A stretch of 64,000 bases of DNA from NCBI GenBank assembly GCA_003246455.1, contig QKAF01000027.1, forward strand, positions 33,201 to 97,200. The letters run 5' to 3'. The notes beneath the pieces are model-generated. The model had not been told where the DNA came from. It made no database searches and worked only from the letters and a program-made list of their open reading frames with translations. Positions within the stretch are counted from its first letter, which is position 1, and each line of letters opens with the position of its first letter. The translations under genes and the position numbers were made by a program. Source of the DNA: Bacteroidota bacterium. Its GTDB lineage: Bacteria > Bacteroidota > Ignavibacteria > SZUA-365. Shown one piece after another: positions 1 to 64,000 of the stretch.

Positions 1-926
1 ATCTGGTCCGCGGACCGGTGATCTTTTTCGACGATGTCCCACTTGTTGACGGCGATGACCACGCCCTTGTTGAAACGGACGGCTTCGCTGAGCACGTCGA
101 TGTCCTGGTGCGTCATCCCTTCACTTCCGTCGAGCAGGCAGAGCGCGACATCGCAGCGCTGAATGCTCTTGATCGTGCGAAGCGTGGAATAGAACTCCAC
201 ATTCTCCTTCACCCGGCTTTTCCGCCGCAGTCCGGCCGTATCGATGAGCGTGACCTTCTGCCCGTTGTATTCGAAGGTCGAGTCGATGGAATCGCGCGTG
301 GTGCCCGGCACGTCGGTGACGATCGACCGTTCCTTGCCCAGCAGCGCATTCGTGATCGAAGATTTCCCGACGTTGGGACGCCCGATGATGGCGAGCTGCA
401 TGTGTCCTGCGCTGTCGTCTTCGGTCGCTTCCGGGAATCCTTCCACGATGAGATCGAGCAGGTCTCCGGAATGGCGCCCGCTGATGGCGGATACCGGCTG
501 CGGATCGCCGAGACCGAGCTCGTAGAATTCCGTCCGATTCATTTCCCACTTCTGGCTGTCGATCTTGTTCACCGCGAGCACCACCTTCTTCTTCGAGCGG
601 CGGAGCATGTTGGCCAGTTCCATGTCCATGGGGATCAGTCCGTTCTGTCCGTCGACGACGAACACGATGACTTCCGCTTCTTCGATCGAGAGGCGGACCT
701 GTTCGCGAATCGCGCGTTCGAACACGTCCTCCGAAACCGGGACGTACCCGCCGGTATCGATGAGGACGAACTCCCGGCCTGACCAGTCCGTTTCCGCGTA
801 ATGCCGGTCGCGCGTGACGCCCGGTTCGTCATGGACGATGGCCTGGCGTGCGCCGACGATGCGGTTGAAGAGGGTGGACTTCCCGACGTTGGGGCGTCCG
901 ACGATTGCGACGATGGGTTTGTTCAT
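1..926 (-). CDS. der: Ribosome-associated GTPase Der/EngA, 5' part of gene in window. The C-terminal portion runs off the window start.
   Basis: Minus-strand translation starts MNKPIVAIVGRPNVGKSTLFNRIVG and contains a second G domain (IIGRPNVGKSSITNALLG...DVPGTTRD). Two tandem GTPase domains are diagnostic of Der. The listed + ORF 18..782 is its antisense shadow. Confidence 0.85.
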   Translation of the reverse strand, partial: MNKPIVAIVGRPNVGKSTLFNRIVGARQAIVHDEPGVTRDRHYAETDWSGREFVLIDTGGYVPVSEDVFERAIREQVRLSIEEAEVIVFVVDGQNGLIPMDMELANMLRRSKKKVVLAVNKIDSQKWEMNRTEFYELGLGDPQPVSAISGRHSGDLLDLIVEGFPEATEDDSAGHMQLAIIGRPNVGKSSITNALLGKERSIVTDVPGTTRDSIDSTFEYNGQKVTLIDTAGLRRKSRVKENVEFYSTLRTIKSIQRCDVALCLLDGSEGMTHQDIDVLSEAVRFNKGVVIAVNKWDIVEKDHRSADQ

Positions 927-931
927 GGTTT

Positions 932-1096
932 TCAGCTTTTGTCGGATTTGCGGCTGCCGAGCAGAACGCGGACCCCGACGTAAATCACCGCCGCCGCGAC
1001 GGCGAGGATGAGCACATTGGAAAACGCCCAGAAAAATACACGCAGGGCGATGAGGATGACGATTATCAGTGCGAAAACGAAAAGGAGATGTTTCAT
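932..1096 (-). CDS. Small hydrophobic hypothetical protein (~54 aa) between der and the ABC permease.
   Basis: Minus ORF MKHLLFVFALIIVILIALRVFFWAFSNVLILAVAAAVIYVGVRVLLGSRKSDKS with a single TM helix. Tightly spaced between flanking genes. Below the ORF-table size cutoff. Confidence 0.3.
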   Translation of the reverse strand: MKHLLFVFALIIVILIALRVFFWAFSNVLILAVAAAVIYVGVRVLLGSRKSDKS

Positions 1097-1103
1097 GGCT
1101 GCC

Positions 1104-2357
1104 TCACGAACGAATCCAGCGGAAAATTTCGTCGAGACTGGGCCGCTTGCCTGTCAGCAGAATGCCTGTACGGAACATCTTGCCCGCGATCCAGGTGACG
1201 CCGATGATGGAAAGTACGAGGATCAGCAGACTCAAAGCAATTTCCCACGTCGGCGGTGTGGTGATCGGCAGCCGCATGAACATCATCTGCGACGTCAGCG
1301 GCGGCAGCATCGTAAGGACGACCAGGATCGGATTGTTTGGACTCTGGGTCGCCATGAATGCGATGATGATCGGGAGCATGAGCAGCATCGTCAGGTACCC
1401 CGTCATCTGCTGCGCCTCCTGTTCGGTGGATGCCAGCGAGCCGAAAGCCACGAACACGGAGGCGTAAAACAGAAAGGCGAGAACGAAGTATACGAGCATC
1501 AGCCAGATGTTGTCGAGCGGGAGATTGCTCAGATCCGCGGCAAGTACGAGGATGGTTCCGATGACGGACCAGAAGAACACCTGCACGATGCCCAGCATGC
1601 TGATGCCCATGATCTTGCCGAACATCAGGTCCATCGGCGAGCACGACGAGACGAGAATCTCGACGATGCGGTTGCTCTTTTCCTCCACCATGCTGCGCAC
1701 GAGCATCTGGCCGGAGGTGAGGATCATGATCATCAGGAGGATCAGGAAGACGTACGAAATTCCGAACGATTCGAGGAAACCGGATTCTTCTTCACCTTCT
1801 TCGGAAACGCGGACCGTGCGGAGGTCGGTCGACCGCGTGAGTTCCCCGACATGTTCCGGATCGAGGCCCGCATGCGCGAGCCGGTATTCGCTGATGATGT
1901 CGGAGACACGGCGTTCGAGACGCGAGGTGGATTCGATATCCGAGACGTTTCGCGAACGGAATTCGACCTGGTGGGAGTCCAGCGCGGTTGCGGGAATGAT
2001 GAGCGCCGAGGAAATGCTGTTGCGCAGGAGCGCGGAATCGAGGTCGGCTTTCACTTCGGCGAGATTCCGTCCCGCGGCCCCCACGCGTTCGATCGTGAAC
2101 TTGGGCTTGCCGCTGGTCAGCAGGGGACCTCGCTTCATGGATGCATCGAGCGAGTCGAGGACAACCCCTGTCGCGTCGTGGACGGCGATCACCAGTGATT
2201 CCTTCTCCTCGAGCGAGCCCTGCAGAAGCCCGGGACCCGCGGCGAACAGCGCCATGATCGCGGGCGTGAGAAACAAACCGATAAGGTAGCTTTTCGTCTT
2301 GACGCGCTCGATGAATTCCCATCGGGCGACACGGAACGCTTTGGCGGTCATTCTCAT
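1104..2357 (-). CDS. ABC-2 family transporter permease (NatB-like).
   Basis: 417-aa polytopic membrane protein with an N-terminal TM, a large extracytoplasmic domain and six C-terminal TMs, typical of NatB/ABC-2 permeases. Its start overlaps the upstream ATPase stop (ATGA). Confidence 0.7.
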   Translation of the reverse strand: MRMTAKAFRVARWEFIERVKTKSYLIGLFLTPAIMALFAAGPGLLQGSLEEKESLVIAVHDATGVVLDSLDASMKRGPLLTSGKPKFTIERVGAAGRNLAEVKADLDSALLRNSISSALIIPATALDSHQVEFRSRNVSDIESTSRLERRVSDIISEYRLAHAGLDPEHVGELTRSTDLRTVRVSEEGEEESGFLESFGISYVFLILLMIMILTSGQMLVRSMVEEKSNRIVEILVSSCSPMDLMFGKIMGISMLGIVQVFFWSVIGTILVLAADLSNLPLDNIWLMLVYFVLAFLFYASVFVAFGSLASTEQEAQQMTGYLTMLLMLPIIIAFMATQSPNNPILVVLTMLPPLTSQMMFMRLPITTPPTWEIALSLLILVLSIIGVTWIAGKMFRTGILLTGKRPSLDEIFRWIRS

Positions 2358-3523
2358 TTCGCATCCTCCTCGGTGAGGTGCTCACCGTACAGGAGTTCCT
2401 TCTTCAGTCGGGAGAATTTCAGGAAGGAAAGCAGCGATCCGCCCAGCGCCGCGGCGACCAGGATCGCGGAGAAGGCGTCGATGCCGTTTCGCAGTTCGAG
2501 CGACAGAATTACGCCGGTGACGAGGAAGATCACTCCGTTGATAAACTGCTTCCGGACCTTCGGGTTTTTCATGACCGCCGGCCTTTGCGCCTTGGCAGGA
2601 GCGGATCTGGCAGCGGCCTCATGTTCGGCCTGGTTGTTTTTCCCCACGATGTCGATGAAGATGGACTGCAGGGAGGGCTCGATGCGAGCGACATGGTGCA
2701 ATTCGAGACGCGGGAGCATGGTTTCGATCACATCGTTGGTGCGGACCTCATCCGCGAGTTCGATCTCCGCGTAGTTCTGCGCGAGATCGATCGAGCGCAC
2801 CCCGGGCATCTCACGGAGGAATGTTCCGTCGCCGGTAAATTCGACGTGAAGCGCATTTTTTCCGAAGCGCTGCTTGATCATCGACGGCGATCCGTGCAGT
2901 ACCGTGCGTCCCTTGTCGATCATGAGCAGCTCGTCACAGAGCTTCTCCGCCTGTTCCATCTGATGCGTCGAAAAGATGATGGCGCGGTTCTCGCTTTTCA
3001 GCTGCAGGAGCGCTTCCTTCATCAGCACCTGGTTGATGGGATCGAGGCCGGAAAAAAGCTCGTCGAGGACGAGGAGGCGCGGATCGTGAAGGATCGAGAT
3101 GATGAACTGGACTTTCTGCTGGTTGCCCTTCGACAGTTCTTCGACGTTCCGTTTTTCATACTGTGTCAGTGAAAAGTGTTCGAGGAGCGGCCGCGCCTTT
3201 TCGCGCGCTTCGTCGGCACGGAGTCCTTTCAGGCTGCCGAAATAGGCGATCACGTTCCCCAGCTTGTTTTTCCGATAGAGCCCGCGCTCCTCCGGCAGAT
3301 AGCCGATGACGTTCTTGAGACGTTCGTTCATCGGCTGGCCGTCGATGAACACGCTGCCTGCATCCGGCTGGATGATATCCATGATCATCCGGATGGTCGT
3401 GGATTTGCCCGCGCCGTTCGGACCGATCAGACCGAAGATCTGTCCCGGCGCGACCGCGAAACTGACATCGTCCACTGCGCGCACGCCGGTGAAATCTTTG
3501 CGTAAATGTTGAACCTCGAGCAT
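2354..3523 (-). CDS. ABC transporter ATP-binding protein (NatA-like) with an unusual hydrophobic C-terminal extension.
   Basis: Walker A GPNGAGKST, signature LSKGNQQKV, Walker B LLVLDELFSGLD, H-loop. The real start MLEVQHLRKDF is at 3523. The longer table ORF to 3919 is a spurious N-extension. Confidence 0.85.
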   Translation of the reverse strand: MLEVQHLRKDFTGVRAVDDVSFAVAPGQIFGLIGPNGAGKSTTIRMIMDIIQPDAGSVFIDGQPMNERLKNVIGYLPEERGLYRKNKLGNVIAYFGSLKGLRADEAREKARPLLEHFSLTQYEKRNVEELSKGNQQKVQFIISILHDPRLLVLDELFSGLDPINQVLMKEALLQLKSENRAIIFSTHQMEQAEKLCDELLMIDKGRTVLHGSPSMIKQRFGKNALHVEFTGDGTFLREMPGVRSIDLAQNYAEIELADEVRTNDVIETMLPRLELHHVARIEPSLQSIFIDIVGKNNQAEHEAAARSAPAKAQRPAVMKNPKVRKQFINGVIFLVTGVILSLELRNGIDAFSAILVAAALGGSLLSFLKFSRLKKELLYGEHLTEEDAK

Positions 3524-3596
3524 GAATTTCCCAGATGAGAAAGGAATGTATCTACAAATGTACGGAAAAAGGGGCTGCGAGGTTGCGGTAATCGAA

Positions 3597-4670
3597 TTAC
3601 CCTTCGGGAAGCACTGCGCCGGTGGTCCAGTACAGGACGCGGTTGCGGAATCGCTGCTCGGTTTCATGCAGGAGCGGGTGGTCCTGCGGAAGCGGGGGGT
3701 GACTGCCGTCGAAGAAGCGGCCGACGGCATCGATGATTTCGGTGGCCTGGTCGTGCGAGAACAGCGCGGTTCGCAGTTCGTTCGCTCCGTCGAACCGCCG
3801 TGCGTACCAGAGGGCGTGCTTCCGCATGCGGGGGATGGCCCGGAAGGCGCCGAATTCGCGGAGCATGCTTTCGAGATGCCCCGTGGCCAGCTCCTGGATC
3901 GCGGCGATATCCGGCGCACTGTCCCCGACGCCGCAGCTGCGGCCCCGGGCGATGTCGTCGAAAATCCATGGCGTACCGAGGCAGCCGCGCGCCACCATCA
4001 CCGCGGTGCAGCCGGTTTCACGCATCATGCGGGCAGCGTCCGCGGAGGAGAAGACGTCTCCGTTCCCGACGACGGGGACTGAAACGGCGTCGACCGCTTC
4101 GGCGATCGCTTCCCATCGCGCCGCGACGTCATACGGAGTGTTCCGCGAGCGGGCGTGAACCGTGATCAGCGACGCGCCGCCATCCTCCGACGCACGGGCG
4201 ATATCGCGGACACCCTGCCGGGTGTCAGTGCCGCGCATGCGAATTTTTACCGAAATCGGAACCGACGAAGCATTTGCCGCCGCGCGGAGGATTGAGGCGA
4301 AGCGCGGAAGGTCGTCGAGGAGATCGGCCCCGGCCCCCGCCTCGCAGATTCGCTCGTTCGGGCATCCGCAGTTGATATCGAAGAGGTCGGGCTTGAACGG
4401 CAGCAGTTCACGTATGGCCGCTGCGGTTTTGTCGGGTTCGGCCGCCACGAGCTGGATGCCGATAGGGTGTTCTTCCGGAGTGAATACCGCGTTGCGGTAC
4501 GAGGTGGATGCGGCGCGCAAAATCCCCGCGGCACTGACCATCTCGGTGAACGTCAACGCTGCCCCGTAATTTCTGCAGACGTTACGGAAAGGGATATCCG
4601 TCGTCGCGAGCATCGGCGCGAGTATTCCTTTCCCCTTGATTTTATTGATGATATCTGCAGGTTCCATCAT
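3597..4670 (-). CDS. dus: tRNA-dihydrouridine synthase (Dus family).
   Basis: TIM-barrel Dus motifs: MLATTDIPFR, FDINCGCP, and a basic C-terminal tRNA-binding domain. Start chosen at MMEPAD. The longer table ORF start at 4865 is rejected. Confidence 0.8.
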   Translation of the reverse strand: MMEPADIINKIKGKGILAPMLATTDIPFRNVCRNYGAALTFTEMVSAAGILRAASTSYRNAVFTPEEHPIGIQLVAAEPDKTAAAIRELLPFKPDLFDINCGCPNERICEAGAGADLLDDLPRFASILRAAANASSVPISVKIRMRGTDTRQGVRDIARASEDGGASLITVHARSRNTPYDVAARWEAIAEAVDAVSVPVVGNGDVFSSADAARMMRETGCTAVMVARGCLGTPWIFDDIARGRSCGVGDSAPDIAAIQELATGHLESMLREFGAFRAIPRMRKHALWYARRFDGANELRTALFSHDQATEIIDAVGRFFDGSHPPLPQDHPLLHETEQRFRNRVLYWTTGAVLPEG

Positions 4671-4831
4671 TATGCAAAATAACGCGGACGGAGCAGCCGG
4701 ACAAGAGATTCGGAGTCGGCAATCAGGAACCCGGCCCCTGGAATTGCGCCGGTACCCTGCGGAATTGCACTGGAGTGGATTTTTATACCGGAATGTGCTA
4801 TTTATGACCATTCCATCATCGGAGGTCGCAT

Positions 4832-5284
4832 ATGTCCAGGATTTCCTTCGTACTGCTTTTCGCATATCTGTGCGCGTTCGCCGTGACCGCTGTCGCGCAG
4901 AATTCCGAGGCTGACCGTGTTATCGGGAACTGGCTCGTCCAGGATAAAAAGGCCAAGGTCCAGATCTTCAAGAAAGGGGACAAGTACTTCGGGAAGATCG
5001 TGTGGCTGAAGGAACCGAATGATGAGCAGGGGAACCCGAAGCATGACAAGGAAAATCCCGAGGAGAAACTGCAGAGCCGTCCGCTGATGGGGCTGGAGCT
5101 GCTTTCGGATTTCGTCTACGACGAGGATCTCGTCTGGGAGGACGGCGAGATTTACGATCCGAAAAACGGGAAAACCTACAGCTGTAAAATGACGCTGAGC
5201 GAGGACGGGAAAACGCTTGACGTCCGCGGCTACATCGGATTCTCACTCATCGGCCGCACGTCGGTATGGACGCGCGTGCGCTGA
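4832..5284 (+). CDS. DUF2147-family secreted protein.
   Basis: Signal peptide plus the motif GNWLVQDKKAKVQIFKKGDKYFGKIVWLKEPND...IYDPKNGKTYSCKM...VRGYIGFSLIGRTSVWTRV, characteristic of DUF2147. Confidence 0.65.
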   Translation: MSRISFVLLFAYLCAFAVTAVAQNSEADRVIGNWLVQDKKAKVQIFKKGDKYFGKIVWLKEPNDEQGNPKHDKENPEEKLQSRPLMGLELLSDFVYDEDLVWEDGEIYDPKNGKTYSCKMTLSEDGKTLDVRGYIGFSLIGRTSVWTRVR

Positions 5285-5357
5285 ACGCATAAAAACGATT
5301 TTTTTCGCACAGAGTTATCGTTTTTTCCTTGCGCAGGAGTGAGATTTGCTTTATCTT

Positions 5358-5380
5358 CTATTTAGATTTTATCTAAATAG
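5358..5380. promoter_or_regulatory. Perfect palindrome CTATTTAGAT-TTT-ATCTAAATAG immediately upstream of the fur-family gene. Candidate Fur-box operator (autoregulation or feoAB control).
   Basis: 10-3-10 inverted repeat, AT-rich, ending 4 nt before the ATG at 5384. Confidence 0.5.
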
Positions 5381-5383
5381 GTT

Positions 5384-5830
5384 ATGAAAACAACAGATCC
5401 CAAAGAATTCTTCACGCATTACCTGAAACGCAACAAGTACCGCATTACGCCGGAGCGTTTCGAGATTCTGGAGACGGTGCTGCATTGCGACGGGCACTTC
5501 GACGCGGACGAACTGTATCTCCGCATGAAAAACGCCGGGAGCAAGGTGTCCCGAGCCACGGTGTACAATACGCTGGACAAGCTGACCGAATGCGGCATCG
5601 TCGCGCGGTACCGATTCGGCGAACGGCTTGCCCGATACGAAATCATGTTCGGCAACGAGCATCATCATCACATCATCTGCCGTTCCTGCGGCAAGATCGA
5701 GGAATTCGTCGACAAGCGCGTCGAGCGCTTTGCGCGGGAGGCCGCGATGTCGATGCATTACGCCTTCGAAAACACGGTGCTCCATATCTACGGTATTTGC
5801 GGCGAATGCCAGCAGAACGGTGGTGAGTGA
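5384..5830 (+). CDS. fur: Fur-family metalloregulator (Fur/Zur/PerR family).
   Basis: 148 aa with a winged helix, an HHHH motif, and CxxC...CxxC (CRSCGKIEEF ... CGEC). First gene of the feoAB operon. Confidence 0.8.
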   Translation: MKTTDPKEFFTHYLKRNKYRITPERFEILETVLHCDGHFDADELYLRMKNAGSKVSRATVYNTLDKLTECGIVARYRFGERLARYEIMFGNEHHHHIICRSCGKIEEFVDKRVERFAREAAMSMHYAFENTVLHIYGICGECQQNGGE

Positions 5831-5831
5831 A

Positions 5832-6050
5832 ATGAGACTTGCCACAATGGCCAAGGGAACGCGGGGGCGAATCGAACGCCTCCCGGGGGGTGAGATCCGC
5901 TCGCACTTCATCCGCATCGGCCTGGTCGAAGGAGCCATTATATCCTGCATGGAGAAGCTGCCCGGCGGGACCATCGTTCTCGAGTTCAGCCGGCAGGAGG
6001 TCGCCCTGAGCGGCGACCTGGCACGAAGCATTGAAGTGAGTCAAATCTGA
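5832..6050 (+). CDS. feoA: Ferrous iron transport protein FeoA.
   Basis: 72-aa SH3-like protein (MRLATMAKGTRGRIERLPGG...) directly upstream of feoB. The start is 2 nt after the fur stop. Confidence 0.7.
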   Translation: MRLATMAKGTRGRIERLPGGEIRSHFIRIGLVEGAIISCMEKLPGGTIVLEFSRQEVALSGDLARSIEVSQI

Positions 6051-6077
6051 ACCGTTATACCCCAGGCGACGATACGC

Positions 6078-8105
6078 ATGTCCGAGGCATTGATACAGCA
6101 TAAACCGCACAAGCATCTGCGAACGGAAGCCATTCCCACCGATCCGCTGAAGACGAAGATCGTCCTCGTCGGCAATCCCAATGTGGGGAAGTCCGTCGTG
6201 TTCAATTATCTCAGCGGGCTCTATGTCGATGTCTCGAATTTCCCCGGAACCACGGTCGAGGTCTCGAAGGCCACCTATCTGCATTACGAACTGTACGATA
6301 CGCCCGGGATTTACGGGGTGTCGTCGTTCAACGACGAGGAACGCGTCGCGCGCGACATAATCCTCAACGGCGATATCATTCTGAATATCGTCGACGCGGT
6401 GCATCTCGAAAGGGATCTCTTTCTGACGCAGCAGCTGATCGACATGGGGAAACGTGTCGGTCTGATCGTCAACATGCTTGATGAGGCGAAGCGGCAGCGC
6501 GTTGCCATCGATCTGCACCGGCTGGAGGAAGAACTCGGCATCCCAGTCGTCGGTACCATCGCGACGAAAAAGAAGGGACTCGAAGGCATACACGAACTCA
6601 TCGTGCAGGCCCGCGAAGGAAAGCAGAGCCGGAGTCTGCACGCCGAACTGCACGGAATGCTGTCCACCGTGGGATCGCAGTCGGAAGCCATGCTTGTTCT
6701 CGAAGGCGATGAGGTCGTCGCGAAGCGGCATGGCGTGGCCGCCGCCGATGTCAGCCGGCGGGAGGAAATCTACATCGACCGGCGGAACCGGGTGAACAAG
6801 GTGCTGCAGCGCGTGGTCACCGATATCGAAACGGGGAAGCGCATCGCCTCGGTGTTCGGACGCTGGAGCGTGAACCCGATTCTCGGTTTCCCGATACTCG
6901 CTGTGATCCTCTATGCGCTGTATTTCTTCGTCGGCGTGTTCGTTGCGCAGGACGTGGTGAATTTTACGGAAACGACGATCGGACGAAACTTCGTCGAATT
7001 CCATATCAAATCCTGGGTCGCGCAGCATGCAGCCACACTCGTGACGGTCGACATCCTCGATGCCGACGGCGAGGTGACGGAGACCGGGAGTTTCCGCTTC
7101 GACGAAGGCACACGGAACGACTACGACCGCTGGGCGGCCGTGCGCGATTTCCCGCAGGGACGCGATGCCGAATTTACGTTTACCTACGACAATCCCTGGC
7201 TGACGCTGTTTTTCGGAGAGTTCGGTGCGGTGACCATGACGCTGACCTACCTGCTGTTTCTCCTGCTCCCGCTTGTGCTCGGATTTTATTTCGCCTTGTC
7301 GATTCTCGAAGACAGCGGCTACCTGCCCCGGCTGGCGACGCTGGTCGATCGCATGCTGCGCTATATCGGGCTGAACGGCCGCGCCGTGATTCCCCTCATT
7401 CTCGGGTTCGGCTGTGTGACGATGGCGACGATCACGACCCGTCTTCTTGGCAGCCAGAGGGAAAAAACCATCGCGACGACCATCCTGCAGCTCGCCATTC
7501 CGTGCTCGGCGCAGCTCGGCGTCATTGCGGCGCTGCTGGCCACCGCAGGGATGGTCGCCACACTGATCTATACCGCGGTGATCTTTTCCTTCCTGGTCCT
7601 GGTCGGCTCGGTGATGAACCGAAGTCTCCCGGGAGAGACCTCGCCCCTTTTGATCGACCTGCCTCGCATGCGTCTCCCTCAGCTCGACAATGTCGTCAAG
7701 AAAACGCTCTACAAGACCTGGTTCTTCATGAAGGAAGCGAGCCCGTGGTTTTTTGTCGGCGCGCTTACCGTCGGGATTCTCCAGGTGACCGGGGCGCTCG
7801 TCTGGATCATGGATGCAATGGAGCCGCTCGTCGTCAACTGGCTGCAGCTGCCGCGTGAGGCCGCGACCGCGTTCGTCATGGGACTGGTGCGCCGGGATTT
7901 CGGCGCCGCGGGACTTTATCACCTCGGACTGGATCCATTCCAGACCGTCGCCGCGCTTGTGACAATCACCCTTTTCGTGCCCTGTGTCGCCTCACTGATG
8001 GTCATGCTCAAGGAGCGCGGACCGCGCGAAGGCATGATTATCTGGGTCGGCAGCCTGATCCTCGCCCTGACCATCGGCGGCCTGGTCTCTCAGGCCCTGA
8101 TATAA
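6078..8105 (+). CDS. feoB: Ferrous iron transporter FeoB.
   Basis: N-terminal G domain (IVLVGNPNVGKSVVFN, DTPG) followed by a polytopic membrane domain. 675 aa. Confidence 0.9.
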   Translation: MSEALIQHKPHKHLRTEAIPTDPLKTKIVLVGNPNVGKSVVFNYLSGLYVDVSNFPGTTVEVSKATYLHYELYDTPGIYGVSSFNDEERVARDIILNGDIILNIVDAVHLERDLFLTQQLIDMGKRVGLIVNMLDEAKRQRVAIDLHRLEEELGIPVVGTIATKKKGLEGIHELIVQAREGKQSRSLHAELHGMLSTVGSQSEAMLVLEGDEVVAKRHGVAAADVSRREEIYIDRRNRVNKVLQRVVTDIETGKRIASVFGRWSVNPILGFPILAVILYALYFFVGVFVAQDVVNFTETTIGRNFVEFHIKSWVAQHAATLVTVDILDADGEVTETGSFRFDEGTRNDYDRWAAVRDFPQGRDAEFTFTYDNPWLTLFFGEFGAVTMTLTYLLFLLLPLVLGFYFALSILEDSGYLPRLATLVDRMLRYIGLNGRAVIPLILGFGCVTMATITTRLLGSQREKTIATTILQLAIPCSAQLGVIAALLATAGMVATLIYTAVIFSFLVLVGSVMNRSLPGETSPLLIDLPRMRLPQLDNVVKKTLYKTWFFMKEASPWFFVGALTVGILQVTGALVWIMDAMEPLVVNWLQLPREAATAFVMGLVRRDFGAAGLYHLGLDPFQTVAALVTITLFVPCVASLMVMLKERGPREGMIIWVGSLILALTIGGLVSQALI

Positions 8106-8246
8106 GCGGCGGCCTCCCGGGCTTTCCCCCTGTCTCCGCGCCCGCCGATTTCACGACTCCTTTCCAATCGACTTGCTTCTCTCATCGCTATCTGATATCG
8201 TGTGTGCGCGGTAAACCCCGCGCTGTTACCACGGATGGAAGGATAC

Positions 8247-8810
8247 ATGTTTCGCTTCGTCGTTCTCGTCGTGTTCGTCGTCGTGCCGGGGCTCCTGCTC
8301 GCTCAGGCACCGGCAAAAAACCAGGCCGCGTTGTCCCAGAAGGGAAGGGAGACAGCCAGCTTCGATCCTGCGGAATATTTCTCCTCGCTGCGCATCAATC
8401 AGATGTACGGGAACGGGGAATTCGCGAAACCCGAGGGCATGACGGTGGCGTTCGAAGACTCGATTCGTTCGAACGAGCGGGCGATCGGATTCAGCATGCA
8501 TTTCACCCCGCAAAGCGGAAGCGGCTGGCAGATCTGGCTGGACTTCGACGCGGACGTGTACTACCGTCCACGGCTGGTCAGGATGCTTGCGCAGCGCCCT
8601 CTCGCAGAAGGGGAAGACGGGACGTTCGCCGCATATCGCGAGCGGGTCTCGTCGGTGCTTGCGACGGACATCGGTGCCCCAGAAGATATCGACGACGGTT
8701 ATGTGCGGTGGCCCTGGCTTACCCGTACTTCCTATTACCTCTCTCTTCGCGAAACATCGCTCGACGAAACCCCCTGGCTGCTGCTTGTCCTGCAGCGGGA
8801 ACAACAGTGA
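8247..8810 (+). CDS. Hypothetical secreted protein.
   Basis: Signal peptide MFRFVVLVVFVVVPGLLLAQA with an RBS-like ggaagga upstream. No recognizable domain. Confidence 0.45.
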   Translation: MFRFVVLVVFVVVPGLLLAQAPAKNQAALSQKGRETASFDPAEYFSSLRINQMYGNGEFAKPEGMTVAFEDSIRSNERAIGFSMHFTPQSGSGWQIWLDFDADVYYRPRLVRMLAQRPLAEGEDGTFAAYRERVSSVLATDIGAPEDIDDGYVRWPWLTRTSYYLSLRETSLDETPWLLLVLQREQQ

Positions 8811-8820
8811 GGCAATTCCC

Positions 8821-9735
8821 ATGAAAGGACGCTACAACACGCTGATCGGTTCCTTTCTCGTCGCCAGTGCGTTCTGGTTCTCCGTGACGATGAGCGGGAC
8901 GTTTCGGACGCATTTCGATGTGCCGCTGATCGTTACCAACATGCCGCGCGATATCGCCCTGGTTTCGGCGCTGCCGAAAAGCGTGGACGTGCTCCTCCAG
9001 GCCAACGGCTGGCAGCTGTTGTTCATGACCGCCGGAAAGCAGATGGCGTTCGAGATTCCGGGGAGCCGGCTGCGCGCGGGAGTCATACAGACCAACCGCG
9101 CCCTGAACGAGGTGATGCAGCTGCCGGCAGGGGTGACGGCCATGCGCGTCTATCCGGAAACCCTGTTCGTGCAGGTCGACCGCTTCATGAAGAAGACCGT
9201 GCCGCTGCAGCACGCATCCGTTTCGATGAAATTCAAGGACGGGTTCGGCATGCTGGGCGAACCCGAGCTCACGCCGGACTCCGTCACGCTGAGCGGCGCC
9301 GAACGCATTCTCCGGCAAATCAAATCCTGGCCGGTGGAGAGCCGGAGCTACACCGAGCTTTCAATTCCGGTCGCGGAGGATATCAAAGTCAAGGATTCGC
9401 TTCCGGGCGTTATTCGATACAATCTCGACAAGGTCAATCTGTACATTCCGACCGAACAGCTTGCCGACATGTGGTTCCGCGGCGTCCGTGTTCAGGTGAA
9501 GCACGTGCCGGAAAACCGCGAGGTGCTGCTCGGGCAGCAGACGATAGACGTTTCCGTGCGTGGCGGCGTCAACGTGCTCTCCCTCTATACCGCACAGGAT
9601 ATTTCGGTCGCGATCGAGTTTGACGACATCGTCGCCGATACGTCCGGAACGATCATTCCGACCCTTACGCTTCCGGACAAGCTCCGGCTGCTGAAGATGG
9701 ATCCTCCCGCGATTCGCTATACGCTGCGGAAGTAG
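8821..9735 (+). CDS. YbbR-like domain protein (CdaR-like).
   Basis: N-terminal TM (LIGSFLVASAFWFSV) followed by repeated YbbR-type beta-rich modules. Start at MKGRYN. No diadenylate cyclase gene is adjacent. Confidence 0.55.
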   Translation: MKGRYNTLIGSFLVASAFWFSVTMSGTFRTHFDVPLIVTNMPRDIALVSALPKSVDVLLQANGWQLLFMTAGKQMAFEIPGSRLRAGVIQTNRALNEVMQLPAGVTAMRVYPETLFVQVDRFMKKTVPLQHASVSMKFKDGFGMLGEPELTPDSVTLSGAERILRQIKSWPVESRSYTELSIPVAEDIKVKDSLPGVIRYNLDKVNLYIPTEQLADMWFRGVRVQVKHVPENREVLLGQQTIDVSVRGGVNVLSLYTAQDISVAIEFDDIVADTSGTIIPTLTLPDKLRLLKMDPPAIRYTLRK

Positions 9736-9797
9736 GCAGGAGGCCGTGGTGACGTAGGGGCGAGCCAGCGGCTCGTCCATGCGCAGGAGGCAGGAGA
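9736..9797. repeat. REP-like intergenic element, copy 1 (core GTAGGGGCGAGCCAGCGGCTCGTCCATG).
   Basis: About 50 nt near-identical to 27283..27334. Contains a hairpin CGAGCC-agc-GGCTCG. Confidence 0.5.
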
Positions 9798-9832
9798 CTC
9801 GCGGCGGCGAGGAGGACGAGGACGCTGAAAGT

Positions 9833-9866
9833 AAAAAGGGCAACCTGGAACCAGGGTGCCCTTTCT
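9833..9866. terminator. Bidirectional rho-independent terminator-like hairpin between YbbR-like (+) and the DUF1015-like gene (-).
   Basis: AAGGGCAaCCTGG-aa-CCAGGgTGCCCTT. The T-run is on the minus-strand reading. Confidence 0.45.
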
Positions 9867-9883
9867 ACCGGGATGGTACAGGA

Positions 9884-11125
9884 TCAGTCGAGGAAATGCA
9901 CGAAAAGTCCGTCGCGCAGTTTCGGTTCGAACCAGGTCGATTTGGGAGGCATGACCTGTCCGGCATCCGCGATGGCCATCAGTTCGTTGATGGACGTCGG
10001 GTACATGCTGAAGGCGACTTTCATTTCGCCGGAGTCGACGCGGCGTTCGAGTTCGCCGAGGCCGCGGATTCCGCCGATGAAATCGATACGCTTGTCCGTA
10101 CGCGGATCCTGGATGCCCAGCACCGGGTTGAGAATATAATTCTGCATGATCGCGACATCGAGCCGCTGCACCGGATCCGGATTCTCGAGAAGAGCCGCAC
10201 CCGCTTCGAGCAGGTACCATTTCCCGTCCATGTACATGCCGAACGTTCCCTTCCTCGGAGGACGCACCTGGCCATCCGCGGGCGTGAGCGTGAAGCGTTC
10301 CCCGAGACTGGCCATGAACGCCTCCTCGGTCAGACCGTTGAGGTCCTTCACGACCCGGTTGTAGTCCATGATGCGGAGCTGCGCGGCAGGAAAAACGACG
10401 GCGAGATAGAAATTATATTCTTCGTCACCGGAATGCGCGGGATTCGCCTGCGCGCGTTCCCGCCCGACGATGGCGGCGGCGGCGGAACGGTGGTGTCCGT
10501 CGGCCACGTACAGATTCGGCACCGCGGCGAACAACTGCTGCAGGCGCGCGATGGTGTCTCTGTCGCTGATGACCCAGGTCTGATGGCGGATACCGTCGGC
10601 GGCGAGGTGGTCGGTGGTCGCGGGAGTGCTGCGTACCGTGTCGACAAGCGCGTCGATCTCCGGATTATCAGGATAGGTCAGGAAGATCGGTCCCGTGTGG
10701 GCATTGGTGACCCGCACGTGATTGCAGCGATCCTCTTCCTTGTCCTTGCGCGTGAATTCATGTTTTTTGATGGTGTCGTTCCAGTATTCTTCGACCGCGG
10801 CGCAGCCCACGAGGCCGTACTGCGTGTGCTCGCCCATGGTCTGCGCGTACAGATACATGTTCGCTTCGCTGTCCTGGAACAGGACGCCGTCATCGATCAG
10901 CTTCTGCAGATTCTCGCGGCCTTTTTCATAGACCTGCGCGTCATGAATATCGACGGCGGGATCGAGGTCCACTTCGGGTTTGCCGATGTGGAGGAAAGAG
11001 AGAGGATGTCCTTTTACTTCTTCCCGGGCTTCGTCGGAGTTGAGAACGTCATACGGTTTTGCGGCCACTTCCGCTGCAAATTCTGGTTTCGGACGAAACG
11101 CCCGAAAGGGACGAAATGTTGCCAT
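9884..11125 (-). CDS. Conserved hypothetical protein, DUF1015-like.
   Basis: 413 aa. The adjacency to serA/serC is typical for DUF1015 in the FCB group. Family assignment from memory only. Confidence 0.5.
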   Translation of the reverse strand: MATFRPFRAFRPKPEFAAEVAAKPYDVLNSDEAREEVKGHPLSFLHIGKPEVDLDPAVDIHDAQVYEKGRENLQKLIDDGVLFQDSEANMYLYAQTMGEHTQYGLVGCAAVEEYWNDTIKKHEFTRKDKEEDRCNHVRVTNAHTGPIFLTYPDNPEIDALVDTVRSTPATTDHLAADGIRHQTWVISDRDTIARLQQLFAAVPNLYVADGHHRSAAAAIVGRERAQANPAHSGDEEYNFYLAVVFPAAQLRIMDYNRVVKDLNGLTEEAFMASLGERFTLTPADGQVRPPRKGTFGMYMDGKWYLLEAGAALLENPDPVQRLDVAIMQNYILNPVLGIQDPRTDKRIDFIGGIRGLGELERRVDSGEMKVAFSMYPTSINELMAIADAGQVMPPKSTWFEPKLRDGLFVHFLD

Positions 11126-11149
11126 GTCTTGCCTTATTCTACGTGATCG

Positions 11150-12058
11150 TTAGGACTTCAGTGCGTCGATGATGCGTTCGGCGATTTCGACGCCGACGCG
11201 CGCCTGCCCCTCGACGGTGGAGGCACCGATGTGCGGAGTGACCGACACGTTCGGATGATTGATGAGTGCGGTCTGCGCTTCGGTCACGGGCTCGTTGACG
11301 TACACGTCGACACCCGCCGCGCGCACCTTGCCACTGTTGAGTGCATCGACGAGATCCGACTCGACCACGACGCCGCCGCGCGCGCAGTTGACGAGCAGCA
11401 CCCCGTCTTTCATCTTCGCGAATTCCGCCGCGCCGATGGTCGGACCTTCCTCTTTGATGAAGGGGATATGGAGGCTGATGACGTCGGCTTCCGCGAGGAG
11501 TTCATCCTTGCTCACAAGTCGGACATCCATGTCGGTTTCCTTCACGAACGGATCGACCGCCACGACCTTCATGCCGATACCGAGCGCCCGCTTCGCCGTT
11601 TCCCTGCCGATATTGCCGAAGCCGAACAGGCCGAGCGTTTTTCCGGTGAGTTCGATTCCCTTGCTGTACTCCTTCTTCGGCCACGCACCGTTGCGCATTT
11701 CGACGTTGCTGATGTGTACGAAGCGGCAGATGGCGAACATGTGCGCGATCGCAAGTTCGGCGACGGATATGGACGACGCACCCGGGGTGTTGACGATCTT
11801 GATTCCCTTGCTTTTTGCATAGGCGACGTCGATGTTGTCGAGTCCCACGCCGCCGCGGCCGATGACCTTGAGATTGACGCCGGCGTCGATGGCGTCCTGA
11901 CGTGCCTTTGTGGCGGAGCGGACAATCAGCGCATCGTACTTGCCGATTTCCTGGAGCAGTTCCTCGGGGGAAAGCTTTTGCTGAACAACTTCATGTCCGG
12001 CATCCTGAAGCATTTTTGCGCCGGTTTCCGAAATTCCGTCGGTGATGAGGATCTTCAT
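11150..12058 (-). CDS. serA: D-3-phosphoglycerate dehydrogenase (short form).
   Basis: D-isomer 2-hydroxyacid dehydrogenase fold with NAD motif GLFGFGNIGRETAKRA, catalytic R/E/H, 302 aa. Confidence 0.75.
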   Translation of the reverse strand: MKILITDGISETGAKMLQDAGHEVVQQKLSPEELLQEIGKYDALIVRSATKARQDAIDAGVNLKVIGRGGVGLDNIDVAYAKSKGIKIVNTPGASSISVAELAIAHMFAICRFVHISNVEMRNGAWPKKEYSKGIELTGKTLGLFGFGNIGRETAKRALGIGMKVVAVDPFVKETDMDVRLVSKDELLAEADVISLHIPFIKEEGPTIGAAEFAKMKDGVLLVNCARGGVVVESDLVDALNSGKVRAAGVDVYVNEPVTEAQTALINHPNVSVTPHIGASTVEGQARVGVEIAERIIDALKS

Positions 12059-12318
12059 GACGAACTCCGCGTCTGATGTGATGAATTGCGATTGAATGGG
12101 AAAGGAGACCTGTCATGGACTGCGTGCAAATAGCAACGTTTAAGGTCTCAATCCCGACTGTCTACAAAAGTAGCGAAAAGGGGCTGGAGGCACAAACGCG
12201 GGTGTCAAACCGGAGTACCGTATGGCGATGTCGGGAAAGATATGTATGTTTGTAATTAAGCCGCCTGAATCGGCCTTCATACGACAGTTTTTGCTCAATC
12301 CAATTGCAGGAGTTCTTC

Positions 12319-13404
12319 ATGGCTACGCGCGCACATAATTTCTTTGCCGGCCCCGCGATTCTTCCGGTGCCCGTCATCGAAGCCGCAAAGGAAGCAGCTT
12401 ACGATTTTGCCGGTCTCGGCATGTCCATCCTGGAGATCAGCCATCGCTCGAAGGAATTCGACGCCGTGGTGCAGAAAGCGCAGGCGGATGCGCTGGAGAT
12501 CATGGGCCTTTCGGCGGATGAATATGCCGTGCTCTTCCTCGGCGGCGGCGCCAGTACGCAGTTCGCGATGGTTCCGATGAACTTCCTCCGCACCAAGGCG
12601 GAGTATGTCAACACCGGTGAATGGTCGTCCAAGGCCATCAAGGAAGCGAAAATGATGGGTGAAACCATCGTCGCTGCTTCCAGCGAAGACGCCAACTTCA
12701 ACTACCTCCCGAAGAACATGGTGTTCTCCGGTGATGCGGACTACGTTCATTACACCTCGAACAACACGATCTACGGGACGGAATTCAAGGGAACGCCCGA
12801 AGTCGGGAACGTCCCGCTCGTCTGCGACATGTCGTCGGACATGCTGAGCCGCCAGCTCGATTACTCGAAATACAGCCTGATTTACGCCGGCGCGCAGAAG
12901 AATCTGGGCCCCGCGGGCGTGACGCTTGTCGTGATCAAAAAGGCGTGGGTCGAGGAGAAGGCGAAGACCGATATCCCGACGATGCTTCGCTACAAGACGC
13001 ATGTCGCGAAGGAATCCATGTTCAACACCCCGCCCGTGTTCCCGATCTACGTCGTCGGGCAGACGCTCGAGTGGATCAAGAACGAGGGCGGGCTCGCAGT
13101 GATCCAGGAACGCAACGAGAAGAAAGCCGCCCTGCTTTACGATCTTTTCGACGCCCACGCCGACTTCTATTCGGCCGCCGTTCCGAACAAGGAAGACCGC
13201 TCGCTGATGAACGTGACCTTCCGTCTCCCGAGCGAAGAGCTGGAAGTGAAGTTCATCGCCGAGGCGAAGGCGCAGCGGATGTACGGTCTCAAGGGACACC
13301 GTTCCGTCGGCGGCTGCCGTGCATCGATTTACAATGCCAGTCCCGTCGAGAGCGTCGAAGCCCTCGCGCGGTTCATGGAGAAATTCATGGCGGAGAACAA
13401 GTAA
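12319..13404 (+). CDS. serC: Phosphoserine aminotransferase.
   Basis: MATRAHNFFAGPAILP..., PLP class V. RBS aggag before the ATG. Confidence 0.85.
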   Translation: MATRAHNFFAGPAILPVPVIEAAKEAAYDFAGLGMSILEISHRSKEFDAVVQKAQADALEIMGLSADEYAVLFLGGGASTQFAMVPMNFLRTKAEYVNTGEWSSKAIKEAKMMGETIVAASSEDANFNYLPKNMVFSGDADYVHYTSNNTIYGTEFKGTPEVGNVPLVCDMSSDMLSRQLDYSKYSLIYAGAQKNLGPAGVTLVVIKKAWVEEKAKTDIPTMLRYKTHVAKESMFNTPPVFPIYVVGQTLEWIKNEGGLAVIQERNEKKAALLYDLFDAHADFYSAAVPNKEDRSLMNVTFRLPSEELEVKFIAEAKAQRMYGLKGHRSVGGCRASIYNASPVESVEALARFMEKFMAENK

Positions 13405-13443
13405 TCGCCCCGGCGCGAAGCGCATCCCAGTCATTCAAATGAA

Positions 13444-13485
13444 AAGCCGCCTTCCGGATTGACCCGGAAGGCGGCTTCGTTTTAT
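13444..13485. terminator. Rho-independent terminator (bidirectional) after serC.
   Basis: AAGCCGCCTTCCGG-attgac-CCGGAAGGCGGCTT followed by CGTTTTATT. Confidence 0.7.
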
Positions 13486-13495
13486 TCACCGGGGG

Positions 13496-14452
13496 TCAGA
13501 CCACGCGGTGCGAGGGCTCGCGACCGTCGAGTACCGCGATGAGGTTGTCCGCGGCCATCACCGCCATCCGGTCGCGCGTCTCGATGGATGCGCTGCCGAT
13601 ATGCGGGAGCAGCACCGTGTTGGGCAGGGAGATCAGTTCTTCCGGGATGCGGGGTTCGTTCTCATACACATCGAATCCCGCCGCGAATATGCGCCGCTCG
13701 CGGAGCGCCTCGATCAGCGCGGCTTCATCGACCACCGGACCTCTCGCGGTGTTGACGAATACCGCCGACGGCTTCATCAGCGACAGCGCCCGCGCGTCGA
13801 TCATGTGGCGGGTCTCGGGTGTGAGGGGAACGTGAATCGAGATGAAATCGCTTTCCTTCAGCAGCGTATCGAGATCGGCATACAGCGCTCCCGATTCCGT
13901 TTCAAACGCATCGCTGCGGGTCCGGTTGTGATAGAGGATGCGCATGTCGAATCCGCCTTTCGCCTTCTTTGCAAGGGCGCGGCCGATGCGTCCAGCCCCG
14001 ATGATGCCGAGAGTTTTCCCGACGAGGTCCTGTCCGAGGAACAGCTTCGGAGCCCAGCCGTCGAACGCGCCGTTCCTCAGCCACGCATCGCTTTCAACGA
14101 TGCGGCGCGCACACGCGATCATCAGGGCGAAGGCGATATCCGCCGTCGCTTCCGTGAGAACACCAGGCGTGTTCGTGACGGCGATGCGGCGCGATGCCGC
14201 GGCGTCGGTATCGATGTTGTTGTACCCGACTGCATAGGTCGAAATGCACCGCAGCCGCGATGCTGCGGCGATCACCCCGGCATCGATCGGATCGGAAAGC
14301 AGGCAGACGAGTCCGTCGACTTCCCGCACCGCGGCCAGCAGTTCCTCTTTGGTGATCTGGCGATCATGTTCGAATACCGTGACGTCGTGGCGTTCTCGCA
14401 GACGCGTGATCCCGGCATCGGGGATGCTGCGGGTGATGAATATGCGGGACAT
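13496..14452 (-). CDS. D-2-hydroxyacid dehydrogenase family (glyoxylate/hydroxypyruvate reductase-like).
   Basis: NAD motif [16 protein letters not shown], catalytic R...E...H. Start at MSRIFITRS. Confidence 0.8.
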
Positions 14453-14500
14453 TTCGGTCTGACGGTTGTGAAACGAATATTTCGAAATGTAGGGACCGCG

Positions 14501-14532
14501 GCACAAAGGCACAAAAGCACAAAGGCACAGAG
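14501..14532. repeat. Tandem octamer repeat (GCACAAAG)x4 with minor variants.
   Basis: GCACAAAG GCACAAAA GCACAAAG GCACAGAG, located upstream of the dehydrogenase start. Confidence 0.4.
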
Positions 14533-14545
14533 GTGATAAAACGGG

Positions 14546-14584
14546 ATAAAAAAAGCGCCCGCGGTGTGAGTACCGCCGGCGCTG
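14546..14584 (-). terminator. Rho-independent terminator for the 14605..16650 gene.
   Basis: Minus-strand hairpin AGCGCCGGCGG...CCGCGGGCGCT followed by TTTTTTT. Confidence 0.5.
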
Positions 14585-14604
14585 AAGTCAGGAAGTGACG
14601 AGGA

Positions 14605-16650
14605 TTATTTCATCACGGTCATCTTCTTCTGGGTGACCTGACCGGCGACGTTGATCTGATAGATGTACGTACCGGAAGGCAGGTTCTCGGAGCTCATGTG
14701 CACCTGATGCGCACCCGCGTCCTTCATTTCGTCGACGAGCGTTCCGACCTGTTCGCCGAGAGCATTGAAGACCTTGAGGGTCACGTGCCCGGCCTGCATC
14801 AGCTGGTAGCTGATGGTCGTCGTCGGATTGAACGGATTCGGGTAGTTCTGGTACAGCGTCACCGCCGTCGGTGCTGCTTCGAAGAACACGTCCACCATCG
14901 GGGAATAGGCAGAGGTGCCGTCGTTGTCGACCTGGCGGAGGCGGTACTTCACGTTGCCCACGTTGCGGTGGGTTTCGGTGATCGCGTCCTTGAAACCGTA
15001 TGTCATCGGTTCGGTGGTGGTCCCGCGACCTTCGACGAAGCCGATCTTTTCCCAGCTGTCGCCGTTGTTGAAGCTGCGCTCGACCTCGAAACCGAAGTTG
15101 TTGGTTTCCATCGTGATGTCCCAGGTCAGGTCCACGTTCTCACCGTTGACGACGGCTTTGAAGGTGGAGAGTTCGACCGGGATGGTACGGCGCGAGCGAT
15201 AGGCCGCGATACCGTTGTTGGACATCAGGACATACAGGATCACGTGCAGACCGGGGAAGTCGGGATCTTCTTCGATCGTGTAGTATTTGAGCTTGTAATC
15301 GACGTCGGAGATATAGTTTTCCTCAGCCGAGTTGTTGTTGAGCGTCTTGTTTCCGAGCTGCGGCGTGGCGCCCCAGAACGCGAAATCCTGGCCCGGCGTG
15401 GTCACGTCAAGGATGCGGGCAGTCGTGTTGTCATTGGGGATCGTGGGGTCGATGCCACCGGTGGGACGGCCGTCTGCCAGCACGAGGAATTTGCGTCCGT
15501 ACTGCGGAAGTTCGAAATACGCCAGGGTGCCGGAGGCGCCTGTGAGCGAAGTCGACAGGGAGCGGTTACCGGTTGCGTTCTGGCTGTAGGTCTGGGGCCA
15601 GCCGGCGTTGAGGTTCTGAATTTCGGATGCGGAGGTGACCAGGCGCGGATTCGAATCCATCCAGACGTCGCTGAACGCCACCGTCGACGTCGCATCGATC
15701 GGTGTCGCGGCAACGCCGTGGGAGGCCAGACCGCTGATCGAGTTGACGAGCCGCACGGCAAGGCGGTATTCGAGTTTTCCGCCGCCGGTGACGTCGCGGT
15801 TGGGACGCTGCGCAGTCGGGCGCAGATCGGCGAGGATTACATCCACTTCGCGGTTCCACTCCGGCTGCGTCGGCCACGAGCCGCCCGAGGCATAAATGCG
15901 TACCGAGTCGACCAGGTACGGAGGATCGGGTGCCGGCGGGGTGTACATTGCGCGCTTGCCGACGACATCAAAGGCATCGCCCCAGCGCGTATAGCTCATT
16001 TCACTGCTGTTGATGTTTCCGACGGCAGTACCGCCCCCATTGAGCGTCGCATATGTCAACATCGGGGTGGCTTTGTCATCGTCCCAGCGCCAGACACGGA
16101 AGGGACCCTGTCCGAGATACACGGGATCGCACTGGCCGCTCGGCAGAAGGATGCAGATACCCCAGACCGGAACAACGAGGTTGCAGGCGAAAATACGGCC
16201 TTCGTCATCAAGATCGATGCGATAGAGGCAATACGTATTCTGCGAATAGCCGCGATTGGTGGTCGTGGGTGTGATCGTATCGATGGGTACGGCGAGCTCG
16301 CCGCCGAGTCCGCGGTTGATGGCGTCGGCGGAACGGCCAACGTTCAGTGCCGGCTGCCCGTTTTCCGCATTCCATGCGTAAATGCGCGGGGTCTGCCAGA
16401 ACGTCGGACCGGAAACAGTCGTGTGCGGGTTGACGATGTACACCACATCCCGCCACTTGTCATAGGCAAGTCCGGTGAACGACTTGCTCGGAATCATCCA
16501 TGCGTTGGGGTGATTCGGTTGCGTCGGGGGAGGGGGGACGTTGCGCCACAGCTCTTCCCAATCGATGTTGCCCTGCGCACTCATCTGCGCGGGCAGCATC
16601 GCCATGAGCAATGCGAGCATGCAGCCAGTAGTCAGTAGAATTTTCCTCAT
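14605..16650 (-). CDS. T9SS C-terminal-sorting-domain secreted protein (681 aa), paralog A.
   Basis: Signal peptide, then a C-terminal ~80-aa domain LYQNYPNPFNPTTTISYQL...GTYIYQINVAGQVTQKKMTVMK (TIGR04183-type). Confidence 0.75.
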   Translation of the reverse strand: MRKILLTTGCMLALLMAMLPAQMSAQGNIDWEELWRNVPPPPTQPNHPNAWMIPSKSFTGLAYDKWRDVVYIVNPHTTVSGPTFWQTPRIYAWNAENGQPALNVGRSADAINRGLGGELAVPIDTITPTTTNRGYSQNTYCLYRIDLDDEGRIFACNLVVPVWGICILLPSGQCDPVYLGQGPFRVWRWDDDKATPMLTYATLNGGGTAVGNINSSEMSYTRWGDAFDVVGKRAMYTPPAPDPPYLVDSVRIYASGGSWPTQPEWNREVDVILADLRPTAQRPNRDVTGGGKLEYRLAVRLVNSISGLASHGVAATPIDATSTVAFSDVWMDSNPRLVTSASEIQNLNAGWPQTYSQNATGNRSLSTSLTGASGTLAYFELPQYGRKFLVLADGRPTGGIDPTIPNDNTTARILDVTTPGQDFAFWGATPQLGNKTLNNNSAEENYISDVDYKLKYYTIEEDPDFPGLHVILYVLMSNNGIAAYRSRRTIPVELSTFKAVVNGENVDLTWDITMETNNFGFEVERSFNNGDSWEKIGFVEGRGTTTEPMTYGFKDAITETHRNVGNVKYRLRQVDNDGTSAYSPMVDVFFEAAPTAVTLYQNYPNPFNPTTTISYQLMQAGHVTLKVFNALGEQVGTLVDEMKDAGAHQVHMSSENLPSGTYIYQINVAGQVTQKKMTVMK

Positions 16651-16951
16651 GGACAGCTCTCCGTACTGGTGAAATATGATGAAGAATCTCTTGACAAATT
16701 GAGTATCAGCGTCACGATTGTAGATTTTGACCTGATCCTAAAACATACCGAAAAGTGCAAGATGAATCAAGGTTGAATCAGCCCATCCAGTTTCGGCGAA
16801 AATGCCGTGTGTTTCGACGTTCACAACAAGAGACACACTGCCCCGGCGAATGTTACAGGAGACCGCGGAATCAGGATTTTTTCCTTTCCTGTCACAATTC
16901 CGCGTGCTGCGGTTCTATTGATGTATCTGATCACATCAACGCGGGGCAGTT

Positions 16952-18997
16952 ATGAACGCATGGTACAGGACCGTCGGGGTTTTCTCCCTTTTAGCGATAT
17001 TTCTGATTCAAAACGCCGCCGCTCAGGGCAACATCGACTGGGAGGAAGCTTGGAAACAGATGCCTCCCTTCGGACCGACGCCGCATCCCATGGCCTGGAT
17101 GAACGATTCCCTGTCCTACACCCGGCTGGCATACGACGAAACGCGCGACGTGCTGTACGTCGTGTCACCGCATCCAGCGGGGGGCGCGGGCTGGAGCGCG
17201 CCGGCAATCCACATCCTGGATCGACAGACCGGCCAACCGAGAATGGATATGGGACGCTCGGCCCATTTCGCGCGGCAGGGGCTGGGAGGAGAACTTCCCG
17301 TGCCGCTCGACACCTTCATCACAGTGAACAATAAAAACCTCGGCTTCGGAGATAACTGGTTCGCTCTCTACAGCATCGATGTGGACGAGGAGGGACGCAT
17401 CTATGCCTGCAATCTGGTCACGCCGGTCTGGGGTATCTGCAACCTTCTGCCCCAGGGCGGCTGCGACCCGATGTATCTCGGACAGGGACCTTTTCGCGTC
17501 TGGCGCTGGGATACCCCCACATCAACACCCGAACTGATCTATGCGACCTGTAACACGTCGCACACCGCGATCGGAAATATCAACTCGAGCGAAATGGCGT
17601 ATGCACGCTGGGGCGACACATTTTCCGTGACCGGGAAACGTGCGTGGTATCACCCCCCGCACGGCGGTCCCCCCGTCCTCGTTGACAGTACGCGCATCTA
17701 CGTGTCGGGGGGAGCCTCACCCGGCTCAGCGAATGGCCGCATCGCTGTCCTTCTCCCGGATGACCGCCCGGCGCCCCTGCGTCCAACACGTGATGTCATG
17801 GGAGGCGGAAACCTGAGTTTCAGGCTTGGTTTGCAGATCAACCTGCCCGCAAACTTTTTCGCCAACGGACTGGCTCCCGATCTGCTCACGGTTTCCGGGG
17901 ACACACTCGAACGGTGGATATGGCTTCAGAAGTACGGGCAAAACGTCATGAAAGTCCGGGAGCGACAGCTTCCCGGCGCACCCCTGCCGCAGACCCTTAC
18001 GCCGGCCGGCGGGGACGTCCTCATATACCCCGGCAGCTCGAGTCTTTTCGGTGCGAGCGGCGCGATGGAATTCATGCATCTCCCTCAATGGCAGCGCAGC
18101 TTCCTTGCGGTTGCCGACGGCCGTCCGACGGGAGGTTCGATTGTGTCGATTGCGAATGACAATACGACCGCACGATTCATAGATGTTACCGACTGGCGGG
18201 CTGCCTTCATGTTCTGGGGAGAGACGCCACAGCTCGGACAGGCGAATCAATGGTCCATCGAGCCGGATAATTATATCAGCGACGTGGATATGACGCTCTT
18301 CTATGACTCGGTGCACCCCGGACCGTACCCCCGGCTGCAGATGTTCGTGCTCATGACGAATAACGGCATTGCCTCATATCGCAGCAGGCCTCAATTTCCC
18401 GTGGAACTGCTGTCGCTCCGTGCACATCGCACGGCATCCGGGGCGGAAATTGAATGGACCGTCGCGGAGGAAGTGAACATCCAGCAGTACCAGGTGGAGC
18501 GGGGCGGGACGGAAAACGGCCCATGGGCGGTGGTCGGGACAGTCGCGGCGCGAGGCGGGACGGGGAACCTCTCGTATGCCATCGATGATGAAAATGCGGA
18601 GTGGAACGCGGGTCCTGCAGGCGACAAGGAACCGAGCGGGGGCATATGGTACCGTCTGACGGCGCTGCAATACGACGGATCGAAGCGGATATTCCCTCCC
18701 GTCATGGTGGAGCACACGGCGCAGCTTCTTCCGCTGCAGTGCGCGCTCTTCCCGCAGCCGGTTTCTTCGCAGGACGGTATGGTCTACCTGCGGCTGCAAT
18801 CGCCCGCAGCGGAGGATGTGTCGCTGCGCGTCGTCGATCTGCTCGGACAGGAAGTGCAGCCTGCACGCCAGTACACCGTCGGGGCAGGACGCACGCTTCT
18901 GCCGCTGCGGATCGGTGATGTTACGTCAGGGATTTATCTGATCGTCCTGAGAACGGGGAGCGGAGCGGTGCGAACGCAGCGCATGATCGTGCGTTAA
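16952..18997 (+). CDS. T9SS-type secreted protein (681 aa), paralog B of 14605..16650, divergently transcribed.
   Basis: Shared blocks QGNIDWEE, GRIxACNLVxPVWGICxLLPxGxCDPxYLGQGPFRVWRWD, INSSEM..RWGD. C-terminal CTD-like beta-sandwich ending LIVLRTGSGAVRTQRMIVR. Confidence 0.7.
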   Translation: MNAWYRTVGVFSLLAIFLIQNAAAQGNIDWEEAWKQMPPFGPTPHPMAWMNDSLSYTRLAYDETRDVLYVVSPHPAGGAGWSAPAIHILDRQTGQPRMDMGRSAHFARQGLGGELPVPLDTFITVNNKNLGFGDNWFALYSIDVDEEGRIYACNLVTPVWGICNLLPQGGCDPMYLGQGPFRVWRWDTPTSTPELIYATCNTSHTAIGNINSSEMAYARWGDTFSVTGKRAWYHPPHGGPPVLVDSTRIYVSGGASPGSANGRIAVLLPDDRPAPLRPTRDVMGGGNLSFRLGLQINLPANFFANGLAPDLLTVSGDTLERWIWLQKYGQNVMKVRERQLPGAPLPQTLTPAGGDVLIYPGSSSLFGASGAMEFMHLPQWQRSFLAVADGRPTGGSIVSIANDNTTARFIDVTDWRAAFMFWGETPQLGQANQWSIEPDNYISDVDMTLFYDSVHPGPYPRLQMFVLMTNNGIASYRSRPQFPVELLSLRAHRTASGAEIEWTVAEEVNIQQYQVERGGTENGPWAVVGTVAARGGTGNLSYAIDDENAEWNAGPAGDKEPSGGIWYRLTALQYDGSKRIFPPVMVEHTAQLLPLQCALFPQPVSSQDGMVYLRLQSPAAEDVSLRVVDLLGQEVQPARQYTVGAGRTLLPLRIGDVTSGIYLIVLRTGSGAVRTQRMIVR

Positions 18998-20931
18998 TCG
19001 ACGACCAGCTGCCGGATCTGCACGTCGCTGCCGCTGACAAGCTGAAGTGTATAGATGCCGCGTGAGAGTGCACGACCGTCAAACTGAATCGTGTGTGTCC
19101 CTGCGGTCAGATCGCCGCTGTGTATCATCGCCACCCGGCGGCCGAGGAGATCGCAGACGCAAAGCGAGGCGCGTAGGTTTCGGCCAGCTTCGAGGCGAAC
19201 GGCCAGCAGACCGTCCCGCTGCGGGGAGTAGGGGTGGGGATAGAGATCCGTCAGAAACACGTCCGGGCGCGGGACAGGGACGTCCTCGACGTTCACCGTG
19301 CGGTAGGAAAGCCGTTTGAGAACGATATTCCGCGGATCGAGGACGATATTCTTCACCTCTGTCGCGGGGATTTCGGGAAACGCGAATTCCTGCATATCGA
19401 CGGCGTCGGTGCTGATGCGCTTCCACAGCGTATCACCGGCATTGCGGATGATGATCAGATCCATCGGCATTCTGAAGAGAGGATACTTCGCCTGATCCTG
19501 CGTCTGGAGCAGGCGGACCCGGAGCGGCGCGCCGCTGTCATCGAGGACGCGCTGCAGCGTGTACTCCGGCCATCCGGCCGCGATCACCCATTCATCAAAG
19601 AACCACGCGAGATCCGCTCCGTGGAATTCTTCCATGACCTGACGGAGCGCACCGGTGGTCGCGTTTCCGTACGCATGGCGCTGGCCGTATGCACGAAGCC
19701 CGTCGAAAAAGTTCGCGTCACCCATGACGTCGCGAAGCATGGCCATCACGGCTCCGCCCTTGTGGTAGATCGTCGACGGGTAATTCGAGGAGGGAGCGGT
19801 TCGCGGGAAATCAAAGAGCGGGAAGACGCCCTCGTTGCGCGCATCGGAAATCCGATAGGTCTGGCCAGTGCTGCGAACGGCTTCGACATACGCGTCCGTT
19901 CCGCCAAGATGCTCGGCATACAGCATTTCGCTGAAAACGGCAAACCCTTCGTTCAGCCACACGTCGCGGAAGTCGGCACAGGTAACCCAGTCACCCCACC
20001 ACATGTGCGAAAGTTCGTGCGCCGCGGTCGTCCCTGCTTCGGAAAGGCCCGAAAACAGCTGCGCCGCGTAGCTGATCATCGTCTGGTGTTCCATCGATCC
20101 GATCGGGGTGATGCAGTACCCGATCTTGTCGAAGGGATACGCGCCGAAACGCTGCGTGAACACATCCATCATGCCGCCGACAGTGGCGAAATACTGCACG
20201 GCGCGCAGGGAATCCGCGCGGGGGACGTAGTACTGCATGGGGATGCCGTTCCACGCATCCTCGACGAGCGCGTAGTCGCTTATTGCGTAGGTGAAGAGAT
20301 AGGTGGCGGTCGGGTGATTCTCCGCCCAGCGCCAGGTGCTTCTGCCGCCGGCGGATGAATGGTCGACCATCAGCCCCGTGCCCGCGACGGTCATTCCGTC
20401 AGGCACGATGAAGGAGACGTCGAAGGTCGCCTTGTCGGCAGGGATGTCGTTTGACGGCAGCCACCGGCGCATCATCGATACGTCGGGATCGGTGAATCCC
20501 ACGCCCATGAAATACGTCACGCTGCCCCAGTGACAGCCGCCCCAGGGGAAGCTGCCGCCCTCGTTCCCGGGTGAACCCGAGTACTGGATCCGGATTTCCG
20601 TTGTGTCTCCCGGAGCGAGCGCCGCGGGGAGATCCACCGTGAGGACGATGCGATCATAGGTGTTGGGCGCAATCATCCCGTACACGAAGCTCTTTACCGT
20701 GGCCGTTTCCATATCAACCAGGTCGAGCGGAATCTGCTGCAGATCGCCGTTCGAAGCGTTGCGTATCGTGAGTGTCGCATCGCCGGTGATGCGATTCTGC
20801 GTGAGGTCGAAGTCGACCTCCGCGCGATAATGCACGACATCGATATCCGGCGACTCGGCGAGAAGCGGAAGGGGGCTCAGGAAAAGAACGAGGAGGATCT
20901 GGAGAATGCGCATGGCTGCAGGACTCTTCAT
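18994..20931 (-). CDS. M1-family zinc aminopeptidase with T9SS C-terminal sorting domain.
   Basis: HELSHMWWGD...NEGFA (HExxH-x18-E gluzincin motif). C-terminal CTD (HTIQFDGRALSRGIYTLQL...). Confidence 0.85.
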   Translation of the reverse strand: MKSPAAMRILQILLVLFLSPLPLLAESPDIDVVHYRAEVDFDLTQNRITGDATLTIRNASNGDLQQIPLDLVDMETATVKSFVYGMIAPNTYDRIVLTVDLPAALAPGDTTEIRIQYSGSPGNEGGSFPWGGCHWGSVTYFMGVGFTDPDVSMMRRWLPSNDIPADKATFDVSFIVPDGMTVAGTGLMVDHSSAGGRSTWRWAENHPTATYLFTYAISDYALVEDAWNGIPMQYYVPRADSLRAVQYFATVGGMMDVFTQRFGAYPFDKIGYCITPIGSMEHQTMISYAAQLFSGLSEAGTTAAHELSHMWWGDWVTCADFRDVWLNEGFAVFSEMLYAEHLGGTDAYVEAVRSTGQTYRISDARNEGVFPLFDFPRTAPSSNYPSTIYHKGGAVMAMLRDVMGDANFFDGLRAYGQRHAYGNATTGALRQVMEEFHGADLAWFFDEWVIAAGWPEYTLQRVLDDSGAPLRVRLLQTQDQAKYPLFRMPMDLIIIRNAGDTLWKRISTDAVDMQEFAFPEIPATEVKNIVLDPRNIVLKRLSYRTVNVEDVPVPRPDVFLTDLYPHPYSPQRDGLLAVRLEAGRNLRASLCVCDLLGRRVAMIHSGDLTAGTHTIQFDGRALSRGIYTLQLVSGSDVQIRQLVVD

Positions 20932-20945
20932 TGCGAGGTGACGAA

Positions 20946-21650
20946 TTAGTTTCTGCCGTGCGGCGCGGCCGCCGCATCGTTGGCTTCGAACACGGAATCG
21001 GGAATTCCCTTGTTGACCATGTAGCCGTGGTATTTCATGGTGATACGTGCCTTGCCGCCTTTCGATTTGTCCGCGGACGTCGATTTCTGTCCGGGACGCT
21101 GCATGTGCATGGGGGAATCCATTTCGATATCGATGCGGGACGGCAGGGAGTATTTCCCGTCCACGCGCTCATAGGTGAAATCGGCCGTTGCGGATGATCC
21201 GGTTCCCGGATCGAAATCCATGCGCATGATAAGGGATCGCTTCGAATCGACGTAAATCATCGCGCGCTGCAGCCGCAGGGTATCGGATTTTGCGAGCATT
21301 TTCACCTTCACGCATTCGACCGAACGGATGCGTTCGCTGCCCTGCATGACGAGGTCGTAATCGTTTTTGTTGAACATCGCAGGGTTGAATCCCACGGCAT
21401 CCCGCGGGAGCATCGCGAATCCGTCGCTTTTGAGCTGGACTTTATCCGGTTTCCTGAAGTACATCGTCGCGTTCATCGGGGGCACGCTCAGTCCCTTCAT
21501 GTTGATGGTCGCGCTGATCTGCACCTGATAGTCATGCACGCTTTCATACTGCGCAATGACACCGTCGAGGATCTCCCCGGCATTCTGCTGCGCCGGCGCG
21601 GACGCGGAAACGAGGAAAAGGGCAGCGGCAAGGAAAATCATGCGTGGCAT
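20946..21650 (-). CDS. Secreted LolA-like / outer-membrane lipoprotein-sorting-fold protein (putative).
   Basis: Signal peptide MPRMIFLAAALFLVSASAPAQ. Beta-rich, ~234 aa. Immediately downstream of an ABC-2 permease. Confidence 0.4.
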   Translation of the reverse strand: MPRMIFLAAALFLVSASAPAQQNAGEILDGVIAQYESVHDYQVQISATINMKGLSVPPMNATMYFRKPDKVQLKSDGFAMLPRDAVGFNPAMFNKNDYDLVMQGSERIRSVECVKVKMLAKSDTLRLQRAMIYVDSKRSLIMRMDFDPGTGSSATADFTYERVDGKYSLPSRIDIEMDSPMHMQRPGQKSTSADKSKGGKARITMKYHGYMVNKGIPDSVFEANDAAAAPHGRN

Positions 21651-21720
21651 ATCTGTACCGGTTGTATGAAAAAATGTAAGAAAGTTTGAGAGGAAAAACA
21701 GCGTGTTTCGCGGTGGGACA

Positions 21721-22560
21721 TCAGGACAGAATATCCTTGCGACTGAAGATGGCCCATGCGGCACCGAGAAACAGCAGGAAGAAGGCACTCAGCGCGAGCA
21801 CGTCCTTCCCGATCGAGAGCAAATCGATCGGGTCGCTGAAAGCCTTTCTCCAGACATCGGTGTATGTCGTGAAAAGGAACGGGCGGATGCTCTCGAAGAA
21901 ATCGAACGGCAGGTTTCCCAGAATCAGGAAGAGGATGATGACGGCGAAGGATCCCACGATGGGGCCGACCGCATTTTCGACGAAGGAGCTGAACAGCATT
22001 CCCAGCGCGGCGACGACGCACATCGCGCCGCCGGCGAGAAGATACGCGAAGAGGAAGCGCCACCACAGCTCGCCGCGTGCGATGATCGCGATGCCGTCGT
22101 CACGCATGGTGAACATGTCCCCATGACCGAAGAGGATCAATCCCAGCGTGATGCTGAAGGCCCCGAGGAAGAACACGAGCGAATAGGTATAAATGGCCGC
22201 GCTGAGAGCCTTGACGGAGAAGATGCGGGTGCGTGACGGAGGACGCGTCAGAAGGATGCGGTACGTTCCGCTGGTTGCCTCGCCGGCGAAAATATCCCCC
22301 GCGACGAGGAGAATGAGAAACGGGACATGGACGAACAGCGCGTTCATGACCATGTTGGAGACGAACCACCCGTTGAACAGGGAGCCGACGAACAGGAAAT
22401 TCTGCTGCAGTCCCCGGCTCATTCCGCGAACCATGTCGTCGCCGGCGGCCGAGAAGCCCCAGTACGCCAGGGGAATGAGCACCGCAATCAGGCCGAAACC
22501 GATGTAGGTGCGAAGCTTGCGGTAGGTCTTTGTCAGTTCGTAGCGTACCAGCGTGATCAT
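21721..22560 (-). CDS. ABC-2 type transporter permease (6 TM).
   Basis: 279-aa polytopic membrane protein with ABC-2 topology. No cognate ATPase adjacent. Confidence 0.6.
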   Translation of the reverse strand: MITLVRYELTKTYRKLRTYIGFGLIAVLIPLAYWGFSAAGDDMVRGMSRGLQQNFLFVGSLFNGWFVSNMVMNALFVHVPFLILLVAGDIFAGEATSGTYRILLTRPPSRTRIFSVKALSAAIYTYSLVFFLGAFSITLGLILFGHGDMFTMRDDGIAIIARGELWWRFLFAYLLAGGAMCVVAALGMLFSSFVENAVGPIVGSFAVIILFLILGNLPFDFFESIRPFLFTTYTDVWRKAFSDPIDLLSIGKDVLALSAFFLLFLGAAWAIFSRKDILS

Positions 22561-22624
22561 ACGGATTCCCCGAACGGATGGCCGGACAGATTCAGCGTAC
22601 CCGGGGCACGGGATGGCCGCGGTG

Positions 22625-23995
22625 TCAGCGTTTTCCGCGGACGAGATTTTTCAGCGCCCGCACTTCATTTTCATCGAGATAGCGCCATGCGCCGCGCTTG
22701 AGTCGGGCAAGCGACAGTCCCGCATAGCTGATGCGGTCGAGTTTACGCACGTCATACCCGAGTGTTTCAAACATGCGCCGCACCTGACGGTTTCGTCCTT
22801 CATGGATGGTCAGTCCCACGACCATGCCCTGCGGGCTGTCGAGAACCTCCGCATCGCAGGGTGCGGTCATGCCGTCTTCGAGCTTGATCCCTCTCCGCAG
22901 CGCCTGGATGTCCTGCGGTTTCACCTTCGTCGAGACCTCGACGATGTAGTTCTTCGGCGCATTGAAGCGCGGATGCATGAGCTTGTTCGCCAGGTCGCCG
23001 TCATTCGTCAGCAGCAGAGCGCCCGTGGTGTTGCGGTCGAGTCGGCCGACGGGATAGACATGATGCTCGGCGGGTATGAGCTCCATGACCGTGCGCCGTC
23101 CCATGTCATCGTCGGTGGTGGTGATGCAGTCTTTCGGCTTGTTGAGCAGGATGTAGTAAAGCTGCGACTGGATATACACCGGTGTGCCCCGGACGCTGAT
23201 CTCGTCCCGGTCAGGATGCACCTTCATTCCGAGTTCGGTCACCACCTTCCCGTTGACGCGAACCACACCCGCTTCGATCAGGCCGTCGGCCTTGCGCCGC
23301 GCTGCGACCCCTGCCTCGGCAAGAAACTTGTTGAGGCGCATCTCGCTTTCGACTTCCCGTACCGCTGCGGTCTGCCGACGCGGTCTGTTCTTGCCCGTCT
23401 CACGCTGAAGCCGGCTGTGTGCCTGCTCCGTCGATTTACGCTTGATGCCGTGGCCGCCCTGCGGTGCCTGCCGCTTCGCGCCGCCGCTCCTGGGAGCCGC
23501 CGCGTGCGTGCGTTTCGCCGCAACCTCGTGCGCAGCTGCGCCTCCGTGCGCCGCGGTTCCAGAAGATCGCCGCGGCCGGCTGCTGTGCTGCGTCGCAGCC
23601 GAAGACCGCCGGGTTCCGCCGTGCGAAGGGGATCCGGACGACCTCCGGGGACCGCCTGCATGCGGCCCCGTACCGGAAGATTTCCGGGGACCGCCTGTAT
23701 GCGACCCTGCGCCTGAGGAATGCCCGGGGCTGCCGCCATGCGGGCCCGCGCCGGAAGAATGCCTGGGACCGCCGCCGTGCGGTCTCGTACCGGAAGATTT
23801 CCGGGGACCGCCTGCATGCGACCCTGCGCCTGAGGAATGCCTGGGGCTGCCGCCGCGTGACGGGGTGCCGGAAGGGCGACGCGAACCGCCGCCGTGTGCT
23901 CCCGCACCGGACGAGCGTTTCGCTCCGCCGCCACGTGATGCGGTGCCGGAGCTTCGTTTGGGATTGCCGCGCGGTGCGTGGGGTTTGCCTGCCAT
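22625..23995 (-). CDS. rluB: 23S rRNA pseudouridine synthase RluB with a ~215-aa Arg/Gly/Ser-rich repetitive N-terminal extension.
   Basis: S4 domain plus RsuA/RluB catalytic core (MRLNKFLAEAGVASRR..., VGRLDRNTTGALLLTNDG). N-terminal region of degenerate tandem repeats (HSSGAGSHAGGPRKSSGT...). Confidence 0.8.
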   Translation of the reverse strand: MAGKPHAPRGNPKRSSGTASRGGGAKRSSGAGAHGGGSRRPSGTPSRGGSPRHSSGAGSHAGGPRKSSGTRPHGGGPRHSSGAGPHGGSPGHSSGAGSHTGGPRKSSGTGPHAGGPRRSSGSPSHGGTRRSSAATQHSSRPRRSSGTAAHGGAAAHEVAAKRTHAAAPRSGGAKRQAPQGGHGIKRKSTEQAHSRLQRETGKNRPRRQTAAVREVESEMRLNKFLAEAGVAARRKADGLIEAGVVRVNGKVVTELGMKVHPDRDEISVRGTPVYIQSQLYYILLNKPKDCITTTDDDMGRRTVMELIPAEHHVYPVGRLDRNTTGALLLTNDGDLANKLMHPRFNAPKNYIVEVSTKVKPQDIQALRRGIKLEDGMTAPCDAEVLDSPQGMVVGLTIHEGRNRQVRRMFETLGYDVRKLDRISYAGLSLARLKRGAWRYLDENEVRALKNLVRGKR

Positions 23996-25452
23996 CAGAT
24001 CATCTCCTGTTCGTCGGGACTTTCATCATCAAACGGCGTGTGCTCAGCGGAGAAGTCATCATCACCGCTGATATCGTCGTCAATCATCGTTTCGATTTCG
24101 TCGTCCGTTTCAGATTCGTCCGGCGGGTTGTTCATCCCGCTGGCTTCGTCTTCACCCACCGTTTCGGAATCTCCATCCGCGCCGTTCTCATCCGGCAGAT
24201 CGTCGAACTGCACGTGAAGCACCGGCGCCGAAATCGGGGCATCATCTTCCTGGGCGCCGCTGTCGATCGCCGGATCCTCATCCGTTTCCGCGTCATCGGC
24301 GACAGCGTCATCAGCGACAGCGTCATCGGCGACAGCGTCATCGGCGACAGCGTCATCGGCGACAGCGTCTTCCGGATCACCACTGCGGTCCTGTTCCCGC
24401 AGGCGCGCGTTGTCAAAGAGACGCTCGAGTTCCTGCGAGGATACGCGGGTGAGTGCCGCAGCCTTGTCCGGATCCATCTCGTCGATCGGATTGACCGACA
24501 GCTCTTCCTCGGAGGAAAGCAGGTCCTTGATCTCCCGGGGTTTCGGGAGATCGTTGATGCTGCTGAGGCCGAAGTGCTTCAGGAAGGTTTTCGTTGTGCC
24601 GTAGAGCAGCGGACGTCCCGGACTGTCTTCGCGCCCGACAATGGAAATGAGATTCCGCTCGAGCAGGGATTTGACCACATGGTCGGCATTCACACCGCGG
24701 ATGCCTTCCACCGCGGGCTTGCTGATCGGCTGACGGAAGGCGATGATCGACAGGGTTTCGAGCGCGCTCTGGGTGAGGCGCCGGCGCGAACGTTCCGCGA
24801 ACAGGCGGCCGACCCACGCCCCGTACTCACCGGTGGTCTGAAACGCGAAGCCGCCGGAAACCTCGATGATACGGAACGACCGGCCGCTGTCTGAATACGC
24901 GTCATTGAGCCAGTCGATCGCGCGTTTGACCCGCGTGATCGTCAGCCGCGGCGTTTTCCTTCGCCGCCCGCGCGTGGGCGCGGTTTCTTCCTCGACAGTT
25001 TCCTCGTCCCCGGTTTCATTCGGGGCAAGCAGTTCCTTGATCTGCTTGAATGTCAGAGGCTCATCCGAGGCGAAGATCAGTGCCTCGAGAATGCCGCGGA
25101 ATTCCGGATCCTCTTCGGCATCGTCGTCATCCTCCGCGCCGTCCTCGTCCGCGACTCCTTCCGGAGCAGGGGCTGTCGGTTTCGCATCCGCGGTCTCCTC
25201 CGCGGCCGGCGCCGCTTCTTCGACGAGCGCGTCCGAGACGGAATCCTCTTCCGGAGCCGGTTCCGTTTCTTCCGCCTGCGCGGGTTCGGCGTTTGCTTCC
25301 TGCGCCGGGACGGGCGCGGTTTCTTCCGCCGGCGTCATGTCGACGCTTTCGGCGGCGTCGGTGCCCGGGACGATTTCCGTCACGGCGGCATCTTCCGCCG
25401 CGGCGTTCACATCAGGCCGTTGGGGCTTCAGTTTTTTCTTTTTCTTCTTCAT
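23995..25452 (-). CDS. scpB: Segregation and condensation protein B with long acidic N- and C-terminal extensions.
   Basis: Core LEALIFASDEPL...SGGFAFQT...RPISKPAVEGIRGVNADHVVKSLLERNLI...GRPLLYGTTKTFLKHFGL. Contains a (DDAVA)x5 pentapeptide repeat. Its stop overlaps the rluB start (TGATG). Confidence 0.75.
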   Translation of the reverse strand: MKKKKKKLKPQRPDVNAAAEDAAVTEIVPGTDAAESVDMTPAEETAPVPAQEANAEPAQAEETEPAPEEDSVSDALVEEAAPAAEETADAKPTAPAPEGVADEDGAEDDDDAEEDPEFRGILEALIFASDEPLTFKQIKELLAPNETGDEETVEEETAPTRGRRRKTPRLTITRVKRAIDWLNDAYSDSGRSFRIIEVSGGFAFQTTGEYGAWVGRLFAERSRRRLTQSALETLSIIAFRQPISKPAVEGIRGVNADHVVKSLLERNLISIVGREDSPGRPLLYGTTKTFLKHFGLSSINDLPKPREIKDLLSSEEELSVNPIDEMDPDKAAALTRVSSQELERLFDNARLREQDRSGDPEDAVADDAVADDAVADDAVADDAVADDAETDEDPAIDSGAQEDDAPISAPVLHVQFDDLPDENGADGDSETVGEDEASGMNNPPDESETDDEIETMIDDDISGDDDFSAEHTPFDDESPDEQEMI

Positions 25453-26206
25453 TGTTCTCTATGGGGACGTCAATGTCCGCCGTTTCATTTCTGATTATTT
25501 CGAAGTCGTTGAACGGTCCGAAGATTTCGACGCGAATGCGCCGCGCCCGGATCAGCTCGAGCATTGCGACAAAAGTGACGACCACCTGAACCTTCTCAGT
25601 CATCTCCCGCATGATTTCGAGGAAGTTGTATTTCGGCCTTCCGTCGAAACGCTTCATCAGCCAGCTTCCCTGTTCCTCGATGCTCCACGGAATCGCGCGC
25701 ACTTCATGCACGGTTTTCTTCGGGATGTTCATCATGGCGCGCTGGAAGGCCTTGATGAGCTGATACATGGTGACGTCTTCGAGAATGTCTTCGTCGTTCG
25801 CCACCGGGGTTTTCTTCACATCGTACTTGAACAGGCCGCGGTAGTGGCGCTCGCGCTGCTCGAGTTCGAGCTTCTGCAGCTCCTCCGCGGATTCCTTGTA
25901 CCGCTTGTATTCGAGCAGGCGCTGGGTGAGTTCGGCGCGAGGATCGATTTCTTCCTCCCCTTCCTCGCCCACGGTCTGCGGCAGCAGCATGCGCACCTTG
26001 ATGTGCATGAGCGTCGACGCCATGACGATGAACTCCCCGGCGAGCTCGAGATCCAGCATCTGCATCACGCGGATATAACTGAGAAATTCCTGCGTGATGT
26101 AAGCGATCGGGATGTTGTAGACGTCGAGTTCGTCGCGCCGGATGAAGAAGAGGAGAAGGTCGAGCGGCCCCTCGAAATCGGGTATTCTGACTTTAAACGT
26201 GCCCAC
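25412..26206 (-). CDS. scpA: Segregation and condensation protein A.
   Basis: FKVRIPDFEGPLDLLLFFIRRDELDVYNIPIAYITQEFLSYI is the ScpA N-terminal signature. Likely GTG start (VGTFKV) 2-3 nt after the trpS stop. The longer TTG-start table ORF is rejected. Confidence 0.7.
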   Translation of the reverse strand: MGTFKVRIPDFEGPLDLLLFFIRRDELDVYNIPIAYITQEFLSYIRVMQMLDLELAGEFIVMASTLMHIKVRMLLPQTVGEEGEEEIDPRAELTQRLLEYKRYKESAEELQKLELEQRERHYRGLFKYDVKKTPVANDEDILEDVTMYQLIKAFQRAMMNIPKKTVHEVRAIPWSIEEQGSWLMKRFDGRPKYNFLEIMREMTEKVQVVVTFVAMLELIRARRIRVEIFGPFNDFEIIRNETADIDVPIENNEEEKEKTEAPTA

Positions 26207-26208
26207 GC

Positions 26209-27201
26209 TCAGCCCAGTTTCATTGCATCGTGGACGGCGGCCATCGTTTCTCGCGCGACGGTGCGCGCGCGTTCCTCGCCGCTTCGGAGGATGTCCTCGA
26301 CGAGCGCCGGATTTTCCTCGTACGGTTTCCGCCTTTCGATATGCGGAGCAAGGAATTCGTTGATCGTCGCGCCGCAGCGTTTTTTGCAATCGACGCAGCC
26401 GAGCTCTCCGGATTCGCAGCCCTGGCGGATCTCCGCGGTTTCGCCGGGATTGAATTTCTCATGATACGTGAAAATGAGACAGACGTCGGGACGGCCCGGA
26501 TCGTTGCGCCGCACTTTCTGAACGTCCGTCGGGGCCTTGCGGAGCTTCTGCTCGACGATTGCCGGCTCGTCAGACAGAAGGATCGTGTTGTTCATGGACT
26601 TGGACATCTTCCGGTCCTTGCCGTCGAGTCCCGGCAGCCGTGCGAACTTCGTCAGCTTGGGCTCCGGTTCCGGAAACACCTCACCCCAGGTGCTGTTGAA
26701 CCGGCGCGCGATCTCGCGCGTGATCTCCACGTGCGACAGCTGGTCTTCGCCCACCGGGACGAGTTCGCCGCGATACAGAAGAATGTCGGCGGCCTGCAGC
26801 ACGGGATACCCGAGATGGCCGTACACGATGTTTTCGATTTCGAGATCGCGCACCTGTTCCTTGATGGAAGGATTGCGCTCGAGCCGGCTTTTCGTGATCA
26901 GCATGGAGAAGATCAGGTGCAGCTCCGTGTGCTCCTTGATCTGCGACTGCCGGAACACCGGGCTCTTCTCCGGATCGATCCCGCCCGCCAGCCAGTCGAT
27001 CACCATATCCACGGTATTCTGATACAGTCCGCTGGTGTCAAGATTGGTGGTCAGCGCGTGATAGTCGGCGACCAGGTGATAGTTGTTATAGGACTCCTGC
27101 AGGGCGACCCAGTTCTCCAGCGCTCCGGTCCAGTGGCCGAGGTGCAGTTTGCCCGTAGGGCGCATCCCGCTCAGGATGGTTTTTTTTCGCGGTTCATTCA
27201 T
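26209..27201 (-). CDS. trpS: Tryptophan--tRNA ligase.
   Basis: HIGH-type motif GKLHLGHW and KMSKS. 330 aa. Confidence 0.9.
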   Translation of the reverse strand: MNEPRKKTILSGMRPTGKLHLGHWTGALENWVALQESYNNYHLVADYHALTTNLDTSGLYQNTVDMVIDWLAGGIDPEKSPVFRQSQIKEHTELHLIFSMLITKSRLERNPSIKEQVRDLEIENIVYGHLGYPVLQAADILLYRGELVPVGEDQLSHVEITREIARRFNSTWGEVFPEPEPKLTKFARLPGLDGKDRKMSKSMNNTILLSDEPAIVEQKLRKAPTDVQKVRRNDPGRPDVCLIFTYHEKFNPGETAEIRQGCESGELGCVDCKKRCGATINEFLAPHIERRKPYEENPALVEDILRSGEERARTVARETMAAVHDAMKLG

Positions 27202-27282
27202 GGCGTAAGATTGTCAGCGGAACATACATCTTGTAAAGATATGAAACCGAAGGGCAGAGTTGAAAGGGGAAAGGAAGTTTGG

Positions 27283-27334
27283 CAGCAGGCCGTAGGGGCG
27301 AGCCAGCGGCTCGTCCATGGGCAGGAGGTCAGGC
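27283..27334. repeat. REP-like intergenic element, copy 2.
   Basis: Near-identical to 9736..9797. Overlaps the HNH gene stop codon. Confidence 0.5.
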
Positions 27335-27832
27335 CATGAAGAGATAGGGTTTCCAGAGTTCCTCGACGGCGTGGGCCGACTGGACGATGAAGGACACGCG
27401 TGACGGACGGCGCGGGACGCTTTTGAGGGTCATGCCGGCGCGTTCCGGTGTATGATCGCGTTTGCGGTTGTTGCAGGGCAGGCAGGCGGTGACGAGGTTT
27501 TCCCAGCTGTCCTTTCCGCCGCGCGCGCGGGGGATAATGTGGTCGACAGTCAGCGGAGCACTGGTCCCGCCGCAGTACTGGCAGCGATGGCCGTCGCGCC
27601 GCAGAATGTTTTTCCGCGAAAGGATGACATTCTTGAACGGGACGCGTTTGTAATGGGAGAGACGGATGACACTGGGGAAGGGGTAGGGGGCGTTGACGGT
27701 GCGGATTTTGCGAAGGGGGTTCTCGATGACGATATCCGCTTTTTCGAGATACAGAAGAATTACGGCCTTCTGCACGCTGCAGACACTGAGCGGTTCGTAA
27801 CTCTGGTTCAGGACGAGAACGCGACCGCTGAT
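27329..27832 (-). CDS. Small HNH endonuclease (cyanobacterial-type HNH family). N-terminus extends upstream of the first canonical start.
   Basis: HRCQYCG...LTVDHIIPRARGG..WENLVTACLPCN. The conserved N-terminal block RVLVLNQSYEPLSVCSVQKA continues in-frame upstream of the GTG at 27775. The only family-consistent initiator is an ATC at ~27832. The in-frame stop is at ~27887. Confidence 0.65.
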   Translation of the reverse strand: MSGRVLVLNQSYEPLSVCSVQKAVILLYLEKADIVIENPLRKIRTVNAPYPFPSVIRLSHYKRVPFKNVILSRKNILRRDGHRCQYCGGTSAPLTVDHIIPRARGGKDSWENLVTACLPCNNRKRDHTPERAGMTLKSVPRRPSRVSFIVQSAHAVEELWKPYLFMA

Positions 27833-27929
27833 TGACGAGGTTCTTTTCTCCGCGACTTCGAAGACCTGCTCCGCATTGGTGGCATATCAGAATAACATAG
27901 CGGATGAAACGGAGAAAGGCAATGCAAAA

Positions 27930-29417
27930 TCAGCGTCGCGTCAGGCGACGGAGCAGCAGGCGTATCTCGTCTCGCTCCTGAGGCAGGAAAAATCCGCTTG
28001 CCCAGAGTACCCCGCAGAAGAGGGCAATGAGCAGCAGCTGCCAGATCATTGCGGGGAGGAACGCCGGGACGGGAACGAGATACCAGAGCAGTGCGCTGAC
28101 GGTGAGCGCGGCGGTGATGCGAAGCAGGCGCCCGGTTTCGTATTGGATCGGATAGATCCGGCGGCCGGCCACGGCGTAGAAGACCGCGATGCTGAAGTAG
28201 GCGGCGAAGGTCGCGAAGGCGCCGCCGTAGAGGCCCCAGACCGGAATGAGGAGGTAGTTGCAGGCGATGTTGATCACTGCCCCCATGCCCGTGGCATAGA
28301 GCACGTGCATGGTTTTCCGTTCGATGTAGATCCCGGCATTGAGAATCTGTCCGACCCCCGCCCAGAGGTAGCTGAAAAGGATGATGGGGACTATCCCGAT
28401 ACCGCTCCAGTAATCCTGCTGGATCAGTACGCGGCCGCCCGGCAGCGGGATGCGGACGATGTCGCCGATGAACAGCGAGAGTGTGAGTACGATCAGCGCG
28501 CCCGCAAGGACGAAGTAGGTGAGGACCCGCGCGAAAAGGCGCTTGGCTTCCTCGCTGGATGCCAGCTGCAGATAGAACGGCTGCCAGGCATAGCGAAACA
28601 TCGAAACCACCAGCATCATGAAAATGCCCAGTTTGTAGTTCGCCTGGTAGATTGCGACAGTCGACCAGTCGGTGAGCTGCTTCATGATCGGCTTGTCGAT
28701 GATTTCGATGAGCATGATCGCCATGGCGCCCGGCATGGTGGGCAATCCGTATACCAGGAGATCGCGGAGCAGGCGCCTGTCCATCCCGCCGCGTCCGTGC
28801 GAGACGATGGTGGGAATCAGAAGGAGGGTCGAACTCAGCGAGGCGATCACACCGGAGAGAAACACCGTGCTGACGGACCAGTGCAGGAAGCCGATGAACA
28901 GCACGTTGAGCGCGACGTTGATGACGATGGACACCAGCTTGACCGACGCAAAGAAGCGCGGCCGGTTTCCCATCCGCAGAGCGGCGAAAGGAATGATGTT
29001 GAACGCGTCGAGCACCACCATCGCGATGGCAAGCGGCACGACGTCCCCGAGATTGCTTCCGATATCCAGGAGTGACTGTACCCGGGGTCCCAGCAGAAGG
29101 ATCACGCCCCCGAACAGCACCGAGGCAATGCCGATAAACCATATCGAGCTGCTGAAAATGCGATTGCGGCCGTTGACGTCGGATCCGGAGACGAATCGCA
29201 TGTATGCCGGTTCGAGCCCGAAAGTGAATACGGCGTTGAGAAAGGCGATGTAGGAGTATACGACGGCGACGATGCCGTATTCCGCCTGCGGCAGCGTGTG
29301 CGTATAGAACGGCACGAGCAGGAAGGTGATGAATCGTCCCAGCACGTTGCTGATGCCGTAAAACGCGGAATCGGATGTCAGTCGCTTCAGCTGTTCTTTC
29401 ACCCAGGCAAGATACAT
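27930..29417 (-). CDS. Polysaccharide/oligosaccharide flippase (MOP superfamily, Wzx-like).
   Basis: About 495 aa with ~14 TM and typical Wzx hydrophobic periodicity. Start taken at MYLAWVKEQ. Confidence 0.6.
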   Translation of the reverse strand: MYLAWVKEQLKRLTSDSAFYGISNVLGRFITFLLVPFYTHTLPQAEYGIVAVVYSYIAFLNAVFTFGLEPAYMRFVSGSDVNGRNRIFSSSIWFIGIASVLFGGVILLLGPRVQSLLDIGSNLGDVVPLAIAMVVLDAFNIIPFAALRMGNRPRFFASVKLVSIVINVALNVLFIGFLHWSVSTVFLSGVIASLSSTLLLIPTIVSHGRGGMDRRLLRDLLVYGLPTMPGAMAIMLIEIIDKPIMKQLTDWSTVAIYQANYKLGIFMMLVVSMFRYAWQPFYLQLASSEEAKRLFARVLTYFVLAGALIVLTLSLFIGDIVRIPLPGGRVLIQQDYWSGIGIVPIILFSYLWAGVGQILNAGIYIERKTMHVLYATGMGAVINIACNYLLIPVWGLYGGAFATFAAYFSIAVFYAVAGRRIYPIQYETGRLLRITAALTVSALLWYLVPVPAFLPAMIWQLLLIALFCGVLWASGFFLPQERDEIRLLLRRLTRR

Positions 29418-29522
29418 AAGCGAAACGTCACGGCGAAAGCGCAGGAATCGCCCCGGTCGCCTTTGCTGCATGCGCGGCGATTTCATACATTAGGGTATGT
29501 TTCATCTTTGCAGAAAGCGCGC

Positions 29523-30455
29523 ATGAATATTCTTATCACAGGGGGAGCCGGTTTTATCGGTTCGAGCATCGCGGATGCATACCGCGAGCGCGGGCACGAA
29601 ATCGTGATCGTCGACAATCTGTCGACAGGGAAGCTGGAGAATGTTCCGCGGGGGGCCGCGTTTTACCAGATGGACATCCGGGATGAAGGTTTCGCCGACA
29701 TCGTGCGCGAACACAACATCGACGTGATCAATCACCATGCCGCGCAGATCGACGTGCGACGCTCGGTGGAAGATCCGCGCTACGATCTGTCGGTCAACGT
29801 CCTCGGTTCGCTGAACGTCATCGAATCCGGTCTGCGCAATAACGTGCGCCGGATCATCTTCGCCAGTTCGGGCGGCGCGGGCTACGGAGAACAGGAGTAC
29901 TACCCGGCCGACGAAAATCACCCAATCGCACCTTGTTCTCCTTATGGCATCACCAAGGTGACCGTGGAACGCTACCTCCATTACTACCACGTGGTGAACG
30001 GCCTCAGCTATACCGTGCTCCGCTATACCAACGTATACGGTCCGCGGCAGAATCCCCATGGCGAAGCCGGCGTCGTCGCCATCTTCACCGACAAGCTGCT
30101 GCGCAGGGAACAGCCCGTCATCAACGGTGACGGACTGCAGACGCGCGACTACGTCTTCGTCGATGATGTGGTGCAGGCCAATCTCCTCGCGCTCGACATG
30201 GAGGGCAGCGACACCTTCAATGTCAGCACGAACGTCGAAACGACGGTGAATACCATTTTCCGCGTCCTCAATGAAGCGCTCGAATCGCCCGCCGACGAAA
30301 AGCACGGCGAGGCGAAAGCCGGTGAGCAGCAGCGGAGCGTCTGCTCGTACGAAAAGATCAAGGCCCGGTTCGGCTGGGAACCGCGGACCCCGATCGAAGC
30401 GGGTCTGCGGCAGACCGTCGCATGGTTTCGCGAACGTTTCGAAGAGGATGAATAA
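29523..30455 (+). CDS. NAD-dependent epimerase/dehydratase (UDP-glucose 4-epimerase-like).
   Basis: MNILITGGAGFIGS Rossmann motif and YxxxK (PYGITK). Confidence 0.8.
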   Translation: MNILITGGAGFIGSSIADAYRERGHEIVIVDNLSTGKLENVPRGAAFYQMDIRDEGFADIVREHNIDVINHHAAQIDVRRSVEDPRYDLSVNVLGSLNVIESGLRNNVRRIIFASSGGAGYGEQEYYPADENHPIAPCSPYGITKVTVERYLHYYHVVNGLSYTVLRYTNVYGPRQNPHGEAGVVAIFTDKLLRREQPVINGDGLQTRDYVFVDDVVQANLLALDMEGSDTFNVSTNVETTVNTIFRVLNEALESPADEKHGEAKAGEQQRSVCSYEKIKARFGWEPRTPIEAGLRQTVAWFRERFEEDE

Positions 30456-30555
30456 TCCCCAGTATTTCCGTGGGGTATCCGGAATCCAACATGATCCGCG
30501 GTGCCCCTTCCCCCCGCCTTCTGAGCGAAAAAATCGTATGTGAATCATTCGCACG

Positions 30556-30578
30556 TCGCGTGAATTTATTTCACGCGA
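30556..30578. promoter_or_regulatory. Inverted repeat TCGCGTGAA-tttat-TTCACGCGA inside an AT-rich island upstream of the motor-like cluster. Candidate operator.
   Basis: 9-5-9 perfect inverted repeat. The surrounding 30540-30700 is ~60% AT in a ~62% GC genome. Confidence 0.4.
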
Positions 30579-30601
30579 ATAGTGCGATAATCGGACACTT
30601 T

Positions 30602-30625
30602 GGCGTTTTTTTAAGTAAAAACGCC
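30602..30625 (+). terminator. Hairpin GGCGTTTTT-ttaagt-AAAAACGCC followed by a T-rich tract. Probable terminator of the epimerase gene.
   Basis: Perfect 9-bp stem, followed by GATTTTCATTT. Confidence 0.45.
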
Positions 30626-30699
30626 GATTTTCATTTGGCATGATTTGTGAACGATAATTAGCGATTGATTTAGCTCCTCACCATCTAGCCAACACGCAT

Positions 30700-31467
30700 T
30701 TGCTGAGTACATCAGAAACAGTCAAGGATCTCGAGGTATTCGAAGGCCGACGCCTGCTGCGCGACTTCTATCATGAGCGCAGAGTAAAGAATGCCATCGA
30801 GGCCAAGACGCTGCTCGAATGCTGGAAACTGTGCCGCCGGGGTACCGAGGTTCATTTCAGCGACGGACGGCGCGTTCGGCTGGAGACCAATCTCGGCGTA
30901 CGGCTGGGCACCCGCATTTTTCTCGAGGAGATCGTCAGCAGGAACCATTACAATTCCATCCAGGGGCTGGTGTACGCCGGCGCGATGATCGTCCTCCTGG
31001 CGGTTGCGATGTATCTCGCAGGGTATACGCTGTGGATCGCAATGGGGGCGTTTCTGCTCGAGGCGCTTTTCCTGCTGCTCCTGGCGATGGTGACGGCCTA
31101 CAGTCCCGTTGACGACACCGCCGCGAGCGGCGTCTCCCTGGGCCTGTCGGAGAATCTGCTGACCTCGATCAACAGTTCGATCCACGAAATGACCAACGCG
31201 GTATCAGATCTTTTTCGGCTGATCTCGCAGACGGATATCCGGCAGGATGTGCTGCTGACACGGCTCACCGAGAACATCAGCAAGCTCAACGCCGAAAACA
31301 CGCGCAAGTATTCCGAGAAGCTGGAGCAGACCAACGCGCTGCTGCGGGAGCTCAATGAGAATTCCCGCGCGCAGCTGCAGAGCATTCTCCAGCAGCAGCA
31401 GCAGTCGATGCAGCAGACGCGCCGCCTCATCGCCCTCATGGACCATAACGACGAGGAACCGGCATGA
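30700..31467 (+). CDS. GldL/PorL-like (ExbB/TolQ-superfamily-like) inner-membrane motor subunit, copy 1 (L1).
   Basis: Two adjacent TM helices (LVYAGAMIVLLAVAMYLAGY / WIAMGAFLLEALFLLLLAMVTAY) with a Glu in the second TM, matching the GldL VYGxGAA / G..EAL pattern. Long coiled-coil Q-rich cytoplasmic tail. The table start is a TTG. The true start is uncertain. Confidence 0.5.
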   Translation: MLSTSETVKDLEVFEGRRLLRDFYHERRVKNAIEAKTLLECWKLCRRGTEVHFSDGRRVRLETNLGVRLGTRIFLEEIVSRNHYNSIQGLVYAGAMIVLLAVAMYLAGYTLWIAMGAFLLEALFLLLLAMVTAYSPVDDTAASGVSLGLSENLLTSINSSIHEMTNAVSDLFRLISQTDIRQDVLLTRLTENISKLNAENTRKYSEKLEQTNALLRELNENSRAQLQSILQQQQQSMQQTRRLIALMDHNDEEPA

Positions 31468-31538
31468 CGGCCGCCGGCGCAGCCCCGGGTAACGCCGCCA
31501 TCAACAGTCCGCGCGGCCGCGCCGCGGAGGTTTGACGT

Positions 31539-33044
31539 GTGGCACAGCGGAAACGGATCGACATCTTCTTCATTCTCTACCTCACCGCGATACTCGGTTT
31601 CGTGGTTGTTTCGAGGGAACGCGATAAAATCGATGAAGGAATGCATGAACTGAACGAACAGATCGTCCGGACGTTTGTCCCCCCTGTTCCGCTGAGACCG
31701 GAGGGCGACACGCTGCGTTGCTATGTCGACGCCGATTCGAACGGCATCGTCATCGGCGACCCGCGGGTGTTCGAGACGAAAGTGTTCGCTGGCGACATCA
31801 CCCCGGACGATGCGGTTTCCCTCTCCCTGCACAGTGTCATTCACGACGGGACGCTGACCACGCCCGATATCGTCTCGATCGGACCGCGCACGGCCGCGGG
31901 CGAAATAGCCGACCAGGAAGTGTTTTTCCCCGTCACCGGACTGTTCCCGCGTACCGGCGTCTATCATGTCAACATCGCGGCGAAGGCCCGACGGGTGCAT
32001 GAAAGCAGCCCGGGCGTGTTCGTCTACCGCGGAAAGCAGTTTGACACGTCGCTCGTCAGCCGGGAGATGATCGCTTCGGTGGAACAGTCGCGGCTGACGA
32101 TGACCGTGGTCGTCGAAGACACCTCGCTCGATCATATGACCTCCCTCCAGAGCCTGCAGATCGAGGCGGCGCGTGCGGAGATCACCTCCGCGATCGGATT
32201 CGAAGAGCGCAACACAGTCACGATCAATCTCGGCTGGGCCGCGCCGACGATGACCATCGTGCGCGGGGGAGGGCAGCTTCGCGAACTCACCCGCACTGAT
32301 CGCATGGTGGAATATGTCTGGAGCGGCGCGGTCACGAGCATGCCGTATACCGTCGAGATCGAGGCGCGCGCGAACCGCGGCGCCGGCGGTCGGGACATTG
32401 CCCGCACGCGTTTTTCCGTGTCCGGAATTCAGCCGTTTCTGCGTATGGCTCCTCCCGACATGGTGTTCGCCGGGGAGGATATCAATTTCGATATCAGCGT
32501 CGAGGGACTCGATAATCCGGCCCAGTACAGCTGGCGGCTGTTCGAGGAAGTCGGGCAGGGAGAACCCCTGCTGAAAATGGAGGGGCGCGGTTCACGGGTC
32601 GCCTACCGTATCCCGAACTCCTACGCCGACAAGCATCTCGTGGTCGAGGCCCGGTATAACGGCCGTCCCTATCGTTTCATCTCCCGCGCGTCGTATGCCT
32701 CGGGCAGCTCCCGCTTTGCCCTGCCGGTTGTCGAACCGCCCACGCGCATCGGGCTGGACCTGCCCGCGCGCGCAGCCGCGACGGCATCGTTCCGTTTCAC
32801 CGCATCGAAATACAATGACATCCGTTTCCGCGGCGAGCAGCCGATCGACCGCCTCGCCGACGTGCAGGTGGAACTCACCAATGAGGAAGGGAACGTGCTC
32901 GCCTCGGACGTATGGATGATGCGGAAAGGAGAATTCGAGTTTTCGCTCGAAAATCGTACGTCCATCCGCAAAGGCGGAGAGAGAATTATCGTCCGGATTC
33001 ACGCCGGTGGAAACACCGCGCAGCGCAGCATTCAGCTGTATTAA
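31539..33044 (+). CDS. GldM/PorM-sized bitopic periplasm-spanning protein with an ExbD/TolR-like acidic TM residue, copy 1 (M1).
   Basis: 501 aa. N-terminus MAQRKRIDIFFILYLTAILGFVVV is a single TM resembling the ExbD/TolR IDV-hydrophobic motif. Followed by a ~450-aa periplasmic beta-rich region. Confidence 0.5.
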   Translation: MAQRKRIDIFFILYLTAILGFVVVSRERDKIDEGMHELNEQIVRTFVPPVPLRPEGDTLRCYVDADSNGIVIGDPRVFETKVFAGDITPDDAVSLSLHSVIHDGTLTTPDIVSIGPRTAAGEIADQEVFFPVTGLFPRTGVYHVNIAAKARRVHESSPGVFVYRGKQFDTSLVSREMIASVEQSRLTMTVVVEDTSLDHMTSLQSLQIEAARAEITSAIGFEERNTVTINLGWAAPTMTIVRGGGQLRELTRTDRMVEYVWSGAVTSMPYTVEIEARANRGAGGRDIARTRFSVSGIQPFLRMAPPDMVFAGEDINFDISVEGLDNPAQYSWRLFEEVGQGEPLLKMEGRGSRVAYRIPNSYADKHLVVEARYNGRPYRFISRASYASGSSRFALPVVEPPTRIGLDLPARAAATASFRFTASKYNDIRFRGEQPIDRLADVQVELTNEEGNVLASDVWMMRKGEFEFSLENRTSIRKGGERIIVRIHAGGNTAQRSIQLY

Positions 33045-33287
33045 CAGTACTGAGAAATAGAAAACATGTCTGACGGATTTGACTTGAATATGAAGATTGT
33101 GCGAGATTGTTGTGATAGTGAATGCGCGACAGCAACCCGCACGTCCTTTCGCCCTCGGACAAGAGCATTTCCCAATACGGCAGTTCATGCAACAACGCTT
33201 CAAATCGACACAGTACATATACAAATTAACAGTGTCCCGCTCCCGGCGGTGACAGCTCATCCTATGTCTTGTTAGGAGGTTTTCCTT

Positions 33288-34121
33288 ATGAAGAGTAGTG
33301 GATTCATTCGCCACCTGTTGCTCGGTACTCTGCTGATCGCAATCGTCACTGTTTTCGCGGCTCCGGTCGTGCACGCGCAGGGCGATGAAATGATGACGCT
33401 TGAGCAAATGAAAATGAAGCTGCGTGACGAAGGCAAGGGTCGCGACCTGAGCCAGCTCACGCATCAAGAGCTCGAGATGATCAAGAAAAGCGACAACGGA
33501 CTGTTCGGCAACCTGTTCAACACCGAATTCGTGATGAAGATCGGAAACTCCACCTTCATCCTGAACATGCTCGCAATCACACTCGTCATCGTCATCGCCG
33601 GGTTTGTCGTTCTCTTCTTCTTTACCCCCATCGGTCTGTTCCTCTTCAGGGGCAGTCTGCATGCCTTCGTCGGTGCGCTGCTGAAGGCATCCGGTGTCTC
33701 GAAGAAATTCGGCGATCACCTGATGAAGGAGCCGAAGAAGTGGCTGCAGAAAGAGAAGAGCGTCCGTCAGGCGTTCGCACTCTACATGCACAACGAATTC
33801 ATCCCCGAGTACAAGAACAACATCACCGCCATTGCCTTCATGGGTACGGCATTCCTTATTCTCAACATCGGTCTCCGCGGCGTGAAGTTCATGACCGCCC
33901 ACCAGCCTGACCTGATCGTTATCGCAATCGTCGTCGAAATCACCGTGCTCCTTCTGCTCGGTATGACGACCTGGTACGAGAAGGAAGAAGAAGAAGAAGC
34001 AGGCGCAGGTGCAGGCATGCCCGGGAAGCAGCTTTCGCTCGCCGACGTCGAACGTCGTCTCGATGCCCTCAAGGCAGAACTCGAGACTTCCGTTCGGACC
34101 GAATCCGGTCTCCGTCAGTAA
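33288..34121 (+). CDS. GldL/ExbB-like motor subunit paralog, copy 2 (L2), with an extra N-terminal signal/TM region.
   Basis: Last two TMs (AIAFMGTAFLILNIGL / LIVIAIVVEITVLLLLGMTTWY) are paralogous to the L1 TMs and include the TM Glu. There is an additional upstream TM, giving an ExbB/TolQ-like 3-TM topology. C-terminal coiled coil. Strong RBS ttaggagg. Confidence 0.5.
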   Translation: MKSSGFIRHLLLGTLLIAIVTVFAAPVVHAQGDEMMTLEQMKMKLRDEGKGRDLSQLTHQELEMIKKSDNGLFGNLFNTEFVMKIGNSTFILNMLAITLVIVIAGFVVLFFFTPIGLFLFRGSLHAFVGALLKASGVSKKFGDHLMKEPKKWLQKEKSVRQAFALYMHNEFIPEYKNNITAIAFMGTAFLILNIGLRGVKFMTAHQPDLIVIAIVVEITVLLLLGMTTWYEKEEEEEAGAGAGMPGKQLSLADVERRLDALKAELETSVRTESGLRQ

Positions 34122-34168
34122 GCAGTTCGCGGACTATGCCAATCAGTAAGAAGAAGGAGTAAGCAACA

Positions 34169-35776
34169 ATGGCTCATACTGCCGACCACTATAAAAAATA
34201 CCAGGTTTACTTCTTCCTGTATCTGGCTGTGATCTGCGAGCTTCTCATCATCATCGTGGAACGCGATGATGCGGAAGCCGACCTGCTTATGCAGCAGCGG
34301 ATGCTGGAAGAAAAGAATCGTAAGATCATTCTCGAGCTCCTCAAGAACATGCCCGCGGTGGCCGCGGCCGGTGACAACCAGCTGAAGGTCAACGAAGAGC
34401 GCAAGTTCACGATCAACGTGAAGGGTCTTGGCGAGAACGATGAAGTGACGACGCCCCCGGAAGTCAAGGTGTTCAAGGACGGTACCGAGATGGGTACCCT
34501 CAAGTACCCGCAGGACATCCAGGATTCCATCGTGCACGGCACGACCGGCGAACGTCTCTATCGCTTCACATGGAAGGCCGAAAGCGGTCCCGGCACCTAC
34601 GAACTGTGGGTGCAGGCCGGAACCAACCGCGTGTCCCTGACTCCGGATCTCGAGCAGGGCGAGGCGAAAATCAAGGTCGGAACGCTCGAATTCTCCCGCA
34701 AGGAGATCCGCTCCGCTCTCGATTCCGACCCGGATCTTCGCGGAACGCCGGTGGAGCACTTCATCGAGAAATCGGAAAATCTGATGCCCGATAAATTCGT
34801 TGTCGAAGTGGTTTCCGAGGAATACGATCAGCTGCAGATTCAGGCAGATCCGATCGTGACCGCCGTCGGCTTCCCGACCTTCAACGAAATCAAGGTTCGC
34901 GGTACCACCGTGGACAAGATCTCCAACATGAATATCGTCGGCGGCGGCGTCGCCCTGCGTCCTGACAACCAGCGCAACCCGTATTACAGCCCGGATCCCG
35001 AGCGCGGCAAGTGGGTGTGGTCCAACACCTACAATGACGCCGGCACGAAGTCCGTCAGTGTCGATGCGCGTGACAACCGCTCCGCGGGCGTCAAGAGCGT
35101 TTCCCGTCCCATCAGCTTCGATGTCATCGTGAAGGAGCCGTACCTGAGCCGCCGCAAACCGAGCGGTGCGTTTTCCGGCGAAATCTTCGAAATGAACATC
35201 AACGTCGCCGGTCTCGAAGACGTCGGTTCCTACGACTGGACCATCGAGATCGACAACGCGCAGGTGGAGAAGGGCAAAGGCAACGTGGTCAAGTACAAGG
35301 TGCCGGAAGATGCGCTGGGCAAGACCTTGACCATCAAGTCAACCTACAGGAACCGGGTGTACCAGGTACTGGTCGATTCTTCAGCGACGAACCTGACCTC
35401 TTCCGAATTCCTGTTCAACATCACCGCCCCTATCGACCGAATTGGATCGCAGTCCTTCGCGAATGGCGGCGAATACCCGATCAATAACGTCTTCCAGTTT
35501 GTCGCAGCCCGCTGCGGCCGGTGTATCGGATCCAATATCCGTAACATCCAGCCTTCCGACATCCGTGTGGAAGTGGAATCTGAAGACGGTCAGGATCTGC
35601 TTGCCGATACTCCCGAGGTTTTCCAGCGGACGAACCCGAATACCGGGGCAGACCAGGGCAGCCTTGTGAAATTCTATCTGAAGGGCAAAGTCGGCCGCGA
35701 CGGAACCGAGGCGACGATCACAATCCGTTACGGTGCCGTCAATGAGCGTTACACGGTCATGCTCTATCAGGAGTAA
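34169..35776 (+). CDS. GldM/PorM-sized bitopic periplasm-spanning protein, copy 2 (M2).
   Basis: 535 aa. N-terminus HYKKYQVYFFLYLAVICELLIIIVERDD is a single TM containing Glu. Large periplasmic region with Ig-like beta repeats. Confidence 0.5.
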   Translation: MAHTADHYKKYQVYFFLYLAVICELLIIIVERDDAEADLLMQQRMLEEKNRKIILELLKNMPAVAAAGDNQLKVNEERKFTINVKGLGENDEVTTPPEVKVFKDGTEMGTLKYPQDIQDSIVHGTTGERLYRFTWKAESGPGTYELWVQAGTNRVSLTPDLEQGEAKIKVGTLEFSRKEIRSALDSDPDLRGTPVEHFIEKSENLMPDKFVVEVVSEEYDQLQIQADPIVTAVGFPTFNEIKVRGTTVDKISNMNIVGGGVALRPDNQRNPYYSPDPERGKWVWSNTYNDAGTKSVSVDARDNRSAGVKSVSRPISFDVIVKEPYLSRRKPSGAFSGEIFEMNINVAGLEDVGSYDWTIEIDNAQVEKGKGNVVKYKVPEDALGKTLTIKSTYRNRVYQVLVDSSATNLTSSEFLFNITAPIDRIGSQSFANGGEYPINNVFQFVAARCGRCIGSNIRNIQPSDIRVEVESEDGQDLLADTPEVFQRTNPNTGADQGSLVKFYLKGKVGRDGTEATITIRYGAVNERYTVMLYQE

Positions 35777-35839
35777 TCGGTCGTTCGCCTATCATTCATA
35801 CGCGAAGTGGAATATTCAATTCGATTAGAGGATAAGTTC

Positions 35840-37885
35840 ATGAGCAAACAATTTCTTTTACGTGCCTTTCTCTTCGTGGCACTCGTTGTAGGCCTCATGC
35901 CGCAGCTTTTTGCTCAGACCGACCGTGAGGTAAAGAGCAAACAGACGGATCTGAAGCACGAATACAACGACGCCTCTGAGAAAAACCAGATCATCAAGTC
36001 GGCGGCAGAGGACAAGCCGCGTGCGACGACCGGCCGCCGGCGCAGTTCGGCCACGACCGGTTACGATTACACGCAGGTGAAGGGATTTGCCCTTCGCCAG
36101 TTCAACGATCGCATCGACAAGGTGTTCGCCCGCGCCAACGATCTCGGCCTGTTCGAGGAAGAGTACCGTCTCGACGGTACCTTCCCGGTCCCCGGCCGCC
36201 AGGGCAAGGGCAGCGCGCAGATGCGCAAAATCGAGGTGTACTACGTCGAAGCAACGCCCGAGGAACAGGAACAGTTCGATATCGAGCCGTTCCAGATCAT
36301 CGAGGTGTATGTGGAAAAGCTGGAAACCCTGCCGCCTGAGGAAACCGCGGGCGAAACGGAAGAAGGCGGTCTCGGCCTCGGCTTCGACGCAAGCGCGTCC
36401 GAGCCGATCGCAAAGGGATATTCCCTTGCCGGAACCGATCTGACCAGCGTCCTGCAGCTTGCCGACGAAGCACTGTATGACGATATCCTTGCGAAGCGCA
36501 GCCAATCCAATCCGATTCCGCTTCCGGAACGCGGCGACTGGATGCCCGGCAAGGTCGGTCCTTTCATCGTCATGACCCAGCGCGAACTGGAAACCACCAC
36601 GAGTCGTTTCCGTGACTTCTGGAACATGCGCGATACGCTTGAAAGCGCGATCATCCCGCCGCAGTTCGAAGCGGCCGGTCCTTTCTATACCGGCAGCATT
36701 CCGATGTTCTACCCGGAAGCGAGCAAGGTGCGTGTCCGCAACCCGGAACGCAATCAGCCGCTGAAGATCACCAGCGCCGTCTTCGTTGGCGACAATGCCG
36801 ACAAGTGGGAAATCCGCACCAAGCTTCCGAAGGTTCTCGCCGGCAAGGGCGAAGCCAATGACAAGGAAGACATCGAATTCGCCTATATCGGCGGATCGGA
36901 ATACGAAACCCGCGGACAGCTGCTCATCGACGCAAAGGAAGCCAACCTCCAGCAGATCGTCGAGATCGTGTCCAACCCCGGACGGTATCCGGCCGACGTC
37001 GTGACGCTCGATGCGTCGCTCGACCGCGTCGAACTCCGCTCGCCCGCACGTTCCGGCTTCGCCCCGAACTGGAAGCTGGCCTATGTCATCGGCAACGATG
37101 AAGTCGGTCTGCCTCGCTGGTCCACGGGCATTTCCTCCCTCAGCGTGGGATACAAGAATCAGATGAGCGTCGGCGTCGTGCTTCCGATGAACATGACGGC
37201 TCCCGACCTTCCGACGCCGCTGGCGTTCGAGAAGAACCTGATGTCGTCGCCGAGCGGTTACAACGTCGCCTTCGATTTCACGTTCGGCTTCCCCTTCTCC
37301 CTCGGCGGAAACCTGACGGTCATCAACGATTATTCCGCGCAGGATGCGTACGATCACCTGAAGGTCATGCATATGAACTTCGATCCGCAGGTTGACCTGA
37401 AAGACTATGACAACGATTTCTTCCATATCTCCACGATCGCGCAGGTGTACTACCCGATCATGTTCAAGGATAATGCGGTCAATCCCAGTCTCGCATTCCG
37501 TCTGAACCTTGGTGGTGCCTTCATGCAGATCAAGCGAGATCACCTGGTCACCGATGCAGATCCGCTCGGCATGGGCAAGGAAGGCCGCATCTTCAAGACC
37601 GAAGAGATCGGCAAAATGGTCACGCTCGGCAAGGAAAAAGATCTCGTAGACGTGTACATTCGCATGTCCTTTATCAATCTGCGTTCCGCCAACAAGTACG
37701 GCATGGGCATTCAGTATTTCGCCGGCCGCATGATGGCGGATGCCTTCCTTGAACTCACCGAATGGCTGCGCGTGGACGCGAAGTACTCCTTCCTGCTCCG
37801 CGACCAGGAGATCTGGGAGACCGAAAGCAGTTACTTCCTCATCACTCCGCGCCTGCGTATCGGGCTGCCCTCCATTTTTAACTGA
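35840..37885 (+). CDS. Putative outer-membrane beta-barrel protein (OMP-A, ~680 aa).
   Basis: Signal peptide MSKQFLLRAFLFVALVVGLMPQLFAQ. C-terminal alternating hydrophobic beta-strands ending ...RLRIGLPSIFN. C-terminal block paralogous to the next gene. Confidence 0.45.
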   Translation: MSKQFLLRAFLFVALVVGLMPQLFAQTDREVKSKQTDLKHEYNDASEKNQIIKSAAEDKPRATTGRRRSSATTGYDYTQVKGFALRQFNDRIDKVFARANDLGLFEEEYRLDGTFPVPGRQGKGSAQMRKIEVYYVEATPEEQEQFDIEPFQIIEVYVEKLETLPPEETAGETEEGGLGLGFDASASEPIAKGYSLAGTDLTSVLQLADEALYDDILAKRSQSNPIPLPERGDWMPGKVGPFIVMTQRELETTTSRFRDFWNMRDTLESAIIPPQFEAAGPFYTGSIPMFYPEASKVRVRNPERNQPLKITSAVFVGDNADKWEIRTKLPKVLAGKGEANDKEDIEFAYIGGSEYETRGQLLIDAKEANLQQIVEIVSNPGRYPADVVTLDASLDRVELRSPARSGFAPNWKLAYVIGNDEVGLPRWSTGISSLSVGYKNQMSVGVVLPMNMTAPDLPTPLAFEKNLMSSPSGYNVAFDFTFGFPFSLGGNLTVINDYSAQDAYDHLKVMHMNFDPQVDLKDYDNDFFHISTIAQVYYPIMFKDNAVNPSLAFRLNLGGAFMQIKRDHLVTDADPLGMGKEGRIFKTEEIGKMVTLGKEKDLVDVYIRMSFINLRSANKYGMGIQYFAGRMMADAFLELTEWLRVDAKYSFLLRDQEIWETESSYFLITPRLRIGLPSIFN

Positions 37886-37899
37886 AAGGAGGCAGCACC

Positions 37900-39612
37900 A
37901 TGAAGAACCACACAGTATCAAGCACGGAACAACACGGCATGCAGATGAAAAACCGACTTCTTTCGATTCTCGCAGCACTTCTCGTTCTCGCCTGGCTCGC
38001 TCCCAATGCGGCACAGGCCCAGAGCTCGGATGATGCCCTGACGAGCGTCGAGCAGATCATGCGATACATGAAGAGCGCGAATTACTCGGAAGACGATATG
38101 CTCCAGCGCATGGCCTGGGGCGACCAGATCGTCAACGAACTCGTTTCCTTCAAGGCGTCTGAAGACGATCGTCAGAACTATCTCCGTCTTCTCGATATCG
38201 CCATCGATCATTACAAGGACGAGAACGACCGCCTCCGCATTCTTCTGCGTGCGCTCACCACCCTCGATCCCCTGGTGGCGAAGTACTTCCCGCAGTGGGT
38301 GATCCAGGACGAACCGATGATTCTCGAAGTCATGCGCAAGGTCCGTGATAACCGCGACGATCTGCTCGATGCGGACGCCGTCGGTATCGCCGAGCGCGTG
38401 CTCACCGGCAAGGCCCGGATGCGCGTCATCCAGAGCCCGAAAGACGATCAGAACCTGATCGCCATCTACATCGAAAAGGCGCGTCCCCATGACGACGAAA
38501 AGCTTTCTGCCGGCTTCCTGCCGAACAAGGACAACGGCGATTTCGACGACTATCGTATCGTCGGCCGCCGCAACCTTCGTGAGATCCTCACTCCGGACCT
38601 CTACGACGCAGTGGTCGCCAAGCAGTCGTATGCGCATCTCGACGAAACGGGCGCGGTCAAACCGCAGCCGTACGTTGCCGAAGCGACGATCAGCGTTCCT
38701 TTCGGCGGTGGTTTCATGTGGACCCTGGATTCGGACGAGCGCATCGGCGACGGCGTCACGCTGCAGCCTTCGCGCATCCGCGCCGGGTTCGAACTGAAAA
38801 TCGGCAACGACTGGGTGAACCTGCCGTTCCTGTACGGCGCGCAGTGGAATACGCTGTTCGTCTACGAGCCGTCCGCTACCGAGCGGGTCAAGATCGGTCC
38901 GTCCATTCCCTTCACCTGGGGTGACAAGAGCATCTCGGAGAATTTCCCGATCTTCAAACCGCGTACCCTCAACGGGACGTGGGGCGCGGCCGGTGAATAC
39001 TACAAGCAGCTCTCCAACGTCGCGGGCGCACCGGGCGTGGACGCAGACGGAATCGGCGCCGCCGCCTTCGTCTCCTTCGGCCTGAAGACCCTCGGCAACA
39101 AGAAGATCACCAACCTCGACGGTACCATCATCAACGGCGACGGTGCGGAAGCCGCGCTGCAGCTGCCGCTGACCCCGGCGGATGCCCAGAAAGCGCATTT
39201 CTACTACCTCGCGAATTCCGCGAACCTGTTCTACTGGCGTGACCTCGGCTTCATGCTCAGCGGTCTCCGCCTGCATGCCGGTCTCGGATATCAGAAGACC
39301 GTCGAAGCCGTTCGCCAGAATCCGTTCGACCAGCCCAACCAGTCCGCATGGAATCCTGACAGCGTCAGCATCGTCAGCGACAACAGCGTCCTGGATGCGT
39401 TCGTGCGCCTTTCCTACGATCACGGCGGCAAGACCACGTACGGCGTGGCGCTGCAGTATTTCAACGGCGGCGTGATGGGCGAGGTGTACCTCAACATCTT
39501 CAGCTGGATGCGCGCGGAAGTCAAGTACTCGCGCATGCTGTTCCGCGATCCGGAAGTCTGGGAACACGAAGAAATGATCGTGCCCGGCCTTCGCTTTGGC
39601 TTCGCATTCTAA
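37900..39612 (+). CDS. Putative outer-membrane beta-barrel protein (OMP-B, 570 aa), paralog of OMP-A.
   Basis: RBS aaggagg. Signal peptide ...LAWLAPNAAQAQ. C-terminus ...WMRAEVKYSRMLFRDPEVWEHEEMIVPGLRFGFAF ends in Phe (beta-signal). Aligns with the OMP-A C-terminus WLRVDAKYSFLLRDQEIWETESSYFLITPRLRIGL. Confidence 0.45.
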   Translation: MKNHTVSSTEQHGMQMKNRLLSILAALLVLAWLAPNAAQAQSSDDALTSVEQIMRYMKSANYSEDDMLQRMAWGDQIVNELVSFKASEDDRQNYLRLLDIAIDHYKDENDRLRILLRALTTLDPLVAKYFPQWVIQDEPMILEVMRKVRDNRDDLLDADAVGIAERVLTGKARMRVIQSPKDDQNLIAIYIEKARPHDDEKLSAGFLPNKDNGDFDDYRIVGRRNLREILTPDLYDAVVAKQSYAHLDETGAVKPQPYVAEATISVPFGGGFMWTLDSDERIGDGVTLQPSRIRAGFELKIGNDWVNLPFLYGAQWNTLFVYEPSATERVKIGPSIPFTWGDKSISENFPIFKPRTLNGTWGAAGEYYKQLSNVAGAPGVDADGIGAAAFVSFGLKTLGNKKITNLDGTIINGDGAEAALQLPLTPADAQKAHFYYLANSANLFYWRDLGFMLSGLRLHAGLGYQKTVEAVRQNPFDQPNQSAWNPDSVSIVSDNSVLDAFVRLSYDHGGKTTYGVALQYFNGGVMGEVYLNIFSWMRAEVKYSRMLFRDPEVWEHEEMIVPGLRFGFAF

Positions 39613-39739
39613 CGCGAACGCCTTTTCGAACGATTGACATACGTGCAGGCGGTGGACACATCCCATCGCCTGCACATGTTTTTAACCGTGATTTTTTCGA
39701 CAAGGTGGAACCAGCCCGCGATTCAATCCGTTCCGTTCA

Positions 39740-41119
39740 TTGAAACCGCGTGCCGAATCAAGCGTTATGCCCGTTAATACGTTCGTTCCATTATACATTG
39801 TCATCGCCGTTCTTCTCGCCCTGCCGGGAGGGCAGGACCTGTACTCCGCGCCCCAGGCGACAGGGATCCAGCCGGGCGACAGCCTGCGCAAACCGACCAT
39901 CATCTCCGCTCGCAGCAAACACCCCGAAGCCGTTACCGTCTCCATCCGCGCCGTCGACATCAGCCGCTACCCCGAGGTCAGCGTCATTCTCGATGCGCGC
40001 GACTCACTCGGAAATCACTTCCCGAGCCTGAGGAAGAGCGACATGGTGATCTACCAGGACAGCGCGCCGGTGGAAGTGGAATCGCTCGAGAAGATTTCCG
40101 CGAACAACAGTTTCCCCGTCGATATTGCGTTCATCATCGATCAGACGGGAAGCATGTCGCAGGAGGTCTACGAAGTCAAGGCCAACATCATTGATTTCAC
40201 GCAGCGCCTTGCATCCCGCGGAGTGGACTATCGTCTCGCGCTGCTGACATTCAGCGACCGGATCGAACGCTACAAGGATTTCACCGAGGACGTGAAAACC
40301 TTCATCGGATGGATCGACGGGCTGAAGATCGGCGGGGGGATGGACGACAACGAGAATGCGCTGGAAGGGATGTTCGAAGCCACGTCATTCAAATTCCGTC
40401 AGAGTGCGCAGAGGATCTTCATCCTCATCACCGACGCGATGTTCCATCAGAAAGGGGACAAGGGGTACGGGAAAACCGATTTTACCGCGAAGACGATGAC
40501 GGACTTCCTTCTCAAACAGAACATCAAGCTCTTCGCAATCACTCCGCCGCAGATCTCTGAATACAAGTACATGACCGAGGCGACCCGAGGAAAGCGCTTC
40601 AACATCATCGAAGATTTCAGTTCCATCCTCGACGAATTCAGCGAGTCGCTGACGAATCTCTACGCCATCCGGTATCACATCACCGAGGAAGTCCCTCCGG
40701 AAAAAATGAACCTGGAGATTCGCAACTCCCAGGACGAGGTCGTGCTGCAGGAAGAGGTCACCGTGCTCGACGTCGACAAGAAATTCGTGCTGGAGAACAT
40801 CCTGTTCGATTTCAATCGCGCCACCTTCGATATGTCCTATACCGACGAATTGAAGAACATTCTCGCGATGCTGCGCAAGTACGAGAACATTCACATCGAG
40901 ATCCGCGGACACACCGATTTCATCGGAAGCGACGAGTACAATATCGCGCTCTCCGACGCACGCGCCCGCGCAGTGAAGAAATACCTTGTGGACCGCGGTA
41001 TCGGCGAGATGCGGATAACGACGCGCGGCATGGGGAAATCGCAGCCCATCGCGCCAAACGACACCGAACTCGGCCGCCGTCTCAATCGTCGTACGGAAGT
41101 CATCATCACGCGGAAGTGA
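39740..41119 (+). CDS. vWA-domain protein with C-terminal OmpA-like peptidoglycan-binding domain.
   Basis: MIDAS motif DIAFIIDQTGSM...T...D (vWA). C-terminal NILFDFNRATF...HIEIRGHTDFIGSDEYNIALSDARARAV...TRGMGKSQPIAPNDTELGRRLNRRTEV (OmpA_C). Confidence 0.8.
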   Translation: MKPRAESSVMPVNTFVPLYIVIAVLLALPGGQDLYSAPQATGIQPGDSLRKPTIISARSKHPEAVTVSIRAVDISRYPEVSVILDARDSLGNHFPSLRKSDMVIYQDSAPVEVESLEKISANNSFPVDIAFIIDQTGSMSQEVYEVKANIIDFTQRLASRGVDYRLALLTFSDRIERYKDFTEDVKTFIGWIDGLKIGGGMDDNENALEGMFEATSFKFRQSAQRIFILITDAMFHQKGDKGYGKTDFTAKTMTDFLLKQNIKLFAITPPQISEYKYMTEATRGKRFNIIEDFSSILDEFSESLTNLYAIRYHITEEVPPEKMNLEIRNSQDEVVLQEEVTVLDVDKKFVLENILFDFNRATFDMSYTDELKNILAMLRKYENIHIEIRGHTDFIGSDEYNIALSDARARAVKKYLVDRGIGEMRITTRGMGKSQPIAPNDTELGRRLNRRTEVIITRK

Positions 41120-41155
41120 TTGTTACCCGGCAGCAATTGCGCTGGGGCGCAGCTC

Positions 41156-41569
41156 CTATTCACCCATGATTTTAATGATAAGCCGCTTGGGCCGCCGACC
41201 GTCGAACTCGGCGTAGTAAATCTGCTGCCACGGACCGAAGTCGAGGGCGCCCGCCGTGACCGGGACGATCACTTCATGATGCACGAGCAGGCTTTTGAGG
41301 TGCGCGTCCCCGTTTGTCTCGCCCGTCCGATGATGGCGGTAATCGCGACGGAACGGAGCGAGGTATTCGAGCCAGTCGTCGATGTCCTGCAGGAGCCCGT
41401 TCTCGGCATCGTTGACCCAGACGCCGGCGGTAATATGCATTGCGGAAACCAGGATCATTCCCTCGCGGATGCCGCTTTTTCGCAGCGCGTCTTCGACCTC
41501 CGAGGTGATATTGACATACTCCCGCTTCTGCGGGGTGTTGAATGTCAGGTATTCAGTGTGGAATTTCAT
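41156..41569 (-). CDS. YjbQ/UPF0047-family protein (secondary thiamine-phosphate synthase-like).
   Basis: [25 protein letters not shown]...[17 protein letters not shown]...[16 protein letters not shown]. It is only the C-terminal part of the 898-aa table ORF; the remainder of that ORF is an antisense shadow of recD2. Confidence 0.7.
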
Positions 41570-41605
41570 GAACATTCTCCTCAGGCGTGAACGATAGTCA
41601 GAACC

Positions 41606-43816
41606 ATGGGCAAAAAGATCCCGGATCATGATAGGCGCGGCGGTGATGAAACGCAAGGCGAGCAGTCGCTCGAGGCAGTGCTCGAACGGGTCATCTGGTC
41701 GGCGCCCGACAGCGCATTCGTCGTCTGCAGCATAAAGGTCGAGGGTGAACTGTTCCCGCTGACCGCCGTGGGAGAAATGGTATCGCCGTCGCCCGGTGAC
41801 CGCTACGTACTGCACGGCCGCTGGGACGAGCACCCGCGCTACGGGAGGCAGTTCCAGTTTTCCTCCTACGATGTTCAGTACCCGGTGACTCCCGAAGGGA
41901 TCGAGCGCTATCTCGGATCGGGACTGATCCGCGGCCTCGGGAAAGGTACGGCCCGGCGGATCGTCGATCGCTTCGGTACAAGGACGCTCGACGTGATGAA
42001 CAATGAAATCGAGCGCCTGCTCGAGGTCGAAGGTATCGGGGAAAAAAAACTCGATGCCATCCAGCATGAATGGGAGAAGCAGCGGGGGGTGCAGACCGTC
42101 ATGCTCTTTCTCAAGGCGCATAACATCAGCAGTGCATGGGCGGTGCGGATATATCGCGCCTACGGGAACGAGGCGATCACCGTCATGCATGACAATCCGT
42201 ATCGCCTGATCGACGATATCGAAGGAATCGGATTCATGACCGCGGATTCCATCGCACGGTCGCTGGGCATTGCCGCGGGCGATGCGCGCCGTGTCCTGGC
42301 CGGCATGAGCTACGCGCTCAAGGAAGCGGCGCGTCGCTACGGGCATACCTGCGTCCCGGAAAGCGAGTTTCTTCGTCATGCCGCCACGGTCCTTGAAGTG
42401 GAGCTTGACGAGGCATACGCCGCGCTCCGTCTTGCCATCGAGTCGGGGAGGGCGTTCCTGTATGACGATCACGTGTACCTGCCCGAACTGATGCACGCGG
42501 AGGAGGCGATCGCCGATTCGCTCCGCACCGCGTTCCGGGAAGAGTGGGACGATCTCGATCATCTCGGACTGGACAGACGACTCGCGGATGTCGAGGCCGC
42601 ACGGGGAATCCGTCTCAACGCGCAGCAGGTGGAAGCGGTGCACAAATGCCTCTCCGGACCGGTCTGCATTCTCACGGGCGGTCCGGGTACGGGAAAAACC
42701 ACGACGCTCACCGGCGTCCTCGATCTTGCCCGTCAGCTCGAATGGAGTATCGCGATCTGTGCGCCAACGGGACGCGCGGCCAAGCGTATCACCGAGGTCA
42801 CGGGTCACGACGCGAAGACGATACACCGTCTGCTGGAGTTCGATCCGTCCGTGATGGCCTTTCAGCGGAACGAGGACAACGTCCTCGAGGCCGATATCCT
42901 CGTTGTAGACGAGATGTCCATGGTAGACGTTTCGCTGATGGCCGCGCTTCTCCGTGCCCGCCGTCCGGGCTGCCGTCTCGTACTGGTGGGCGACGCGGAC
43001 CAGCTTCCGTCGGTCGGTCCGGGGACGGTCCTGCGAGATCTGATCAGCTGCGGCGAATTCGACACCGTCGTGCTGCGGCTCGTGTTTCGGCAGGCCGCGC
43101 ACTCGAGCATCGTCAGCAATGCGCACCGCATGCGTCAGGGATACATGCCCGTGTTCGACACGCGAATCGTCGACGGCGGAGAAACGTTCTTTCGCGAAGT
43201 CGGTCCCGAAGAAAACCTCGGTGCGCTCGTGCGCGATCTCGTCGCCACCCGCCTGCCGCAGGAACTGGGCTGCGACCCGATGCGCGACATCCAGGTGCTT
43301 TCCCCGATGTACGACACTCCCGCGGGAGTGACCCACTTGAACCACGTTCTGCAGCAGGCGGTGAACGGCAGCGCCCGCGTGGTGTTTCAGCGCGGGGACC
43401 GCAGTTTCCGTGCCGGAGACAAGGTGATGCAGACGCGGAACGATTACGGGAAGGATGTCTACAACGGCGACATCGGGTATGTGCAGCGGTACGACGAAGA
43501 AGAGAATCTTCTGTTCATCGATTTCGACGGCAGGGCGGCAGGATACGCGCCGGAGGAAACGGATGAACTCGTGCTCGCCTATGCCATCACGGTCCACAAG
43601 AGCCAGGGAAACGAATACGAGATCGTGATCGTCCCTGTCGTCATGCAGCATCGGGTCATGCTGCGGCGCAATCTCATGTACACGGCGATGACACGTGCCA
43701 AACGGATGATGGTGTTTCTCGGGCAGCGGAGCGCGCTCGCGATGGCGGTGGAAAACTCGCGCGAGCAGCGCCGCTTCGGTCTGCTGCCCCAGCGGCTGCA
43801 GGAGGCGCTGCGTTGA
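41606..43816 (+). CDS. recD2: RecD2-type ATP-dependent DNA helicase (SF1, RecD-like).
   Basis: Walker [21 protein letters not shown]-terminal OB/HhH region, C-terminal SH3-like. 736 aa. Confidence 0.85.
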
Positions 43817-43997
43817 GCATCTCCCGAGAGTAATTTCTTCATCGTCCTTCACCCCGCGCAGCGGAATTGTCAGGTTCAGGCGGGAGGATACGGGATTCGC
43901 CCGTAGGTTTCCTGCCGAGGTTTATGTAAATTAAGAAGTCATTTGCGAATCGATTTTCCTCTCATTTGGATTTGCGCAGCAAGTTCAGAACAGAGCA

Positions 43998-44858
43998 ATG
44001 CCCGTTGACATGATTCGGAAGAAAAAAGCCCCATCCATAGATAAACTTGGTCTCTCGAACCCACAGAAAGCGGCGGTCAACCGTCTCCTCACCGGGGTGA
44101 AGAACAAGTACAAGAAGCTTCTGCATGAGACGCATGAGCGCATGCACATCATTGCGGATCTCACCAGCAGCCTCGAGTTCTGGTACAACGTCAACGGGAG
44201 CTACGAGTATGTTTCGCCCTCATGCAAGGAAGTGCTGGGCTACGACCCCGACGAATTCGTGCATAACGGGCTGCTGATCGAAAATATCGTTCACGAGGAT
44301 TATCTCGAGCAGTTTCGTCAGGACCGCGCGCGGGCATACGCGGGCGAGTCGGGAGTGGACCTCGAGTACCGGATGAATACCAAGGATGGCGACACGCGGT
44401 ACATGCTGATGAGCTGGAGTCCCGTGCGCACCCGGAAAGGGAAGCACATCGGAATCCGCATCAGTCTGCGCGACATCTCGGAGTACAAACGCTGCAGGCA
44501 TTTCTCCGAAGCCTACGAACAGCTCACGCTCGCGATCGCAGATGAACTCCCTCAGACCGGCGTCTTTTCCCTGACACCGGATCGCATCCTGAAATCATGG
44601 AGTGCTACGTCGGCGCGTCTCTTCGGGTGGACGAAGGAGGAGGCCATCGGCAGGAGTCTGCCCGAGCTCTTCCCCGGGCAGGTCGACTCCATCCTCGAGG
44701 GGCTCGATGCGCTCGAATGCGCGGGCCGCTTCAACACGAATCTGCTTCTGAAGACGCGCGACGGGAAGGAGATCGGCGTGCGGGTCATCGTCCTCTCGCT
44801 CTGTGATGTGGAGCGGATCCTCCATCAGTACACCTTTCTCATCTACCCCCTCACCTGA
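43998..44858 (+). CDS. Tandem PAS-domain protein without an output domain.
   Basis: Two PAS-like blocks (...FWYNVNGSYEYVSPSCKEVLGYDPDEF... and ...ARLFGWTKEEAIGRSLPELFPG...). Confidence 0.55.
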   Translation: MPVDMIRKKKAPSIDKLGLSNPQKAAVNRLLTGVKNKYKKLLHETHERMHIIADLTSSLEFWYNVNGSYEYVSPSCKEVLGYDPDEFVHNGLLIENIVHEDYLEQFRQDRARAYAGESGVDLEYRMNTKDGDTRYMLMSWSPVRTRKGKHIGIRISLRDISEYKRCRHFSEAYEQLTLAIADELPQTGVFSLTPDRILKSWSATSARLFGWTKEEAIGRSLPELFPGQVDSILEGLDALECAGRFNTNLLLKTRDGKEIGVRVIVLSLCDVERILHQYTFLIYPLT

Positions 44859-44876
44859 GGCCCGACAGTACACGCC

Positions 44877-46160
44877 ATGCGCGCTGCCAGAAGAATTCTC
44901 CCGTTACAGAACGGACAGTCACCAGCGGATTGCACGACACTGCGGAAATCCGTGCTGAGCTCCGGCCTGCGCGTCATCACCGAGACCGTCCCTTCGGCGC
45001 ATTCCCTCGCGCTCGGCGTCTGGATCGATACCGGCAGCCGCGACGAGACGCCCGAGGAAAACGGGATTTCCCACTTTATCGAGCACTGCGTGTTCAAAGG
45101 GACGAAGCGTCGCCGCACGCATCACATCGCGCAGTATCTCGAAAGCGTGGGAGGGTATCTCAACGCCTTCACCACGAAGGACAATACCTGCTTCTACGCG
45201 CGGGTGCTCGAGCCCCATGTCGATCGCGCAGTGCACCTGCTCGCCGATATCGTGCTCCATTCGACTTTCCCCGAACGGGAAGTGGAAAAGGAAAAGCAGG
45301 TCATCATCGAGGAAATGCACGGCGCGGAAGACGATCCGGAGGATCTTGTCCACGATCAGTTCGAGCAGCAGCTTTTCGGGAAACATCCCCTCGGACAGCC
45401 GATCATCGGGCAGGAGCCGCAGGTGCTTTCCTTCACCAGGGAGATGCTGCATGCGTTCGTCCAGCGTCATTACGTCGCGGAAAACATGGTGATCGCGGCT
45501 GCCGGGGCGGTTGATCACGACACGCTGCTCGCGATCTGTGAACGGGAGTTTGCGGACATCCCGCACGGGGGCGCGGAACGGCGGCGCAAGCCCCGGCTGC
45601 TTGGCCCGAAACACATATCCGCCGAACGTCCCATCCAGCAGGCGCATCTCGTCATGGGGACCGCGGCGGTCGGATATCACGACCGGCAGCGGCACGCGCT
45701 TGCCGTTCTCAACGCCGTGCTCGGCGAAGGGATGAGTTCCCGGCTGTTCCAGCGGGTGCGGGAGCGTCACGGGTACGCGTACAACATCTACTCGTTCGTT
45801 TCGATGTTCACCGACATTTCGACTTTCGGCGTGTACGCCGCGATCGAACCGGGCCGTATCGAGCGCGCCCGCGACGTCCTGCTTCGCGAGTTCGCGCTTC
45901 TCCAGGAGGATGAAGTCCCGGCGCGGGAGCTGAACCGCGCGAAGGAACAGATCATCGGTGCAATGGTGCTCGGACTCGAAAGCATGACCAATCGCATGAG
46001 CCGGCTCGGCCGGGACGAGCTCGTTTACGGCCGGGATGTGCCCGTGGAGGACCTGATCGTGCAGATTCGCGACGTTCGCGCCGAGGACATCCGCCTTCTC
46101 GCGCAGAAAGTCTTCGCCGGGGAGGCACTGTCGAGCCGGATCCTTCTCCCTTCCTCATAA
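44877..46160 (+). CDS. M16-family zinc peptidase (pitrilysin/insulinase-like).
   Basis: Inverted zinc motif HFIEHCVFKGT (HxxEH) with downstream E. 427 aa. Confidence 0.8.
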   Translation: MRAARRILPLQNGQSPADCTTLRKSVLSSGLRVITETVPSAHSLALGVWIDTGSRDETPEENGISHFIEHCVFKGTKRRRTHHIAQYLESVGGYLNAFTTKDNTCFYARVLEPHVDRAVHLLADIVLHSTFPEREVEKEKQVIIEEMHGAEDDPEDLVHDQFEQQLFGKHPLGQPIIGQEPQVLSFTREMLHAFVQRHYVAENMVIAAAGAVDHDTLLAICEREFADIPHGGAERRRKPRLLGPKHISAERPIQQAHLVMGTAAVGYHDRQRHALAVLNAVLGEGMSSRLFQRVRERHGYAYNIYSFVSMFTDISTFGVYAAIEPGRIERARDVLLREFALLQEDEVPARELNRAKEQIIGAMVLGLESMTNRMSRLGRDELVYGRDVPVEDLIVQIRDVRAEDIRLLAQKVFAGEALSSRILLPSS

Positions 46161-46364
46161 TCCCGATTCCGGACGTTCGGTGAGCGCCGGGAGAGAGGGC
46201 GGCGGCCATTCTCCCCGGGGGCGGAGACCGCGGTGCGTTTTGGTTATTCTTCTCTATGTCCGTACATTTGTCAGGATTACACCATTCTGTCCAATCCCGC
46301 TGCTGAAACGCAACCGCACGGGGGACACTTCAGCGTTTCCCGGTTTATTCCCGAGATTCAACCT

Positions 46365-47576
46365 ATGTCATCCGCACCTCAGCTTTCCCGCCGCGCTTCC
46401 ATCATGCCTGCTTCGCCGATCCGTAAACTCGTGCCGCTTGGCGACGATGCGAAGAAACGCGGAACACACGTCTATCACCTCAATATCGGTCAGCCCGACA
46501 TCGAGACTCCGCCCGAGTTTTACGATGCGGTCCGCTCCTACCAGGAAAAAGTGATTGCCTACGGAAATTCGCAGGGAATCCGCCTGTTCATCGAGAGCAT
46601 GCAGCAGTACTACGACTCGCTGTCCATCCCGCTTGGCTACAACGACATTGTCATCACCACGGGCGGCTCCGAAGCCATCATGTTCGCGATGATGGCCGTG
46701 GCGCAGCCGGGCGACGAGATCCTGGTATTCGAACCCTTTTATACGAATTACAACGGCTTCGCCATCATGTCCGGCATCACCCTGGTGCCGGTCGCCACGC
46801 AGGCCGAAGACGGCTTCCACCTGCCGCCCGCCGAGGAAATCGCGCGTCACATCACGCCGCGAACCCGCGCAATGATCATCTGCAATCCCAACAATCCGAC
46901 GGGGACCGTGCTGCGCGACGACGAACTCGATGCGGTGCGCGATATCGCCCTCCGGCATGATATCTTCGTCCTGTCGGATGAGGTGTATCGTGAATTCGTC
47001 TACGAAGGCCGGACGAAATCCGTACTCGAAATCGACGGGCTCGAGCAGCACGCGGTCGTCATGGACAGCCTGTCGAAGCGTTACAGCCTCTGCGGCGGAC
47101 GCATGGGCGCGGTGATCAGCCGGAACCGTTCGTTCATGGATGTGATGCTGCGCTTCGGCCAGGCGCGTCTGTGCGCGGCGACACTCGAGCAGATCGGGTC
47201 GGCGGCGCTCGTCGCCGAAGGCGCGAAATACTTCGACGGCATGATCAGCGAATACCGGCAGCGACGCGATGCGACCTTCGACGCACTGCAGAATATCCCC
47301 GGGATACTCTGCCGCAAGCCGAGCGGTGCGTTTTATATCATGGCGCAGTTCCCGGTCGACGACATCGAACGTTTCGCCTCGTGGATGCTGACGGATTTCA
47401 GCGACGGCAACGAAACGACGATGCTCGCACCCGGTCCGGGGTTTTATGCCACGCCGGGACGCGGCATGAACGAGGCGCGTCTCGCCTACGTCCTCAACGC
47501 GCCGGAATGCCGCCGCGCCGTCGAACTGGTGGCCCGCGGTATCGAAGAATACAACAGTGTGAACAGAAAGGATTAA
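46365..47576 (+). CDS. PLP-dependent aminotransferase class I/II (aspartate/aromatic aminotransferase-like).
   Basis: NPNNPTG motif and PLP-Lys region SLSKRYSLCGGRMG. Start at MSSAPQL. Confidence 0.8.
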   Translation: MSSAPQLSRRASIMPASPIRKLVPLGDDAKKRGTHVYHLNIGQPDIETPPEFYDAVRSYQEKVIAYGNSQGIRLFIESMQQYYDSLSIPLGYNDIVITTGGSEAIMFAMMAVAQPGDEILVFEPFYTNYNGFAIMSGITLVPVATQAEDGFHLPPAEEIARHITPRTRAMIICNPNNPTGTVLRDDELDAVRDIALRHDIFVLSDEVYREFVYEGRTKSVLEIDGLEQHAVVMDSLSKRYSLCGGRMGAVISRNRSFMDVMLRFGQARLCAATLEQIGSAALVAEGAKYFDGMISEYRQRRDATFDALQNIPGILCRKPSGAFYIMAQFPVDDIERFASWMLTDFSDGNETTMLAPGPGFYATPGRGMNEARLAYVLNAPECRRAVELVARGIEEYNSVNRKD

Positions 47577-47586
47577 CAGTCGTCCT

Positions 47587-49290
47587 ATGATTACCATCAC
47601 GATCGACGGCAAGGAAATTCAGACCGATCCTTCAAAGACCATCATCGAGGCGGCCTTCGAGAACGGGATTTACGTGCCGCATTTCTGCTGGCATCCCGCG
47701 CTCTCCATCAGCGGCAACTGCCGCATGTGCCTGGTGGAAGTGGAGAAGATGCCGAAGCAGGTGATCGCCTGCTCCACGCGATGCATGGACGGAATGGTCG
47801 TGCATGTGAATTCCGAAAAAGCGATCCAGGCCCGCGAAGCGGTCATGGAATTCATCCTCATCAATCATCCGCTTGACTGCCCGATCTGCGATGAAGCAGG
47901 GGAGTGCAAACTCCAGGACTACGCCTATCGCTTCAGCGTGGGAGAAAGCCGGTTCGACGAGGAAAAGCAGCACAAGCACAAACGGGTCGAACTCGGGCCG
48001 CAGGTCATGTTCGACGGCGAGCGCTGCATCTCCTGTTCCCGCTGTATCCGTTTCTGTGAGGACATCGTCGGGTACCCGCAGCTCACTTTCGTCGAACGCG
48101 GCGACAACGTGACGATCGAAACATTCCCGGGCAAGAAGCTGGACAATCCCTACTCGATGAACGTCGTCGATATCTGTCCCGTCGGTGCGCTGACCAGCAG
48201 GGACTTCCGTTTCAAGGCCCGCGCATGGGACATGTCGGACACCGCAGGCGTGTGTCCGGGCTGCGCGCGCGGCTGCAACATGGACATGTGGGTGCGGCAG
48301 AACACCATTCTTCGGCTGACACCGCGCGAAAACCAGGAAGTGAACAATTTCTGGATGTGCGACAAGGGGCGTCTCGACAGCTTCGCAGCCGTCAGCGCCG
48401 AGAGCCGCATCGAACAGCCGCTGCTCCGCAAGGAAGGCGTACAGACTCCGGTGGGCTGGGACGAAGCGCTGGCATCCGCCGCCTCGGACCTGCGCACATA
48501 CAAGAGCGAGCAGATCGCGGTCATCGCCTCCGGGCATGACACCTGCGAGGACAATTACCTCGCCGCCCGTTTCGCCAAGGAAGTGCTCAAGACGCCGTAT
48601 CTCGACGTTCTCCCGCATGTGCAGCCGGGCGATCAGGATGAGTTCCTGCTTCGCGAGGACAAGACGCCGAATACCGCGGGCGCGCGCCTCGCGGGGGTGG
48701 TCCCCGCGGATGCCGACCACGGGCTTGCGCAGATCATCGAAGGGCTTCGTCAGGGACGCATCAAGGCAGTGGTCGTCAGTGACGTCCAGGCCGCTTCGCA
48801 TCCCGAGTTCATGGAAGCACTGGGCAAGGCCCAGTACGTCCTTGCGATCGTAAGCAATCAGTCCGCTCTGACTGATCGTGCCGATGCCGTGCTCAGCGCC
48901 TCCACGTTCGCGGAAAAGCTGGGCACCTTCCTCAACTTCGAACAGCAGCTGCAGCTGATCCGTCCTTCGATCACGACATCGGAGAACGCGCGGTGGACGG
49001 GAGCATTTTCCGTCAGCCGTCTCGACAAGTTCGCCAGTGAATTCGATCGCTGGGGCCGTGCGAAAAAATACGACGCACGTTCGGCCGGACGCATCTATGC
49101 CAATCTCGGCATGCTGATGGGCGCCAAATGGAAATACGATCATCCTGAAGATATCTTTGAAGAAATGACCGGACGCATCGAAGCTCTCAAAGGGCTTTCG
49201 TACGAGCGGCTCGGACGCTGGGGCGTGCGCCTTTCGGGTGCGCAGCCTTCGCACATGCTTCCGTACGTGTACAGTGACGTTCGATCATAA
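47587..49290 (+). CDS. nuoG: NADH-quinone oxidoreductase subunit G-like (short form).
   Basis: N-terminal 2Fe-2S (CRMCLVEV) and HPLDCPICDEAGECKLQD [4Fe-4S] motifs typical of NuoG/Nqo3. Positioned directly before nuoH. Confidence 0.75.
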   Translation: MITITIDGKEIQTDPSKTIIEAAFENGIYVPHFCWHPALSISGNCRMCLVEVEKMPKQVIACSTRCMDGMVVHVNSEKAIQAREAVMEFILINHPLDCPICDEAGECKLQDYAYRFSVGESRFDEEKQHKHKRVELGPQVMFDGERCISCSRCIRFCEDIVGYPQLTFVERGDNVTIETFPGKKLDNPYSMNVVDICPVGALTSRDFRFKARAWDMSDTAGVCPGCARGCNMDMWVRQNTILRLTPRENQEVNNFWMCDKGRLDSFAAVSAESRIEQPLLRKEGVQTPVGWDEALASAASDLRTYKSEQIAVIASGHDTCEDNYLAARFAKEVLKTPYLDVLPHVQPGDQDEFLLREDKTPNTAGARLAGVVPADADHGLAQIIEGLRQGRIKAVVVSDVQAASHPEFMEALGKAQYVLAIVSNQSALTDRADAVLSASTFAEKLGTFLNFEQQLQLIRPSITTSENARWTGAFSVSRLDKFASEFDRWGRAKKYDARSAGRIYANLGMLMGAKWKYDHPEDIFEEMTGRIEALKGLSYERLGRWGVRLSGAQPSHMLPYVYSDVRS

Positions 49291-49304
49291 GCCGGGCAGG
49301 AACC

Positions 49305-50333
49305 ATGGAATTTACCGACATCCTCATATCCCTGATCAAGATCATCGTCATGTTCGTGGTGGTGCTGGTCACCGTTGCGGAGCTTGTCTACACCGAGCGC
49401 AAGATCAGCGCGTGGATTCAGAACCGCATCGGTCCGAACCGGGTGGGGTGGAAAGGACTGCTTCAGCCCTACGCGGACGTGATCAAGCTCCTGCTCAAGG
49501 AAGACATCGTCCCGACCGCCGCGAACAAATTCATCCACACGCTAGCGCCGGTCATTTCGATCGGGGTCGCGTTCAGCACGCTCGCCGTCGTTCCCATCGC
49601 GGGAGAAACCATTTCCATGTTCGGGCGTGAGGTCCAGATGGTGATTGCCGACGTGAACATCGGCATCCTTTACATCCTGGCGCTGACATCCATGGGCGTT
49701 TACGGACTGACGCTCAGCGGCTGGTCATCGAACAACAAGTACTCCCTGCTCGGCGGACTTCGTTCGTCCGCACAGATGATTTCATACGAACTTTCGATGG
49801 GCCTGAGTGTCATCGGGGTCGTCATGGTCACCGGTTCGCTGCAGCTCACCGACGTAGTGACGCATCAGGCGGGCTGGATGTGGAACATGGTCTTGCAGCC
49901 GGTCGGCTTCATCACCTTCGTGGTCGCCGCGTTCGCGGAGACGAATCGCACCCCGTTCGACCTCCCTGAAGCGGAGCCGGAACTGGTGGGCGGCTACCAT
50001 ACCGAGTACAGCAGTTTCAAATTCGCGCTCTTTTTCCTCGCCGAGTATGCAAACATGATCACGGCCAGTGCGGTGATCACCACGCTCTATCTCGGTGGGT
50101 GGCAGGTGCCGTACCTTGAGCTGCTGCAGCTTCCGTCGGGCATCGTCGTCGCATTGCAGATTCTGGCCTTCGTCGTCAAGGTCGCGTTCATGCTCTTCGT
50201 CTTCCAGTGGGTCCGCTGGACCGTGCCCCGTTTCCGCTACGACCAGCTGATGGATCTCGGCTGGAAAGTCATGCTCCCGATCGCACTCGCGAATGTGATC
50301 GCCACGGGAATTGTCATTCTGCTGATTTCGTGA
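49305..50333 (+). CDS. nuoH: NADH-quinone oxidoreductase subunit H.
   Basis: Polytopic. Conserved WIQNRIGPNRVGWKGLLQPYADVIKLLLKED and EAEPELVGGYHTEYS blocks. Confidence 0.9.
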   Translation: MEFTDILISLIKIIVMFVVVLVTVAELVYTERKISAWIQNRIGPNRVGWKGLLQPYADVIKLLLKEDIVPTAANKFIHTLAPVISIGVAFSTLAVVPIAGETISMFGREVQMVIADVNIGILYILALTSMGVYGLTLSGWSSNNKYSLLGGLRSSAQMISYELSMGLSVIGVVMVTGSLQLTDVVTHQAGWMWNMVLQPVGFITFVVAAFAETNRTPFDLPEAEPELVGGYHTEYSSFKFALFFLAEYANMITASAVITTLYLGGWQVPYLELLQLPSGIVVALQILAFVVKVAFMLFVFQWVRWTVPRFRYDQLMDLGWKVMLPIALANVIATGIVILLIS

Positions 50334-50354
50334 TTCGAGAAGAAAGGACAGGCC

Positions 50355-50852
50355 ATGCAAGCGCAGACGCAAGATAAATACACGCTAACCTTCTGGGAGA
50401 AGCTCTACATTCCCGAGATTCTCAAAGGGATGAAGCTGACGTTCGGCCAGATGGTGAAGAAGAAAGACACCCGCGAGTATCCCGAAGAAAAGTGGATTCC
50501 GCCTGCATCATACCGCGGTGCGCCCGTCCTCGTGCAGGAGGAAAACGGCATCGAGCGCTGTGTCGCCTGCGGACTCTGTTCGCGGGTCTGCCCCGCGCTC
50601 GCGATCGAGGTGCAGGCCGCGGAAACCGCGGATGAGAAAGAGCGCTATCCCGAGCGTTTCGAGATCAACATGCTTCGCTGCATTTTCTGCGGATTCTGCG
50701 AAGAAGTGTGTCCCGAGGAAGCGATCGTCATGAGTCCCACCTACGAAATGGTGTTCACCGACTACGAAGACGCCATTCTCGGAAAGGATAAACTGCTCAC
50801 GCCGGTGGAGAAGCTTCGTCCCCGCCTTGAATTTCTCCGCGAGCACCGTTAA
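50355..50852 (+). CDS. nuoI: NADH-quinone oxidoreductase subunit I (2x[4Fe-4S]).
   Basis: CVACGLCSRVCP and CIFCGFCEEVCP motifs. Confidence 0.9.
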   Translation: MQAQTQDKYTLTFWEKLYIPEILKGMKLTFGQMVKKKDTREYPEEKWIPPASYRGAPVLVQEENGIERCVACGLCSRVCPALAIEVQAAETADEKERYPERFEINMLRCIFCGFCEEVCPEEAIVMSPTYEMVFTDYEDAILGKDKLLTPVEKLRPRLEFLREHR

Positions 50853-50862
50853 TCGCATCCCG

Positions 50863-52635
50863 GTGGCCTCCGCGGTTCCCCGCATATATCGATTTCTGGT
50901 AATATCGTCCCTTCTCGGGGCGATATTCCTTTTTCATGGCTGTCTCAGTCTCATCGACGGTATTATCATTCCCGCCCAGGTCAGTCTCGATCAGGAATTC
51001 CTGGTCGCGGTGGACGGCTCCGTGATCGGACACGGGGGCGGAATGGCAGGGCTTGTGGTCCAGGTGCCGGAGAGTTTCGAATTCCTGGGAGCGACGTACG
51101 TCACCTCGTCCGCCAGAAGGGTGCTTCGCCGAAACGGAAACGTGGCCGCGCGCTATCGCGCCGAGAAGGGACACGTGGTGATCGCGGTGGGAGACAGCAT
51201 TCCCTCGAGCAGGGAAACCGACGCGGACGTCCGTGTGCTGCTGCGCTTCGTGCCGAAACAGGCAGGACCTTTTACCGTCAAGTTTGCCAGCGGCGTCGTC
51301 GTCATGCAGAACGGCCGTCTTGCGTGGCGGAGCACGGATCCGGCGGATCTCCGGGATTTCGGCGAGTTGACGGACGAGCGCCTCGTGCGCACGCTGCAGG
51401 TGGTGTACGCGGAGCGGAACGGGACGGCGGCCATCGAACTGGCCGGAAACCGCCAGCATCTGCTGTGTCCCGACAGCGGGCTTTTCCGTCTGCCGCTCGA
51501 CCGCGATTTCACCATCGAGACCTGGTGTGCGACCGTTTCGACAGATGCGCCGCTGATCAGTTCGCGTCCTGACGATTTCAACACGGCCTTCCCGTTCGAA
51601 CTGCGCATATCATCATGGGGAGAAGCGCAGGTGCGCTGTGCCGACGGGCACCACTCGTGGTCGAGTGAGCGGGGGCCTTTCATCGCCGACGGAATGTGGC
51701 ATCATCTTGCGGTCTCATGGTGCAGCGACAGTCTCCGCTACGTGCTCTACGTCGACGGCCACGCGGCAGATACGCTCGCGGTCCCTGAACTGATGCGGGG
51801 AGTTTCCGCAGACCAGCTCGTCATCGGGACAAATCTTCCCCGCACCCAGTTCGTCCGTGCGTCGTTCGACGAACTTCGTCTGTGGGAAACCTGTCGCAAC
51901 GAGCAGGAAATAGCGTATTACCGCGACCTCGCCCTGAGCGGATACGAAACCAACCTCTACGTGCTCTTTTCGTTCGATAACGGGACAGACGGGCACATCG
52001 CCGGGCAGTCGCAGCTCGACAGCCTGTGGCTCTTCGCGTACAACAAACCGCGCCTGGTCGTTTCCACCACGCCGCTGCGCATCGAGCTTCTTGCATTCAA
52101 TGCGGTTCTCGACGAAGACAGCGTCCGGATGAGCTGGGAGACCTACGACGAATCGAAGGTTCGCGGATACGAGGTCGAGAAGCGGCTCGAATCGGGAAAG
52201 TACACCGTGATACATCACATCGAGCCGCTGCGGACGGCGGAACGGCATCAGGAGTACGCCGTCACCGACAACTGGCGGGGGCGCGAAATCGCTTACTACC
52301 GGCTGCGGAAGCTCAATACTGACGGGACCGTTCTGTTTTCCGAGGAGGTCCCGATCGGCACGGAGACCATCCTGAATTTCGTGCTGGAGGACAACGTGCC
52401 GAATCCGTTCACCGAGAGCACGGAAATCCGCTACACGCTGTCGAAGCGCACGCGTGTCGACCTCACCGTGTACGACATCATGGGCAGTGAAATCCGGGTG
52501 CTGGTTTCGGAACGGCAGGAGGCCGGCAGTTACACCGTCGCCTTTGACGGGAGCGATCTTCCGGGCGGGATGTATTTTTACAAAATGCGTACAAGTACTG
52601 GTTCCCAAACAAAAAAGATGTATCTTGCCAAGTGA
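50863..52635 (+). CDS. LamG/concanavalin-A-like-lectin-domain protein with T9SS C-terminal sorting domain.
   Basis: Probable GTG start (VASAVPRIYRFLVISSLLGAIFLFHGC). The LamG-like block contains WHHLAVSW. CTD LEDNVPNPFTESTEIRYTL...GMYFYKMRT. The table ORF start inside nuoI is rejected. Confidence 0.55.
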   Translation: MASAVPRIYRFLVISSLLGAIFLFHGCLSLIDGIIIPAQVSLDQEFLVAVDGSVIGHGGGMAGLVVQVPESFEFLGATYVTSSARRVLRRNGNVAARYRAEKGHVVIAVGDSIPSSRETDADVRVLLRFVPKQAGPFTVKFASGVVVMQNGRLAWRSTDPADLRDFGELTDERLVRTLQVVYAERNGTAAIELAGNRQHLLCPDSGLFRLPLDRDFTIETWCATVSTDAPLISSRPDDFNTAFPFELRISSWGEAQVRCADGHHSWSSERGPFIADGMWHHLAVSWCSDSLRYVLYVDGHAADTLAVPELMRGVSADQLVIGTNLPRTQFVRASFDELRLWETCRNEQEIAYYRDLALSGYETNLYVLFSFDNGTDGHIAGQSQLDSLWLFAYNKPRLVVSTTPLRIELLAFNAVLDEDSVRMSWETYDESKVRGYEVEKRLESGKYTVIHHIEPLRTAERHQEYAVTDNWRGREIAYYRLRKLNTDGTVLFSEEVPIGTETILNFVLEDNVPNPFTESTEIRYTLSKRTRVDLTVYDIMGSEIRVLVSERQEAGSYTVAFDGSDLPGGMYFYKMRTSTGSQTKKMYLAK

Positions 52636-52923
52636 AATTCTCGGGGAAAATAGGACGTACCGCGGTACACCCGTGTGCTGTTTTCCCGCAGAAAAACAGC
52701 TTGACATTCGTAGCCCCCGTGGTTAATTTTATCTTTATTATACTTACATGACGTTTATTTGCGGAGATGCAGCAACAATATTTCGGAGAAGCGAATGTTT
52801 GGGACTCCCGTTTCAATCATTCTTCATGGCGCATCTTCGCCGACATGCTGAATCTGCGAGCGATACAAGTAAAGTGATGAACCATATCAGCTCAATTATT
52901 CCCCAACTGCCAGGAGGTATTTC

Positions 52924-55900
52924 ATGAGGAAGTTGACTCTTCTTTCAGCAGTATTTCTTCTCGGCGTACTGCTTACGCAGGTGGGCTTTGCGAACGGAAC
53001 GTACAAGTACGTAAGCAAACCGCACCTTCGTATCCAAGCCGGCCAGACGACTATCGACGCCATCTACGTTCCCGTGAACGTCGCGGTGTCCGATGTGCGT
53101 GTCGGTGTGTACGCCAAGACCATCATGTATTCTTCGTTGCGTATCACGCTCGTTTCGCCGTACGGCAACGAAGTGGTACTGAAGCAGGAGAGCGGAAATC
53201 CCGCGGCGACGCCGCTGTTTGGTTCGCTCGGTTCGAGCCGTTCGATGGCTCTTTTCCAGCAGGGTGGCAATCCTCTTGGCGCTCAGCCCAACGATCGCAC
53301 GCTCAACACCGCAACTTCGCTGAGCGCGCTCAACGGCGTGCTCTCCGCAGGCTGGTGGCAGATCAAGGTGGTTGACGAGCGTAATTATGCAGCATCTGCT
53401 CCTCCGCAGGATGGTTTCCTCGAAGAGTGGAGCCTGATGTTCAACCGCCAGATCATCGAAGCGGTGCAGCCGTTCAATCCCCCCGTCAATCTCGTGTTCC
53501 CGGGCGGTTCCACCATCCGTGGCCAGCTCAACGGTACGACCGCGACGCAGACGAATCCGAACCGCGCACAGATCCCCAATGAAAGCGGCAACCCCGGTCT
53601 CCTCTGCAACGGTGTCGGAAACGATCCGAGTGTCGTTCTCGGCGTGAACGGCGATGCATTCCCTGTCGTGATTTCCGGTCACCCCGGCGCGATCATCGGC
53701 CAGAATGCAAATGGGTATCCCGCGGGTCGCTTCCGCGTGACCATCACTGTCGAGACCAACTTTGCTCCCGGCAGCACGTTCATTACCGGTCTTACCGAAG
53801 ATATCGCGATTTATTTCGGTCGCGTCGCTGACGGTCCCGGAATCCTGCCGCTTCCCGCGCCTCCCGGCGTTGGCGATCCCGGCTTCCAGGCAAAGAATGC
53901 CTCCGGTTGGCCGACTGGCGCCGGCACCGTCAACACCCTTCAGGGTGGTGCCAGCGGTCTGTACGGCGGCGTGCGTCTCGCAGCCTGCATCTCCCCGGTC
54001 CCCGGTGTTGATGAGTACGGTTACGATCGCGTGACCTTCGACGACTATGCATTCGATCAGATTGCTGAAAATCTGCCCGCAGGCCCGAACGGCGGTTTCG
54101 CCGGTACGTACCGTGGCGAGCAGATGCTGAACACCCTCAACGGCCAGCCCGTTGACGGACTCTACTATGTCTCCGTGTACGACTGCTTCAACGATGCGCA
54201 GCTTGGTTTCGGCCACATCCGTGTGACCTACCTCCAGGTCGAGTACATCGTCGGCGGCGGCGAAGTTTCCGATCCGACCCGCCATCAGGGCTTTGTCGGT
54301 CCGCTCATGGGCGTGCCCATTCCGGGTGGGTTCACGGGTTCGGCACTCGGCTACCTGACGGATGTCGTTGGCGTGGTTCCGCCGTACAAGGAAAACGCAA
54401 AGGACCAGGATCCGATCCTCGTTTTCTGGGCAACCCAGAAGATGTATCCGAAGGATGCGACCGGTACCGAGCGTATCATGGCCGTTGATCAGAACAACTA
54501 TGCGCCGCCTTCGGCAACGCATTATCATGGTCCCTACGCATACCCGGGCGCGCTTGACGCAGATCCTCTCGTCGCCGGCGCATTCGTGAACGCGGACGTG
54601 CTCATTGTTCCGAAGGGCGATTATAATCTGCGCGTGAACCTCATGCAGGCACGCTATGATGACGACCTCGCCGACAACGAATTCGAGTCTTCGATGATCA
54701 ATGTCAACGACGTCTCTCTTTCGTACCACGGCAATCAGGTTGTTCAGTGGAACAGCTTCATCAATCCGCTCAACACCGGCGTGCTCGCCTCTGCGACGCT
54801 CGCTCCGGGCCAGGGCCTTGGTGATGCATTCACGCTGTTCAAATACCCGACCACGCAGGTTGCCAGCGTTGATTACCGCTTTGACCGCGGTCTGGTTCTC
54901 ACCCCGCGTGCACGCGTCCGCGCGACCGTCTGGGCATGCAACAACGGCTACGCCGGAGCGCCGACCACAGTCGTCGCCCGTTCGCCGTACGTCAACATGA
55001 ACGAGTACATTGAAGGCAACTGGCGCACCTTCCCGATCTACCCGATCGACGCCAACGGCAATGCGGACATCGCAGCCGGCGGTTCGGTGAACCTCGCCCC
55101 GGGTACCTACGTTGTCACCATCGACAACGGCGATAACCAGGGTGGCCTGTTCCTCGTGTACCCGTACACCTACGGTGTCATCCCCGCACTCGCGGATCGC
55201 TACGAGGATTATCTCTTCGGCGACCTGTTCGGTCCGCTCGGTCCGTACTCGACGCTCGGAACCCGTATGACCTATATCAACACGGACAATACCTCGGCCC
55301 CGAATCTTTCGTTCGGTACCGCCAACACGACGTATGCAAACTTCGTCGCTCCGATCCGTGTCAATATGACTTCCCTTAATGACTTTGCAGTCAACTACGT
55401 GCGCTGGTCGAGCCAGACCTCGCATGACGAAGCCATCACTGTTGGTCAGCCCGTTACCCCGATCGTCAACGTGACCGCCGCTTCGACGCAGAACGGTCTC
55501 ACCAAGGACTTCAACATTTACCTGGCGGTGTACGACGGCGGGAACAACCTGCTGTACAGCGACATGGTGAACGTCGCCAATACCGGCGGTATCAACGGTT
55601 ACCAGACCCTTTCGATCAACCTGGATCCGTGGACGCCGCAGACCGGTGGCGTGTACAAAGTCAAGGCGTACTTCACGCGCAATCCTGACGATCAGAACCC
55701 GGTGAACGACATGGTCGAGTATGACCTCACGGTGCTTGCACAGCCCGTCGTCATGTTCGATCCCGGTGTGAGCTCTTCGCAGCTCAACGAGATGGTCGAG
55801 ATCCTCCGCAGCCGCGGTACCAATCCGGTGCTCGTCAATGCCAGCGAAGGCAATCTCTCCGCGTACAAGAACAGCACGATTTATGTTCTCGGCAATGTGA

Positions 55901-56658
55901 ACAGTGACCTCCTCACTCCTGCAATTGCCGCGGGCAACGATATCGCGTTCGTGTACGATCGCAGCGAAAAGGTCGGAACCACGATCCAGGCGATCGACGG
56001 TCTCTACGGCATCACTCGTGCCGCCAAGGTCGATTACTCCAACCTCGAGCTCGCAGCAACCCTGAAGGTCGATCCCAATGCGGTTCCTGACCAGCAGGTG
56101 AAGACCATCGAGCTTCCCGAATTCAGTTCCAAGGAAGATGTGCTGTCCTACATCGCCTCCCAGGATCTGAAGGTCGAAGCACCGGCATCCATGAAGAAGG
56201 ATCGCGTCAATGCAACCAGCTTTGACAACGTGATCTCTGTTGCGACCGGAAGCAAGTACGGTGATATCCGCTTTACCAGCGAGAACATGGGTTCCCTGGG
56301 TGTGATCTACACCTTCCCGGCAAACCGTACGGCGACCGTTGGTCAGCCGCCGGTTACCCCGTCGGGCTTTGCTCTCGAGCAGAACTTCCCGAACCCGTTC
56401 AATCCCTCGACCGTCATTACCTACGCACTGCCTGAGGCAAGTGTCGTGACCCTGCGCATCATCGATGTGCTCGGCCGCGATATCGCGACCCTCGTCAGCA
56501 GCACGCAGAATGCCGGTACCTATTCCATCAACTGGAAGGGTATGGATCAGAACGGCGTCGACGTTCCCTCCGGCAGCTACTTCTACCGTCTCGACGCGAC
56601 GCCGACCTCCGGTGCCGCTGCCTTCTCGAGCACGAAGAAGATGGTGCTGTCCAAGTAA
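52924..56658 (+). CDS. Giant (1244 aa) secreted T9SS C-terminal-sorting-domain protein.
   Basis: Signal peptide MRKLTLLSAVFLLGVLLTQVGFA. CTD LEQNFPNPFNPSTVITYAL...GSYFYRLDAT. RBS ccaggagg. Confidence 0.7.
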   Translation: MRKLTLLSAVFLLGVLLTQVGFANGTYKYVSKPHLRIQAGQTTIDAIYVPVNVAVSDVRVGVYAKTIMYSSLRITLVSPYGNEVVLKQESGNPAATPLFGSLGSSRSMALFQQGGNPLGAQPNDRTLNTATSLSALNGVLSAGWWQIKVVDERNYAASAPPQDGFLEEWSLMFNRQIIEAVQPFNPPVNLVFPGGSTIRGQLNGTTATQTNPNRAQIPNESGNPGLLCNGVGNDPSVVLGVNGDAFPVVISGHPGAIIGQNANGYPAGRFRVTITVETNFAPGSTFITGLTEDIAIYFGRVADGPGILPLPAPPGVGDPGFQAKNASGWPTGAGTVNTLQGGASGLYGGVRLAACISPVPGVDEYGYDRVTFDDYAFDQIAENLPAGPNGGFAGTYRGEQMLNTLNGQPVDGLYYVSVYDCFNDAQLGFGHIRVTYLQVEYIVGGGEVSDPTRHQGFVGPLMGVPIPGGFTGSALGYLTDVVGVVPPYKENAKDQDPILVFWATQKMYPKDATGTERIMAVDQNNYAPPSATHYHGPYAYPGALDADPLVAGAFVNADVLIVPKGDYNLRVNLMQARYDDDLADNEFESSMINVNDVSLSYHGNQVVQWNSFINPLNTGVLASATLAPGQGLGDAFTLFKYPTTQVASVDYRFDRGLVLTPRARVRATVWACNNGYAGAPTTVVARSPYVNMNEYIEGNWRTFPIYPIDANGNADIAAGGSVNLAPGTYVVTIDNGDNQGGLFLVYPYTYGVIPALADRYEDYLFGDLFGPLGPYSTLGTRMTYINTDNTSAPNLSFGTANTTYANFVAPIRVNMTSLNDFAVNYVRWSSQTSHDEAITVGQPVTPIVNVTAASTQNGLTKDFNIYLAVYDGGNNLLYSDMVNVANTGGINGYQTLSINLDPWTPQTGGVYKVKAYFTRNPDDQNPVNDMVEYDLTVLAQPVVMFDPGVSSSQLNEMVEILRSRGTNPVLVNASEGNLSAYKNSTIYVLGNVNSDLLTPAIAAGNDIAFVYDRSEKVGTTIQAIDGLYGITRAAKVDYSNLELAATLKVDPNAVPDQQVKTIELPEFSSKEDVLSYIASQDLKVEAPASMKKDRVNATSFDNVISVATGSKYGDIRFTSENMGSLGVIYTFPANRTATVGQPPVTPSGFALEQNFPNPFNPSTVITYALPEASVVTLRIIDVLGRDIATLVSSTQNAGTYSINWKGMDQNGVDVPSGSYFYRLDATPTSGAAAFSSTKKMVLSK

Positions 56659-56697
56659 GCGGCGGATTCCCCGCATACTAGACAGGAACAGCTGATT

Positions 56698-56733
56698 GAA
56701 AGCGCCTCCGGTTACCGGAGGCGCTTTCGTTTT
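56698..56733 (+). terminator. Rho-independent terminator after the giant T9SS cargo gene.
   Basis: AGCGCCTCCGG-tta-CCGGAGGCGCT plus TTCGTTTT. Confidence 0.7.
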
Positions 56734-56860
56734 GTACGGGGAAGATTGCGCGTCGCGATGCGTCGTGCAGGGACGGAAGGTGCGCGTATTCAGATTGGTT
56801 TGGCAAGTTTACCGGGGAATGCGTACTTTTAATTTTTCGAGTACCAATGATGGATCCCGC

Positions 56861-58081
56861 ATGCGTATAGGAATTCTTGTCGCTGTTTTCTGCGGCCTTC
56901 TGCCGTCCTTCTCAGCATCCTCCCAGGTTCTCTGTGACCCGCTCTCGTACTACAATACGAACGGGCAGGAGGTCGTATACCGGCACGCCGTTCCCACGCC
57001 CTGGTTCGCTGTCCGTATGTCGGCGGAATGGGTTGCGACAGTGGACACAGCCTATATCGGCATGGGGGTCGAGCGCGGCCCGTCGAGCGGAAGCAGACCC
57101 GACACGCTGGAAGTGCGCGTTCTCGGGAATCAGCTCCCGTCGGTTTTCGTTCTCGATCAGTTCCTCGCCCTGGTCACACCCAACATCCAGGGACAGGTTC
57201 CGGATGCCATGTATATTATCGAGTTCATCGTCGACAGTCCCATCGCATGGGTCGGACCGATGGAGGATTTCTATCTTGCCTGGCGTGTTCGCGGACCTTC
57301 AGGCGATATCGCGCGGACGCTGATGGTCAAGCCCGCGCTGGAGCCGCTCCGTTCCGTCGTCATCAATCCGAACAACAGTACCACGCTCGCGACCGATTTC
57401 ATGCGGACACAGCTGCAGCTCGCGATCCCGGATTCGGTAGAGTTCAAGTCCAACACGCATGTGTGCTGGCCGAACGGGAAACCGGTGGAACTGACGGCGT
57501 TTACCGCCAGATACGCAGACGGTGCGGCCGTTCTCGAATGGCTGACCGCCACCGAGGTCAACAACAGCGGCTTCAGCATCGAACGTCTGGCAGCGACTTC
57601 GGACCTGGGATCCATGAGACTCTGGCAGCGCATCGGGTTTGTCACGGGGAACGGCACAACCACGGAAGCCCAGTCCTATGCGTTCATCGACCCGCGTCCC
57701 GAGGAAGCGGCCGACAGCGAAGGGCTGGTGCACTACCGCCTGCGGCAGATCGACTATGACGGCACGGCGGAGACCTTTCCCGAAGTGGAGATACGGCTCC
57801 CGATATCAGCTGAATTCACGCTCGATCAGAGCTACCCGAACCCGGTTCAAGCGACGGCAGGGAGCGCGATCGTGACCTTCAACCTCCCGACCGCGCGCAC
57901 CGCCCGCCTCGAACTCTTCGACGCGCTGGGACGCTCGCTCAACGTGGTCGCAGACCGGAATTTCCCTGCGGGGAAACACTCACTCGATATTCCCGTCGGC
58001 GGACTCCGAAGCGGCCTGTATTTCTACCGTCTGACCTCGAGCGGCAAGACACTCACACGCCGTCTCACGGTCGTTGAGTAA
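56861..58081 (+). CDS. Secreted T9SS C-terminal-sorting-domain protein (406 aa).
   Basis: Signal peptide MRIGILVAVFCGLLPSFSASSQ. CTD LDQSYPNPVQATAGSAIVTFNL...GLYFYRLTSSGKTLTRRLTVVE. The upstream table start lies inside the terminator hairpin and is rejected. Confidence 0.65.
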   Translation: MRIGILVAVFCGLLPSFSASSQVLCDPLSYYNTNGQEVVYRHAVPTPWFAVRMSAEWVATVDTAYIGMGVERGPSSGSRPDTLEVRVLGNQLPSVFVLDQFLALVTPNIQGQVPDAMYIIEFIVDSPIAWVGPMEDFYLAWRVRGPSGDIARTLMVKPALEPLRSVVINPNNSTTLATDFMRTQLQLAIPDSVEFKSNTHVCWPNGKPVELTAFTARYADGAAVLEWLTATEVNNSGFSIERLAATSDLGSMRLWQRIGFVTGNGTTTEAQSYAFIDPRPEEAADSEGLVHYRLRQIDYDGTAETFPEVEIRLPISAEFTLDQSYPNPVQATAGSAIVTFNLPTARTARLELFDALGRSLNVVADRNFPAGKHSLDIPVGGLRSGLYFYRLTSSGKTLTRRLTVVE

Positions 58082-58090
58082 ATCCAGAAA

Positions 58091-59941
58091 ATGAAGCGGG
58101 CGACACCGCAAGGAGACCATCCTTCCCGGAAGCGAACGGGACCGTCCGCCGGGGGGCGTTATCTGCTTCCGGCGCTTATTGCAGCAGCCGCGGTGACGCT
58201 GCGACTGTTTTTCGTCTTCTCTCTGAAAGACACCCCGTTTTTCCTTCAGCATTTTTCCGACTCCCGCCTGTACATGCAGCTGGCGGCACAGATCAATGCA
58301 GGCGGTATTCCTCACGCCTACTTCATGTCGCCGCTGTATCCCTACATCATCGCGATCACCGCGTCGATAACCGGAAATCCCGAACTCTGGGTACGCGTGC
58401 TGCAGAGTATTCTGGGCGGAACGACGGTTTTCGTCACGTACCTTCTCGGACGTGAACTGTTCGATCGCAGCACCGGCCTTGCTGCCGCAGCCATCGCCGC
58501 GGTGTATGCGCCGTTCATTTACTACGATGGGCTTCTGCTGACAGAATCCCTGCAGACGCTGCTGATCACGGCGCACCTATACGTGCTCGTGACGGGATTT
58601 CGCCGCAGGGAACTGCAGTACTGGGTCGCTGCAGGCATGCTGTTCGGACTTTCTGTGATTACCCGTGCGTCCATCATCGCTTTTCTGCCTGCCGTTTTCG
58701 TTGTCTGGTTTTTCCTCCGGGAGGGGACACGTCCTCCGCTGCGAAACATGCTTGTCTATGCTCTGACGACACTGGCGATGCTGATTCCGACGGCAATGCA
58801 CAACGCCACCGTCGAAGGGGTGTTCATGCCGGTGACTTCCTCGTTCGGTTTCAACCTGTTTGCCGGGAACAACGAGTCGGCGACCGGACTGTACTCGATG
58901 CCCGAGGATATCGATCTCGAGAAAGATCCCAACGGAGCCCGGTGGGTCGAGCACAAGACCGGACGCGAGATGAATGCCGCGGAGATCTCGGCGTTCTGGC
59001 GCGATCGCGCCATCGCGTGGATGACCGCGCACCCCGGACAGACGGTTTCTCTGTTGTTCAGAAAGGCGCTTCTGTTCTTTTACCCGGGTGAAATCGATCA
59101 GCTGGGTCTCAGCATGCGCTTCTATACGCAGGAATATGGGCCGGTAATAGGACTTCCCGCCGGGGTGTTCCCGATCCTCTTGATTCTCGCTGCCATCGGT
59201 GGCCTCATTGCTCTGCGGACGCACAGCGGGAGCTGGATTCCTCCCGCCTTCTTTTCTGTGCATGTTGTTTCGACGGTAATCTTTTTTGTCAGCGCCCGTC
59301 TCCGTCTTCCGATCATGCCTGTGCTTATGCTGTATGCCGCGTTTGCGGTGACCTCGGCCATCCGGATGACAAGGGAAGGGAAGCTGCTCGCGCTTCGCCT
59401 GCCCGTGGGTGTCGGCACGGGTGTCGTGCTCGGTCTCTTTCTCCTGCAGCCGTCGGTTCAGCAGGGATTCGAACAGGAATACCTCAAGCTCGGCAAAGCG
59501 GCTTTCGCAGACGGGGATTACCCGGAAGCGGAAACGCGCTTTCGCGCGTCGCTGAAGGAGGAGGTGACGGTGGACGGCCTCGTCAATCTCGGAAATGCCC
59601 TGGCGGCGCAGGGGCAGTCAGCGGAAGCCGCCTCGGAGTACCGCGAGGCTTTGAGGCGCGACTCGACAAATGCCCTGGCCTGGTTCAATTTCGGGAATCT
59701 GCGCATGCAGACGGGGAGCCCGCAGTACGCGTATGGATACTGGAAGAAAGCCGTCGCGTGCGACCCGTTGTTTGCCGAAGCACGGCGGAACCTGGGGCTT
59801 CTGCTCATGCGCGTCGGCCGGCTCCGGGAAGCGCAGGAGCAGCTTGAGTCCTACCTCACGCTCGAACCCGATGCGGGGCGACGCGCGGAAATCGAGAAGG
59901 ATCTCGAGACGCTGCAGGGAATGCTCCGCTCGGGCGGATGA
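58091..59941 (+). CDS. Glycosyltransferase family 39 (PMT/ArnT-like) membrane protein fused to C-terminal TPR repeats.
   Basis: About 11 TM with a GT-C-type N-terminus. C-terminal TPR-like repeats (AEAASEYREALRRDSTNALAWFNFGNL...). Confidence 0.65.
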   Translation: MKRATPQGDHPSRKRTGPSAGGRYLLPALIAAAAVTLRLFFVFSLKDTPFFLQHFSDSRLYMQLAAQINAGGIPHAYFMSPLYPYIIAITASITGNPELWVRVLQSILGGTTVFVTYLLGRELFDRSTGLAAAAIAAVYAPFIYYDGLLLTESLQTLLITAHLYVLVTGFRRRELQYWVAAGMLFGLSVITRASIIAFLPAVFVVWFFLREGTRPPLRNMLVYALTTLAMLIPTAMHNATVEGVFMPVTSSFGFNLFAGNNESATGLYSMPEDIDLEKDPNGARWVEHKTGREMNAAEISAFWRDRAIAWMTAHPGQTVSLLFRKALLFFYPGEIDQLGLSMRFYTQEYGPVIGLPAGVFPILLILAAIGGLIALRTHSGSWIPPAFFSVHVVSTVIFFVSARLRLPIMPVLMLYAAFAVTSAIRMTREGKLLALRLPVGVGTGVVLGLFLLQPSVQQGFEQEYLKLGKAAFADGDYPEAETRFRASLKEEVTVDGLVNLGNALAAQGQSAEAASEYREALRRDSTNALAWFNFGNLRMQTGSPQYAYGYWKKAVACDPLFAEARRNLGLLLMRVGRLREAQEQLESYLTLEPDAGRRAEIEKDLETLQGMLRSGG

Positions 59942-59993
59942 GAATCGCCGAGAGCAGGCACTTCACGCATTGCAGTACGAAGCCCCCATATTG

Positions 59994-60021
59994 AAAAACG
60001 CCCCATGACGGGGCGTTTTTT
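59994..60021. terminator. Bidirectional rho-independent terminator between the GT39 gene (+) and the CBS gene (-).
   Basis: AAAAACGCCCC-atga-CGGGGCGTTTTTT. A/T runs on both sides. Confidence 0.7.
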
Positions 60022-60040
60022 CGTGATAATGTCGGGAGAG

Positions 60041-60610
60041 CTATCCCTCGTCGTCCGCCAGCAGATCGGGTTCGTCGGGCAGGACGATTTCCTCTTCCGC
60101 GGAGGCAAAGGGATGCGGCGGAAGGTTCAGCACCTCGTCGGCGAAATGCTGGACGAGGTAGGAGATGATATCCTTGATCGAACAGAGGCCGACGGGTTCG
60201 AAGAGATCGTTCACCAGCGGGATATGACGGTAACCGCCGAGATCCATGAAGTTGAGCGCGTACGCGATGGTATCATCTTCGTTGAGCGCCTGCGGATTGA
60301 TGGTCATCACTTCCGTGATCGGAGTGGTGCGCAGATCAAACGATGTCCCGACAATTTTTTTCAGAACATCACGTTCCGTGAAAATCCCCAGCAGTTTGCG
60401 ATGACTCGTGACGAGCACACAACCGATGCGCTTGCTCTGCATCAGGTGGATTGCATCGCGTATCGGCGTGTCGATATCAACCGTGATGGCCGGTTTCATG
60501 ATGCTGTGCAGAGACCGGCGCAGATCGCTCACCTCCAGCGCTGGAGTATAGGGATCTTCTTCCTCGCTGAAAACGGTATCCGGATCGTCCTTCCTGTTCA
60601 TCACAACCAC
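60041..60610 (-). CDS. CBS-pair domain protein.
   Basis: Two CBS motifs (VMKPAITVDIDTPIRDAIHLMQSKRIGCVLV; VMTINPQALNEDDTIAYALNFMDLGGYRHIPLV). Confidence 0.7.
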   Translation of the reverse strand: MVVMNRKDDPDTVFSEEEDPYTPALEVSDLRRSLHSIMKPAITVDIDTPIRDAIHLMQSKRIGCVLVTSHRKLLGIFTERDVLKKIVGTSFDLRTTPITEVMTINPQALNEDDTIAYALNFMDLGGYRHIPLVNDLFEPVGLCSIKDIISYLVQHFADEVLNLPPHPFASAEEEIVLPDEPDLLADDEG

Positions 60611-60627
60611 TTTCGCTGGTGAAAAAA

Positions 60628-62160
60628 CTATTCGAGAGTTCCGATGCTACGTTCGACGTGCTCTAAGATAGTATTTTTTTGCACGAGTTCAGCGGTGCGC
60701 CGGAGATCTTCGAACATCAGCCGGTCGGCGTCGATATGCGGGACATGCTGTCGTACCACCGTGTGCGCGACGCGTGTCCCGCGTCCGCGTTCCATCGGGG
60801 CGTGAAAATCAAGCGCCTGCGCGGCAGTCATGAACTCCACGGCGAGGACGTTTTCAACGTTTCGCATGATCTGCCAGGCTTTCCTTGCGCCGATGGAACC
60901 CATGCTGTTGTGGTCTTCCTGGTTCGCCGAGGTCGGAATCGAGTCGACGCTCGCGGGATGCGCGAGCACCTTGTTTTCCGATACCAGCGACGCCGCGGTG
61001 TACTGGGCGATCATCAGTCCGCTGTTGAGTCCGCCCTGCGGCGTGAGGAAACGCGGCAGACCGCTCAGCTTGCCGTTCACCATCCGTTCCGTCCGGCGCT
61101 CGGAGATGTTGGCGAGTTCCGACAGTGCGATACCGAGGAAATCCGCGGCGAGCGCGACCGGCTGTCCATGGAAATTCCCTCCTTCGATCAGTGCCTCCGA
61201 TTCGGCGAAGATCAGGGGATTGTCCGTCGCGGCATTGATTTCCCGGAGAAGCACACCTTCGACATAGGCGACCGCATCCCGGGATGCGCCGTGCACCTGG
61301 GGCATGCAGCGAAGGGAGTATGCGTCCTGTACGGCGTCATGTCCTTCGCGATGGGATTCACGGATCTCGCTGTCCTCGAGCAGCCGCAGGATATTCCGTG
61401 CGACCATCTGCTGACCGGGATGGGGCCGAACCGCATGCAGACGTGGATCGCAGGCGTTGGTGGTGCCCAGCAGTCCTTCGAGCGTCATCGCGCCGGCGAT
61501 GTCGCACTGACGGATCAGCGACTTTGCGCGGGCGGTGGTCCATGTCAGGTATGCCGTCATCATCTGCGTCCCGTTGATCAGGGCGAGACCTTCCTTCGCG
61601 GCAAGCACGACCGGGAGGAGCCCTTTCTCCTTCAGCGCGTCGGCCGCGGGGCGTTTTCCGTCGCCCTCCCATACCGACTCGAGTCCCATCATGCCGCAGA
61701 CCAGGTGGGCAAGCTGCACGAGATCGCCGCTCGATCCGACCGATCCCTGCGAGGGGATGACGGGTACGATATCCTCATTGAGCATGGCGAGGAGCAGTTC
61801 GACAGTGCTGATACGGATACCGGAATACCCTTTCGCCAGGGCGTTCGCGCGCAGCAGCATCAGGATTCGCGTGATATGTTTCGGGATGGGATCTCCGCAG
61901 CCGACGGCATGGCTCACGATCAGGTTATACTGGAGCTGCTCGAGCTGATCGCCGCCGATATTCACGTTGCTGAACTCTCCGAATCCCGTGGTGATCCCGT
62001 ACATGACCTTGTTGTCGCGTACCCACGCGTCGACGAGGTCACGTGAGGCCTGCATGCGCGGAAGCGCTTCGTCCGCCAGCGCGACGCGGCATTCTCCCGC
62101 GGCGACAGCCATCACGTCGTCAAGGGTGAGAGAGTTTCCGTCGATTTTCAGTGTCGTCAT
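60628..62160 (-). CDS. hutH: Histidine ammonia-lyase.
   Basis: MTTLKIDGNSLTLDDV..., MIO region GSVGSSGDLVQLAH, YGITTGFG. Start at 62160. The longer table ORF is rejected. Confidence 0.85.
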   Translation of the reverse strand: MTTLKIDGNSLTLDDVMAVAAGECRVALADEALPRMQASRDLVDAWVRDNKVMYGITTGFGEFSNVNIGGDQLEQLQYNLIVSHAVGCGDPIPKHITRILMLLRANALAKGYSGIRISTVELLLAMLNEDIVPVIPSQGSVGSSGDLVQLAHLVCGMMGLESVWEGDGKRPAADALKEKGLLPVVLAAKEGLALINGTQMMTAYLTWTTARAKSLIRQCDIAGAMTLEGLLGTTNACDPRLHAVRPHPGQQMVARNILRLLEDSEIRESHREGHDAVQDAYSLRCMPQVHGASRDAVAYVEGVLLREINAATDNPLIFAESEALIEGGNFHGQPVALAADFLGIALSELANISERRTERMVNGKLSGLPRFLTPQGGLNSGLMIAQYTAASLVSENKVLAHPASVDSIPTSANQEDHNSMGSIGARKAWQIMRNVENVLAVEFMTAAQALDFHAPMERGRGTRVAHTVVRQHVPHIDADRLMFEDLRRTAELVQKNTILEHVERSIGTLE

Positions 62161-62239
62161 TGTCCTTACCGTTTGAATGCAAAAAAGCACATCAATAAAA
62201 ATACGGAGATCTGCCGAGAGGGGAAAGGCAGGATCGCAC

Positions 62240-62268
62240 TTGACATTGCGGAAACGGGGGGTTATATT
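62240..62268 (+). promoter_or_regulatory. Sigma-70-like promoter TTGACA-N17-TATATT upstream of the MarR/GbsR-type regulator.
   Basis: Consensus -35/-10 with 17-nt spacing. Followed by the direct repeat AAATATTccAAATATT (62281..62300), a possible operator. Confidence 0.4.
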
Positions 62269-62308
62269 TTCCCAACGTTTGAAATATTCCAAATATTATC
62301 GATGTCAG

Positions 62309-62800
62309 ATGGATCATGATCCCTCGGAACTCCAGAAGGAATTTGTCGAGGCCTTTGGCGGTCTTTACGCGGCATACGGTTGGAAACGGCTCGACGGGCT
62401 CATCATCGGGCTGATGCTCGCAAAGGCGGAGACGCTCTCCCTCGATGAGATCTGTGCGGCTCTCGGACGCAGCAAAGGACCGATTTCCGAGAGCGTTCGT
62501 CAGCTCGCGGAGAAGGGTCTCCTGCAGAAAATGGCCGGGAGGGAGAATCGCCGCGACTATTATGCCATCGACCCCGAGGTTTTTCATCACAACCACCTTC
62601 TCAACATGCAGGCGGTGCGGAAGAACCGGGAAATCGCGGAGCGATTTCTCGCCCTCGAATCCGGTGCCGACGAGCATGCGGGAATGCGGCGGAGTCTTCG
62701 CGAGATGCACGCGTTCTACACGCTGATGGAAAGCTTCTACAGTGACTTCACCGTGAAATGGGTCGAAGAAAAACAACGTCTCCGGGATCATGAGCGCTGA
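62309..62800 (+). CDS. MarR/GbsR-type winged-helix transcriptional regulator.
   Basis: wHTH region LSLDEICAALGRSKGPISESVRQLAEKGLLQK. 163 aa. Confidence 0.55.
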   Translation: MDHDPSELQKEFVEAFGGLYAAYGWKRLDGLIIGLMLAKAETLSLDEICAALGRSKGPISESVRQLAEKGLLQKMAGRENRRDYYAIDPEVFHHNHLLNMQAVRKNREIAERFLALESGADEHAGMRRSLREMHAFYTLMESFYSDFTVKWVEEKQRLRDHER

Positions 62801-62860
62801 GTTTCCAGTCGGTGCGACAGTGAACGGCGCTTCGGTCTTCGCAGAGAAAAGGAATGGACT

Positions 62861-63871
62861 ATGCGCAATGCGATAATAACCGGTACCGGGCTGTACGCGC
62901 CCGGAGAACCGATTCCCAACGCGGTATTTGATCAGCGGCACGGGCAGGAAATCGATGCCTTTCTCCGCGAAAACCGCAACATCTATCAGCGATACTACAT
63001 GGCGGAGGACCAGGCGACGTCGGATCTCGTCGTCCCTGCCGCGCGGGAGGCTCTGGCGGAAGCCGGGATTACGGCGGATGCGCTGGATCTTGTGATCGTC
63101 TCGACGGATACGCCGGACTACATCTCTCCCAGCACGGCCGCCGTCGTTCAGTACCGGATCGGTGCGGTGAACGCGGGTGTTTTCGATGTGAACACCGCCT
63201 GTGCGGGCTTCGTCACCGCCCTTGATATCGCCTGGAAGTACATTCGGTCGGACGAGCGATACCGGCACATCCTCGTCGTCGGCGCCTACGGGATGAGCAA
63301 GTACCTGGATCAGGATGATTATAAAATCGCCACGCTCTTCGCGGACGGTGCCGGTGCGGTCGTGCTTTCCACGGCGGATGCCGTCGTCGGAGGCGGTCAG
63401 GGCATTCTCACGTCGGAATTGTATGCCGACGGCAGCTATCACGATTACATGGGGATCTACGGGGGAGGAACGCGGATCCCGGCGACGCACGCGAGTGTCG
63501 ATGCGAAGGATACGCTTCTCCGCTTCGCAAAGAAAATCCCCCCGGAGACGAATCCCCGGCATTGGCCCCGGCTTGTGCGGAACGTGCTGGAGAAAATCGG
63601 GAAGACGCCGCAGGACGTGAAGAAGTATTTCTTCACCCAGATCAACATCAACAGTATCCGGCAGACCCTGGATATTCTCGATGTGCCGCATGACCGCGCG
63701 CATAATGTCATGGACAAATTCGCCTATACCGGCAGCGCCTGCATCCCGATGGCTATTGCAGATGCGGTTGATGCCCACGCGCTCGACGCGGGGGACCTGG
63801 TGATGCTCGTCGGATCGGGCGGAGGGATCGCCATGGCCGCGCTTGCCCTTGAATGGTCCTACAGCAGCTGA
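62861..63871 (+). CDS. 3-oxoacyl-ACP synthase III-like (FabH-type KAS III / thiolase-fold condensing enzyme).
   Basis: Active-site Cys (NTACAGF). C-terminal His/Asn region (HNVMDKFAYTGSACIP, GSGGG). Confidence 0.75.
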   Translation: MRNAIITGTGLYAPGEPIPNAVFDQRHGQEIDAFLRENRNIYQRYYMAEDQATSDLVVPAAREALAEAGITADALDLVIVSTDTPDYISPSTAAVVQYRIGAVNAGVFDVNTACAGFVTALDIAWKYIRSDERYRHILVVGAYGMSKYLDQDDYKIATLFADGAGAVVLSTADAVVGGGQGILTSELYADGSYHDYMGIYGGGTRIPATHASVDAKDTLLRFAKKIPPETNPRHWPRLVRNVLEKIGKTPQDVKKYFFTQININSIRQTLDILDVPHDRAHNVMDKFAYTGSACIPMAIADAVDAHALDAGDLVMLVGSGGGIAMAALALEWSYSS

Positions 63872-63889
63872 GACAGCAAGATGAACGGT

Positions 63890-64000
63890 GAAACGTACTA
63901 CGCCTGGTTCGCCTTCAGCGCCTATGCCATTGCCATAGCGGGTATCGCCGTGTGGTCGCGGAAACGGGCGCGGTCGATGGAGTCCTTCTCCGTCGGGACC
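63890..64000 (+). CDS. Start of a membrane protein, possibly a solute:sodium symporter family N-terminus. Truncated by the window end.
   Basis: MNGETYYAWFAFSAYAIAIAGIAVWSRKRARSMESFSVG, hydrophobic with an RK motif resembling the SSS-family TM1 region. Confidence 0.25.

Follow-up and report, generated by a model that had tools for sequence, protein, structure and literature searches.

A GTAG-tagged palindrome found twice in a Bacteroidota contig is a probable GTAG REP of low copy number

Results

Two copies of a short repeat lie next to stop codons

The window (the whole 64-kb stretch of DNA analysed) carries two copies of a short palindromic element, both singletons in the same orientation and 17.5 kb apart (Table 1). 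Copy 1 is located between the convergent YbbR-like and DUF1015 genes and copy 2 between the co-oriented HNH gene and trpS. The YbbR-like assignment is marginal (Pfam YbbR, 22.8 bits versus a cut-off of 22.3), and the HNH domain was matched at E 3e-16. Both copies are extragenic, with 0-1 nt separating them from a stop codon. In copy 1, the shared segment begins with the final base (9735) of the YbbR-like stop TAG (9733-9735), and in copy 2 it ends at 27328, next to the HNH stop codon (27329-27331, - strand). A sequence-only reading had named both neighbours correctly but had let copy 2 overlap the HNH stop codon, which the shared segment adjoins and does not contain. The first intergenic region also has a terminator-type hairpin, distinct from the element.

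An identical 29-nt core, CGTAGGGGCGAGCCAGCGGCTCGTCCATG, is present at 9753-9781 and 27291-27319 on the + strand, and together with the following (C/G)GCAGGAGG the copies match at 37 of 38 nt (97% identity; family D11 in the repeat search of the window). Searching the window with a 26-nt sub-core and allowing up to three mismatches returned exactly these two matches, versus none in 100 dinucleotide-preserving shuffles, and chance is excluded as the origin of the repeat. The ~50-nt element noticed in the sequence-only reading is therefore a genuine repeat at both places. The indel between the copies, read there as 6 nt, measures 8 nt: GGTGACGT at 9748-9755 (equivalently GTGGTGAC) is present in copy 1 and missing from copy 2, and since it sits between two CGT triplets, a slippage deletion or insertion accounts for it. 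The substitutions are C/G after CATG and, on the left side, G/C in the flanking unit (GGCAGGAGG in copy 1, GGCAGCAGG in copy 2). Similarity stops at the flanking units, beyond which the alignment of the two copies is noise; on the left, a possible extra 6 nt (GGAAGT) common to both falls within the YbbR-like coding end in copy 1.

Table 1. Positions of the palindromic element, its neighbours and other features in the window, in related genomes and in a phage contig
Feature	Sequence	Position	Strand	Remarks
YbbR-like gene	window	8821-9735	+	
Copy 1, left flanking unit	window	9735-9743	+	GGCAGGAGG, heptamer-tract type; first base is the last of the YbbR-like stop
Copy 1, body	window	9744-9782	+	CCGT; extra 8 nt GGTGACGT (9748-9755); GTAG (9754-9757); stem-loop; tail ATGC
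Copy 1, stem-loop	window	9758-9778	+	5' arm GGGCGAGCC 9758-9766; loop AGC 9767-9769; 3' arm GGCTCGTCC 9770-9778
Copy 1, right flanking units	window	9783-9796	+	GCAGGAG GCAGGAG, two heptamers (GCAGGAGGCAGGAG)
Terminator-type hairpin	window	9835-9864		
DUF1015 gene	window	9884-11125	-	
Octamer array	window	14500-14533		(GGCACAAA)x4; versus a much longer (GACACACA/GGCACAGA)n in L005
T9SS-type paralogs	window	14605-16650; 16952-18997	-; +	681 aa each
Inverted repeat in the T9SS paralog pair	window	16082-16227 / 17366-17511		77% complementary
M1 peptidase gene	window	18994-20931	-	
Tandem repeats inside long ORFs	window	23616-23911; 24290-24369	-	
trpS	window	26209-27201	-	
Conserved trpS-upstream block	window; L005; L008; L009	27202-27268; 395-465; 4030-4075; 4240-4305		
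Copy 2, left flanking unit	window	27281-27289	+	GGCAGCAGG; left edge of the 48-nt graph node, judged from the start of L050
Copy 2, body	window	27290-27319	+	CC; GTAG (27292-27295); stem-loop; tail ATG; lacks the 8 nt of copy 1
Copy 2, stem-loop	window	27296-27316	+	5' arm GGGCGAGCC 27296-27304; loop AGC 27305-27307; 3' arm GGCTCGTCC 27308-27316
Copy 2, right flanking unit	window	27320-27328	+	GGCAGGAGG; right edge of the node, judged from the ends of L001 and L002
HNH gene	window	27329-27775	-	
Tandem arrays in relatives	L005; L008; L010	13310-13400, 18124-18211, 337-375; 3975-3995; 5300-5450		
Related palindrome	L005	13258-13290		TTGACGTAGGGACGAGCCAACGGCGCGGCCAT
Related palindrome	L010	5471-5503		CGTAGGGGCGAAC..GTTCGCCCCTACG
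GTAG-GGGGCG hairpins	L058 (phage)	2102-2130; 4002-4030		one intergenic, arms nearly identical to the window element

Among the other features of the window, two divergent paralogous genes encode secreted proteins with T9SS-type C-terminal sorting domains and share an inverted repeat, and the product of the M1 peptidase gene beside them has a similar C-terminal tail. Of the two tandem repeats inside long - strand ORFs, one has a period of 39/117 nt (~2-5 copies, 72-83% matches) and the other a period of 15 nt (5.3 copies, 96%); both probably encode low-complexity repetitive protein segments. A 24-nt repeat (D20, at 35151 and 47311) was rejected as a relative of the element, being coding sequence unrelated to it.

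Each copy folds into a GTAG-tagged hairpin on the + strand

Each copy consists of an unpaired GTAG immediately 5' of GGGCGAGCC-AGC-GGCTCGTCC, which forms a stem of nine pairs, including one G.T, around a 3-nt loop. The hairpin first described as CGAGCC-AGC-GGCTCG exists, and its true stem is longer; in copy 1 it can be extended to ~15 interrupted pairs. In agreement with the structured element suspected at the outset, RNA folding showed that the + strand of both copies is more stable than its shuffles, with -28.6 kcal/mol (z -2.8) for copy 1 and -29.7 kcal/mol (z -4.4) for copy 2. The corresponding values for the - strand were -17.2 kcal/mol (z about -0.6) and -15.8 kcal/mol (z about -0.8), and DNA folding parameters left the ranking of the strands unchanged. 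The far better folding of the + (GTAG) strand is due to the G.T pair. An apparently "compensatory" C/G change was discarded, as these positions pair in different registers in the two copies, and covariation analysis is meaningless with only two near-identical copies.

Terminator and promoter scans found neither signature in the element. The tails 3' of the hairpins (ATGCGCAGG and ATGGGCAGG) contain no U/T run of the kind that would make them intrinsic terminators. No Rfam family matched the window at gathering thresholds, and none matched the palindromic body at E<=10 in a search around both copies; the tRNA/tmRNA scan was also negative. Besides the element, the hairpin search of the window returned ordinary terminator-type hairpins and no further REP-like ones.

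The copies are opposite in sense relative to the local transcripts: copy 1 is in sense with the YbbR-like mRNA, and copy 2, found ~80-130 nt upstream of trpS, is antisense to the strand that carries HNH and trpS. Over 1-32 kb the + strand is rich in G, a GC skew that would make the GTAG strand the template of lagging-strand synthesis but is too weak to use.

The copies sit in heptamer tracts, which the closest relative carries at both orthologous sites

Both copies are set within GGCAG(G/C)AGG...GCAGGAGG units. Syntenic loci of relatives were retrieved via the M1-peptidase gene, which lies midway between the copies. The syntenic metagenome-assembled genomes (MAGs) bear the label Bacteroidetes or Bacteroidota, and the more distant matches include Candidatus Kapaibacterium. 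The best match and closest relative, L005 (JACZJN01; 77% amino-acid identity in the M1 peptidase), is a Bacteroidota MAG and Kapabacteria-like.

At the site of copy 2, the palindrome is missing from all three relatives compared: L005 carries (GGCAGGAG)n there, L008 a single CAGGAGG followed by (ATGACAG)3, and L009 neither. At the site of copy 1, L005 has a (GCAGGAG)n tract of ~90 nt, within which the contig ends, and L009 has no element. Across 825 kb comprising the window and the fetched loci, some of which duplicate the window, heptamer tracts of at least two units were found at both orthologous sites of L005 and in the flank of copy 1; the remaining matches were two isolated two-unit ones in the distant MAGs L027 and L048. 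The presence of tracts at both L005 sites indicates that the heptamers are older than the near-identical palindromes, which, from this comparison of sequences, look like later arrivals inside pre-existing tracts. Since the element is missing from the readable orthologous sites of relatives, it is not a conserved regulatory site.

Next to trpS, a block running from gagttgaaaggg to taaagatatgaaac (+ strand) is conserved in four genomes, and the DNA beyond it is unalignable. Its - strand reads TTTC-N20-TATCTTTA, plausibly a Bacteroidota-type -33/-7 promoter, and the element is located outside it. The regulatory role that the sequence-only reading had offered as an alternative finds no support here: the element is missing at the readable sites of L005, L008 and L009, lies outside the trpS block, and has opposite transcript sense in its two copies.

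Intergenic short-period tandem arrays recur in this lineage and differ in length between relatives, with three tandem units of ~37 nt in L010, (ATGACAG)3 in L008 and (GCAGGAG)n in L005. The octamer array of the window presents, on the - strand, repeated TTTG motifs directly upstream of the gene at 13496-14512. Upstream of trpS in L005, positions 1-300 contain no HNH gene and have instead a short opposite-strand ORF that is antitoxin-like by eye (VKTISANELKTRGV...), so the HNH gene is a variable insertion at this locus.

Related palindromes occur at a third locus of relatives and in phage contigs

A model built on the two window copies only matched L005 at 13258-13290 with E 0.005. This sequence has the TGACGTAGGG of copy 1 with a decayed stem. 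L010 has, at the corresponding place downstream of the T9SS-paralog gene, a cluster, GATAGGGGCGAACA CGTAGGGGCGAAC ACGCAG GTTCGCCCCTACG, which includes a perfect 13-bp palindrome (z -4.6) and is the only direct plus inverted arrangement seen in a relative. The equivalent interval of the window, 14513-14604, contains no copy.

Viral sequences yielded further instances. GTAGGGGCGAGCC-N3-GGCTCG is present in seven viral contigs, and the viral palindrome GGGCGAGCC-N3-GGCTCGCCC is immediately preceded by GTAG at three of six independent loci, where ~1% would be expected by chance. The tag is also found on the related palindromes of L005 and L010. The phage contig L058 (IMGVR_UViG_3300025459_000431), which encodes portal and capsid proteins, carries CGTAGGGGCGAGCCGTTGGCTCGTCCC with the same wobble as the window element, and a second hairpin, GTAG-GGGGCGAAC, whose different stem is read in frame inside a 340-aa ORF (VVGANGVRPF). 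GTAG palindromes of this type evidently invade phage genomes as well. The copy-specific right junction gave no match in the viral scan.

Assembly graphs branch at copy 2

No 31-mer is repeated in the k=31 graph that underlies Logan contigs (PMC12424806). Exact-protein look-up identified contigs of the same strain in two runs (SRR7216773 and ERR2179510). The HNH contigs L001 and L002 both stop at ...CCTCCTGCCCATGGACGAGCCGCTGGCTCG, and the trpS contig L050, from two samples, begins at GCCGCTGGCTCGCCCCTACGGCCTGCTGCC, so that each enters the segment 27281-27328 by exactly 30 nt (k-1). Contig ends at k-1 show that these 48 nt, which comprise the palindrome and its flanking units on either side, form a separate node that branches on both sides. 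Copy 1, which is read through in contig L051, cannot cause the branching because it has only 29 nt in common with copy 2. The branching hints at one or more further copies identical to copy 2 over 48 nt (at least one), or at polymorphism of the flanking heptamer number in the population. The element also accounts for the break that short-read assemblies of this organism show between the HNH gene and trpS.

Wider searches for copies and for a transposase

Two copies were counted in the 64-kb window. Among 185,579 GTDB species genomes, no exact match was found to the 22-base GGGGCGAGCCNNNGGCTCGTCCATG, a pattern made over-specific by the family-atypical tail TCCATG. In JGI metagenomes, the exact 21-mer CGAGCCAGCGGCTCGTCCATG had two matches, both coding (an SDR-like and an ABC-ATPase-like gene), and these were rejected as copies of the element because they are coding coincidences. 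For the ABC-type gene, the coincidence is explained by the Walker-B peptide DEPLA, which written in GC-rich codons is itself a DNA palindrome (GACGAGCCGCTGGCTCG), and the - strand of the core encodes MDEPLAR; with 241 million records scanned for an exact 21-mer, one such match is expected. A weak test for a Y1 transposase, tblastn with E. coli RayT and IS200 TnpA queries, detected none in the window or the fetched loci.

Discussion

The element probably belongs, with a low copy number, to the GTAG-REP superfamily, here represented in an uncultured, Kapabacteria-like Bacteroidota lineage. It is a real repeat of an already known kind, and what is new is its occurrence in such a lineage. The fold of its + strand, the tag, the stem, the loop and the position all fit the published description of GTAG REPs (PMC3733652). 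The REP-like character suspected in the sequence-only reading is supported in part, by the tag, the palindrome with its G.T pair and loop, the extragenic 3'-end position, the absence from the sites of relatives and the related palindromes; it is weakened by the count of two copies in 64 kb, both singletons, with no further REP-like palindrome in the window, by the weak negative for a Y1 transposase in the window and fetched loci, and by the fact that heptamer-number polymorphism would equally produce the graph branching. For the fuller account, in which a low-copy GTAG REP whose folded + strand serves as an HuH/Y1 substrate entered the two heptamer tracts by recent copying and acts at most as a passive 3'-UTR hairpin at copy 1, we put the chances at about even.

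Under this account, the two window copies would be recent duplicates (37/38 nt), copied into pre-existing (GCAGGAG)n tracts that lie directly 3' of ORFs. Most likely, an IS200/IS605-type HuH tyrosine transposase (RAYT/TnpA-REP) with its gene elsewhere in the genome would have mobilised the single strand in folded form, and template switching between the tracts would be the fallback. Once inserted, the element would probably be a passive hairpin. Copy 1 follows the YbbR-like stop and precedes the terminator, so its transcript would be of the strand that folds well and could form a barrier at the 3' end; any transcript across copy 2 would be of the strand that folds poorly.

The alternative that survives best, possible though doubtful, is a one-off segmental copy between (GCAGGAG)n tracts by gene conversion or template switching on heptamer microhomology, with neither an enzyme nor a family involved. 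Such an event would account for the same heptamer-type units bounding both copies with similarity stopping there, for the tracts already present at both L005 loci and for a count of only two copies in 64 kb. It does not account for the related GTAG-GGGGCGA palindromes that L005 and L010 have at a third locus, away from the tracts, for a tag and stem build that fits a known mobile superfamily and recurs in phage contigs, or for a graph node that branches in two samples. The GGAAGT match in the YbbR-like coding end looks as if some flank had been co-copied, but it stands in a purine-rich context and requires an indel.

More ambitiously, the palindrome could be a tiny mobile unit that targets, or seeds and maintains, (GCAGGAG)n tracts, as part of a GTAG-GGGGCG superfamily spread across uncultured FCB-group bacteria and environmental phages, some phage copies being read in frame within genes. 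We consider this unlikely; if true, it would mean that mobilisation is still going on and is directed at an unusual kind of target, a tandem repeat, in a phylum outside the GTAG REPs of the 2013 survey.

It is less probable again that the element is a selected cis element, that is, a protein-binding site or an RNA hairpin (3'-end stabiliser, attenuator or sRNA) acting on the YbbR-like gene, HNH or trpS. The significant folding of the + strand RNA, the place of copy 1 in the probable YbbR-like 3' UTR upstream of the terminator hairpin, and the distance of copy 2 from trpS would suit such a role; yet the element is missing in L008, in L009 and at site 2 of L005 although the adjacent trpS promoter-like block is kept, the local transcripts at copy 2 come from the - strand, which folds poorly (z -0.8), and the element has neither an Rfam match at E<=10 nor a promoter or terminator signature. 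That the copies are decayed fragments of an ABC gene is scarcely credible: the - strand translation LL(R/P)MDEPLARPY does resemble an ABC-ATPase Walker B, and a 23-nt stretch is identical in an ABC-type gene of metagenome contig L004 (8849-8871), but the similarity spans ~12 codons only, the 8-nt indel breaks the frame, and the copies are bounded by heptamer repeats without further coding similarity.

If the assignment to the GTAG-REP superfamily were confirmed genome-wide, the range of GTAG-type REPs would extend to a Bacteroidota/Kapabacteria-like lineage represented by MAGs only, which would imply the same for RAYT-like single-strand transposition, and a case of a REP within a microsatellite tract would be added, bearing on the target choice of REPs. 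The finding changes no gene annotation and opens no long-standing question.

Comparison with known systems

Heptamer arrays of the STRR type in cyanobacteria were reportedly described by Mazel et al. in 1990. The intergenic heptamer and octamer arrays of the present lineage, (GCAGGAG)n, (GGCACAAA)n and (ATGACAG)n, are similar to these; the likeness concerns the flanks and not the palindrome, and the phylum is another one and the unit sequences are unrelated. With MITEs, the element has in common that a short palindrome without coding function stands between direct repeats of 8-9 nt (GGCAGSAGG), the arrangement that a target-site duplication (TSD) would leave. The GGCAGSAGG repeats are the same at both sites and indistinguishable from the pre-existing heptamer tract of L005, so they need not stem from a duplication. 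The body, one palindrome throughout, measures 30-39 nt, far below the usual size of MITEs. REP dimers and BIMEs differ by their alternating orientation at regular short spacing, which the window singletons lack.

Substrates of REPtron/RAYT (TnpA-REP) systems are folded single-stranded imperfect palindromes after GTAG (Nunvar 2010, PMC2817692; Corneloup 2021, PMC8266576), and the element resembles them. The strand asymmetry caused by the G.T pair would suit a single-strand substrate of this type, a likeness in mode of working only. In a REPtron, the cognate HuH/Y1 transposase gene stands between inverted REPs of the same genome. GTAG REPs are associated with RAYT genes (PMC3733652; PMC2817692; PMC8266576).

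GTAG REPs have an unpaired terminal GTAG on a palindromic unit of 20-40 bp, with stems of 6-13 bp, loops often of 2-3 nt and frequent G.T pairs; they occur as singletons or dimers, and singleton-dominated families have been described (PMC3733652). They favour convergent or unidirectional intergenic regions near ORF 3' ends, with intragenic copies too (PMC3733652). Like the GTAG REPs of S. maltophilia (SMAG), E. coli and Pseudomonas (Di Nocera, De Gregorio & Rocco 2013, PMC3733652), the element combines GTAG with a GC-rich stem-loop, is extragenic at stop codons between convergent or unidirectional ORFs, and is variably present among relatives. It differs in the number of copies seen, two in 64 kb with a third suggested by the assembly graph versus tens to hundreds, and in occurring as singletons only; classical REP families exceed 100 copies per genome (PMC2817692). 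Its Kapabacteria-like Bacteroidota host lies outside the reported phyla, as the 2013 survey reported no GTAG REPs from Bacteroidetes or Chlorobi (PMC3733652). Some GTAG REP families are inserted in a specific short repeat, namely T. roseum GTAG-23 and A. variabilis GTAG-15 (PMC3733652), and the present element likewise sits inside a short target-like repeat, here a heptamer microsatellite instead of a palindrome.

Follow-up and report, generated by a model that had tools for sequence, protein, structure and literature searches.

To our knowledge, ion-driven stator complexes (Mot, Ton, Tol, GldLM and Zor) are the only known means of delivering energy to the outer membrane of diderm bacteria, and each newly recognised stator family has opened a field. 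The Myxococcus Agl-Glt gliding machinery combines an inner-membrane motor with bitopic periplasm-spanning proteins, the paralogous outer-membrane barrels GltA and GltB, and the vWA protein CglB. Another point of comparison is the GldL/PorL-GldM/PorM motor (PDB 6YS8, 7SAT-7SAZ); the role of Glu49 in its GldL subunit (Fjo) is taken from bioRxiv 10.1101/2022.01.28.478170. The locus described here lies in a stretch of 64,000 nucleotides (the window) from an assembly labelled Bacteroidota bacterium (GTDB Ignavibacteria; contig QKAF01000027.1). With moderate confidence, we interpret it as a conserved, so far unannotated envelope-spanning, GldLM-like ion-driven apparatus of Ignavibacteria, Kapaibacterium and related lineages. 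It comprises seven adjacent genes, L1-M1-L2-M2-B1-B2-VO, arranged as follows:

30456..30699, + strand: upstream intergenic region, AT-rich, presumed promoter region of the cluster
30700..31467, + strand: L1, 255 aa
31539..33044, + strand: M1, 501 aa
33288..34121, + strand: L2, 277 aa
34169..35776, + strand: M2, 535 aa
35807/35840..37885, + strand: B1, 692/681 aa; the ORF opens at 35807, gene callers take the ATG at 35840
37900..39612, + strand: B2, 570 aa
39643..39685, + strand: hairpin between B2 and VO, 13 bp, GC-rich, followed by a T-run; a pattern match only
39740/39767..41119, + strand: VO, 459/450 aa; the ORF opens at 39740

All seven are real ORFs on the + strand between 30700 and 41119, as the initial annotation had stated. 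The same annotation had placed them downstream of the only AT-rich island in the window; the segment 30526-30675 upstream of L1 has a GC content of 0.37 and turned out to be the second lowest 150-nt window by GC. A terminator-like hairpin (30600-30627) lies there, downstream of an epimerase gene and upstream of L1. We presume that 30456..30699 holds the promoter of the cluster; a search of this region for a sigma-70-like promoter found none. The hairpin at 39643..39685 may, from its sequence pattern, act as an internal terminator or attenuator between B2 and VO.

A Kyte-Doolittle scan of the seven proteins gave the topologies, including an N-terminal signal peptide in each of B1, B2 and VO, and agrees with the parts and locations originally predicted, namely two inner-membrane L proteins, two bitopic M proteins, two barrels and VO. 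Only VO matches Pfam or NCBIfam models. The other six belong to unannotated families whose members all come from MAGs that bear the label Bacteroidota, Ignavibacteria, Kapaibacterium or Chlorobiota. None of the seven proteins matches GldK, GldN or CTD models, which confirms the earlier statement that the cluster holds no gldK or gldN homolog and no T9SS CTD. Neither the cluster nor the scanned parts of the 64-kb window contain gldK (FGE-sulfatase lipoprotein) or gldN, and at least five Por_Secre_tail proteins (T9SS-type CTD) are encoded in the window. The view that the locus is neither a canonical gldKLMN core nor a Ton/Tol/Mot system is upheld.

L1 has two TM helices (89-107 and 113-131) behind a conserved cytoplasmic N-domain of 85 aa, and after the hairpin come a strongly conserved helix on the cytoplasmic side, MTNAVSDLFRLISQTDIRQDVLLTRL, and a coiled coil. 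It thereby shows the architecture of GldL, a small N-in protein whose 2-TM hairpin has a Glu in its second helix and leads into a coiled-coil tail in the cytoplasm. L2 carries a signal peptide, cut between A and Q, and three TM helices: ∼55 aa of periplasmic sequence precede TM1, a cytoplasmic loop of ∼60 aa separates it from TM2 and TM3, and the protein ends in an acidic C-terminal tail; of the two-helix description given to both proteins, only L1 therefore fits. The core of L2 is homologous to L1, visible at profile level only (hhalign 86%, E=5e-6). Its TM2-TM3 region has a mean identity of 74% versus 39-50% in other L2 regions and contains an invariant GLRG.KF motif. A conserved Glu in the last TM helix, predicted at the outset, is indeed present in both proteins: Glu217 of L2 is invariant in 16 of 16 sequences, and Glu121 of L1 is Glu in 16 of 18 and Gln in the other two.

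L is the only part of the cluster that is linked to a known motor. In PDB profile searches GldL (7sax_C) was the top natural match of both L-family profiles (E=0.079 and 6.3e-4), in alignments that bring the TM hairpin and the Glu into register, and both HMMER and hhalign align Glu121 of L1 with the TM2 Glu of GldL. Alignment of L with five GldL/PorL sequences by hhalign gave P=1.2e-3 at a probability of only 19.5%, and the real score was reached by 0 of 150 full-column and 1 of 200 block-preserving shuffle controls. The GldL model TIGR03513 scored L1 at 12.6 bits (E=0.092), far below its cutoff of 68.3 bits, matched one of the 18 L1 members, and at E<=0.01 found none of 47 distant L-like representatives; L2 alone gave no link to GldL. 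Because 8 of the 18 L1 members also weakly match a NuoJ/ND6 model, TM-only similarity is ambiguous. These comparisons suggest, short of proof, that L is related to GldL, and make L1 a candidate remote GldL-like stator subunit. The initial grouping of L with GldL, ExbB and TolQ thus holds weakly for GldL and finds no sequence link to ExbB, TolQ or MotA: MotA_ExbB (PF01618) matched neither L1 nor L2 at E<=1, and the L2 profile retrieved no ExbB, TolQ or MotA chain from the PDB at E<=10. No curated GldL, GldM, MotA_ExbB, ExbD or MotB model was passed by L or M. We also considered and rejected the Zorya (ZorAB) defence motor, as only the generic OmpA_C part of VO matches ZorB (8.9e-10) and ZorA is lacking (no match via PADLOC; NCBIfam ZorA_3 in 2 of 18 L1 members at 0.052).

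M1 and M2 are bitopic proteins of 501 and 535 aa with a single N-terminal TM helix, in line with the ∼500 aa and the topology first assigned to them. They are paralogous (BLASTP 2e-21), and so are L1 and L2, so that the pairs are duplicated as claimed; both are ancient paralogues, however, with no recent duplication. The TM helix of M1, IDIFFILYLTAILGFVVVS, has Asp8 at its cytoplasmic edge and ERD after the helix, and is followed by a periplasmic part of ∼470 aa. The M2 segment, YKKYQVYFFLYLAVICELLIIIVERDDAE, is nearly invariant, and its pattern VYF.LYLAV..ELLI.IVERD.AE is almost identical across classes. An acidic residue within the TM helix, attributed to both proteins, is found in M2 as the mid-TM Glu24 (at least 90% conserved), whereas M1 has no mid-TM acid, its Asp8 standing at the edge. 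M1-type proteins have Asp or Glu two residues ahead of the [YF]F motif, where M2-type proteins have Gln or Lys. Tyr18 is invariant and Lys10 reaches a conservation of at least 90%, but there is no conserved Arg; the spacing of Lys10 and Tyr18 can be aligned by eye, without statistical support, with Arg9 and Tyr17 of GldM. Mean identity in the M family is 66% in the TM region versus 30% in the periplasmic part. Judged from these alignments, the TM helices of M and L2 show the conservation expected of functional cores, not of anchors, and their charged residues are kept.

The AF2 model of M2 (pLDDT 88.5) predicts a helix of 56 residues (4-59) that comprises TM and stalk, and behind it a row of four to five beta-sandwich domains of Ig-like type, in an elongated, periplasm-spanning shape; the periplasmic part contains a conserved RCGRC motif. 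The model has no specific fold similarity to GldM/PorM, the GldM periplasmic domains (helical D1, then D2-D4; PF12081/PF12080 and related) were not found in M, and the M TM profile had no match in the PDB. M was rejected as a GldM, since a TM-plus-stalk helix with a generic Ig-like string shows neither the GldM fold nor a GldM model match. Its description as GldM-sized and ExbD-like also fails on the second count, as M matches neither ExbD/TolR (PF02472) nor MotB models.

In B2 the signal peptide is followed by a helical domain (∼50-170), by an alpha/beta domain (∼173-250) and, in the structural model, by an outer-membrane beta-barrel of ∼14 strands (261-569) that ends in GLRFGFAF. The modelled barrel is closed and antiparallel, carries the C-terminal aromatic signal and resembles FadL- and PorV-type channels. 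B1 has a signal peptide, a periplasmic N-terminal region of ∼450 aa and a C-terminal region that shares homology with the barrel of B2 (residues 481-687 of B1 align with 381-568 of B2). The proposal of two paralogous outer-membrane barrels is upheld by the BLASTP match between B1 and B2 (7e-14) and by the modelled fold of B2; a comparison of the clean families by hhalign (98.8%, E=6e-17) covers the C-terminal half of the barrel. TonB-dependent receptors were rejected as an identity for both, which are not 22-stranded and have no plug domain.

VO combines a signal peptide that lacks a lipobox Cys with a beta-sandwich, a vWA domain and an OmpA_C peptidoglycan-binding domain. Its designation as a vWA plus OmpA protein is secure, both Pfam gathering cutoffs being exceeded (PF00092: 3.8e-11, 44 bits versus 23.8; PF00691: 2.8e-21, 76.1 bits versus 27.2). 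Of 26 family members, 21 retain a DxTGS MIDAS-like motif in the vWA domain. PorE, Pal and YiaD models match VO over the OmpA_C domain only, and all equivalog cutoffs are missed.

About 20 genomes, with identities as low as ∼40%, have the genes in the order L1-M1-L2-M2-B1-B2-VO. Within the close clade, synteny reaches past the cluster, so gene order there partly reflects plain vertical inheritance. The modules L-M, M-B1-B2-VO and L-M-B-B also recur in distant genomes: M-B1-B2-(VO) is kept at ∼25% identity in Kapaibacterium and Ignavibacteria MAGs, L-M-B-B occurs on one distant contig (L083), and all three distant L-like proteins whose contig extends past the gene are directly followed by an M-like protein of ∼480-535 aa. 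Among species-representative genomes from Ignavibacteria, Kapaibacterium and allied lineages, the M family counts 295 relatives; at the Kapaibacterium and Ignavibacteria loci, M mostly stands without an adjoining L gene.

Compared with GldLM, the locus shares, besides the features of L1, an adjoining gene for a ∼500-aa bitopic M, whose N-terminal TM helix, with a basic residue and a Tyr, is highly conserved and whose periplasmic part is elongated and made of several domains, and a host of the FCB group that encodes CTD proteins. It differs in the low TIGR03513 score of L, the extra N-terminal domain of L1, the extra signal peptide and TM1 of L2, an M that lacks helical D1, GldM Pfam domains and a GldM/PorM fold match, the mid-TM Glu of M2, Lys in the place of Arg9, duplicated L-M pairs, and two outer-membrane barrels with a vWA-OmpA protein instead of gldK/gldN. 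A combination of parts like that of the Agl-Glt machinery, with L-M as the candidate motor, is encoded here; that machinery, however, belongs to another phylum, no homology to it emerged from the searches made here, and its CglB is a surface lipoprotein, whereas here vWA is fused to a periplasmic OmpA_C. With PorE, the T9SS peptidoglycan anchor, and Pal/YiaD, VO shares a bona fide OmpA_C domain, but it lacks TPR, WD40 and CRD domains and a lipobox, and its N-terminal beta-sandwich and vWA are specific to the VO family.

We propose that the L1-M1 and L2-M2 pairs would be stator-like, ion-conducting complexes of the GldLM type, in which polytopic L, with the conserved Glu in its last TM, would surround the N-terminal TM helices of M. 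The almost invariant M helix, which has a basic residue (Lys/Arg) at its cytoplasmic edge as well as a conserved Tyr, an acidic residue and the ERD motif, would be moved by ion flow through L-M, and the helical stalk and Ig-like string of M would cross the periplasm to the periplasmic N-domains of B1 and B2. VO would tie the assembly to peptidoglycan via OmpA_C, leaving its vWA/MIDAS-like site available for protein-protein contact. We infer the formation of the L-M complex, its stoichiometry, which may be the 5:2 ratio first suggested (a pentamer of L around a dimer of M), its ion coupling, the contact between M and the barrels, and the output, which would be work at the outer membrane. Because the organism has many T9SS-type CTD proteins, we think that movement or release of surface proteins, tied to secretion or gliding, is the most likely output.

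Other readings account for parts of this evidence. The locus might be the lineage's own highly diverged T9SS/gliding trans-envelope core, with L-M replacing GldL-GldM, and B1/B2 and VO taking the roles of the GldK/GldN ring and PorE. The many CTD proteins, the GldL-like profile of L, the size and topology of M and the OmpA_C module common to VO and PorE are consistent with this, as are the detection by TXSScan of a complete canonical T9SS only in Bacteroidetes proper (PMC4793230) and the statement of reviews, which say no more, that a T9SS 'may' exist in Ignavibacteriota and Chlorobiota (PMC11285876). We nevertheless regard it as unlikely, since the cluster has no GldK/GldN homologue, M does not have the GldM fold, and no recurrent T9SS families were found in the flanks of 19 distant loci. 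A complex without a motor, acting as a static scaffold of the envelope or in adhesion/tethering and using its conserved TM helices for assembly only, would fit the lack of a match to any curated motor family, the Ig-like strings, vWA and OmpA_C domains typical of structural or adhesive envelope proteins, and the many genomes with M-B1-B2-VO but no adjacent L. It appears quite unlikely to us: near-invariant charged TM segments across classes, next to soluble parts at ∼25% identity, are unusual for simple anchors; L, where found, is always paired with M; and in both types of L the last-TM Glu is in register with GldL Glu49.

Very unlikely, in our judgement, is a Ton/Tol-like system in which an ExbB/TolQ-type channel, L2, and bitopic M would power, at B1/B2, either uptake across the outer membrane or its stabilisation, with VO acting like Pal. 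L2 does share the topology of ExbB/TolQ (N-out, TM1, cytoplasmic loop, TM2-TM3 with an acidic residue, C-in), M1-type proteins resemble ExbD/TolR in having an Asp/Glu close to where the TM helix meets the cytoplasm, the cluster itself encodes a peptidoglycan-binding OmpA_C protein with sub-cutoff matches to Pal models, the B2 barrel is like FadL- and PorV-type channels, and work is presumably delivered to outer-membrane barrels in both cases. Yet no cluster protein matches MotA_ExbB, ExbD, TonB_C, TolA or TolB even at E<=1, the L2 profile finds none of the corresponding PDB chains, M consists of ∼500 aa of Ig-like domains with no ExbD/TolR fold and no TonB/TolA rod, and the barrels have ∼14 strands and periplasmic N-domains instead of 22 strands and a plug. 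Returning to the GldLM-like apparatus, its furthest extension is that L-M-B1-B2-VO is a new pmf-driven trans-envelope machine, with a stator distantly related to GldL and a new M rotor or rod and new outer-membrane partners. This machine could be the 'missing' type IX-like secretion/gliding motor and outer-membrane core of those Ignavibacteria, Kapaibacteria and related FCB lineages in which no canonical gldKLMN is found, a possibility to which we give a fairly low probability.

Six annotation-free protein families thus form one conserved module in Ignavibacteria, Kapaibacterium and allied lineages, where T9SS-type cargo is present and the secretion and motility machinery is essentially uncharacterised. 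Should L-M not be a motor, the cluster would still represent a widespread envelope complex that is new to annotation. If L-M is a motor, it would widen the GldLM branch and provide a concrete candidate for powering surface processes in these lineages.

The cluster consists of seven genes in the same orientation, as the initial annotation had described:

30700-31467 (+), L1, small polytopic inner-membrane protein, 255 aa
31539-33044 (+), M1, bitopic protein, 501 aa
33288-34121 (+), L2, small polytopic inner-membrane protein, 277 aa
34169-35776 (+), M2, bitopic protein, 535 aa
35807-37885 (+), B1, putative outer-membrane barrel protein, 692 aa
37900-39612 (+), B2, barrel protein paralogous to B1, 570 aa
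39740-41119 (+), VO, vWA and OmpA_C protein, 459 aa

In two identical public contigs the gene callers start B1 at 35840 (681 aa) and VO at 39767 (450 aa). Intergenic gaps are 14-71 bp, except for 243 bp between M1 and L2 and 154 bp between B2 and VO. The B2-VO gap contains a 13-bp GC-rich hairpin (9 GC pairs in the stem) followed by a T-run (window positions 39643-39685), which may serve as an internal terminator or attenuator that separates VO expression from that of the other genes. Upstream of the cluster lie an epimerase gene, a terminator-like hairpin and then an AT-rich stretch (GC 0.37); this island is present as claimed but is not the only one: among the 150-nt windows of the 64 kb it has the second lowest GC. 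Scanning the cluster region for Rfam families, repeats and sigma-70 promoters gave no matches. At its 3' end the cluster adjoins a convergent YjbQ-like gene. An ORF abutting the VO stop codon (41120-41590, +) was rejected as an eighth gene, since its conservation in relatives is due only to the YjbQ/UPF0047-like gene that it shadows on the minus strand (41156-~41575), a gene that had been read inside a spurious 898-aa minus-strand ORF. Other long ORFs of the window that lack a Pfam match lie at 1008-2198 (+), 8587-9735 (+), 9779-11146 (+), 12295-13434 (-) and 27876-29075 (+). The last of these shows synteny in relatives, where it also lies upstream of the cluster, and its coding strand is uncertain because equally long minus-strand ORFs overlap it.

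Judged by their sequences, six of the seven proteins are members of unannotated families. L1, M1, L2, M2, B1 and B2 gave no weighty match in Pfam, NCBIfam or PADLOC, and in scans that also took in the M, B and L homologues from distant genomes, matches were confined to the two VO domains, vWA and OmpA. VO is the sole cluster protein that matches curated families (VWA, 3.8e-11; OmpA, 2.8e-21), in agreement with its proposed two-domain nature, and the Pal, YiaD and PorE models match it across the OmpA_C part only. It is built from a signal peptide without lipobox, a beta-sandwich, the vWA domain with a DxTGS motif kept in 21 of 26 relatives, and the OmpA_C domain. Hydropathy scans, by which all transmembrane (TM) helices and signal peptides were called, place N-terminal signal peptides on B1, B2 and VO, and a single N-terminal TM helix on both M1 and M2. 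The presumed paralogy of B1 and B2 was confirmed for their common C-terminal ~200 residues (BLASTP 7e-14; hhalign of clean ortholog sets 98.8%, E=6e-17), and from this homology to B2 we infer that B1 forms a barrel as well. The absence of a T9SS C-terminal sorting domain (CTD, Por_Secre_tail) likewise held for all seven proteins.

Cluster homologues come exclusively from metagenome-assembled genomes (MAGs) labelled Bacteroidota, Ignavibacteria, Kapaibacterium or Chlorobiota, where all are named hypothetical; with each GTDB species represented by one genome, 295 stretches encode M relatives. Some 20 genomes, with identities as low as ~40%, have all seven genes in the same order, which in this clade is partly plain vertical inheritance because synteny reaches the flanking housekeeping genes. 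M-B1-B2, often with VO, is kept at ~25% identity in Kapaibacterium and Ignavibacteria MAGs, with unrelated flanks, e.g. ribE upstream. These MAGs also have further L2-M2 pairs, as well as M2 paralogues that stand alone, at a distance from any B or VO gene. In each genome the motor-like L-M pairs form a small multigene family. We also inspected the contig neighbourhoods of four distant L-like representatives. Directly 3' of three of these genes lies an unannotated protein of ~480-535 aa with the M N-terminal motif (VE[VI]YF[IV]LYL), on one of these contigs (L083) followed by two ~400-aa barrel-like proteins to give L-M-B-B; the fourth contig stops immediately past the L-like gene. The recurrence of L-M and of M-B-B(-VO) at such distances therefore indicates linked modules rather than chance neighbours. 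The loci in other genomes are:

L029-L036 and L038, L2-M2 pairs
L016, L021, L028 and L039, lone M2-like genes
L024, 4837-11611, order L1-M1-M2'-L2-M2
L083, 1628-6492, distant L-like locus
L086, 807-4417, distant L-like locus
L087, 5230-7325, distant L-like locus
L088, 267-1664, distant L-like locus

Directly upstream at L086 is a response regulator gene whose product has an HD-GYP (HD_5) domain. The L-like proteins of L088 (267-1664) and L076 (8313-9737) are ~470 aa long, with long N-terminal extensions.

M1 and M2 are paralogous from end to end (24% identity, 2e-21). The M2-type N-terminus (...K.YQVYFFLYLAVICELLIIIVERDDAE) hardly varies between classes, reading GKVYF[IV]LYLAV[IL]LELLIIIVERD[DE]AE in Kapaibacterium and Ignavibacteria, while the periplasmic part has drifted to ~25% identity; mean pairwise identity among M proteins is 66% in the TM region versus 30% in the periplasmic part. 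Conserved polar residues of M2 are Lys10, Tyr18, Glu24 and the ERD motif. The acidic TM residue ascribed to both M proteins exists in M2 as Glu24, but M1-type proteins have no mid-TM Glu and carry Asp or Glu two residues ahead of a [YF]F motif (IDIFF, VEVYF, VEIYF). A comparable concentration of identity is found in L2 (74% in TM2-TM3 versus 39-50% in the remaining parts), and the membrane helices of M and L2 look like functional cores. An AF2 model of M2 (pLDDT 88.5, 42-sequence alignment) consists of a single helix comprising TM and stalk (residues 4-59) and four to five beta-sandwich domains; it lacks the helical D1 domain of GldM. Neither full-length nor N-terminal M profiles retrieved a GldM, PorM, ExbD, TolR or MotB chain from the PDB, and M is not GldM. 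By eye, Lys10...Tyr18-Leu19 of M can be superposed on Arg9...Tyr17-Leu18 of GldM, a possible correspondence that is a lead and not a test. A periplasmic Ig-like domain of M2-type proteins also has a conserved RCGRC (CxxC) motif at ~447-452, absent from M1, which may be a disulfide or metal site.

The relatedness of L1 and L2 is visible only by profiles (hhalign 86%, E=5e-6; reciprocal HMM matches 1e-5 to 1e-3). Common to their cores are a short segment ahead of the TM helices (YyN.IqGlvY.GA versus YKNNITAIAF.GT) and a TM hairpin with a Glu, and the predicted conservation of this residue in the last TM was borne out (L2 Glu217 invariant; L1 Glu121 a Glu in 16 of 18 sequences). The two-helix signature applies to L1 but not to L2, which has a signal peptide and three TM helices. 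Specific to L1 are a conserved 85-aa cytoplasmic N-domain, whose PilZ-like identity, suspected from an RxxxR motif, was rejected for want of Pfam support, and, behind the hairpin, a cytoplasmic helix of very high conservation. L2 begins with a signal peptide that is cleaved off, and it has a segment in the periplasm, one TM helix more than L1 and a loop in the cytoplasm; together these give a topology of the ExbB/TolQ type. A Ton/Tol-like system, which this topology could suggest, is unlikely: of the GldL/ExbB/TolQ likeness proposed for L only GldL was recovered, as best natural PDB match, with no link to ExbB, TolQ, MotA or ZorA.

GldL (7sax_C) is the top PDB match of the L1-family profile (E=0.079), L1 87-133 aligning to GldL 11-59 with the TM2 Glu in register. 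It reaches E=6.3e-4 when the profile is built from 47 distant L-like representatives, and only designed coiled coils rank higher. Against five GldL/PorL sequences drawn from PDB alignments, hhalign of the L1 family gave P=1.2e-3 but a probability of only 19.5%. The hairpin-only score of 19.1 was attained in none of 150 full column shuffles (9.9 +/- 2.3) and in one of 200 block-preserving shuffles (10.7 +/- 2.4). TIGR03513 was matched by only one of 18 L1 members, far under cutoff, and an exhaustive HMMER search of 1.84 billion representatives with the L1 profile returned only 97 matches, with no canonical GldL among the 47 weakest. L2 alone showed no GldL link in PDB profile search or hhalign, and no relevant PDB chain came up with its profile. 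Eight of the 18 L1 members weakly match Oxidored_q3 (NuoJ/ND6; best E 0.0016, residues 87-135) over the very two helices of the GldL alignment. Such a likeness, limited to TM helices, is ambiguous, and a remote relationship of L to GldL is plausible but unproven.

The most economical reading is that the cluster encodes a conserved envelope-spanning apparatus of four parts. The L-M pairs would assemble, possibly with 5:2 stoichiometry, into ion-driven inner-membrane units resembling GldLM, M would provide transmission across the periplasm and contact the B proteins, B1/B2 would form the outer-membrane end, and VO would be the peptidoglycan anchor. The analysis establishes the parts, where they reside, how their genes are linked and the unusual conservation of the TM helices; the rest of this reading is inferred. 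An envelope scaffold without motor function, to which the Ig-like domains of M and the vWA and OmpA_C domains of VO would be suited, is unlikely; the near-identical M2 N-terminus would be unusual in a simple anchor, and the conserved Glu of the L hairpin aligns with that of GldL.

As to its output, at least five proteins with Por_Secre_tail are encoded in the window, one of them 1244 aa long with a P-domain and another with a Laminin_G_3 domain:

14605-16650 (-), Por_Secre_tail protein
16952-18997 (+), Por_Secre_tail protein
50827-52635 (+), Por_Secre_tail protein
52924-56658 (+), Por_Secre_tail protein
56696-58081 (+), Por_Secre_tail protein

Therefore, the organism uses type IX-style cargo signals. 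TXSScan detected canonical T9SS in no group other than Bacteroidetes proper (PMC4793230), and for Ignavibacteriota and Chlorobiota a review goes no further than that T9SS may occur (PMC11285876). CTD cargo in the host, the GldL-like character of L and this limited detection of canonical T9SS make an output related to T9SS or gliding attractive. The gene neighbourhoods of 19 distant loci gave it no support: no T9SS family recurs in their 71 flanking ORFs, only housekeeping families do. Our literature searches, within the library available, found no description of the cluster or such a system, nor of GldL-like families in Ignavibacteria/Kapabacteria or outside canonical T9SS. That the cluster is categorically new, for instance the so far missing engine of secretion or gliding in these lineages, is doubtful. 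We rather see in it a probable addition to a kind of system already known, stator-type complexes of the inner membrane that are coupled to the outer membrane.

Follow-up and report, generated by a model that had tools for sequence, protein, structure and literature searches.

A conserved seven-gene operon of Bacteroidota suggests an undescribed envelope-spanning machine with GldLM-like motor units

The locus described here raises the question of how Bacteroidota lineages that lack the canonical GldKLMN core power SprA/PorV secretion and gliding. GldL and GldM form the proton-powered motor of protein secretion and gliding in Flavobacterium, and they belong to the small set of known proton-driven 5:2 rotary motors, namely MotAB, ExbBD, TolQR, AglRQS and GldLM. 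A class that has SprA and large repertoires of proteins with the T9SS C-terminal domain (CTD), with no GldL or GldM detectable by HMM, presents a puzzle, and the L/M family described here addresses a part of it. An earlier note on this DNA had proposed that seven clustered genes encode either a novel 5:2-motor-driven machine or a very divergent, lineage-specific T9SS/gliding core. Our analysis of the operon points to a machine not described so far, which would push or hold things at the surface of the cell. If two paralogous, highly divergent GldLM-type units are indeed wired to outer-membrane (OM) barrels and a VWA protein, this would represent a new envelope-spanning design.

The seven open reading frames, which we call L1, M1, L2, M2, B1, B2 and VO in the order of their occurrence, all lie on the + strand with short gaps between them, at positions 30700-41119 of the window (the whole stretch of 64,000 nucleotides analysed). 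The same order recurs in about 20 loci of Bacteroidota, Ignavibacteria and Chlorobiota MAGs, so that the co-oriented, tightly spaced cluster first noticed from the sequence is a real, conserved operon, confined to one group of Bacteroidota. The start first given, 30540, lies about 160 bp too early, since the N-termini of the orthologs in the alignment support 30700 as the start of L1. The AT-rich island said to lie upstream is just a dip of about 450 bp (30400-30850, GC 0.48 against a background of 0.58), that is, an ordinary intergenic region (30400-30699, + strand) with a terminator-like hairpin and presumably the operon promoter. This hairpin (30600-30627) marks the end of the transcript of a GDP-mannose dehydratase-like epimerase, which together with a Wzx-type flippase forms a conserved arrangement of polysaccharide genes just upstream. 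As the flippase is encoded on the other strand and the hairpin follows the epimerase, we do not count these genes as parts of the operon. Order-level synteny reaches beyond the operon to unrelated genes as well, for instance RecD2.

Searches of each protein against Pfam and NCBIfam left six of the seven blank (L1, M1, L2, M2, B1 and B2, at E<=0.1); VO alone had domain matches, and none of the seven carries a T9SS CTD, as the earlier note had said. GldL has two N-terminal TM helices with Y13 and the invariant E49, joined by a periplasmic loop with K27 and H30 and followed by a cytoplasmic domain. L1 (30700-31467, 255 aa, TTG start) resembles a GldL-like stator A-subunit in that its TM hairpin (residues 88-137) has an invariant Y92 in TMH1 and an invariant E121 in TMH2, the latter within an "EAL" motif like that of GldL E49, with a cytoplasmic C-terminal coiled coil after the hairpin. 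Unlike GldL, it begins with an additional cytoplasmic domain (residues 1-85) that is conserved and has an invariant W42, and its hairpin is without the loop K/H of GldL K27/H30. L1 and GldL were aligned by hhalign at 28.7% probability, with the TM Glu of L1 placed on GldL E49, and TIGR03513 (GldL) matched L1 only, in its cytoplasmic domain, at E=0.092, a sub-threshold match far under the cut-off of 68.3 bits. The canonical GldL profile did not recover L1 even at E<=1, and a search of the whole library of 1.84 billion with the L1 alignment profile gave no TIGR03513-positive GldL among the 20 weak matches checked. From the sequence L1 thus appears to be a remote GldL-like protein, the likeness being weak.

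L2 (33288-34121, 277 aa) departs further. It had been described, with L1, as having the two-helix signature with a Glu in the last TM, and this description fits L1; in L2 the Glu stands but the helix count does not, as an N-terminal Sec signal peptide with a Bacteroidetes Q-rule cleavage site is followed by three TMs. Its topology is N-out, as in the three-TM A-subunits of the ExbB/TolQ type, and the GldL-like hairpin consists of the last two TMs only. An invariant P114 lies in TM1, the periplasmic loop of the hairpin has invariant R197, K200 and H205, of which K200/H205 resemble GldL K27/H30, and an invariant E217 lies in the last TM. The hairpins of L1 and L2 are homologous (64.8%); L2 against GldL gave an hhalign probability of 0.6%, and the L2 alignment profile found nothing among PDB sequences. 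Neither L protein matched PF01618 (MotA_ExbB).

Each L gene is followed directly by an M gene, as GldL is by GldM. M1 (31539-33044, 501 aa) and M2 (34169-35776, 535 aa) are paralogs, bitopic and N-in, and of GldM size as first reported. GldM itself is a bitopic N-in protein with R9 and Y17 in its TM, whose helical domain D1 and three Ig-like domains (D2-D4) form a dimeric shaft. The M1 TM has an R/K cluster, an acidic D at its cytoplasmic end and a conserved Tyr, and a large periplasmic region follows; that of M2 has K10, Y18 and E24, the last being in mid-TM and a feature of the M2 subfamily. The earlier contrast, in which the M TM is acidic as in ExbD rather than carrying the Arg of GldM, is only half right: the acidic residues are there, as in the B-subunits of ExbBD, TolQR and MotAB, but the M family also conserves K/R10 and Y18, eight residues apart and thus at the spacing of GldM R9/Y17. 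In the model of M2, the TM runs on as a periplasmic helix (residues 5-59) and is followed by approximately four Ig-like β-sandwich domains, a predicted architecture that resembles the helical D1 and Ig-like D2-D4 of GldM, and that differs in fold from the periplasmic regions of ExbD, TolR and MotB.

Despite these GldM-like TM residues, homology of the M proteins to GldM was detected neither by sequence nor by fold. The hhalign probability of M against GldM was 2%, the M alignment profile found nothing among PDB sequences, and PF02472 (ExbD) did not match M1 or M2. The matches of the M2 model in Foldseek, VIA (top-1000 and wide) and Atlas were all to generic Ig-like, PKD and CopC-like domains, GldM was missing from its best 50 structural matches, and no known 5:2 motor emerged as a structural match.

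Where a gldKLMN core would have GldK and GldN, the operon has two OM β-barrel proteins and a VWA-OmpA protein. B1 (35807-37885, 692 aa) has a signal peptide, N-terminal helical and β domains and a C-terminal barrel with long amphipathic strands (residues 537-688). Its model folds as an outer-membrane β-barrel, with Foldseek matches to AlgE, porins, OmpG, PapC and Wzi. B2 (37900-39612, 570 aa) is paralogous to B1 and has the C-terminal barrel region in common with it, at about 22% identity across the alignment, which bears out the pair of paralogous barrels proposed before. Sub-regions of B1 and B2 gave nothing in Pfam or NCBIfam even at E<=10. A homology of B2 to P0245, a barrel-like protein from another context, was considered and dropped when BLASTP came back empty. 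VO (39740-41119, 459 aa) has a signal peptide, an intact VWA domain (E 3.8e-11) with a MIDAS-like motif, and a C-terminal OmpA domain (E 2.8e-21) with the canonical peptidoglycan-binding motif, so it is the vWA-OmpA anchor that had been suspected, and its OmpA domain offers a link to peptidoglycan like that of MotB. Taken with the conservation of the operon and the absence of GldKLMN, the B1 barrel and the VWA-OmpA protein support the view that the co-conserved parts form an envelope-spanning set that matches no canonical gldKLMN.

We tentatively read the operon as encoding a lineage-specific trans-envelope machine, in which two divergent GldLM-type (5:2) proton motors would act with a pair of OM barrels and a VWA/peptidoglycan-binding protein to produce surface motility or adhesion. 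From the likenesses above we infer a 5:2 assembly and proton coupling, with channel logic of the type shared by ExbBD, TolQR and MotAB, and two paralogous proton-driven stator units, L1 with M1 and L2 with M2. The L2:M2 unit is supported as a genetic one by L2'-M' pairs that occur without the remaining operon genes. In each unit the TM helices of two M subunits, as a dimer, would sit inside a ring of L subunits with the conserved Tyr and Glu in their TM hairpins, and the tandem Ig-like M stalks would reach across the periplasm in the manner of the GldM D1-D4 shaft and couple proton flow to movement of the B1/B2 outer-membrane module. VO might anchor this module to peptidoglycan, or might serve as an adhesion or contact element. 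By analogy, the function is most likely surface motility or adhesion, that is, the output would be force at the cell surface for gliding or adhesion, akin to a focal-adhesion machine assembled from parts of the GldLM type.

The analogy is with the Agl-Glt machinery of Myxococcus xanthus, which has a proton-driven inner-membrane motor linked through the periplasm to the interdependent OM β-barrels GltA and GltB (PMC11761067), and with the Myxococcus gliding adhesin CglB, which has VWA as an adhesion domain (PMC9946355). The putative machine may be likened to it by analogy in the overall plan of proton motor, OM barrel pair and VWA protein. There are differences: the Agl motor (AglR with AglQ/S) is of the TolQR/MotAB kind and not of the GldL kind, Glt comprises many further parts (GltC, D, E, F, G, J, K and H), and CglB is a surface lipoprotein whereas VO is periplasmic and OmpA-anchored.

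Alternatively, the L-M units might substitute for the T9SS core, powering SprA/PorV secretion of CTD cargo, with B1, B2 and VO taking the role of the outer-membrane-associated ring that PorK and PorN would otherwise fill. The host genome (G000, 98% complete) gives some reason to entertain this, as it encodes SprA and PorV together with at least 150 CTD proteins, the T9SS-tail cargo, and is without GldK, GldL, GldM or GldN. The lack of gldK and gldN first noted for the cluster thus holds genome-wide, and clear full-length matches to the four proteins in their usual gene order were found nowhere in it; GldM_N and GldM_4th had no matches, and the search for GldK gave only weak matches below cut-off, to FGE-domain proteins that we do not take for GldK. 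The whole class examined likewise keeps SprA and CTDs with no HMM match to GldL or GldM_N. Moreover, distant L-M relatives lie near PorV (L070) and near CTD genes (L071, L024, L029 and C59), and in Atlas the B1 model resembles PorP/SprF (TM 0.49). However, four complete genomes of the class (G031, G033, G037 and G039) have SprA and 100 or more CTD proteins, yet searches up to E<=1 gave no member of the L/M family in them. A search with the canonical GldL profile at the same threshold came back empty for four class relatives and for the host genome. The cluster is therefore not the obligatory T9SS motor of the class, whose T9SS can run without the L/M family on motor parts missed by every profile used. 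In addition, T9SS has one GldLM and not two paralogous motors, and the β-barrels B1 and B2 contrast with PorK, a lipoprotein, and PorN, a periplasmic protein. The divergent T9SS/gliding core of the earlier note is weakened by the four relatives, and we regard a T9SS-core substitute as unlikely. We are equally hesitant about a broader proposal, that in this order the GldKLMN core has been replaced by two GldLM-type motors, an OM barrel pair and a VWA/peptidoglycan-binding protein that drive T9SS-linked secretion and/or adhesin gliding; if true, it would represent a second, structurally distinct design of the Bacteroidota "motor-ring" system.

A somewhat more doubtful possibility is the proton-energised export or assembly of a surface polymer, either polysaccharide or protein, with B1 and B2 as exit channels of a Wzi/AlgE-like kind and the L-M motors as the source of energy. 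Here AlgE, an alginate exporter, and Wzi, a capsule protein, are among the top structural matches of B1, the epimerase and flippase keep their places just upstream, and a distant L1-M1 pair (L068) lies in an export-like context, with a flippase/LptFG permease on one side and a TolC-like OEP and MacAB on the other, an arrangement that suits export no less than motility. Nevertheless, the matches of B1 to many unrelated porins indicate a barrel and no more, the upstream genes are set apart by the terminator and by strand as described above, the conserved neighborhood takes in unrelated genes too, and the operon itself encodes no export substrate or enzyme.

It is improbable that the operon encodes a TonB-like energy transducer for import through B1 and B2 as gated outer-membrane channels with no role in motility, for although Ton systems do energise outer-membrane transport with proton-driven inner-membrane motors and TonB-dependent receptors are among the Atlas neighbors of the B1 model, M has Ig-like stalks instead of a TonB-like C-terminal domain, no plug domain or TonB box is evident in B1 or B2, and the genome already encodes an ordinary ExbB/ExbD. 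The latter are separate Ton/Tol genes on contig C128, two with PF01618 alongside those with PF02472, and are not to be taken for the L/M proteins, which lie outside both families.

Within the operon, a strong terminator-like hairpin with a 13-bp stem (39643-39675, + strand) occupies the gap between B2 and VO, and may split the operon at this point or act in attenuation.

The seven genes are real and conserved. We note that L1, the first of two GldL/ExbB-like candidate motor subunits, starts at a TTG codon at 30700, because the N-termini of its orthologs align there, and not at the 30540 cluster start of the earlier note. From this point L1 (30700-31467), the GldM-sized bitopic protein M1 (31539-33044), L2 (33288-34121), M2 (34169-35776), the barrel-like proteins B1 (35807-37885) and B2 (37900-39612) and the VWA-OmpA protein VO (39740-41119) follow one another as plus-strand ORFs, with intergenic gaps of 14-243 bp. 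The supposed AT-rich island is indeed a dip in GC content (about 450 bp at 30400-30850, 0.48 versus 0.58), within which lie the terminator-like hairpin of the upstream epimerase gene (30600-30627) and presumably the operon promoter. Another hairpin, a strong one, separates B2 from VO (39643-39675).

Scanning genome contigs with the L2 profile returned 34 loci, about 20 of which keep the order L1-M1-L2-M2-B1-B2-VO at 40-94% identity, bearing out the neighbourhood conservation raised in the earlier note; nine further loci hold an L2-like and M2-like pair only. All homologs found come from MAGs of Bacteroidetes, Ignavibacteria and Chlorobiota. Synteny extends past the cluster, to an epimerase and a flippase upstream and a 156-aa ORF and a RecD2 helicase downstream, and is order-level synteny, no evidence of function. 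The 156-aa ORF (41120-41590, plus strand) begins right after the VO stop, carries no Pfam domain and is kept downstream of VO in 11 MAG loci; it may be an eighth operon member or mere neighbourhood synteny. The conserved helicase follows at 41606-43816.

The anatomy of the L and M proteins was derived from a hydropathy scan and alignments. In L1 a conserved Arg-rich cytoplasmic N-domain (residues 1-85, invariant W42) precedes a transmembrane (TM) hairpin at 88-137, with an invariant Y92 in TMH1 and E121 (19/21) in TMH2 within an 'EAL' motif, and a coiled coil forms the C-terminus. The two-helix GldL/ExbB signature earlier ascribed to both subunits thus fits L1, and the conserved Glu in the last TM fits both, but L2 has a signal peptide and three TMs. 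Its Sec signal peptide ends in 'HA|Q', consistent with the Bacteroidetes Q-rule (PMC5837995), so its first hydrophobic segment is a cleaved signal peptide and no TM. Behind the cleavage site a periplasmic segment leads into TM1, where P114 is invariant, and a short cytoplasmic stretch rich in Lys links TM1 to the C-terminal hairpin; this hairpin has R197 and K200 invariant and H205 conserved (21 of 22) in its periplasmic loop, and an invariant E217 in the last TM. L2 therefore resembles ExbB/TolQ in its N-out three-TM topology and GldL in its hairpin.

Searches of Pfam and NCBIfam gave no domain in L1, M1, L2, M2, B1 or B2. In profile-profile comparison with a GldL reference (A4, built from 12 GldLs of other Bacteroidota families), the L1 hairpin aligned with GldL TMH1-TMH2 and placed the L1 Glu opposite GldL E49 (probability 28.7%, E 6e-4); the L1 and L2 hairpins matched each other Glu to Glu at 64.8%, and L2 against GldL gave 0.6%. 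Profile searches of PDB sequences with the L2 and M alignments returned no match, and an L1-alignment profile run against 1.84 billion representative proteins gave 93 matches, from the L1 family itself and from L1-like proteins further removed, with no canonical GldL among the 20 weaker matches checked. On these results, the case for a relationship of the L family to GldL, plausible but unproven, is made by the weak profile match, the common topology and the key-residue patterns.

M1 and M2 are N-in bitopic paralogs (about 25% identity). The earlier note correctly saw an acidic residue in their TM, at its cytoplasmic end in M1-type proteins and as an additional E24 mid-TM in M2-type proteins, but was mistaken in seeing no GldM-like basic residue: the family carries K/R10 in 31/31 and Y18 in 30/31, eight residues apart, exactly the spacing of GldM R9 and Y17. 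Those two residues and GldL Y13, E49, K27 and H30 are important for the GldLM motor (10.1101/2020.05.11.089193). AlphaFold models M2 (from alignment A2, mean pLDDT 88) with a TM helix that is prolonged into the periplasm (5-59), after which come some four Ig-like β-sandwich domains. GldM/PorM consists of a helical D1 and three Ig-like domains in a dimeric shaft (PMC10202324), a plan that the M2 model would broadly share. Foldseek, VIA-align and Atlas searches with the model found no GldM fold, their matches all being generic Ig-like, PKD or CopC-like proteins, and profile-profile comparison of M with GldM (A5, built from partial GldMs) gave 2%; only topology, the pattern of residues in the TM and the build of the stalk speak for a relationship of M to GldM.

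The remaining proteins are largely as the earlier note had them. B1 and B2 are paralogs that resemble each other at the C-terminus; alignment A6 gives them about 22% identity. The B1 model (pLDDT 67), with long β-strands at its C-terminus, matched outer-membrane β-barrels in Foldseek (AlgE, OmpF/OmpU porins, OmpG, PapC usher and Wzi; E ~1e-4) and barrels including PorP/SprF and TonB-dependent receptors in Atlas (TM up to 0.49-0.50). In VO, Pfam/NCBIfam detects a VWA domain (E 3.8e-11) and an OmpA domain (E 2.8e-21), the latter with the canonical peptidoglycan-binding motif. B1, B2 and VO bear Sec signal peptides, and the cleavage sites of these and of L2 leave an N-terminal Gln, supporting Sec/SPI export. 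Pfam and NCBIfam searches found a T9SS C-terminal domain (CTD) in none of the seven.

The host genome (4.1 Mb, 98% complete) has SprA, divided between the end of contig C12 and the start of C103, most likely by an assembly break and not as a split gene. It also has PorV, at C47:17101-17820, some 16 kb upstream of the window, together with at least 150 T9SS-tail (TIGR04183) proteins. Within the window such tails match at ~14617-14844, 18749-18994, 52399-52620, 56386-56595 and 57833-58072 (C47 coordinates minus 33200). Profiles of GldL, GldM_N, GldM_4th and GldN found no match in this genome, and GldK gave sub-threshold FGE-type matches only, so that SprA and PorV stand without recognisable GldKLMN and the reported lack of gldK and gldN holds genome-wide; the remaining 5:2-type genes are ordinary ExbB/ExbD (C128). 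All 41 class relatives likewise have SprA, each with about 100 or more CTD proteins, and none matched GldL (TIGR03513) or GldM_N (PF12081); GldL occurs in 16 of 61 genomes sampled elsewhere in the phylum. All genomes of the order (f1-f4) carry the L and M families, as do some members of the class outside it. The operon might thus be a lineage-specific stand-in for the T9SS motor/ring, close to the T9SS core suggested in the earlier note. We keep this as a somewhat unlikely rival, weakened by four complete genomes of the class (G031, G033, G037, G039) in which SprA is present beside some 100 or more T9SS-tail proteins, but no M family even at E<=1, nor any L-family, GldL-profile or HMM-detectable GldM match; the cluster is therefore not obligatory for T9SS in the class.

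The operon is real, conserved and specific to its lineage, and it would encode an envelope machine of GldLM-type motor parts without recognisable GldKLMN, a variant of known 5:2-motor-driven envelope machines, much as first described once L2 topology, M TM residues and the island are corrected. We infer its 5:2 assembly, M2 dimer, subunit pairings and function. Tentatively, and somewhat short of calling it probable, we favour two divergent GldLM-type proton motors as the power source, whose periplasmic Ig-like stalks would couple to the B1/B2 barrel pair, while VO may anchor the assembly to peptidoglycan and/or give an adhesion contact; surface force (gliding or adhesion) would be the most likely output. 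Such a plan of motor, barrel pair and VWA protein would parallel the Myxococcus Agl-Glt focal-adhesion machine, with its proton motor, interdependent outer-membrane barrels GltA/GltB and VWA adhesin CglB (PMC11761067; PMC9946355). Alternatively, the operon could serve to export a surface polymer at the expense of proton energy, which we think unlikely; TonB-like energisation of import is improbable.

Since the L-M pair is found in several unrelated contexts, it is a recurring portable module, and the seven-gene operon joins two such modules to a pair of outer-membrane barrels and the VWA/OmpA protein. For instance, a second, standalone L2-family/M2-family pair lies on contig C59 of the same genome (locus L054; P0147, 531-1484; P0148, 1471-2958), with a PKD-repeat CTD protein at 5551-7743. 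Comparable pairs in MAG loci L024 and L029 adjoin CTD proteins, which hints that these motors may serve particular surface proteins. Distant L1 relatives are clear homologs (e.g., P0158, 29% identity to L1, E 3e-21) and lie directly upstream of M1-type proteins with an R-rich / E-I-Y-F-V-L-Y-L TM motif. Such L1-M1 pairs stand by a Wzx-type flippase, LptF/LptG permease, TolC-like outer-membrane factor, RDD protein and MacA/MacB in ENA metagenome contigs (L068/L069), near PorV with a barrel-like protein downstream in L070 (JGI) and after a weak CTD protein in L071 (Logan); L072 and L073 (Logan) hold further distant pairs. P0149, a 381-aa four-TM protein of the same genome (C91, locus L055, 6550-7695, minus strand), has homologs in most genomes of the order and neighbours that are not T9SS-like, and the L1/L2 hairpin profiles find a weak match in its C-terminal TM hairpin, which has a GLRG...E motif.

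Follow-up and report, generated by a model that had tools for sequence, protein, structure and literature searches.

A conserved seven-gene cluster in Ignavibacteria encoding GldL-like hairpin proteins and predicted outer-membrane barrels, a candidate envelope-spanning machine

A cluster of seven genes in a genome of the Bacteroidota class Ignavibacteria (GCA_003246455.1) brings together two membrane proteins with a GldL-like hairpin (L1 and L2), two bitopic proteins (M1 and M2), two predicted outer-membrane barrels (B1 and B2), and a VWA-OmpA protein (VO, gene 7). [quoted passage not shown] The class has type IX secretion, yet no motor is known for T9SS there. The cluster lies in a 64,000-nucleotide stretch of contig QKAF01000027.1 (here, the window), and a preliminary description made from the letters of that stretch had placed it in neither the canonical gldKLMN core nor the Ton, Tol, and Mot systems; by any curated model, this placement holds.

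Arrangement and conservation of the cluster

The seven open reading frames are co-oriented on the + strand and tightly spaced, as first described, with intergenic gaps of 14-243 nt and a third-position GC of 0.73-0.79 (Table 1). The start of the feature had been set at 30540, but 30540-30699 is intergenic and coding begins at 30700, where the TTG start of L1 is backed by an N-terminus conserved in an alignment with 25 homologs. Similarly, the AT-rich stretch at this boundary (30501-30750, minimum GC 0.37) is real, but it is one of about eight in the window rather than the only one. No sigma-70 consensus was found in the intergenic region 5' of L1, in a scan that left Bacteroidota-type promoters aside. 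The stem-loop that separates B2 from gene 7 is a possible terminator or attenuator; it is the strongest stem in the region, in which terminator-like sites are no more numerous than in shuffled sequence.

Table 1. Features of the cluster and adjoining DNA, with positions in the window
Feature	Position	Strand	Length or composition	Domains and remarks
AT-rich intergenic region 5' of L1	30456-30699	+	GC 0.37-0.47	Presumed cluster promoter region
Terminator-like hairpin	30600-30627			Ends upstream epimerase unit
L1	30700-31467	+	255 aa	Conserved, cytoplasmic N-domain ~1-85; hairpin 89-131 (helix 2 carries Glu120); coiled-coil tail
M1	31539-33044	+	501 aa	Bitopic; membrane helix 7-25; beta-rich periplasmic part
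L2	33288-34121	+	277 aa	Signal-like helix 10-28; periplasmic segment; helix 94-112; cytoplasmic loop; hairpin 178-227; acidic coiled-coil tail (hydropathy)
M2	34169-35776	+	535 aa	Membrane and stalk helix 9-59; four beta-sandwich domains 61-176, 208-322, 339-420, 423-533 (AlphaFold2 model, pLDDT 89.3)
B1	35807-37885	+	692 aa	True start likely ATG at 35840; signal peptide (hydropathy); predicted periplasmic N-domain and C-terminal outer-membrane beta-barrel
B2	37900-39612	+	570 aa	Signal peptide; helical ~50-170; alpha/beta 173-250; 14-stranded barrel 260-569 (AlphaFold2 model, pLDDT 80)
Stem-loop and T-run between B2 and gene 7	39643-39675	+	13 pairs, 9 G-C	Strong stem
VO (gene 7, VWA-OmpA)	39740-41119	+	459 aa	Secreted; N-terminal beta-rich segment; VWA 128-295; OmpA-like peptidoglycan-binding 355-450

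Neighborhood conservation, which had been proposed as a check, is present: all seven genes keep their arrangement in genomes from the host's own taxonomic family and order, and the gene order M-B-B recurs across the class, with a gene 7-type gene adjoining M-B-B in many, not all, loci. Because these orders recur, the arrangement is far from chance. Within the window the flanking genes encode an epimerase, a UPF0047 protein, and RecD2, with no T9SS gene beside the cluster, and the conserved core contains no substrate-related gene (synthase, binding protein, or TonB box partner). Six of the seven proteins, all but that of gene 7, have no family match in Pfam or NCBIfam. The same two model collections yielded no match to CTD, GldK, or GldN in any of the seven proteins, in keeping with the earlier claim that no GldK or GldN homolog and no T9SS CTD is present among them, and the suggested HMM searches brought up no full-length GldL, GldM, GldN, or GldK match in the cluster proteins.

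The inner-membrane L and M proteins

A moderate profile score over the membrane hairpin suggests that the L proteins are distantly related to GldL/PorL. The L1 family (27 sequences) matched GldL (11 sequences) in hhalign with 89% probability (E 2.2e-6, 55 hairpin columns), against 0.1-0.3% for reversed-sequence controls, and both the alignment and hhalign place the L glutamate on GldL Glu49 and the L motif GAA on its GldL counterpart. The value falls to 32-47% when only the hairpins are compared and to a non-significant 2.6% for L2 alone, the GldL chain 7sax_C comes up in a PDB profile search of L at only E 5.7, and L1 scores 12.6 bits against TIGR03513 (E 0.092, tail only), short of the cut-off of 68.3 bits. 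L2 matched nothing in Pfam, in NCBIfam (TIGR03513 included), or among PDB sequences. The helix-2 glutamate is present in 40 of 40 L2-type sequences, in which the alignments show Glu217 of the hairpin to be invariant, and in 24 of 27 L1-type sequences; an acidic patch comparable to GldL E59 comes after it. In GldL itself, Glu49 is the strictly conserved glutamate of helix 2 and roles have been described for both E49 and E59 (PMC8986121), as has a salt bridge between GldM Arg9 and GldL Glu49 (bioRxiv paper). The two-helix architecture with a glutamate that was first assigned to both proteins fits L1, whose hydropathy profile gives two membrane helices (89-107 and 113-131) forming the GldL-like hairpin, and fits L2 in its conserved hairpin glutamate, but not in its helix count, since L2 has extra helices.

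The likeness of the pairs to ExbB and ExbD, which had also been claimed, did not show up in the searches. In Pfam, L1 and L2 do not match MotA/ExbB/TolQ (PF01618) and M1 and M2 do not match ExbD/TolR (PF02472), and hhalign of L1 and L2 against 31 ExbB/TolQ sequences gave 0.1-1.4%. GldL itself also scores about zero against ExbB, so this null is compatible with a fold common to L and ExbB. The duplication of the motor pairs was borne out on the M side, where M1 and M2 are clear paralogs (BLASTP E 2e-21; hhalign 99.9%); L1 and L2, on the other hand, have no similarity by BLASTP and are kin only within the hairpin and at the profile level (96%, E 3e-9).

The M proteins are without detectable sequence kinship to GldM, though their predicted layout is GldM-like. 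Neither M1 nor M2 matches any model in Pfam or NCBIfam, including the GldM models TIGR03517 and PF12081, and hhalign with full-length as well as N-terminal M profiles against GldM gave 0.2-3%. Fold searches with the M2 model returned generic Ig, PKD, CopC, and MG matches only. The M2 family amounts to 607 representatives among 1.84 billion. The preliminary description had given the M membrane helix an acidic residue and no GldM-type arginine, which is right for the acidic residue of M2; as to the arginine it is wrong for M1. M2 carries an invariant mid-membrane Glu24 together with an ERD motif, the glutamate occurring in 82 of 82 N-termini, and M2-type proteins have a lysine either 8 or 6 residues before the tyrosine of an LYL motif. 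M1 has no mid-membrane glutamate; it has an arginine 8 residues and an aspartate 6 residues before the LYL tyrosine, and the aspartate sits near the cytoplasmic end of the membrane helix. The arginine is found in 20 of 24 M1-type sequences at the spacing seen in 11 of 11 GldM sequences, which would put it in the register of GldM Arg9 in an alignment that carries no statistical support. A mid-membrane acidic residue like that of M2 is also typical of ExbD, TolR, and MotB.

Set beside GldLM/PorLM of Bacteroidia, the L-M pairs share the L hairpin with its helix-2 glutamate, acidic patch, and cytoplasmic coiled-coil tail, and the product of the gene 3' of L is bitopic and ~500 aa long, its N-terminal helix highly conserved and its Ig-rich part predicted to span the periplasm. 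Unlike GldLM/PorLM, however, neither L nor M reaches a curated model (TIGR03513, TIGR03517), and the pair is duplicated in the cluster, with a third case of L-M adjacency elsewhere in the host genome. L1 further differs from GldL in its extra N-terminal domain and L2 in its extra helix and periplasmic segment, while M2 differs from GldM in its mid-membrane glutamate and in the absence from its model of the helical first domain.

These proteins could instead belong to a passive tether or adhesion complex, in which the Ig-like domains of M, the barrels, and the VWA-OmpA protein would join the wall to both membranes, lending integrity or serving attachment, while transducing no energy, and the conserved charges would serve assembly only. 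VWA, OmpA, and Ig-like domains are indeed widespread among envelope proteins with structural or adhesive roles, and the motor activity and stoichiometry of L-M are features that we infer. Buried charges are costly unless functional, however, so that the invariant glutamates of the L2-type hairpin and the M2 helix count against a tether, as do the similarity of the L hairpin to GldL and the strict pairing and co-occurrence of L and M, and we think this explanation quite improbable.

Barrels, wall anchor, and known envelope machines

B1 and B2 appear to be outer-membrane barrels with periplasmic N-domains, and the earlier proposal of two paralogous barrels is upheld: they are paralogs over their full length (hhalign 100% over 414 columns), with BLASTP finding the C-terminus (E 7e-14). 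By hydropathy B1, B2, and gene 7 each have a signal peptide and no other membrane helix, and the C-terminal residue of B2 is Phe. The B2 model resembles OmpG, FadL, and other barrels with VIA-align Z of 11-14 (OmpG 14.0, FadL homologue 13.4, and 13.3 for 6h3i_F of a T9SS translocon entry, a likeness at the fold level only that is tied with OmpG and FadL), and Foldseek, as had been recommended, returned porins and FadL, giving a barrel prediction for this 570-aa protein. Its layout of a helical domain followed by a barrel is comparable to that of the export porins BcsC, PelB, and PgaA (VIA-align Z 8-10). Neither protein matched Pfam or NCBIfam, the PorV model NF033710 included, and hhalign against GldK (TIGR03525) and GldN (TIGR03523) found nothing past the signal peptide. 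The VWA and OmpA assignments of gene 7 are confirmed in Pfam (PF00092, 3.8e-11, 44.0 bits; PF00691, 2.8e-21, 76.1 bits; both above the gathering score), and in NCBIfam OmpA-type models match its C-terminal domain only.

The gene order, a small membrane protein followed by a bitopic protein of ~500 aa and further genes, recalls gldL-gldM-gldN, as would be expected if this were an ordinary T9SS core (gldKLMN) made odd only by sequence divergence. We reject membership in that core, which we regard as exceedingly improbable: scores against the GldK, GldL, GldM, and GldN models all stay below the cut-offs, M, B1, and B2 have no hhalign match to alignments of GldM, GldK, and GldN, there are two copies of the motor pair, and the L and M genes have as neighbors not GldK and GldN, a lipoprotein and a component of the periplasmic ring, but two predicted integral barrels and a VWA-OmpA protein. 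A gliding machinery of partly similar composition, Agl-Glt, is found in Myxococcus, where paralogous outer-membrane barrels form part of an envelope-spanning complex that is linked to a motor of the TolQR type; Myxococcus belongs to a different phylum, and the likeness is one of analogy only. A further parallel is the SprF-GldK track model, in which an inner-membrane motor drives a periplasmic structure that is in mechanical linkage with outer-membrane barrels (PMC12635249). B1 and B2, encoded right after M, resemble both this track and the PorK/PorN-PorG ring in that each would hold a barrel and a periplasmic domain in one chain. They have no similarity to PorK, PorN, PorG, or SprF, and their lack of cysteines rules out the disulfide coupling of the track model (PMC12635249).

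Type IX secretion in the class and the possible role of the cluster

Like hosts of GldLM/PorLM, the genome carrying the cluster has SprA, many CTD cargo proteins (at least 150 T9SS CTD tails), and PorV (contig C47:17083-18123, above the NF033710 cut-off), the last adjoining a PorU-like gene, whereas curated models detected none of GldK, GldL, GldM, and GldN there; the genome-wide check that had been called for thus came out in favor of a T9SS-bearing host with no canonical core detected. Across 121 genomes of the class, searches in which the positive controls worked found no GldK, GldL, or GldM. The L and M profiles match the same 55 of the 121 genomes, and the B profile matches 55 as well, nearly the same set. 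The other 66 have SprA and many CTD cargo without L, M, or B, and in the five of them examined for it no GldL-like hairpin was found. T9SS in the class is therefore not generally dependent on the L-M-B system, which weakens the earlier suggestion of a divergent T9SS core. A link to T9SS is nonetheless suggested by gene order: in four other families, the best L-like gene is immediately followed, on its own strand, by a gene for a PorU-like T9SS sortase in all of the genomes examined (12 of 12).

The distribution across the class also bears on the possibility of a T9SS-independent transport or gating device of the Ton kind, in which L-M motors would pull on the periplasmic domains of B1 and B2, gating or powering a channel through which some substrate is taken up or exported, with the VWA-OmpA protein as wall-anchored stator. 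Absence from about half of the T9SS-bearing genomes is what would be expected of an accessory transporter, and the flanks of the cluster hold no T9SS genes. The B2 barrel is akin to FadL, OmpG, and porin-type channels, its layout recalls export porins, and the M2 acidic residue lies in a single helix as in ExbD and TolR, with MotB a further parallel. As for the known Ton and Tol systems themselves, L2 follows the segment order of ExbB/TolQ (N-terminus outside, helix, cytoplasmic loop, and a hairpin with a glutamate in the last helix), and an outer-membrane barrel partner is a feature of both ExbB-ExbD-TonB and TolQ-TolR-TolA-Pal, the latter having an OmpA-like wall anchor too. The M proteins, with ~500 aa of Ig-like domains, correspond neither to the ExbD fold nor to the TonB/TolA rod. 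Against a Ton-kind device, the sole detectable relative of L is GldL rather than ExbB or TolQ, and L-like genes adjoin sortase genes in four families. The lack of any substrate-related gene in the conserved core argues against such a device as well, as does the fact that the genome is already equipped with two ordinary ExbB/ExbD sets elsewhere (its two PF01618 genes are on another contig). On this evidence we consider a Ton-kind device unlikely.

If the cluster does encode a GldLM-type machine, L1-M1 and L2-M2 would be two ion-driven motors in the inner membrane, with L perhaps binding M in a 5:2 arrangement (L pentamer, M dimer). The L subunits would provide the proton path through the hairpin and its buried glutamate, and the M subunits would be the axle, made of the membrane helix, the stalk helix, and four Ig-like domains reaching across the periplasm. 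The far end of M would contact and act on B1 and B2, the paralogous 14-stranded barrels with periplasmic domains of their own, and the VWA-OmpA protein would tie the assembly to peptidoglycan. The likeliest job of such a machine would be the one that GldLM and PorK/N perform elsewhere in Bacteroidota, energizing T9SS and/or surface gliding, and the canonical genes may have been lost from the class or may never have been there. More tentatively, and as a possibility that we hold with clearly less confidence than the GldLM-type reading itself, the cluster may represent a second, independent energizing core of T9SS and gliding, in which the axles of duplicated GldL-like motors would engage the periplasmic domains of the barrels directly. 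If this is true, direct engagement of axle and barrel would replace the PorK/PorN ring or the GldJ/K track, in a class of Bacteroidota in whose 121 sampled genomes canonical GldK, GldL, and GldM went undetected.

Gene content and conservation of the cluster

The cluster consists of seven open reading frames, all on the plus strand within 30700-41119 and separated by gaps of 14-243 nt, so that the co-oriented, closely spaced arrangement of the preliminary description stands; we refer to them in order as L1, M1, L2, M2, B1, B2, and VO (a VWA-OmpA protein). Their third-position GC of 0.73-0.79 is typical for real genes here (window GC 59%). The AT-rich gap before L1 is real, yet it is one of about eight AT-rich stretches in the window rather than the only one. 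An NAD-dependent epimerase gene lies upstream, with a terminator-like hairpin after it in the AT-rich gap, and a UPF0047 gene (on the strand opposite to the cluster) and a RecD2 helicase gene lie downstream. A strong, G+C-rich stem-loop between B2 and VO suggests that VO may be expressed separately or at an attenuated level; the sequencing runs listed for this sequence are DNA, two of them possibly from the source sample, with no RNA runs among them.

VO is the sole cluster protein recognised by curated families, with both of the domains first proposed for it, VWA (3.8e-11) and OmpA (2.8e-21), found in Pfam; NCBIfam OmpA-type matches cover its C-terminal domain only. The remaining proteins have no match in Pfam or NCBIfam, except for a weak match of TIGR03513 (GldL) to the tail of L1 (E 0.092), in keeping with the earlier view that the cluster does not match gldKLMN, the genes of the canonical type IX secretion (T9SS) and gliding core. 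Six of the seven proteins are outside any described family. No account of a comparable cluster, or of a T9SS lacking GldKLMN in this group, turned up in a literature search of incomplete coverage.

The complete gene order L1-M1-L2-M2-B1-B2-VO is found again in other genomes of this family and of this taxonomic order. M-B-B is repeated throughout the class Ignavibacteria, sampled as 121 genomes, with VO often the next gene, and lone L-M pairs also occur. Profiles of L and of M each detect 55 of the 121 genomes, with identical tallies by family, and the B profile also detects 55, two genomes being different. The genome that holds the cluster carries a third L-M pair without barrels, whose M3 is 41% identical to M2, and a fourth L-like gene. 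A gene with a T9SS cargo tail (CTD tail) lies about 2.6 kb downstream of the third pair, and in a close relative an AAA_16 ATPase gene follows the equivalent of the fourth L-like gene. FlhA, a marker of flagella, co-occurs with the L/M/B families in 9 genomes, with 46 genomes having the system only, 25 flagella only, and 41 neither; this trend is weak and negative among related genomes, and was left out of the argument. The cluster is a coherent, conserved, and undescribed system, built like known ion-driven envelope machines, and the machine-like unit that had been noticed in the sequence is largely confirmed.

Coordinates of features in the window and elsewhere in the genome (window positions unless a contig or locus is named)
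Feature	Location	Strand	Remark
Terminator-like hairpin	30600-30627		
L1	30700-31467	+	
M1	31539-33044	+	
L2	33288-34121	+	
M2	34169-35776	+	
C-G-R-C motif of M2	~35510-35530	+	residues ~448-454
B1	35807-37885	+	
B2	37900-39612	+	
Stem-loop	39643-39675		13 pairs, then T-run
VO	39740-41119	+	
Further AT-rich stretches	5251-5500, 16601-16825, 52601-52925, and others		minimum GC 0.36-0.43
Large secreted proteins	14605-16650, 18994-20931	-	likely T9SS cargo
Large secreted proteins	16952-18997, 50827-52635, 52924-56658, 56696-58081	+	likely T9SS cargo
Por_Secre_tail matches	14617-14844, 18749-18994, 52399-52620, 56386-56595, 57833-58072		converted from contig coordinates
Third L-M pair	contig C59, locus L020:531-2958		L3 ~317 aa by longest ORF, M3 495 aa
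Fourth L-like gene	contig C91, locus L145:6550-7695	-	381 aa
PorU-like gene and PorV	contig C47:14602-18123		side by side

The L and M proteins compared with GldLM

Hydropathy indicates two helices in L1 (89-131), and in L2 a signal-like helix followed by one helix at 94-112 and by a hairpin at 178-227. BLASTP found no similarity between L1 and L2, while profiles built from their relatives match at 96% (E 3e-9), and a third, longer L type matches L1 at 97% and L2 at 99.6%. The L1 family (27 sequences) matches 11 canonical GldL sequences, drawn from gldKLMN operons of other Bacteroidota, at 89% (E 2.2e-6, over 55 hairpin columns); the hairpin alone reaches 32-47% (E 2-5e-4), against 0.1-0.3% for reversed GldL controls. 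In a joint alignment, the sole invariant residue is a glutamate placed on GldL Glu49, which is essential and strictly conserved (PMC8986121), and a G-A-A motif of L falls on the same motif in GldL. The glutamate is present in 40/40 L2-type and 24/27 L1-type sequences. For gliding, GldL also needs another acidic residue directly following helix 2 (PMC8986121), and an acidic patch at this place is also found in the L proteins. From these alignments, L is probably a remote relative of GldL.

Searches of L against 31 ExbB/TolQ sequences gave no similarity, but the two may still share a fold, since GldL itself shows no similarity to this set either. A PDB sequence search with the L1 and L2 profiles gave nothing significant, and a Protein Atlas feature search gave no usable match for either. 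L had been called a GldL/ExbB-like two-helix subunit: the GldL-like hairpin with its conserved glutamate holds, whereas ExbB similarity was not found and L2 has additional helices.

M1 and M2 are paralogs (E 2e-21). In the M2 model (pLDDT 89), a single long helix (9-59) precedes four beta-sandwich domains; fold searches with this model returned generic Ig-like matches only, with no GldM or PorM in the top rows (though they may be present lower down), and the Protein Atlas feature search gave weak Ig-like leads only. Comparison of M with GldM profiles, both full-length and N-terminal (the latter by hhalign), gave no significant similarity. The M family is small: a search of 1.84 billion protein clusters yielded 607 representatives with an E-value of 1e-3 or better. 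The last Ig-like domain of M2 contains a C-G-R-C motif, which is shared by M2-type proteins of the same order but lacking in M1 and in distant M2-type ones.

The most conserved part of M is the membrane helix. Across 82 M2-type N-termini, a mid-membrane glutamate and a subsequent E-R-D motif show little or no variation; the 24 M1-type N-termini lack this glutamate, and have an arginine 8 residues, and an aspartate or glutamate 6 residues, before the tyrosine of an L-Y-L motif. In GldM, Arg9 is also 8 residues from an M-Y-L motif (11/11 sequences), and has been proposed to pair with GldL Glu49 (bioRxiv 10.1101/2022.01.28.478170). By these N-terminal residues, L1-M1 appears to have the charge pattern of GldLM and L2-M2 has a glutamate on both partners. 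Of the first description of the M helix, an acidic residue in mid-membrane is seen only in the M2 type, and the absence of the GldM arginine does not hold for the M1 type. GldLM is the probable nearest relative of the system. When four copies of L2 (80-277) were modelled together with two of M2 (1-62), the predicted complex had ipSAE values of 0.01 and 0.05, below the mark of 0.32; this prediction, made without controls and at 4:2 instead of 5:2, carries no weight either way.

The outer-membrane barrels

B1 and B2 are paralogous over their full length (hhalign 100% across 414 columns), and the B2 model (pLDDT 80) consists of a signal peptide, a helical domain, an alpha/beta domain, and a 14-stranded barrel ending in Phe, which upholds the earlier proposal of two paralogous outer-membrane barrels. 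VIA-align placed B2 closest to OmpG (Z 14.0), a FadL homologue (13.4), and chain F of the T9SS translocon entry 6h3i (13.3), with Bacteroidota BAM accessory barrels at Z 11-12, all of these values being effectively tied; Foldseek agreed in returning porins and FadL, and an Atlas fold search returned porin-like clusters (TM 0.3-0.55). Neither B1 nor B2 resembles GldK or GldN, and neither sequence contains cysteine. Exopolysaccharide export, a reading prompted by the helical domain and barrel and by the epimerase gene upstream, was dropped because the conserved core has no synthase and the terminator-like hairpin cuts off the epimerase.

Type IX secretion without a recognisable motor

The genome is 98% complete and has SprA, canonical PorV (above cut-off, beside a PorU-like gene), and at least 150 CTD tails. 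Its SprA gene lies in two pieces, at the ends of contigs C12 and C103, which looks like an assembly break rather than a broken gene. The PorU-like and PorV genes are on the cluster's own contig, about 15-19 kb before the window start and about 47-50 kb upstream of the cluster, and large secreted proteins that are likely T9SS cargo are encoded within the window. GldK, GldL, GldM, and GldN were not found in this genome, extending to the whole genome the absence of gldK and gldN first noted for the cluster. Across the class, SprA is present in 119/121 genomes and CTD tails in 121/121, with dozens to hundreds in nearly every genome, and none of the 121 has GldK, GldL, or GldM above cut-off in searches whose positive controls worked in other classes.

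In all 12 examined genomes of four other families (loci L146, L149, L194-L201, L205, L206), the best L-like gene (442-506 aa) is immediately upstream, on the same strand, of a gene for a PorU-like sortase of 1800-1900 aa (Peptidase_C25; NF033707 match, 1e-60); one further family (L152, L154, L202-L204) showed no such adjacency. Of the possible functions of the cluster, one in T9SS or gliding is the most probable, which we infer with roughly even confidence, the main rival being a separate energised outer-membrane transport system. Several observations speak against reading the cluster simply as a T9SS core. L, M, and B are missing from 66 class genomes that carry T9SS parts; five of these, searched with a hairpin profile built jointly from GldL and L, gave no match; cargo counts do not follow the presence of the system; and no T9SS gene flanks the cluster in the window.

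About 55% of the sampled class genomes have neither L/M/B nor a recognisable GldK, GldL, or GldM, and their T9SS therefore has no known energiser; no motor candidate was found in this half of the class, which exposes the energising problem. For roughly the other half, the missing energy module has a concrete candidate in this cluster. Should the motor interpretation be right, the system would be a new branch of ion-driven ring-and-axle motors, with an unusual charge arrangement (glutamate on both L2-M2 partners) and also a new mode of coupling a motor to the outer membrane.
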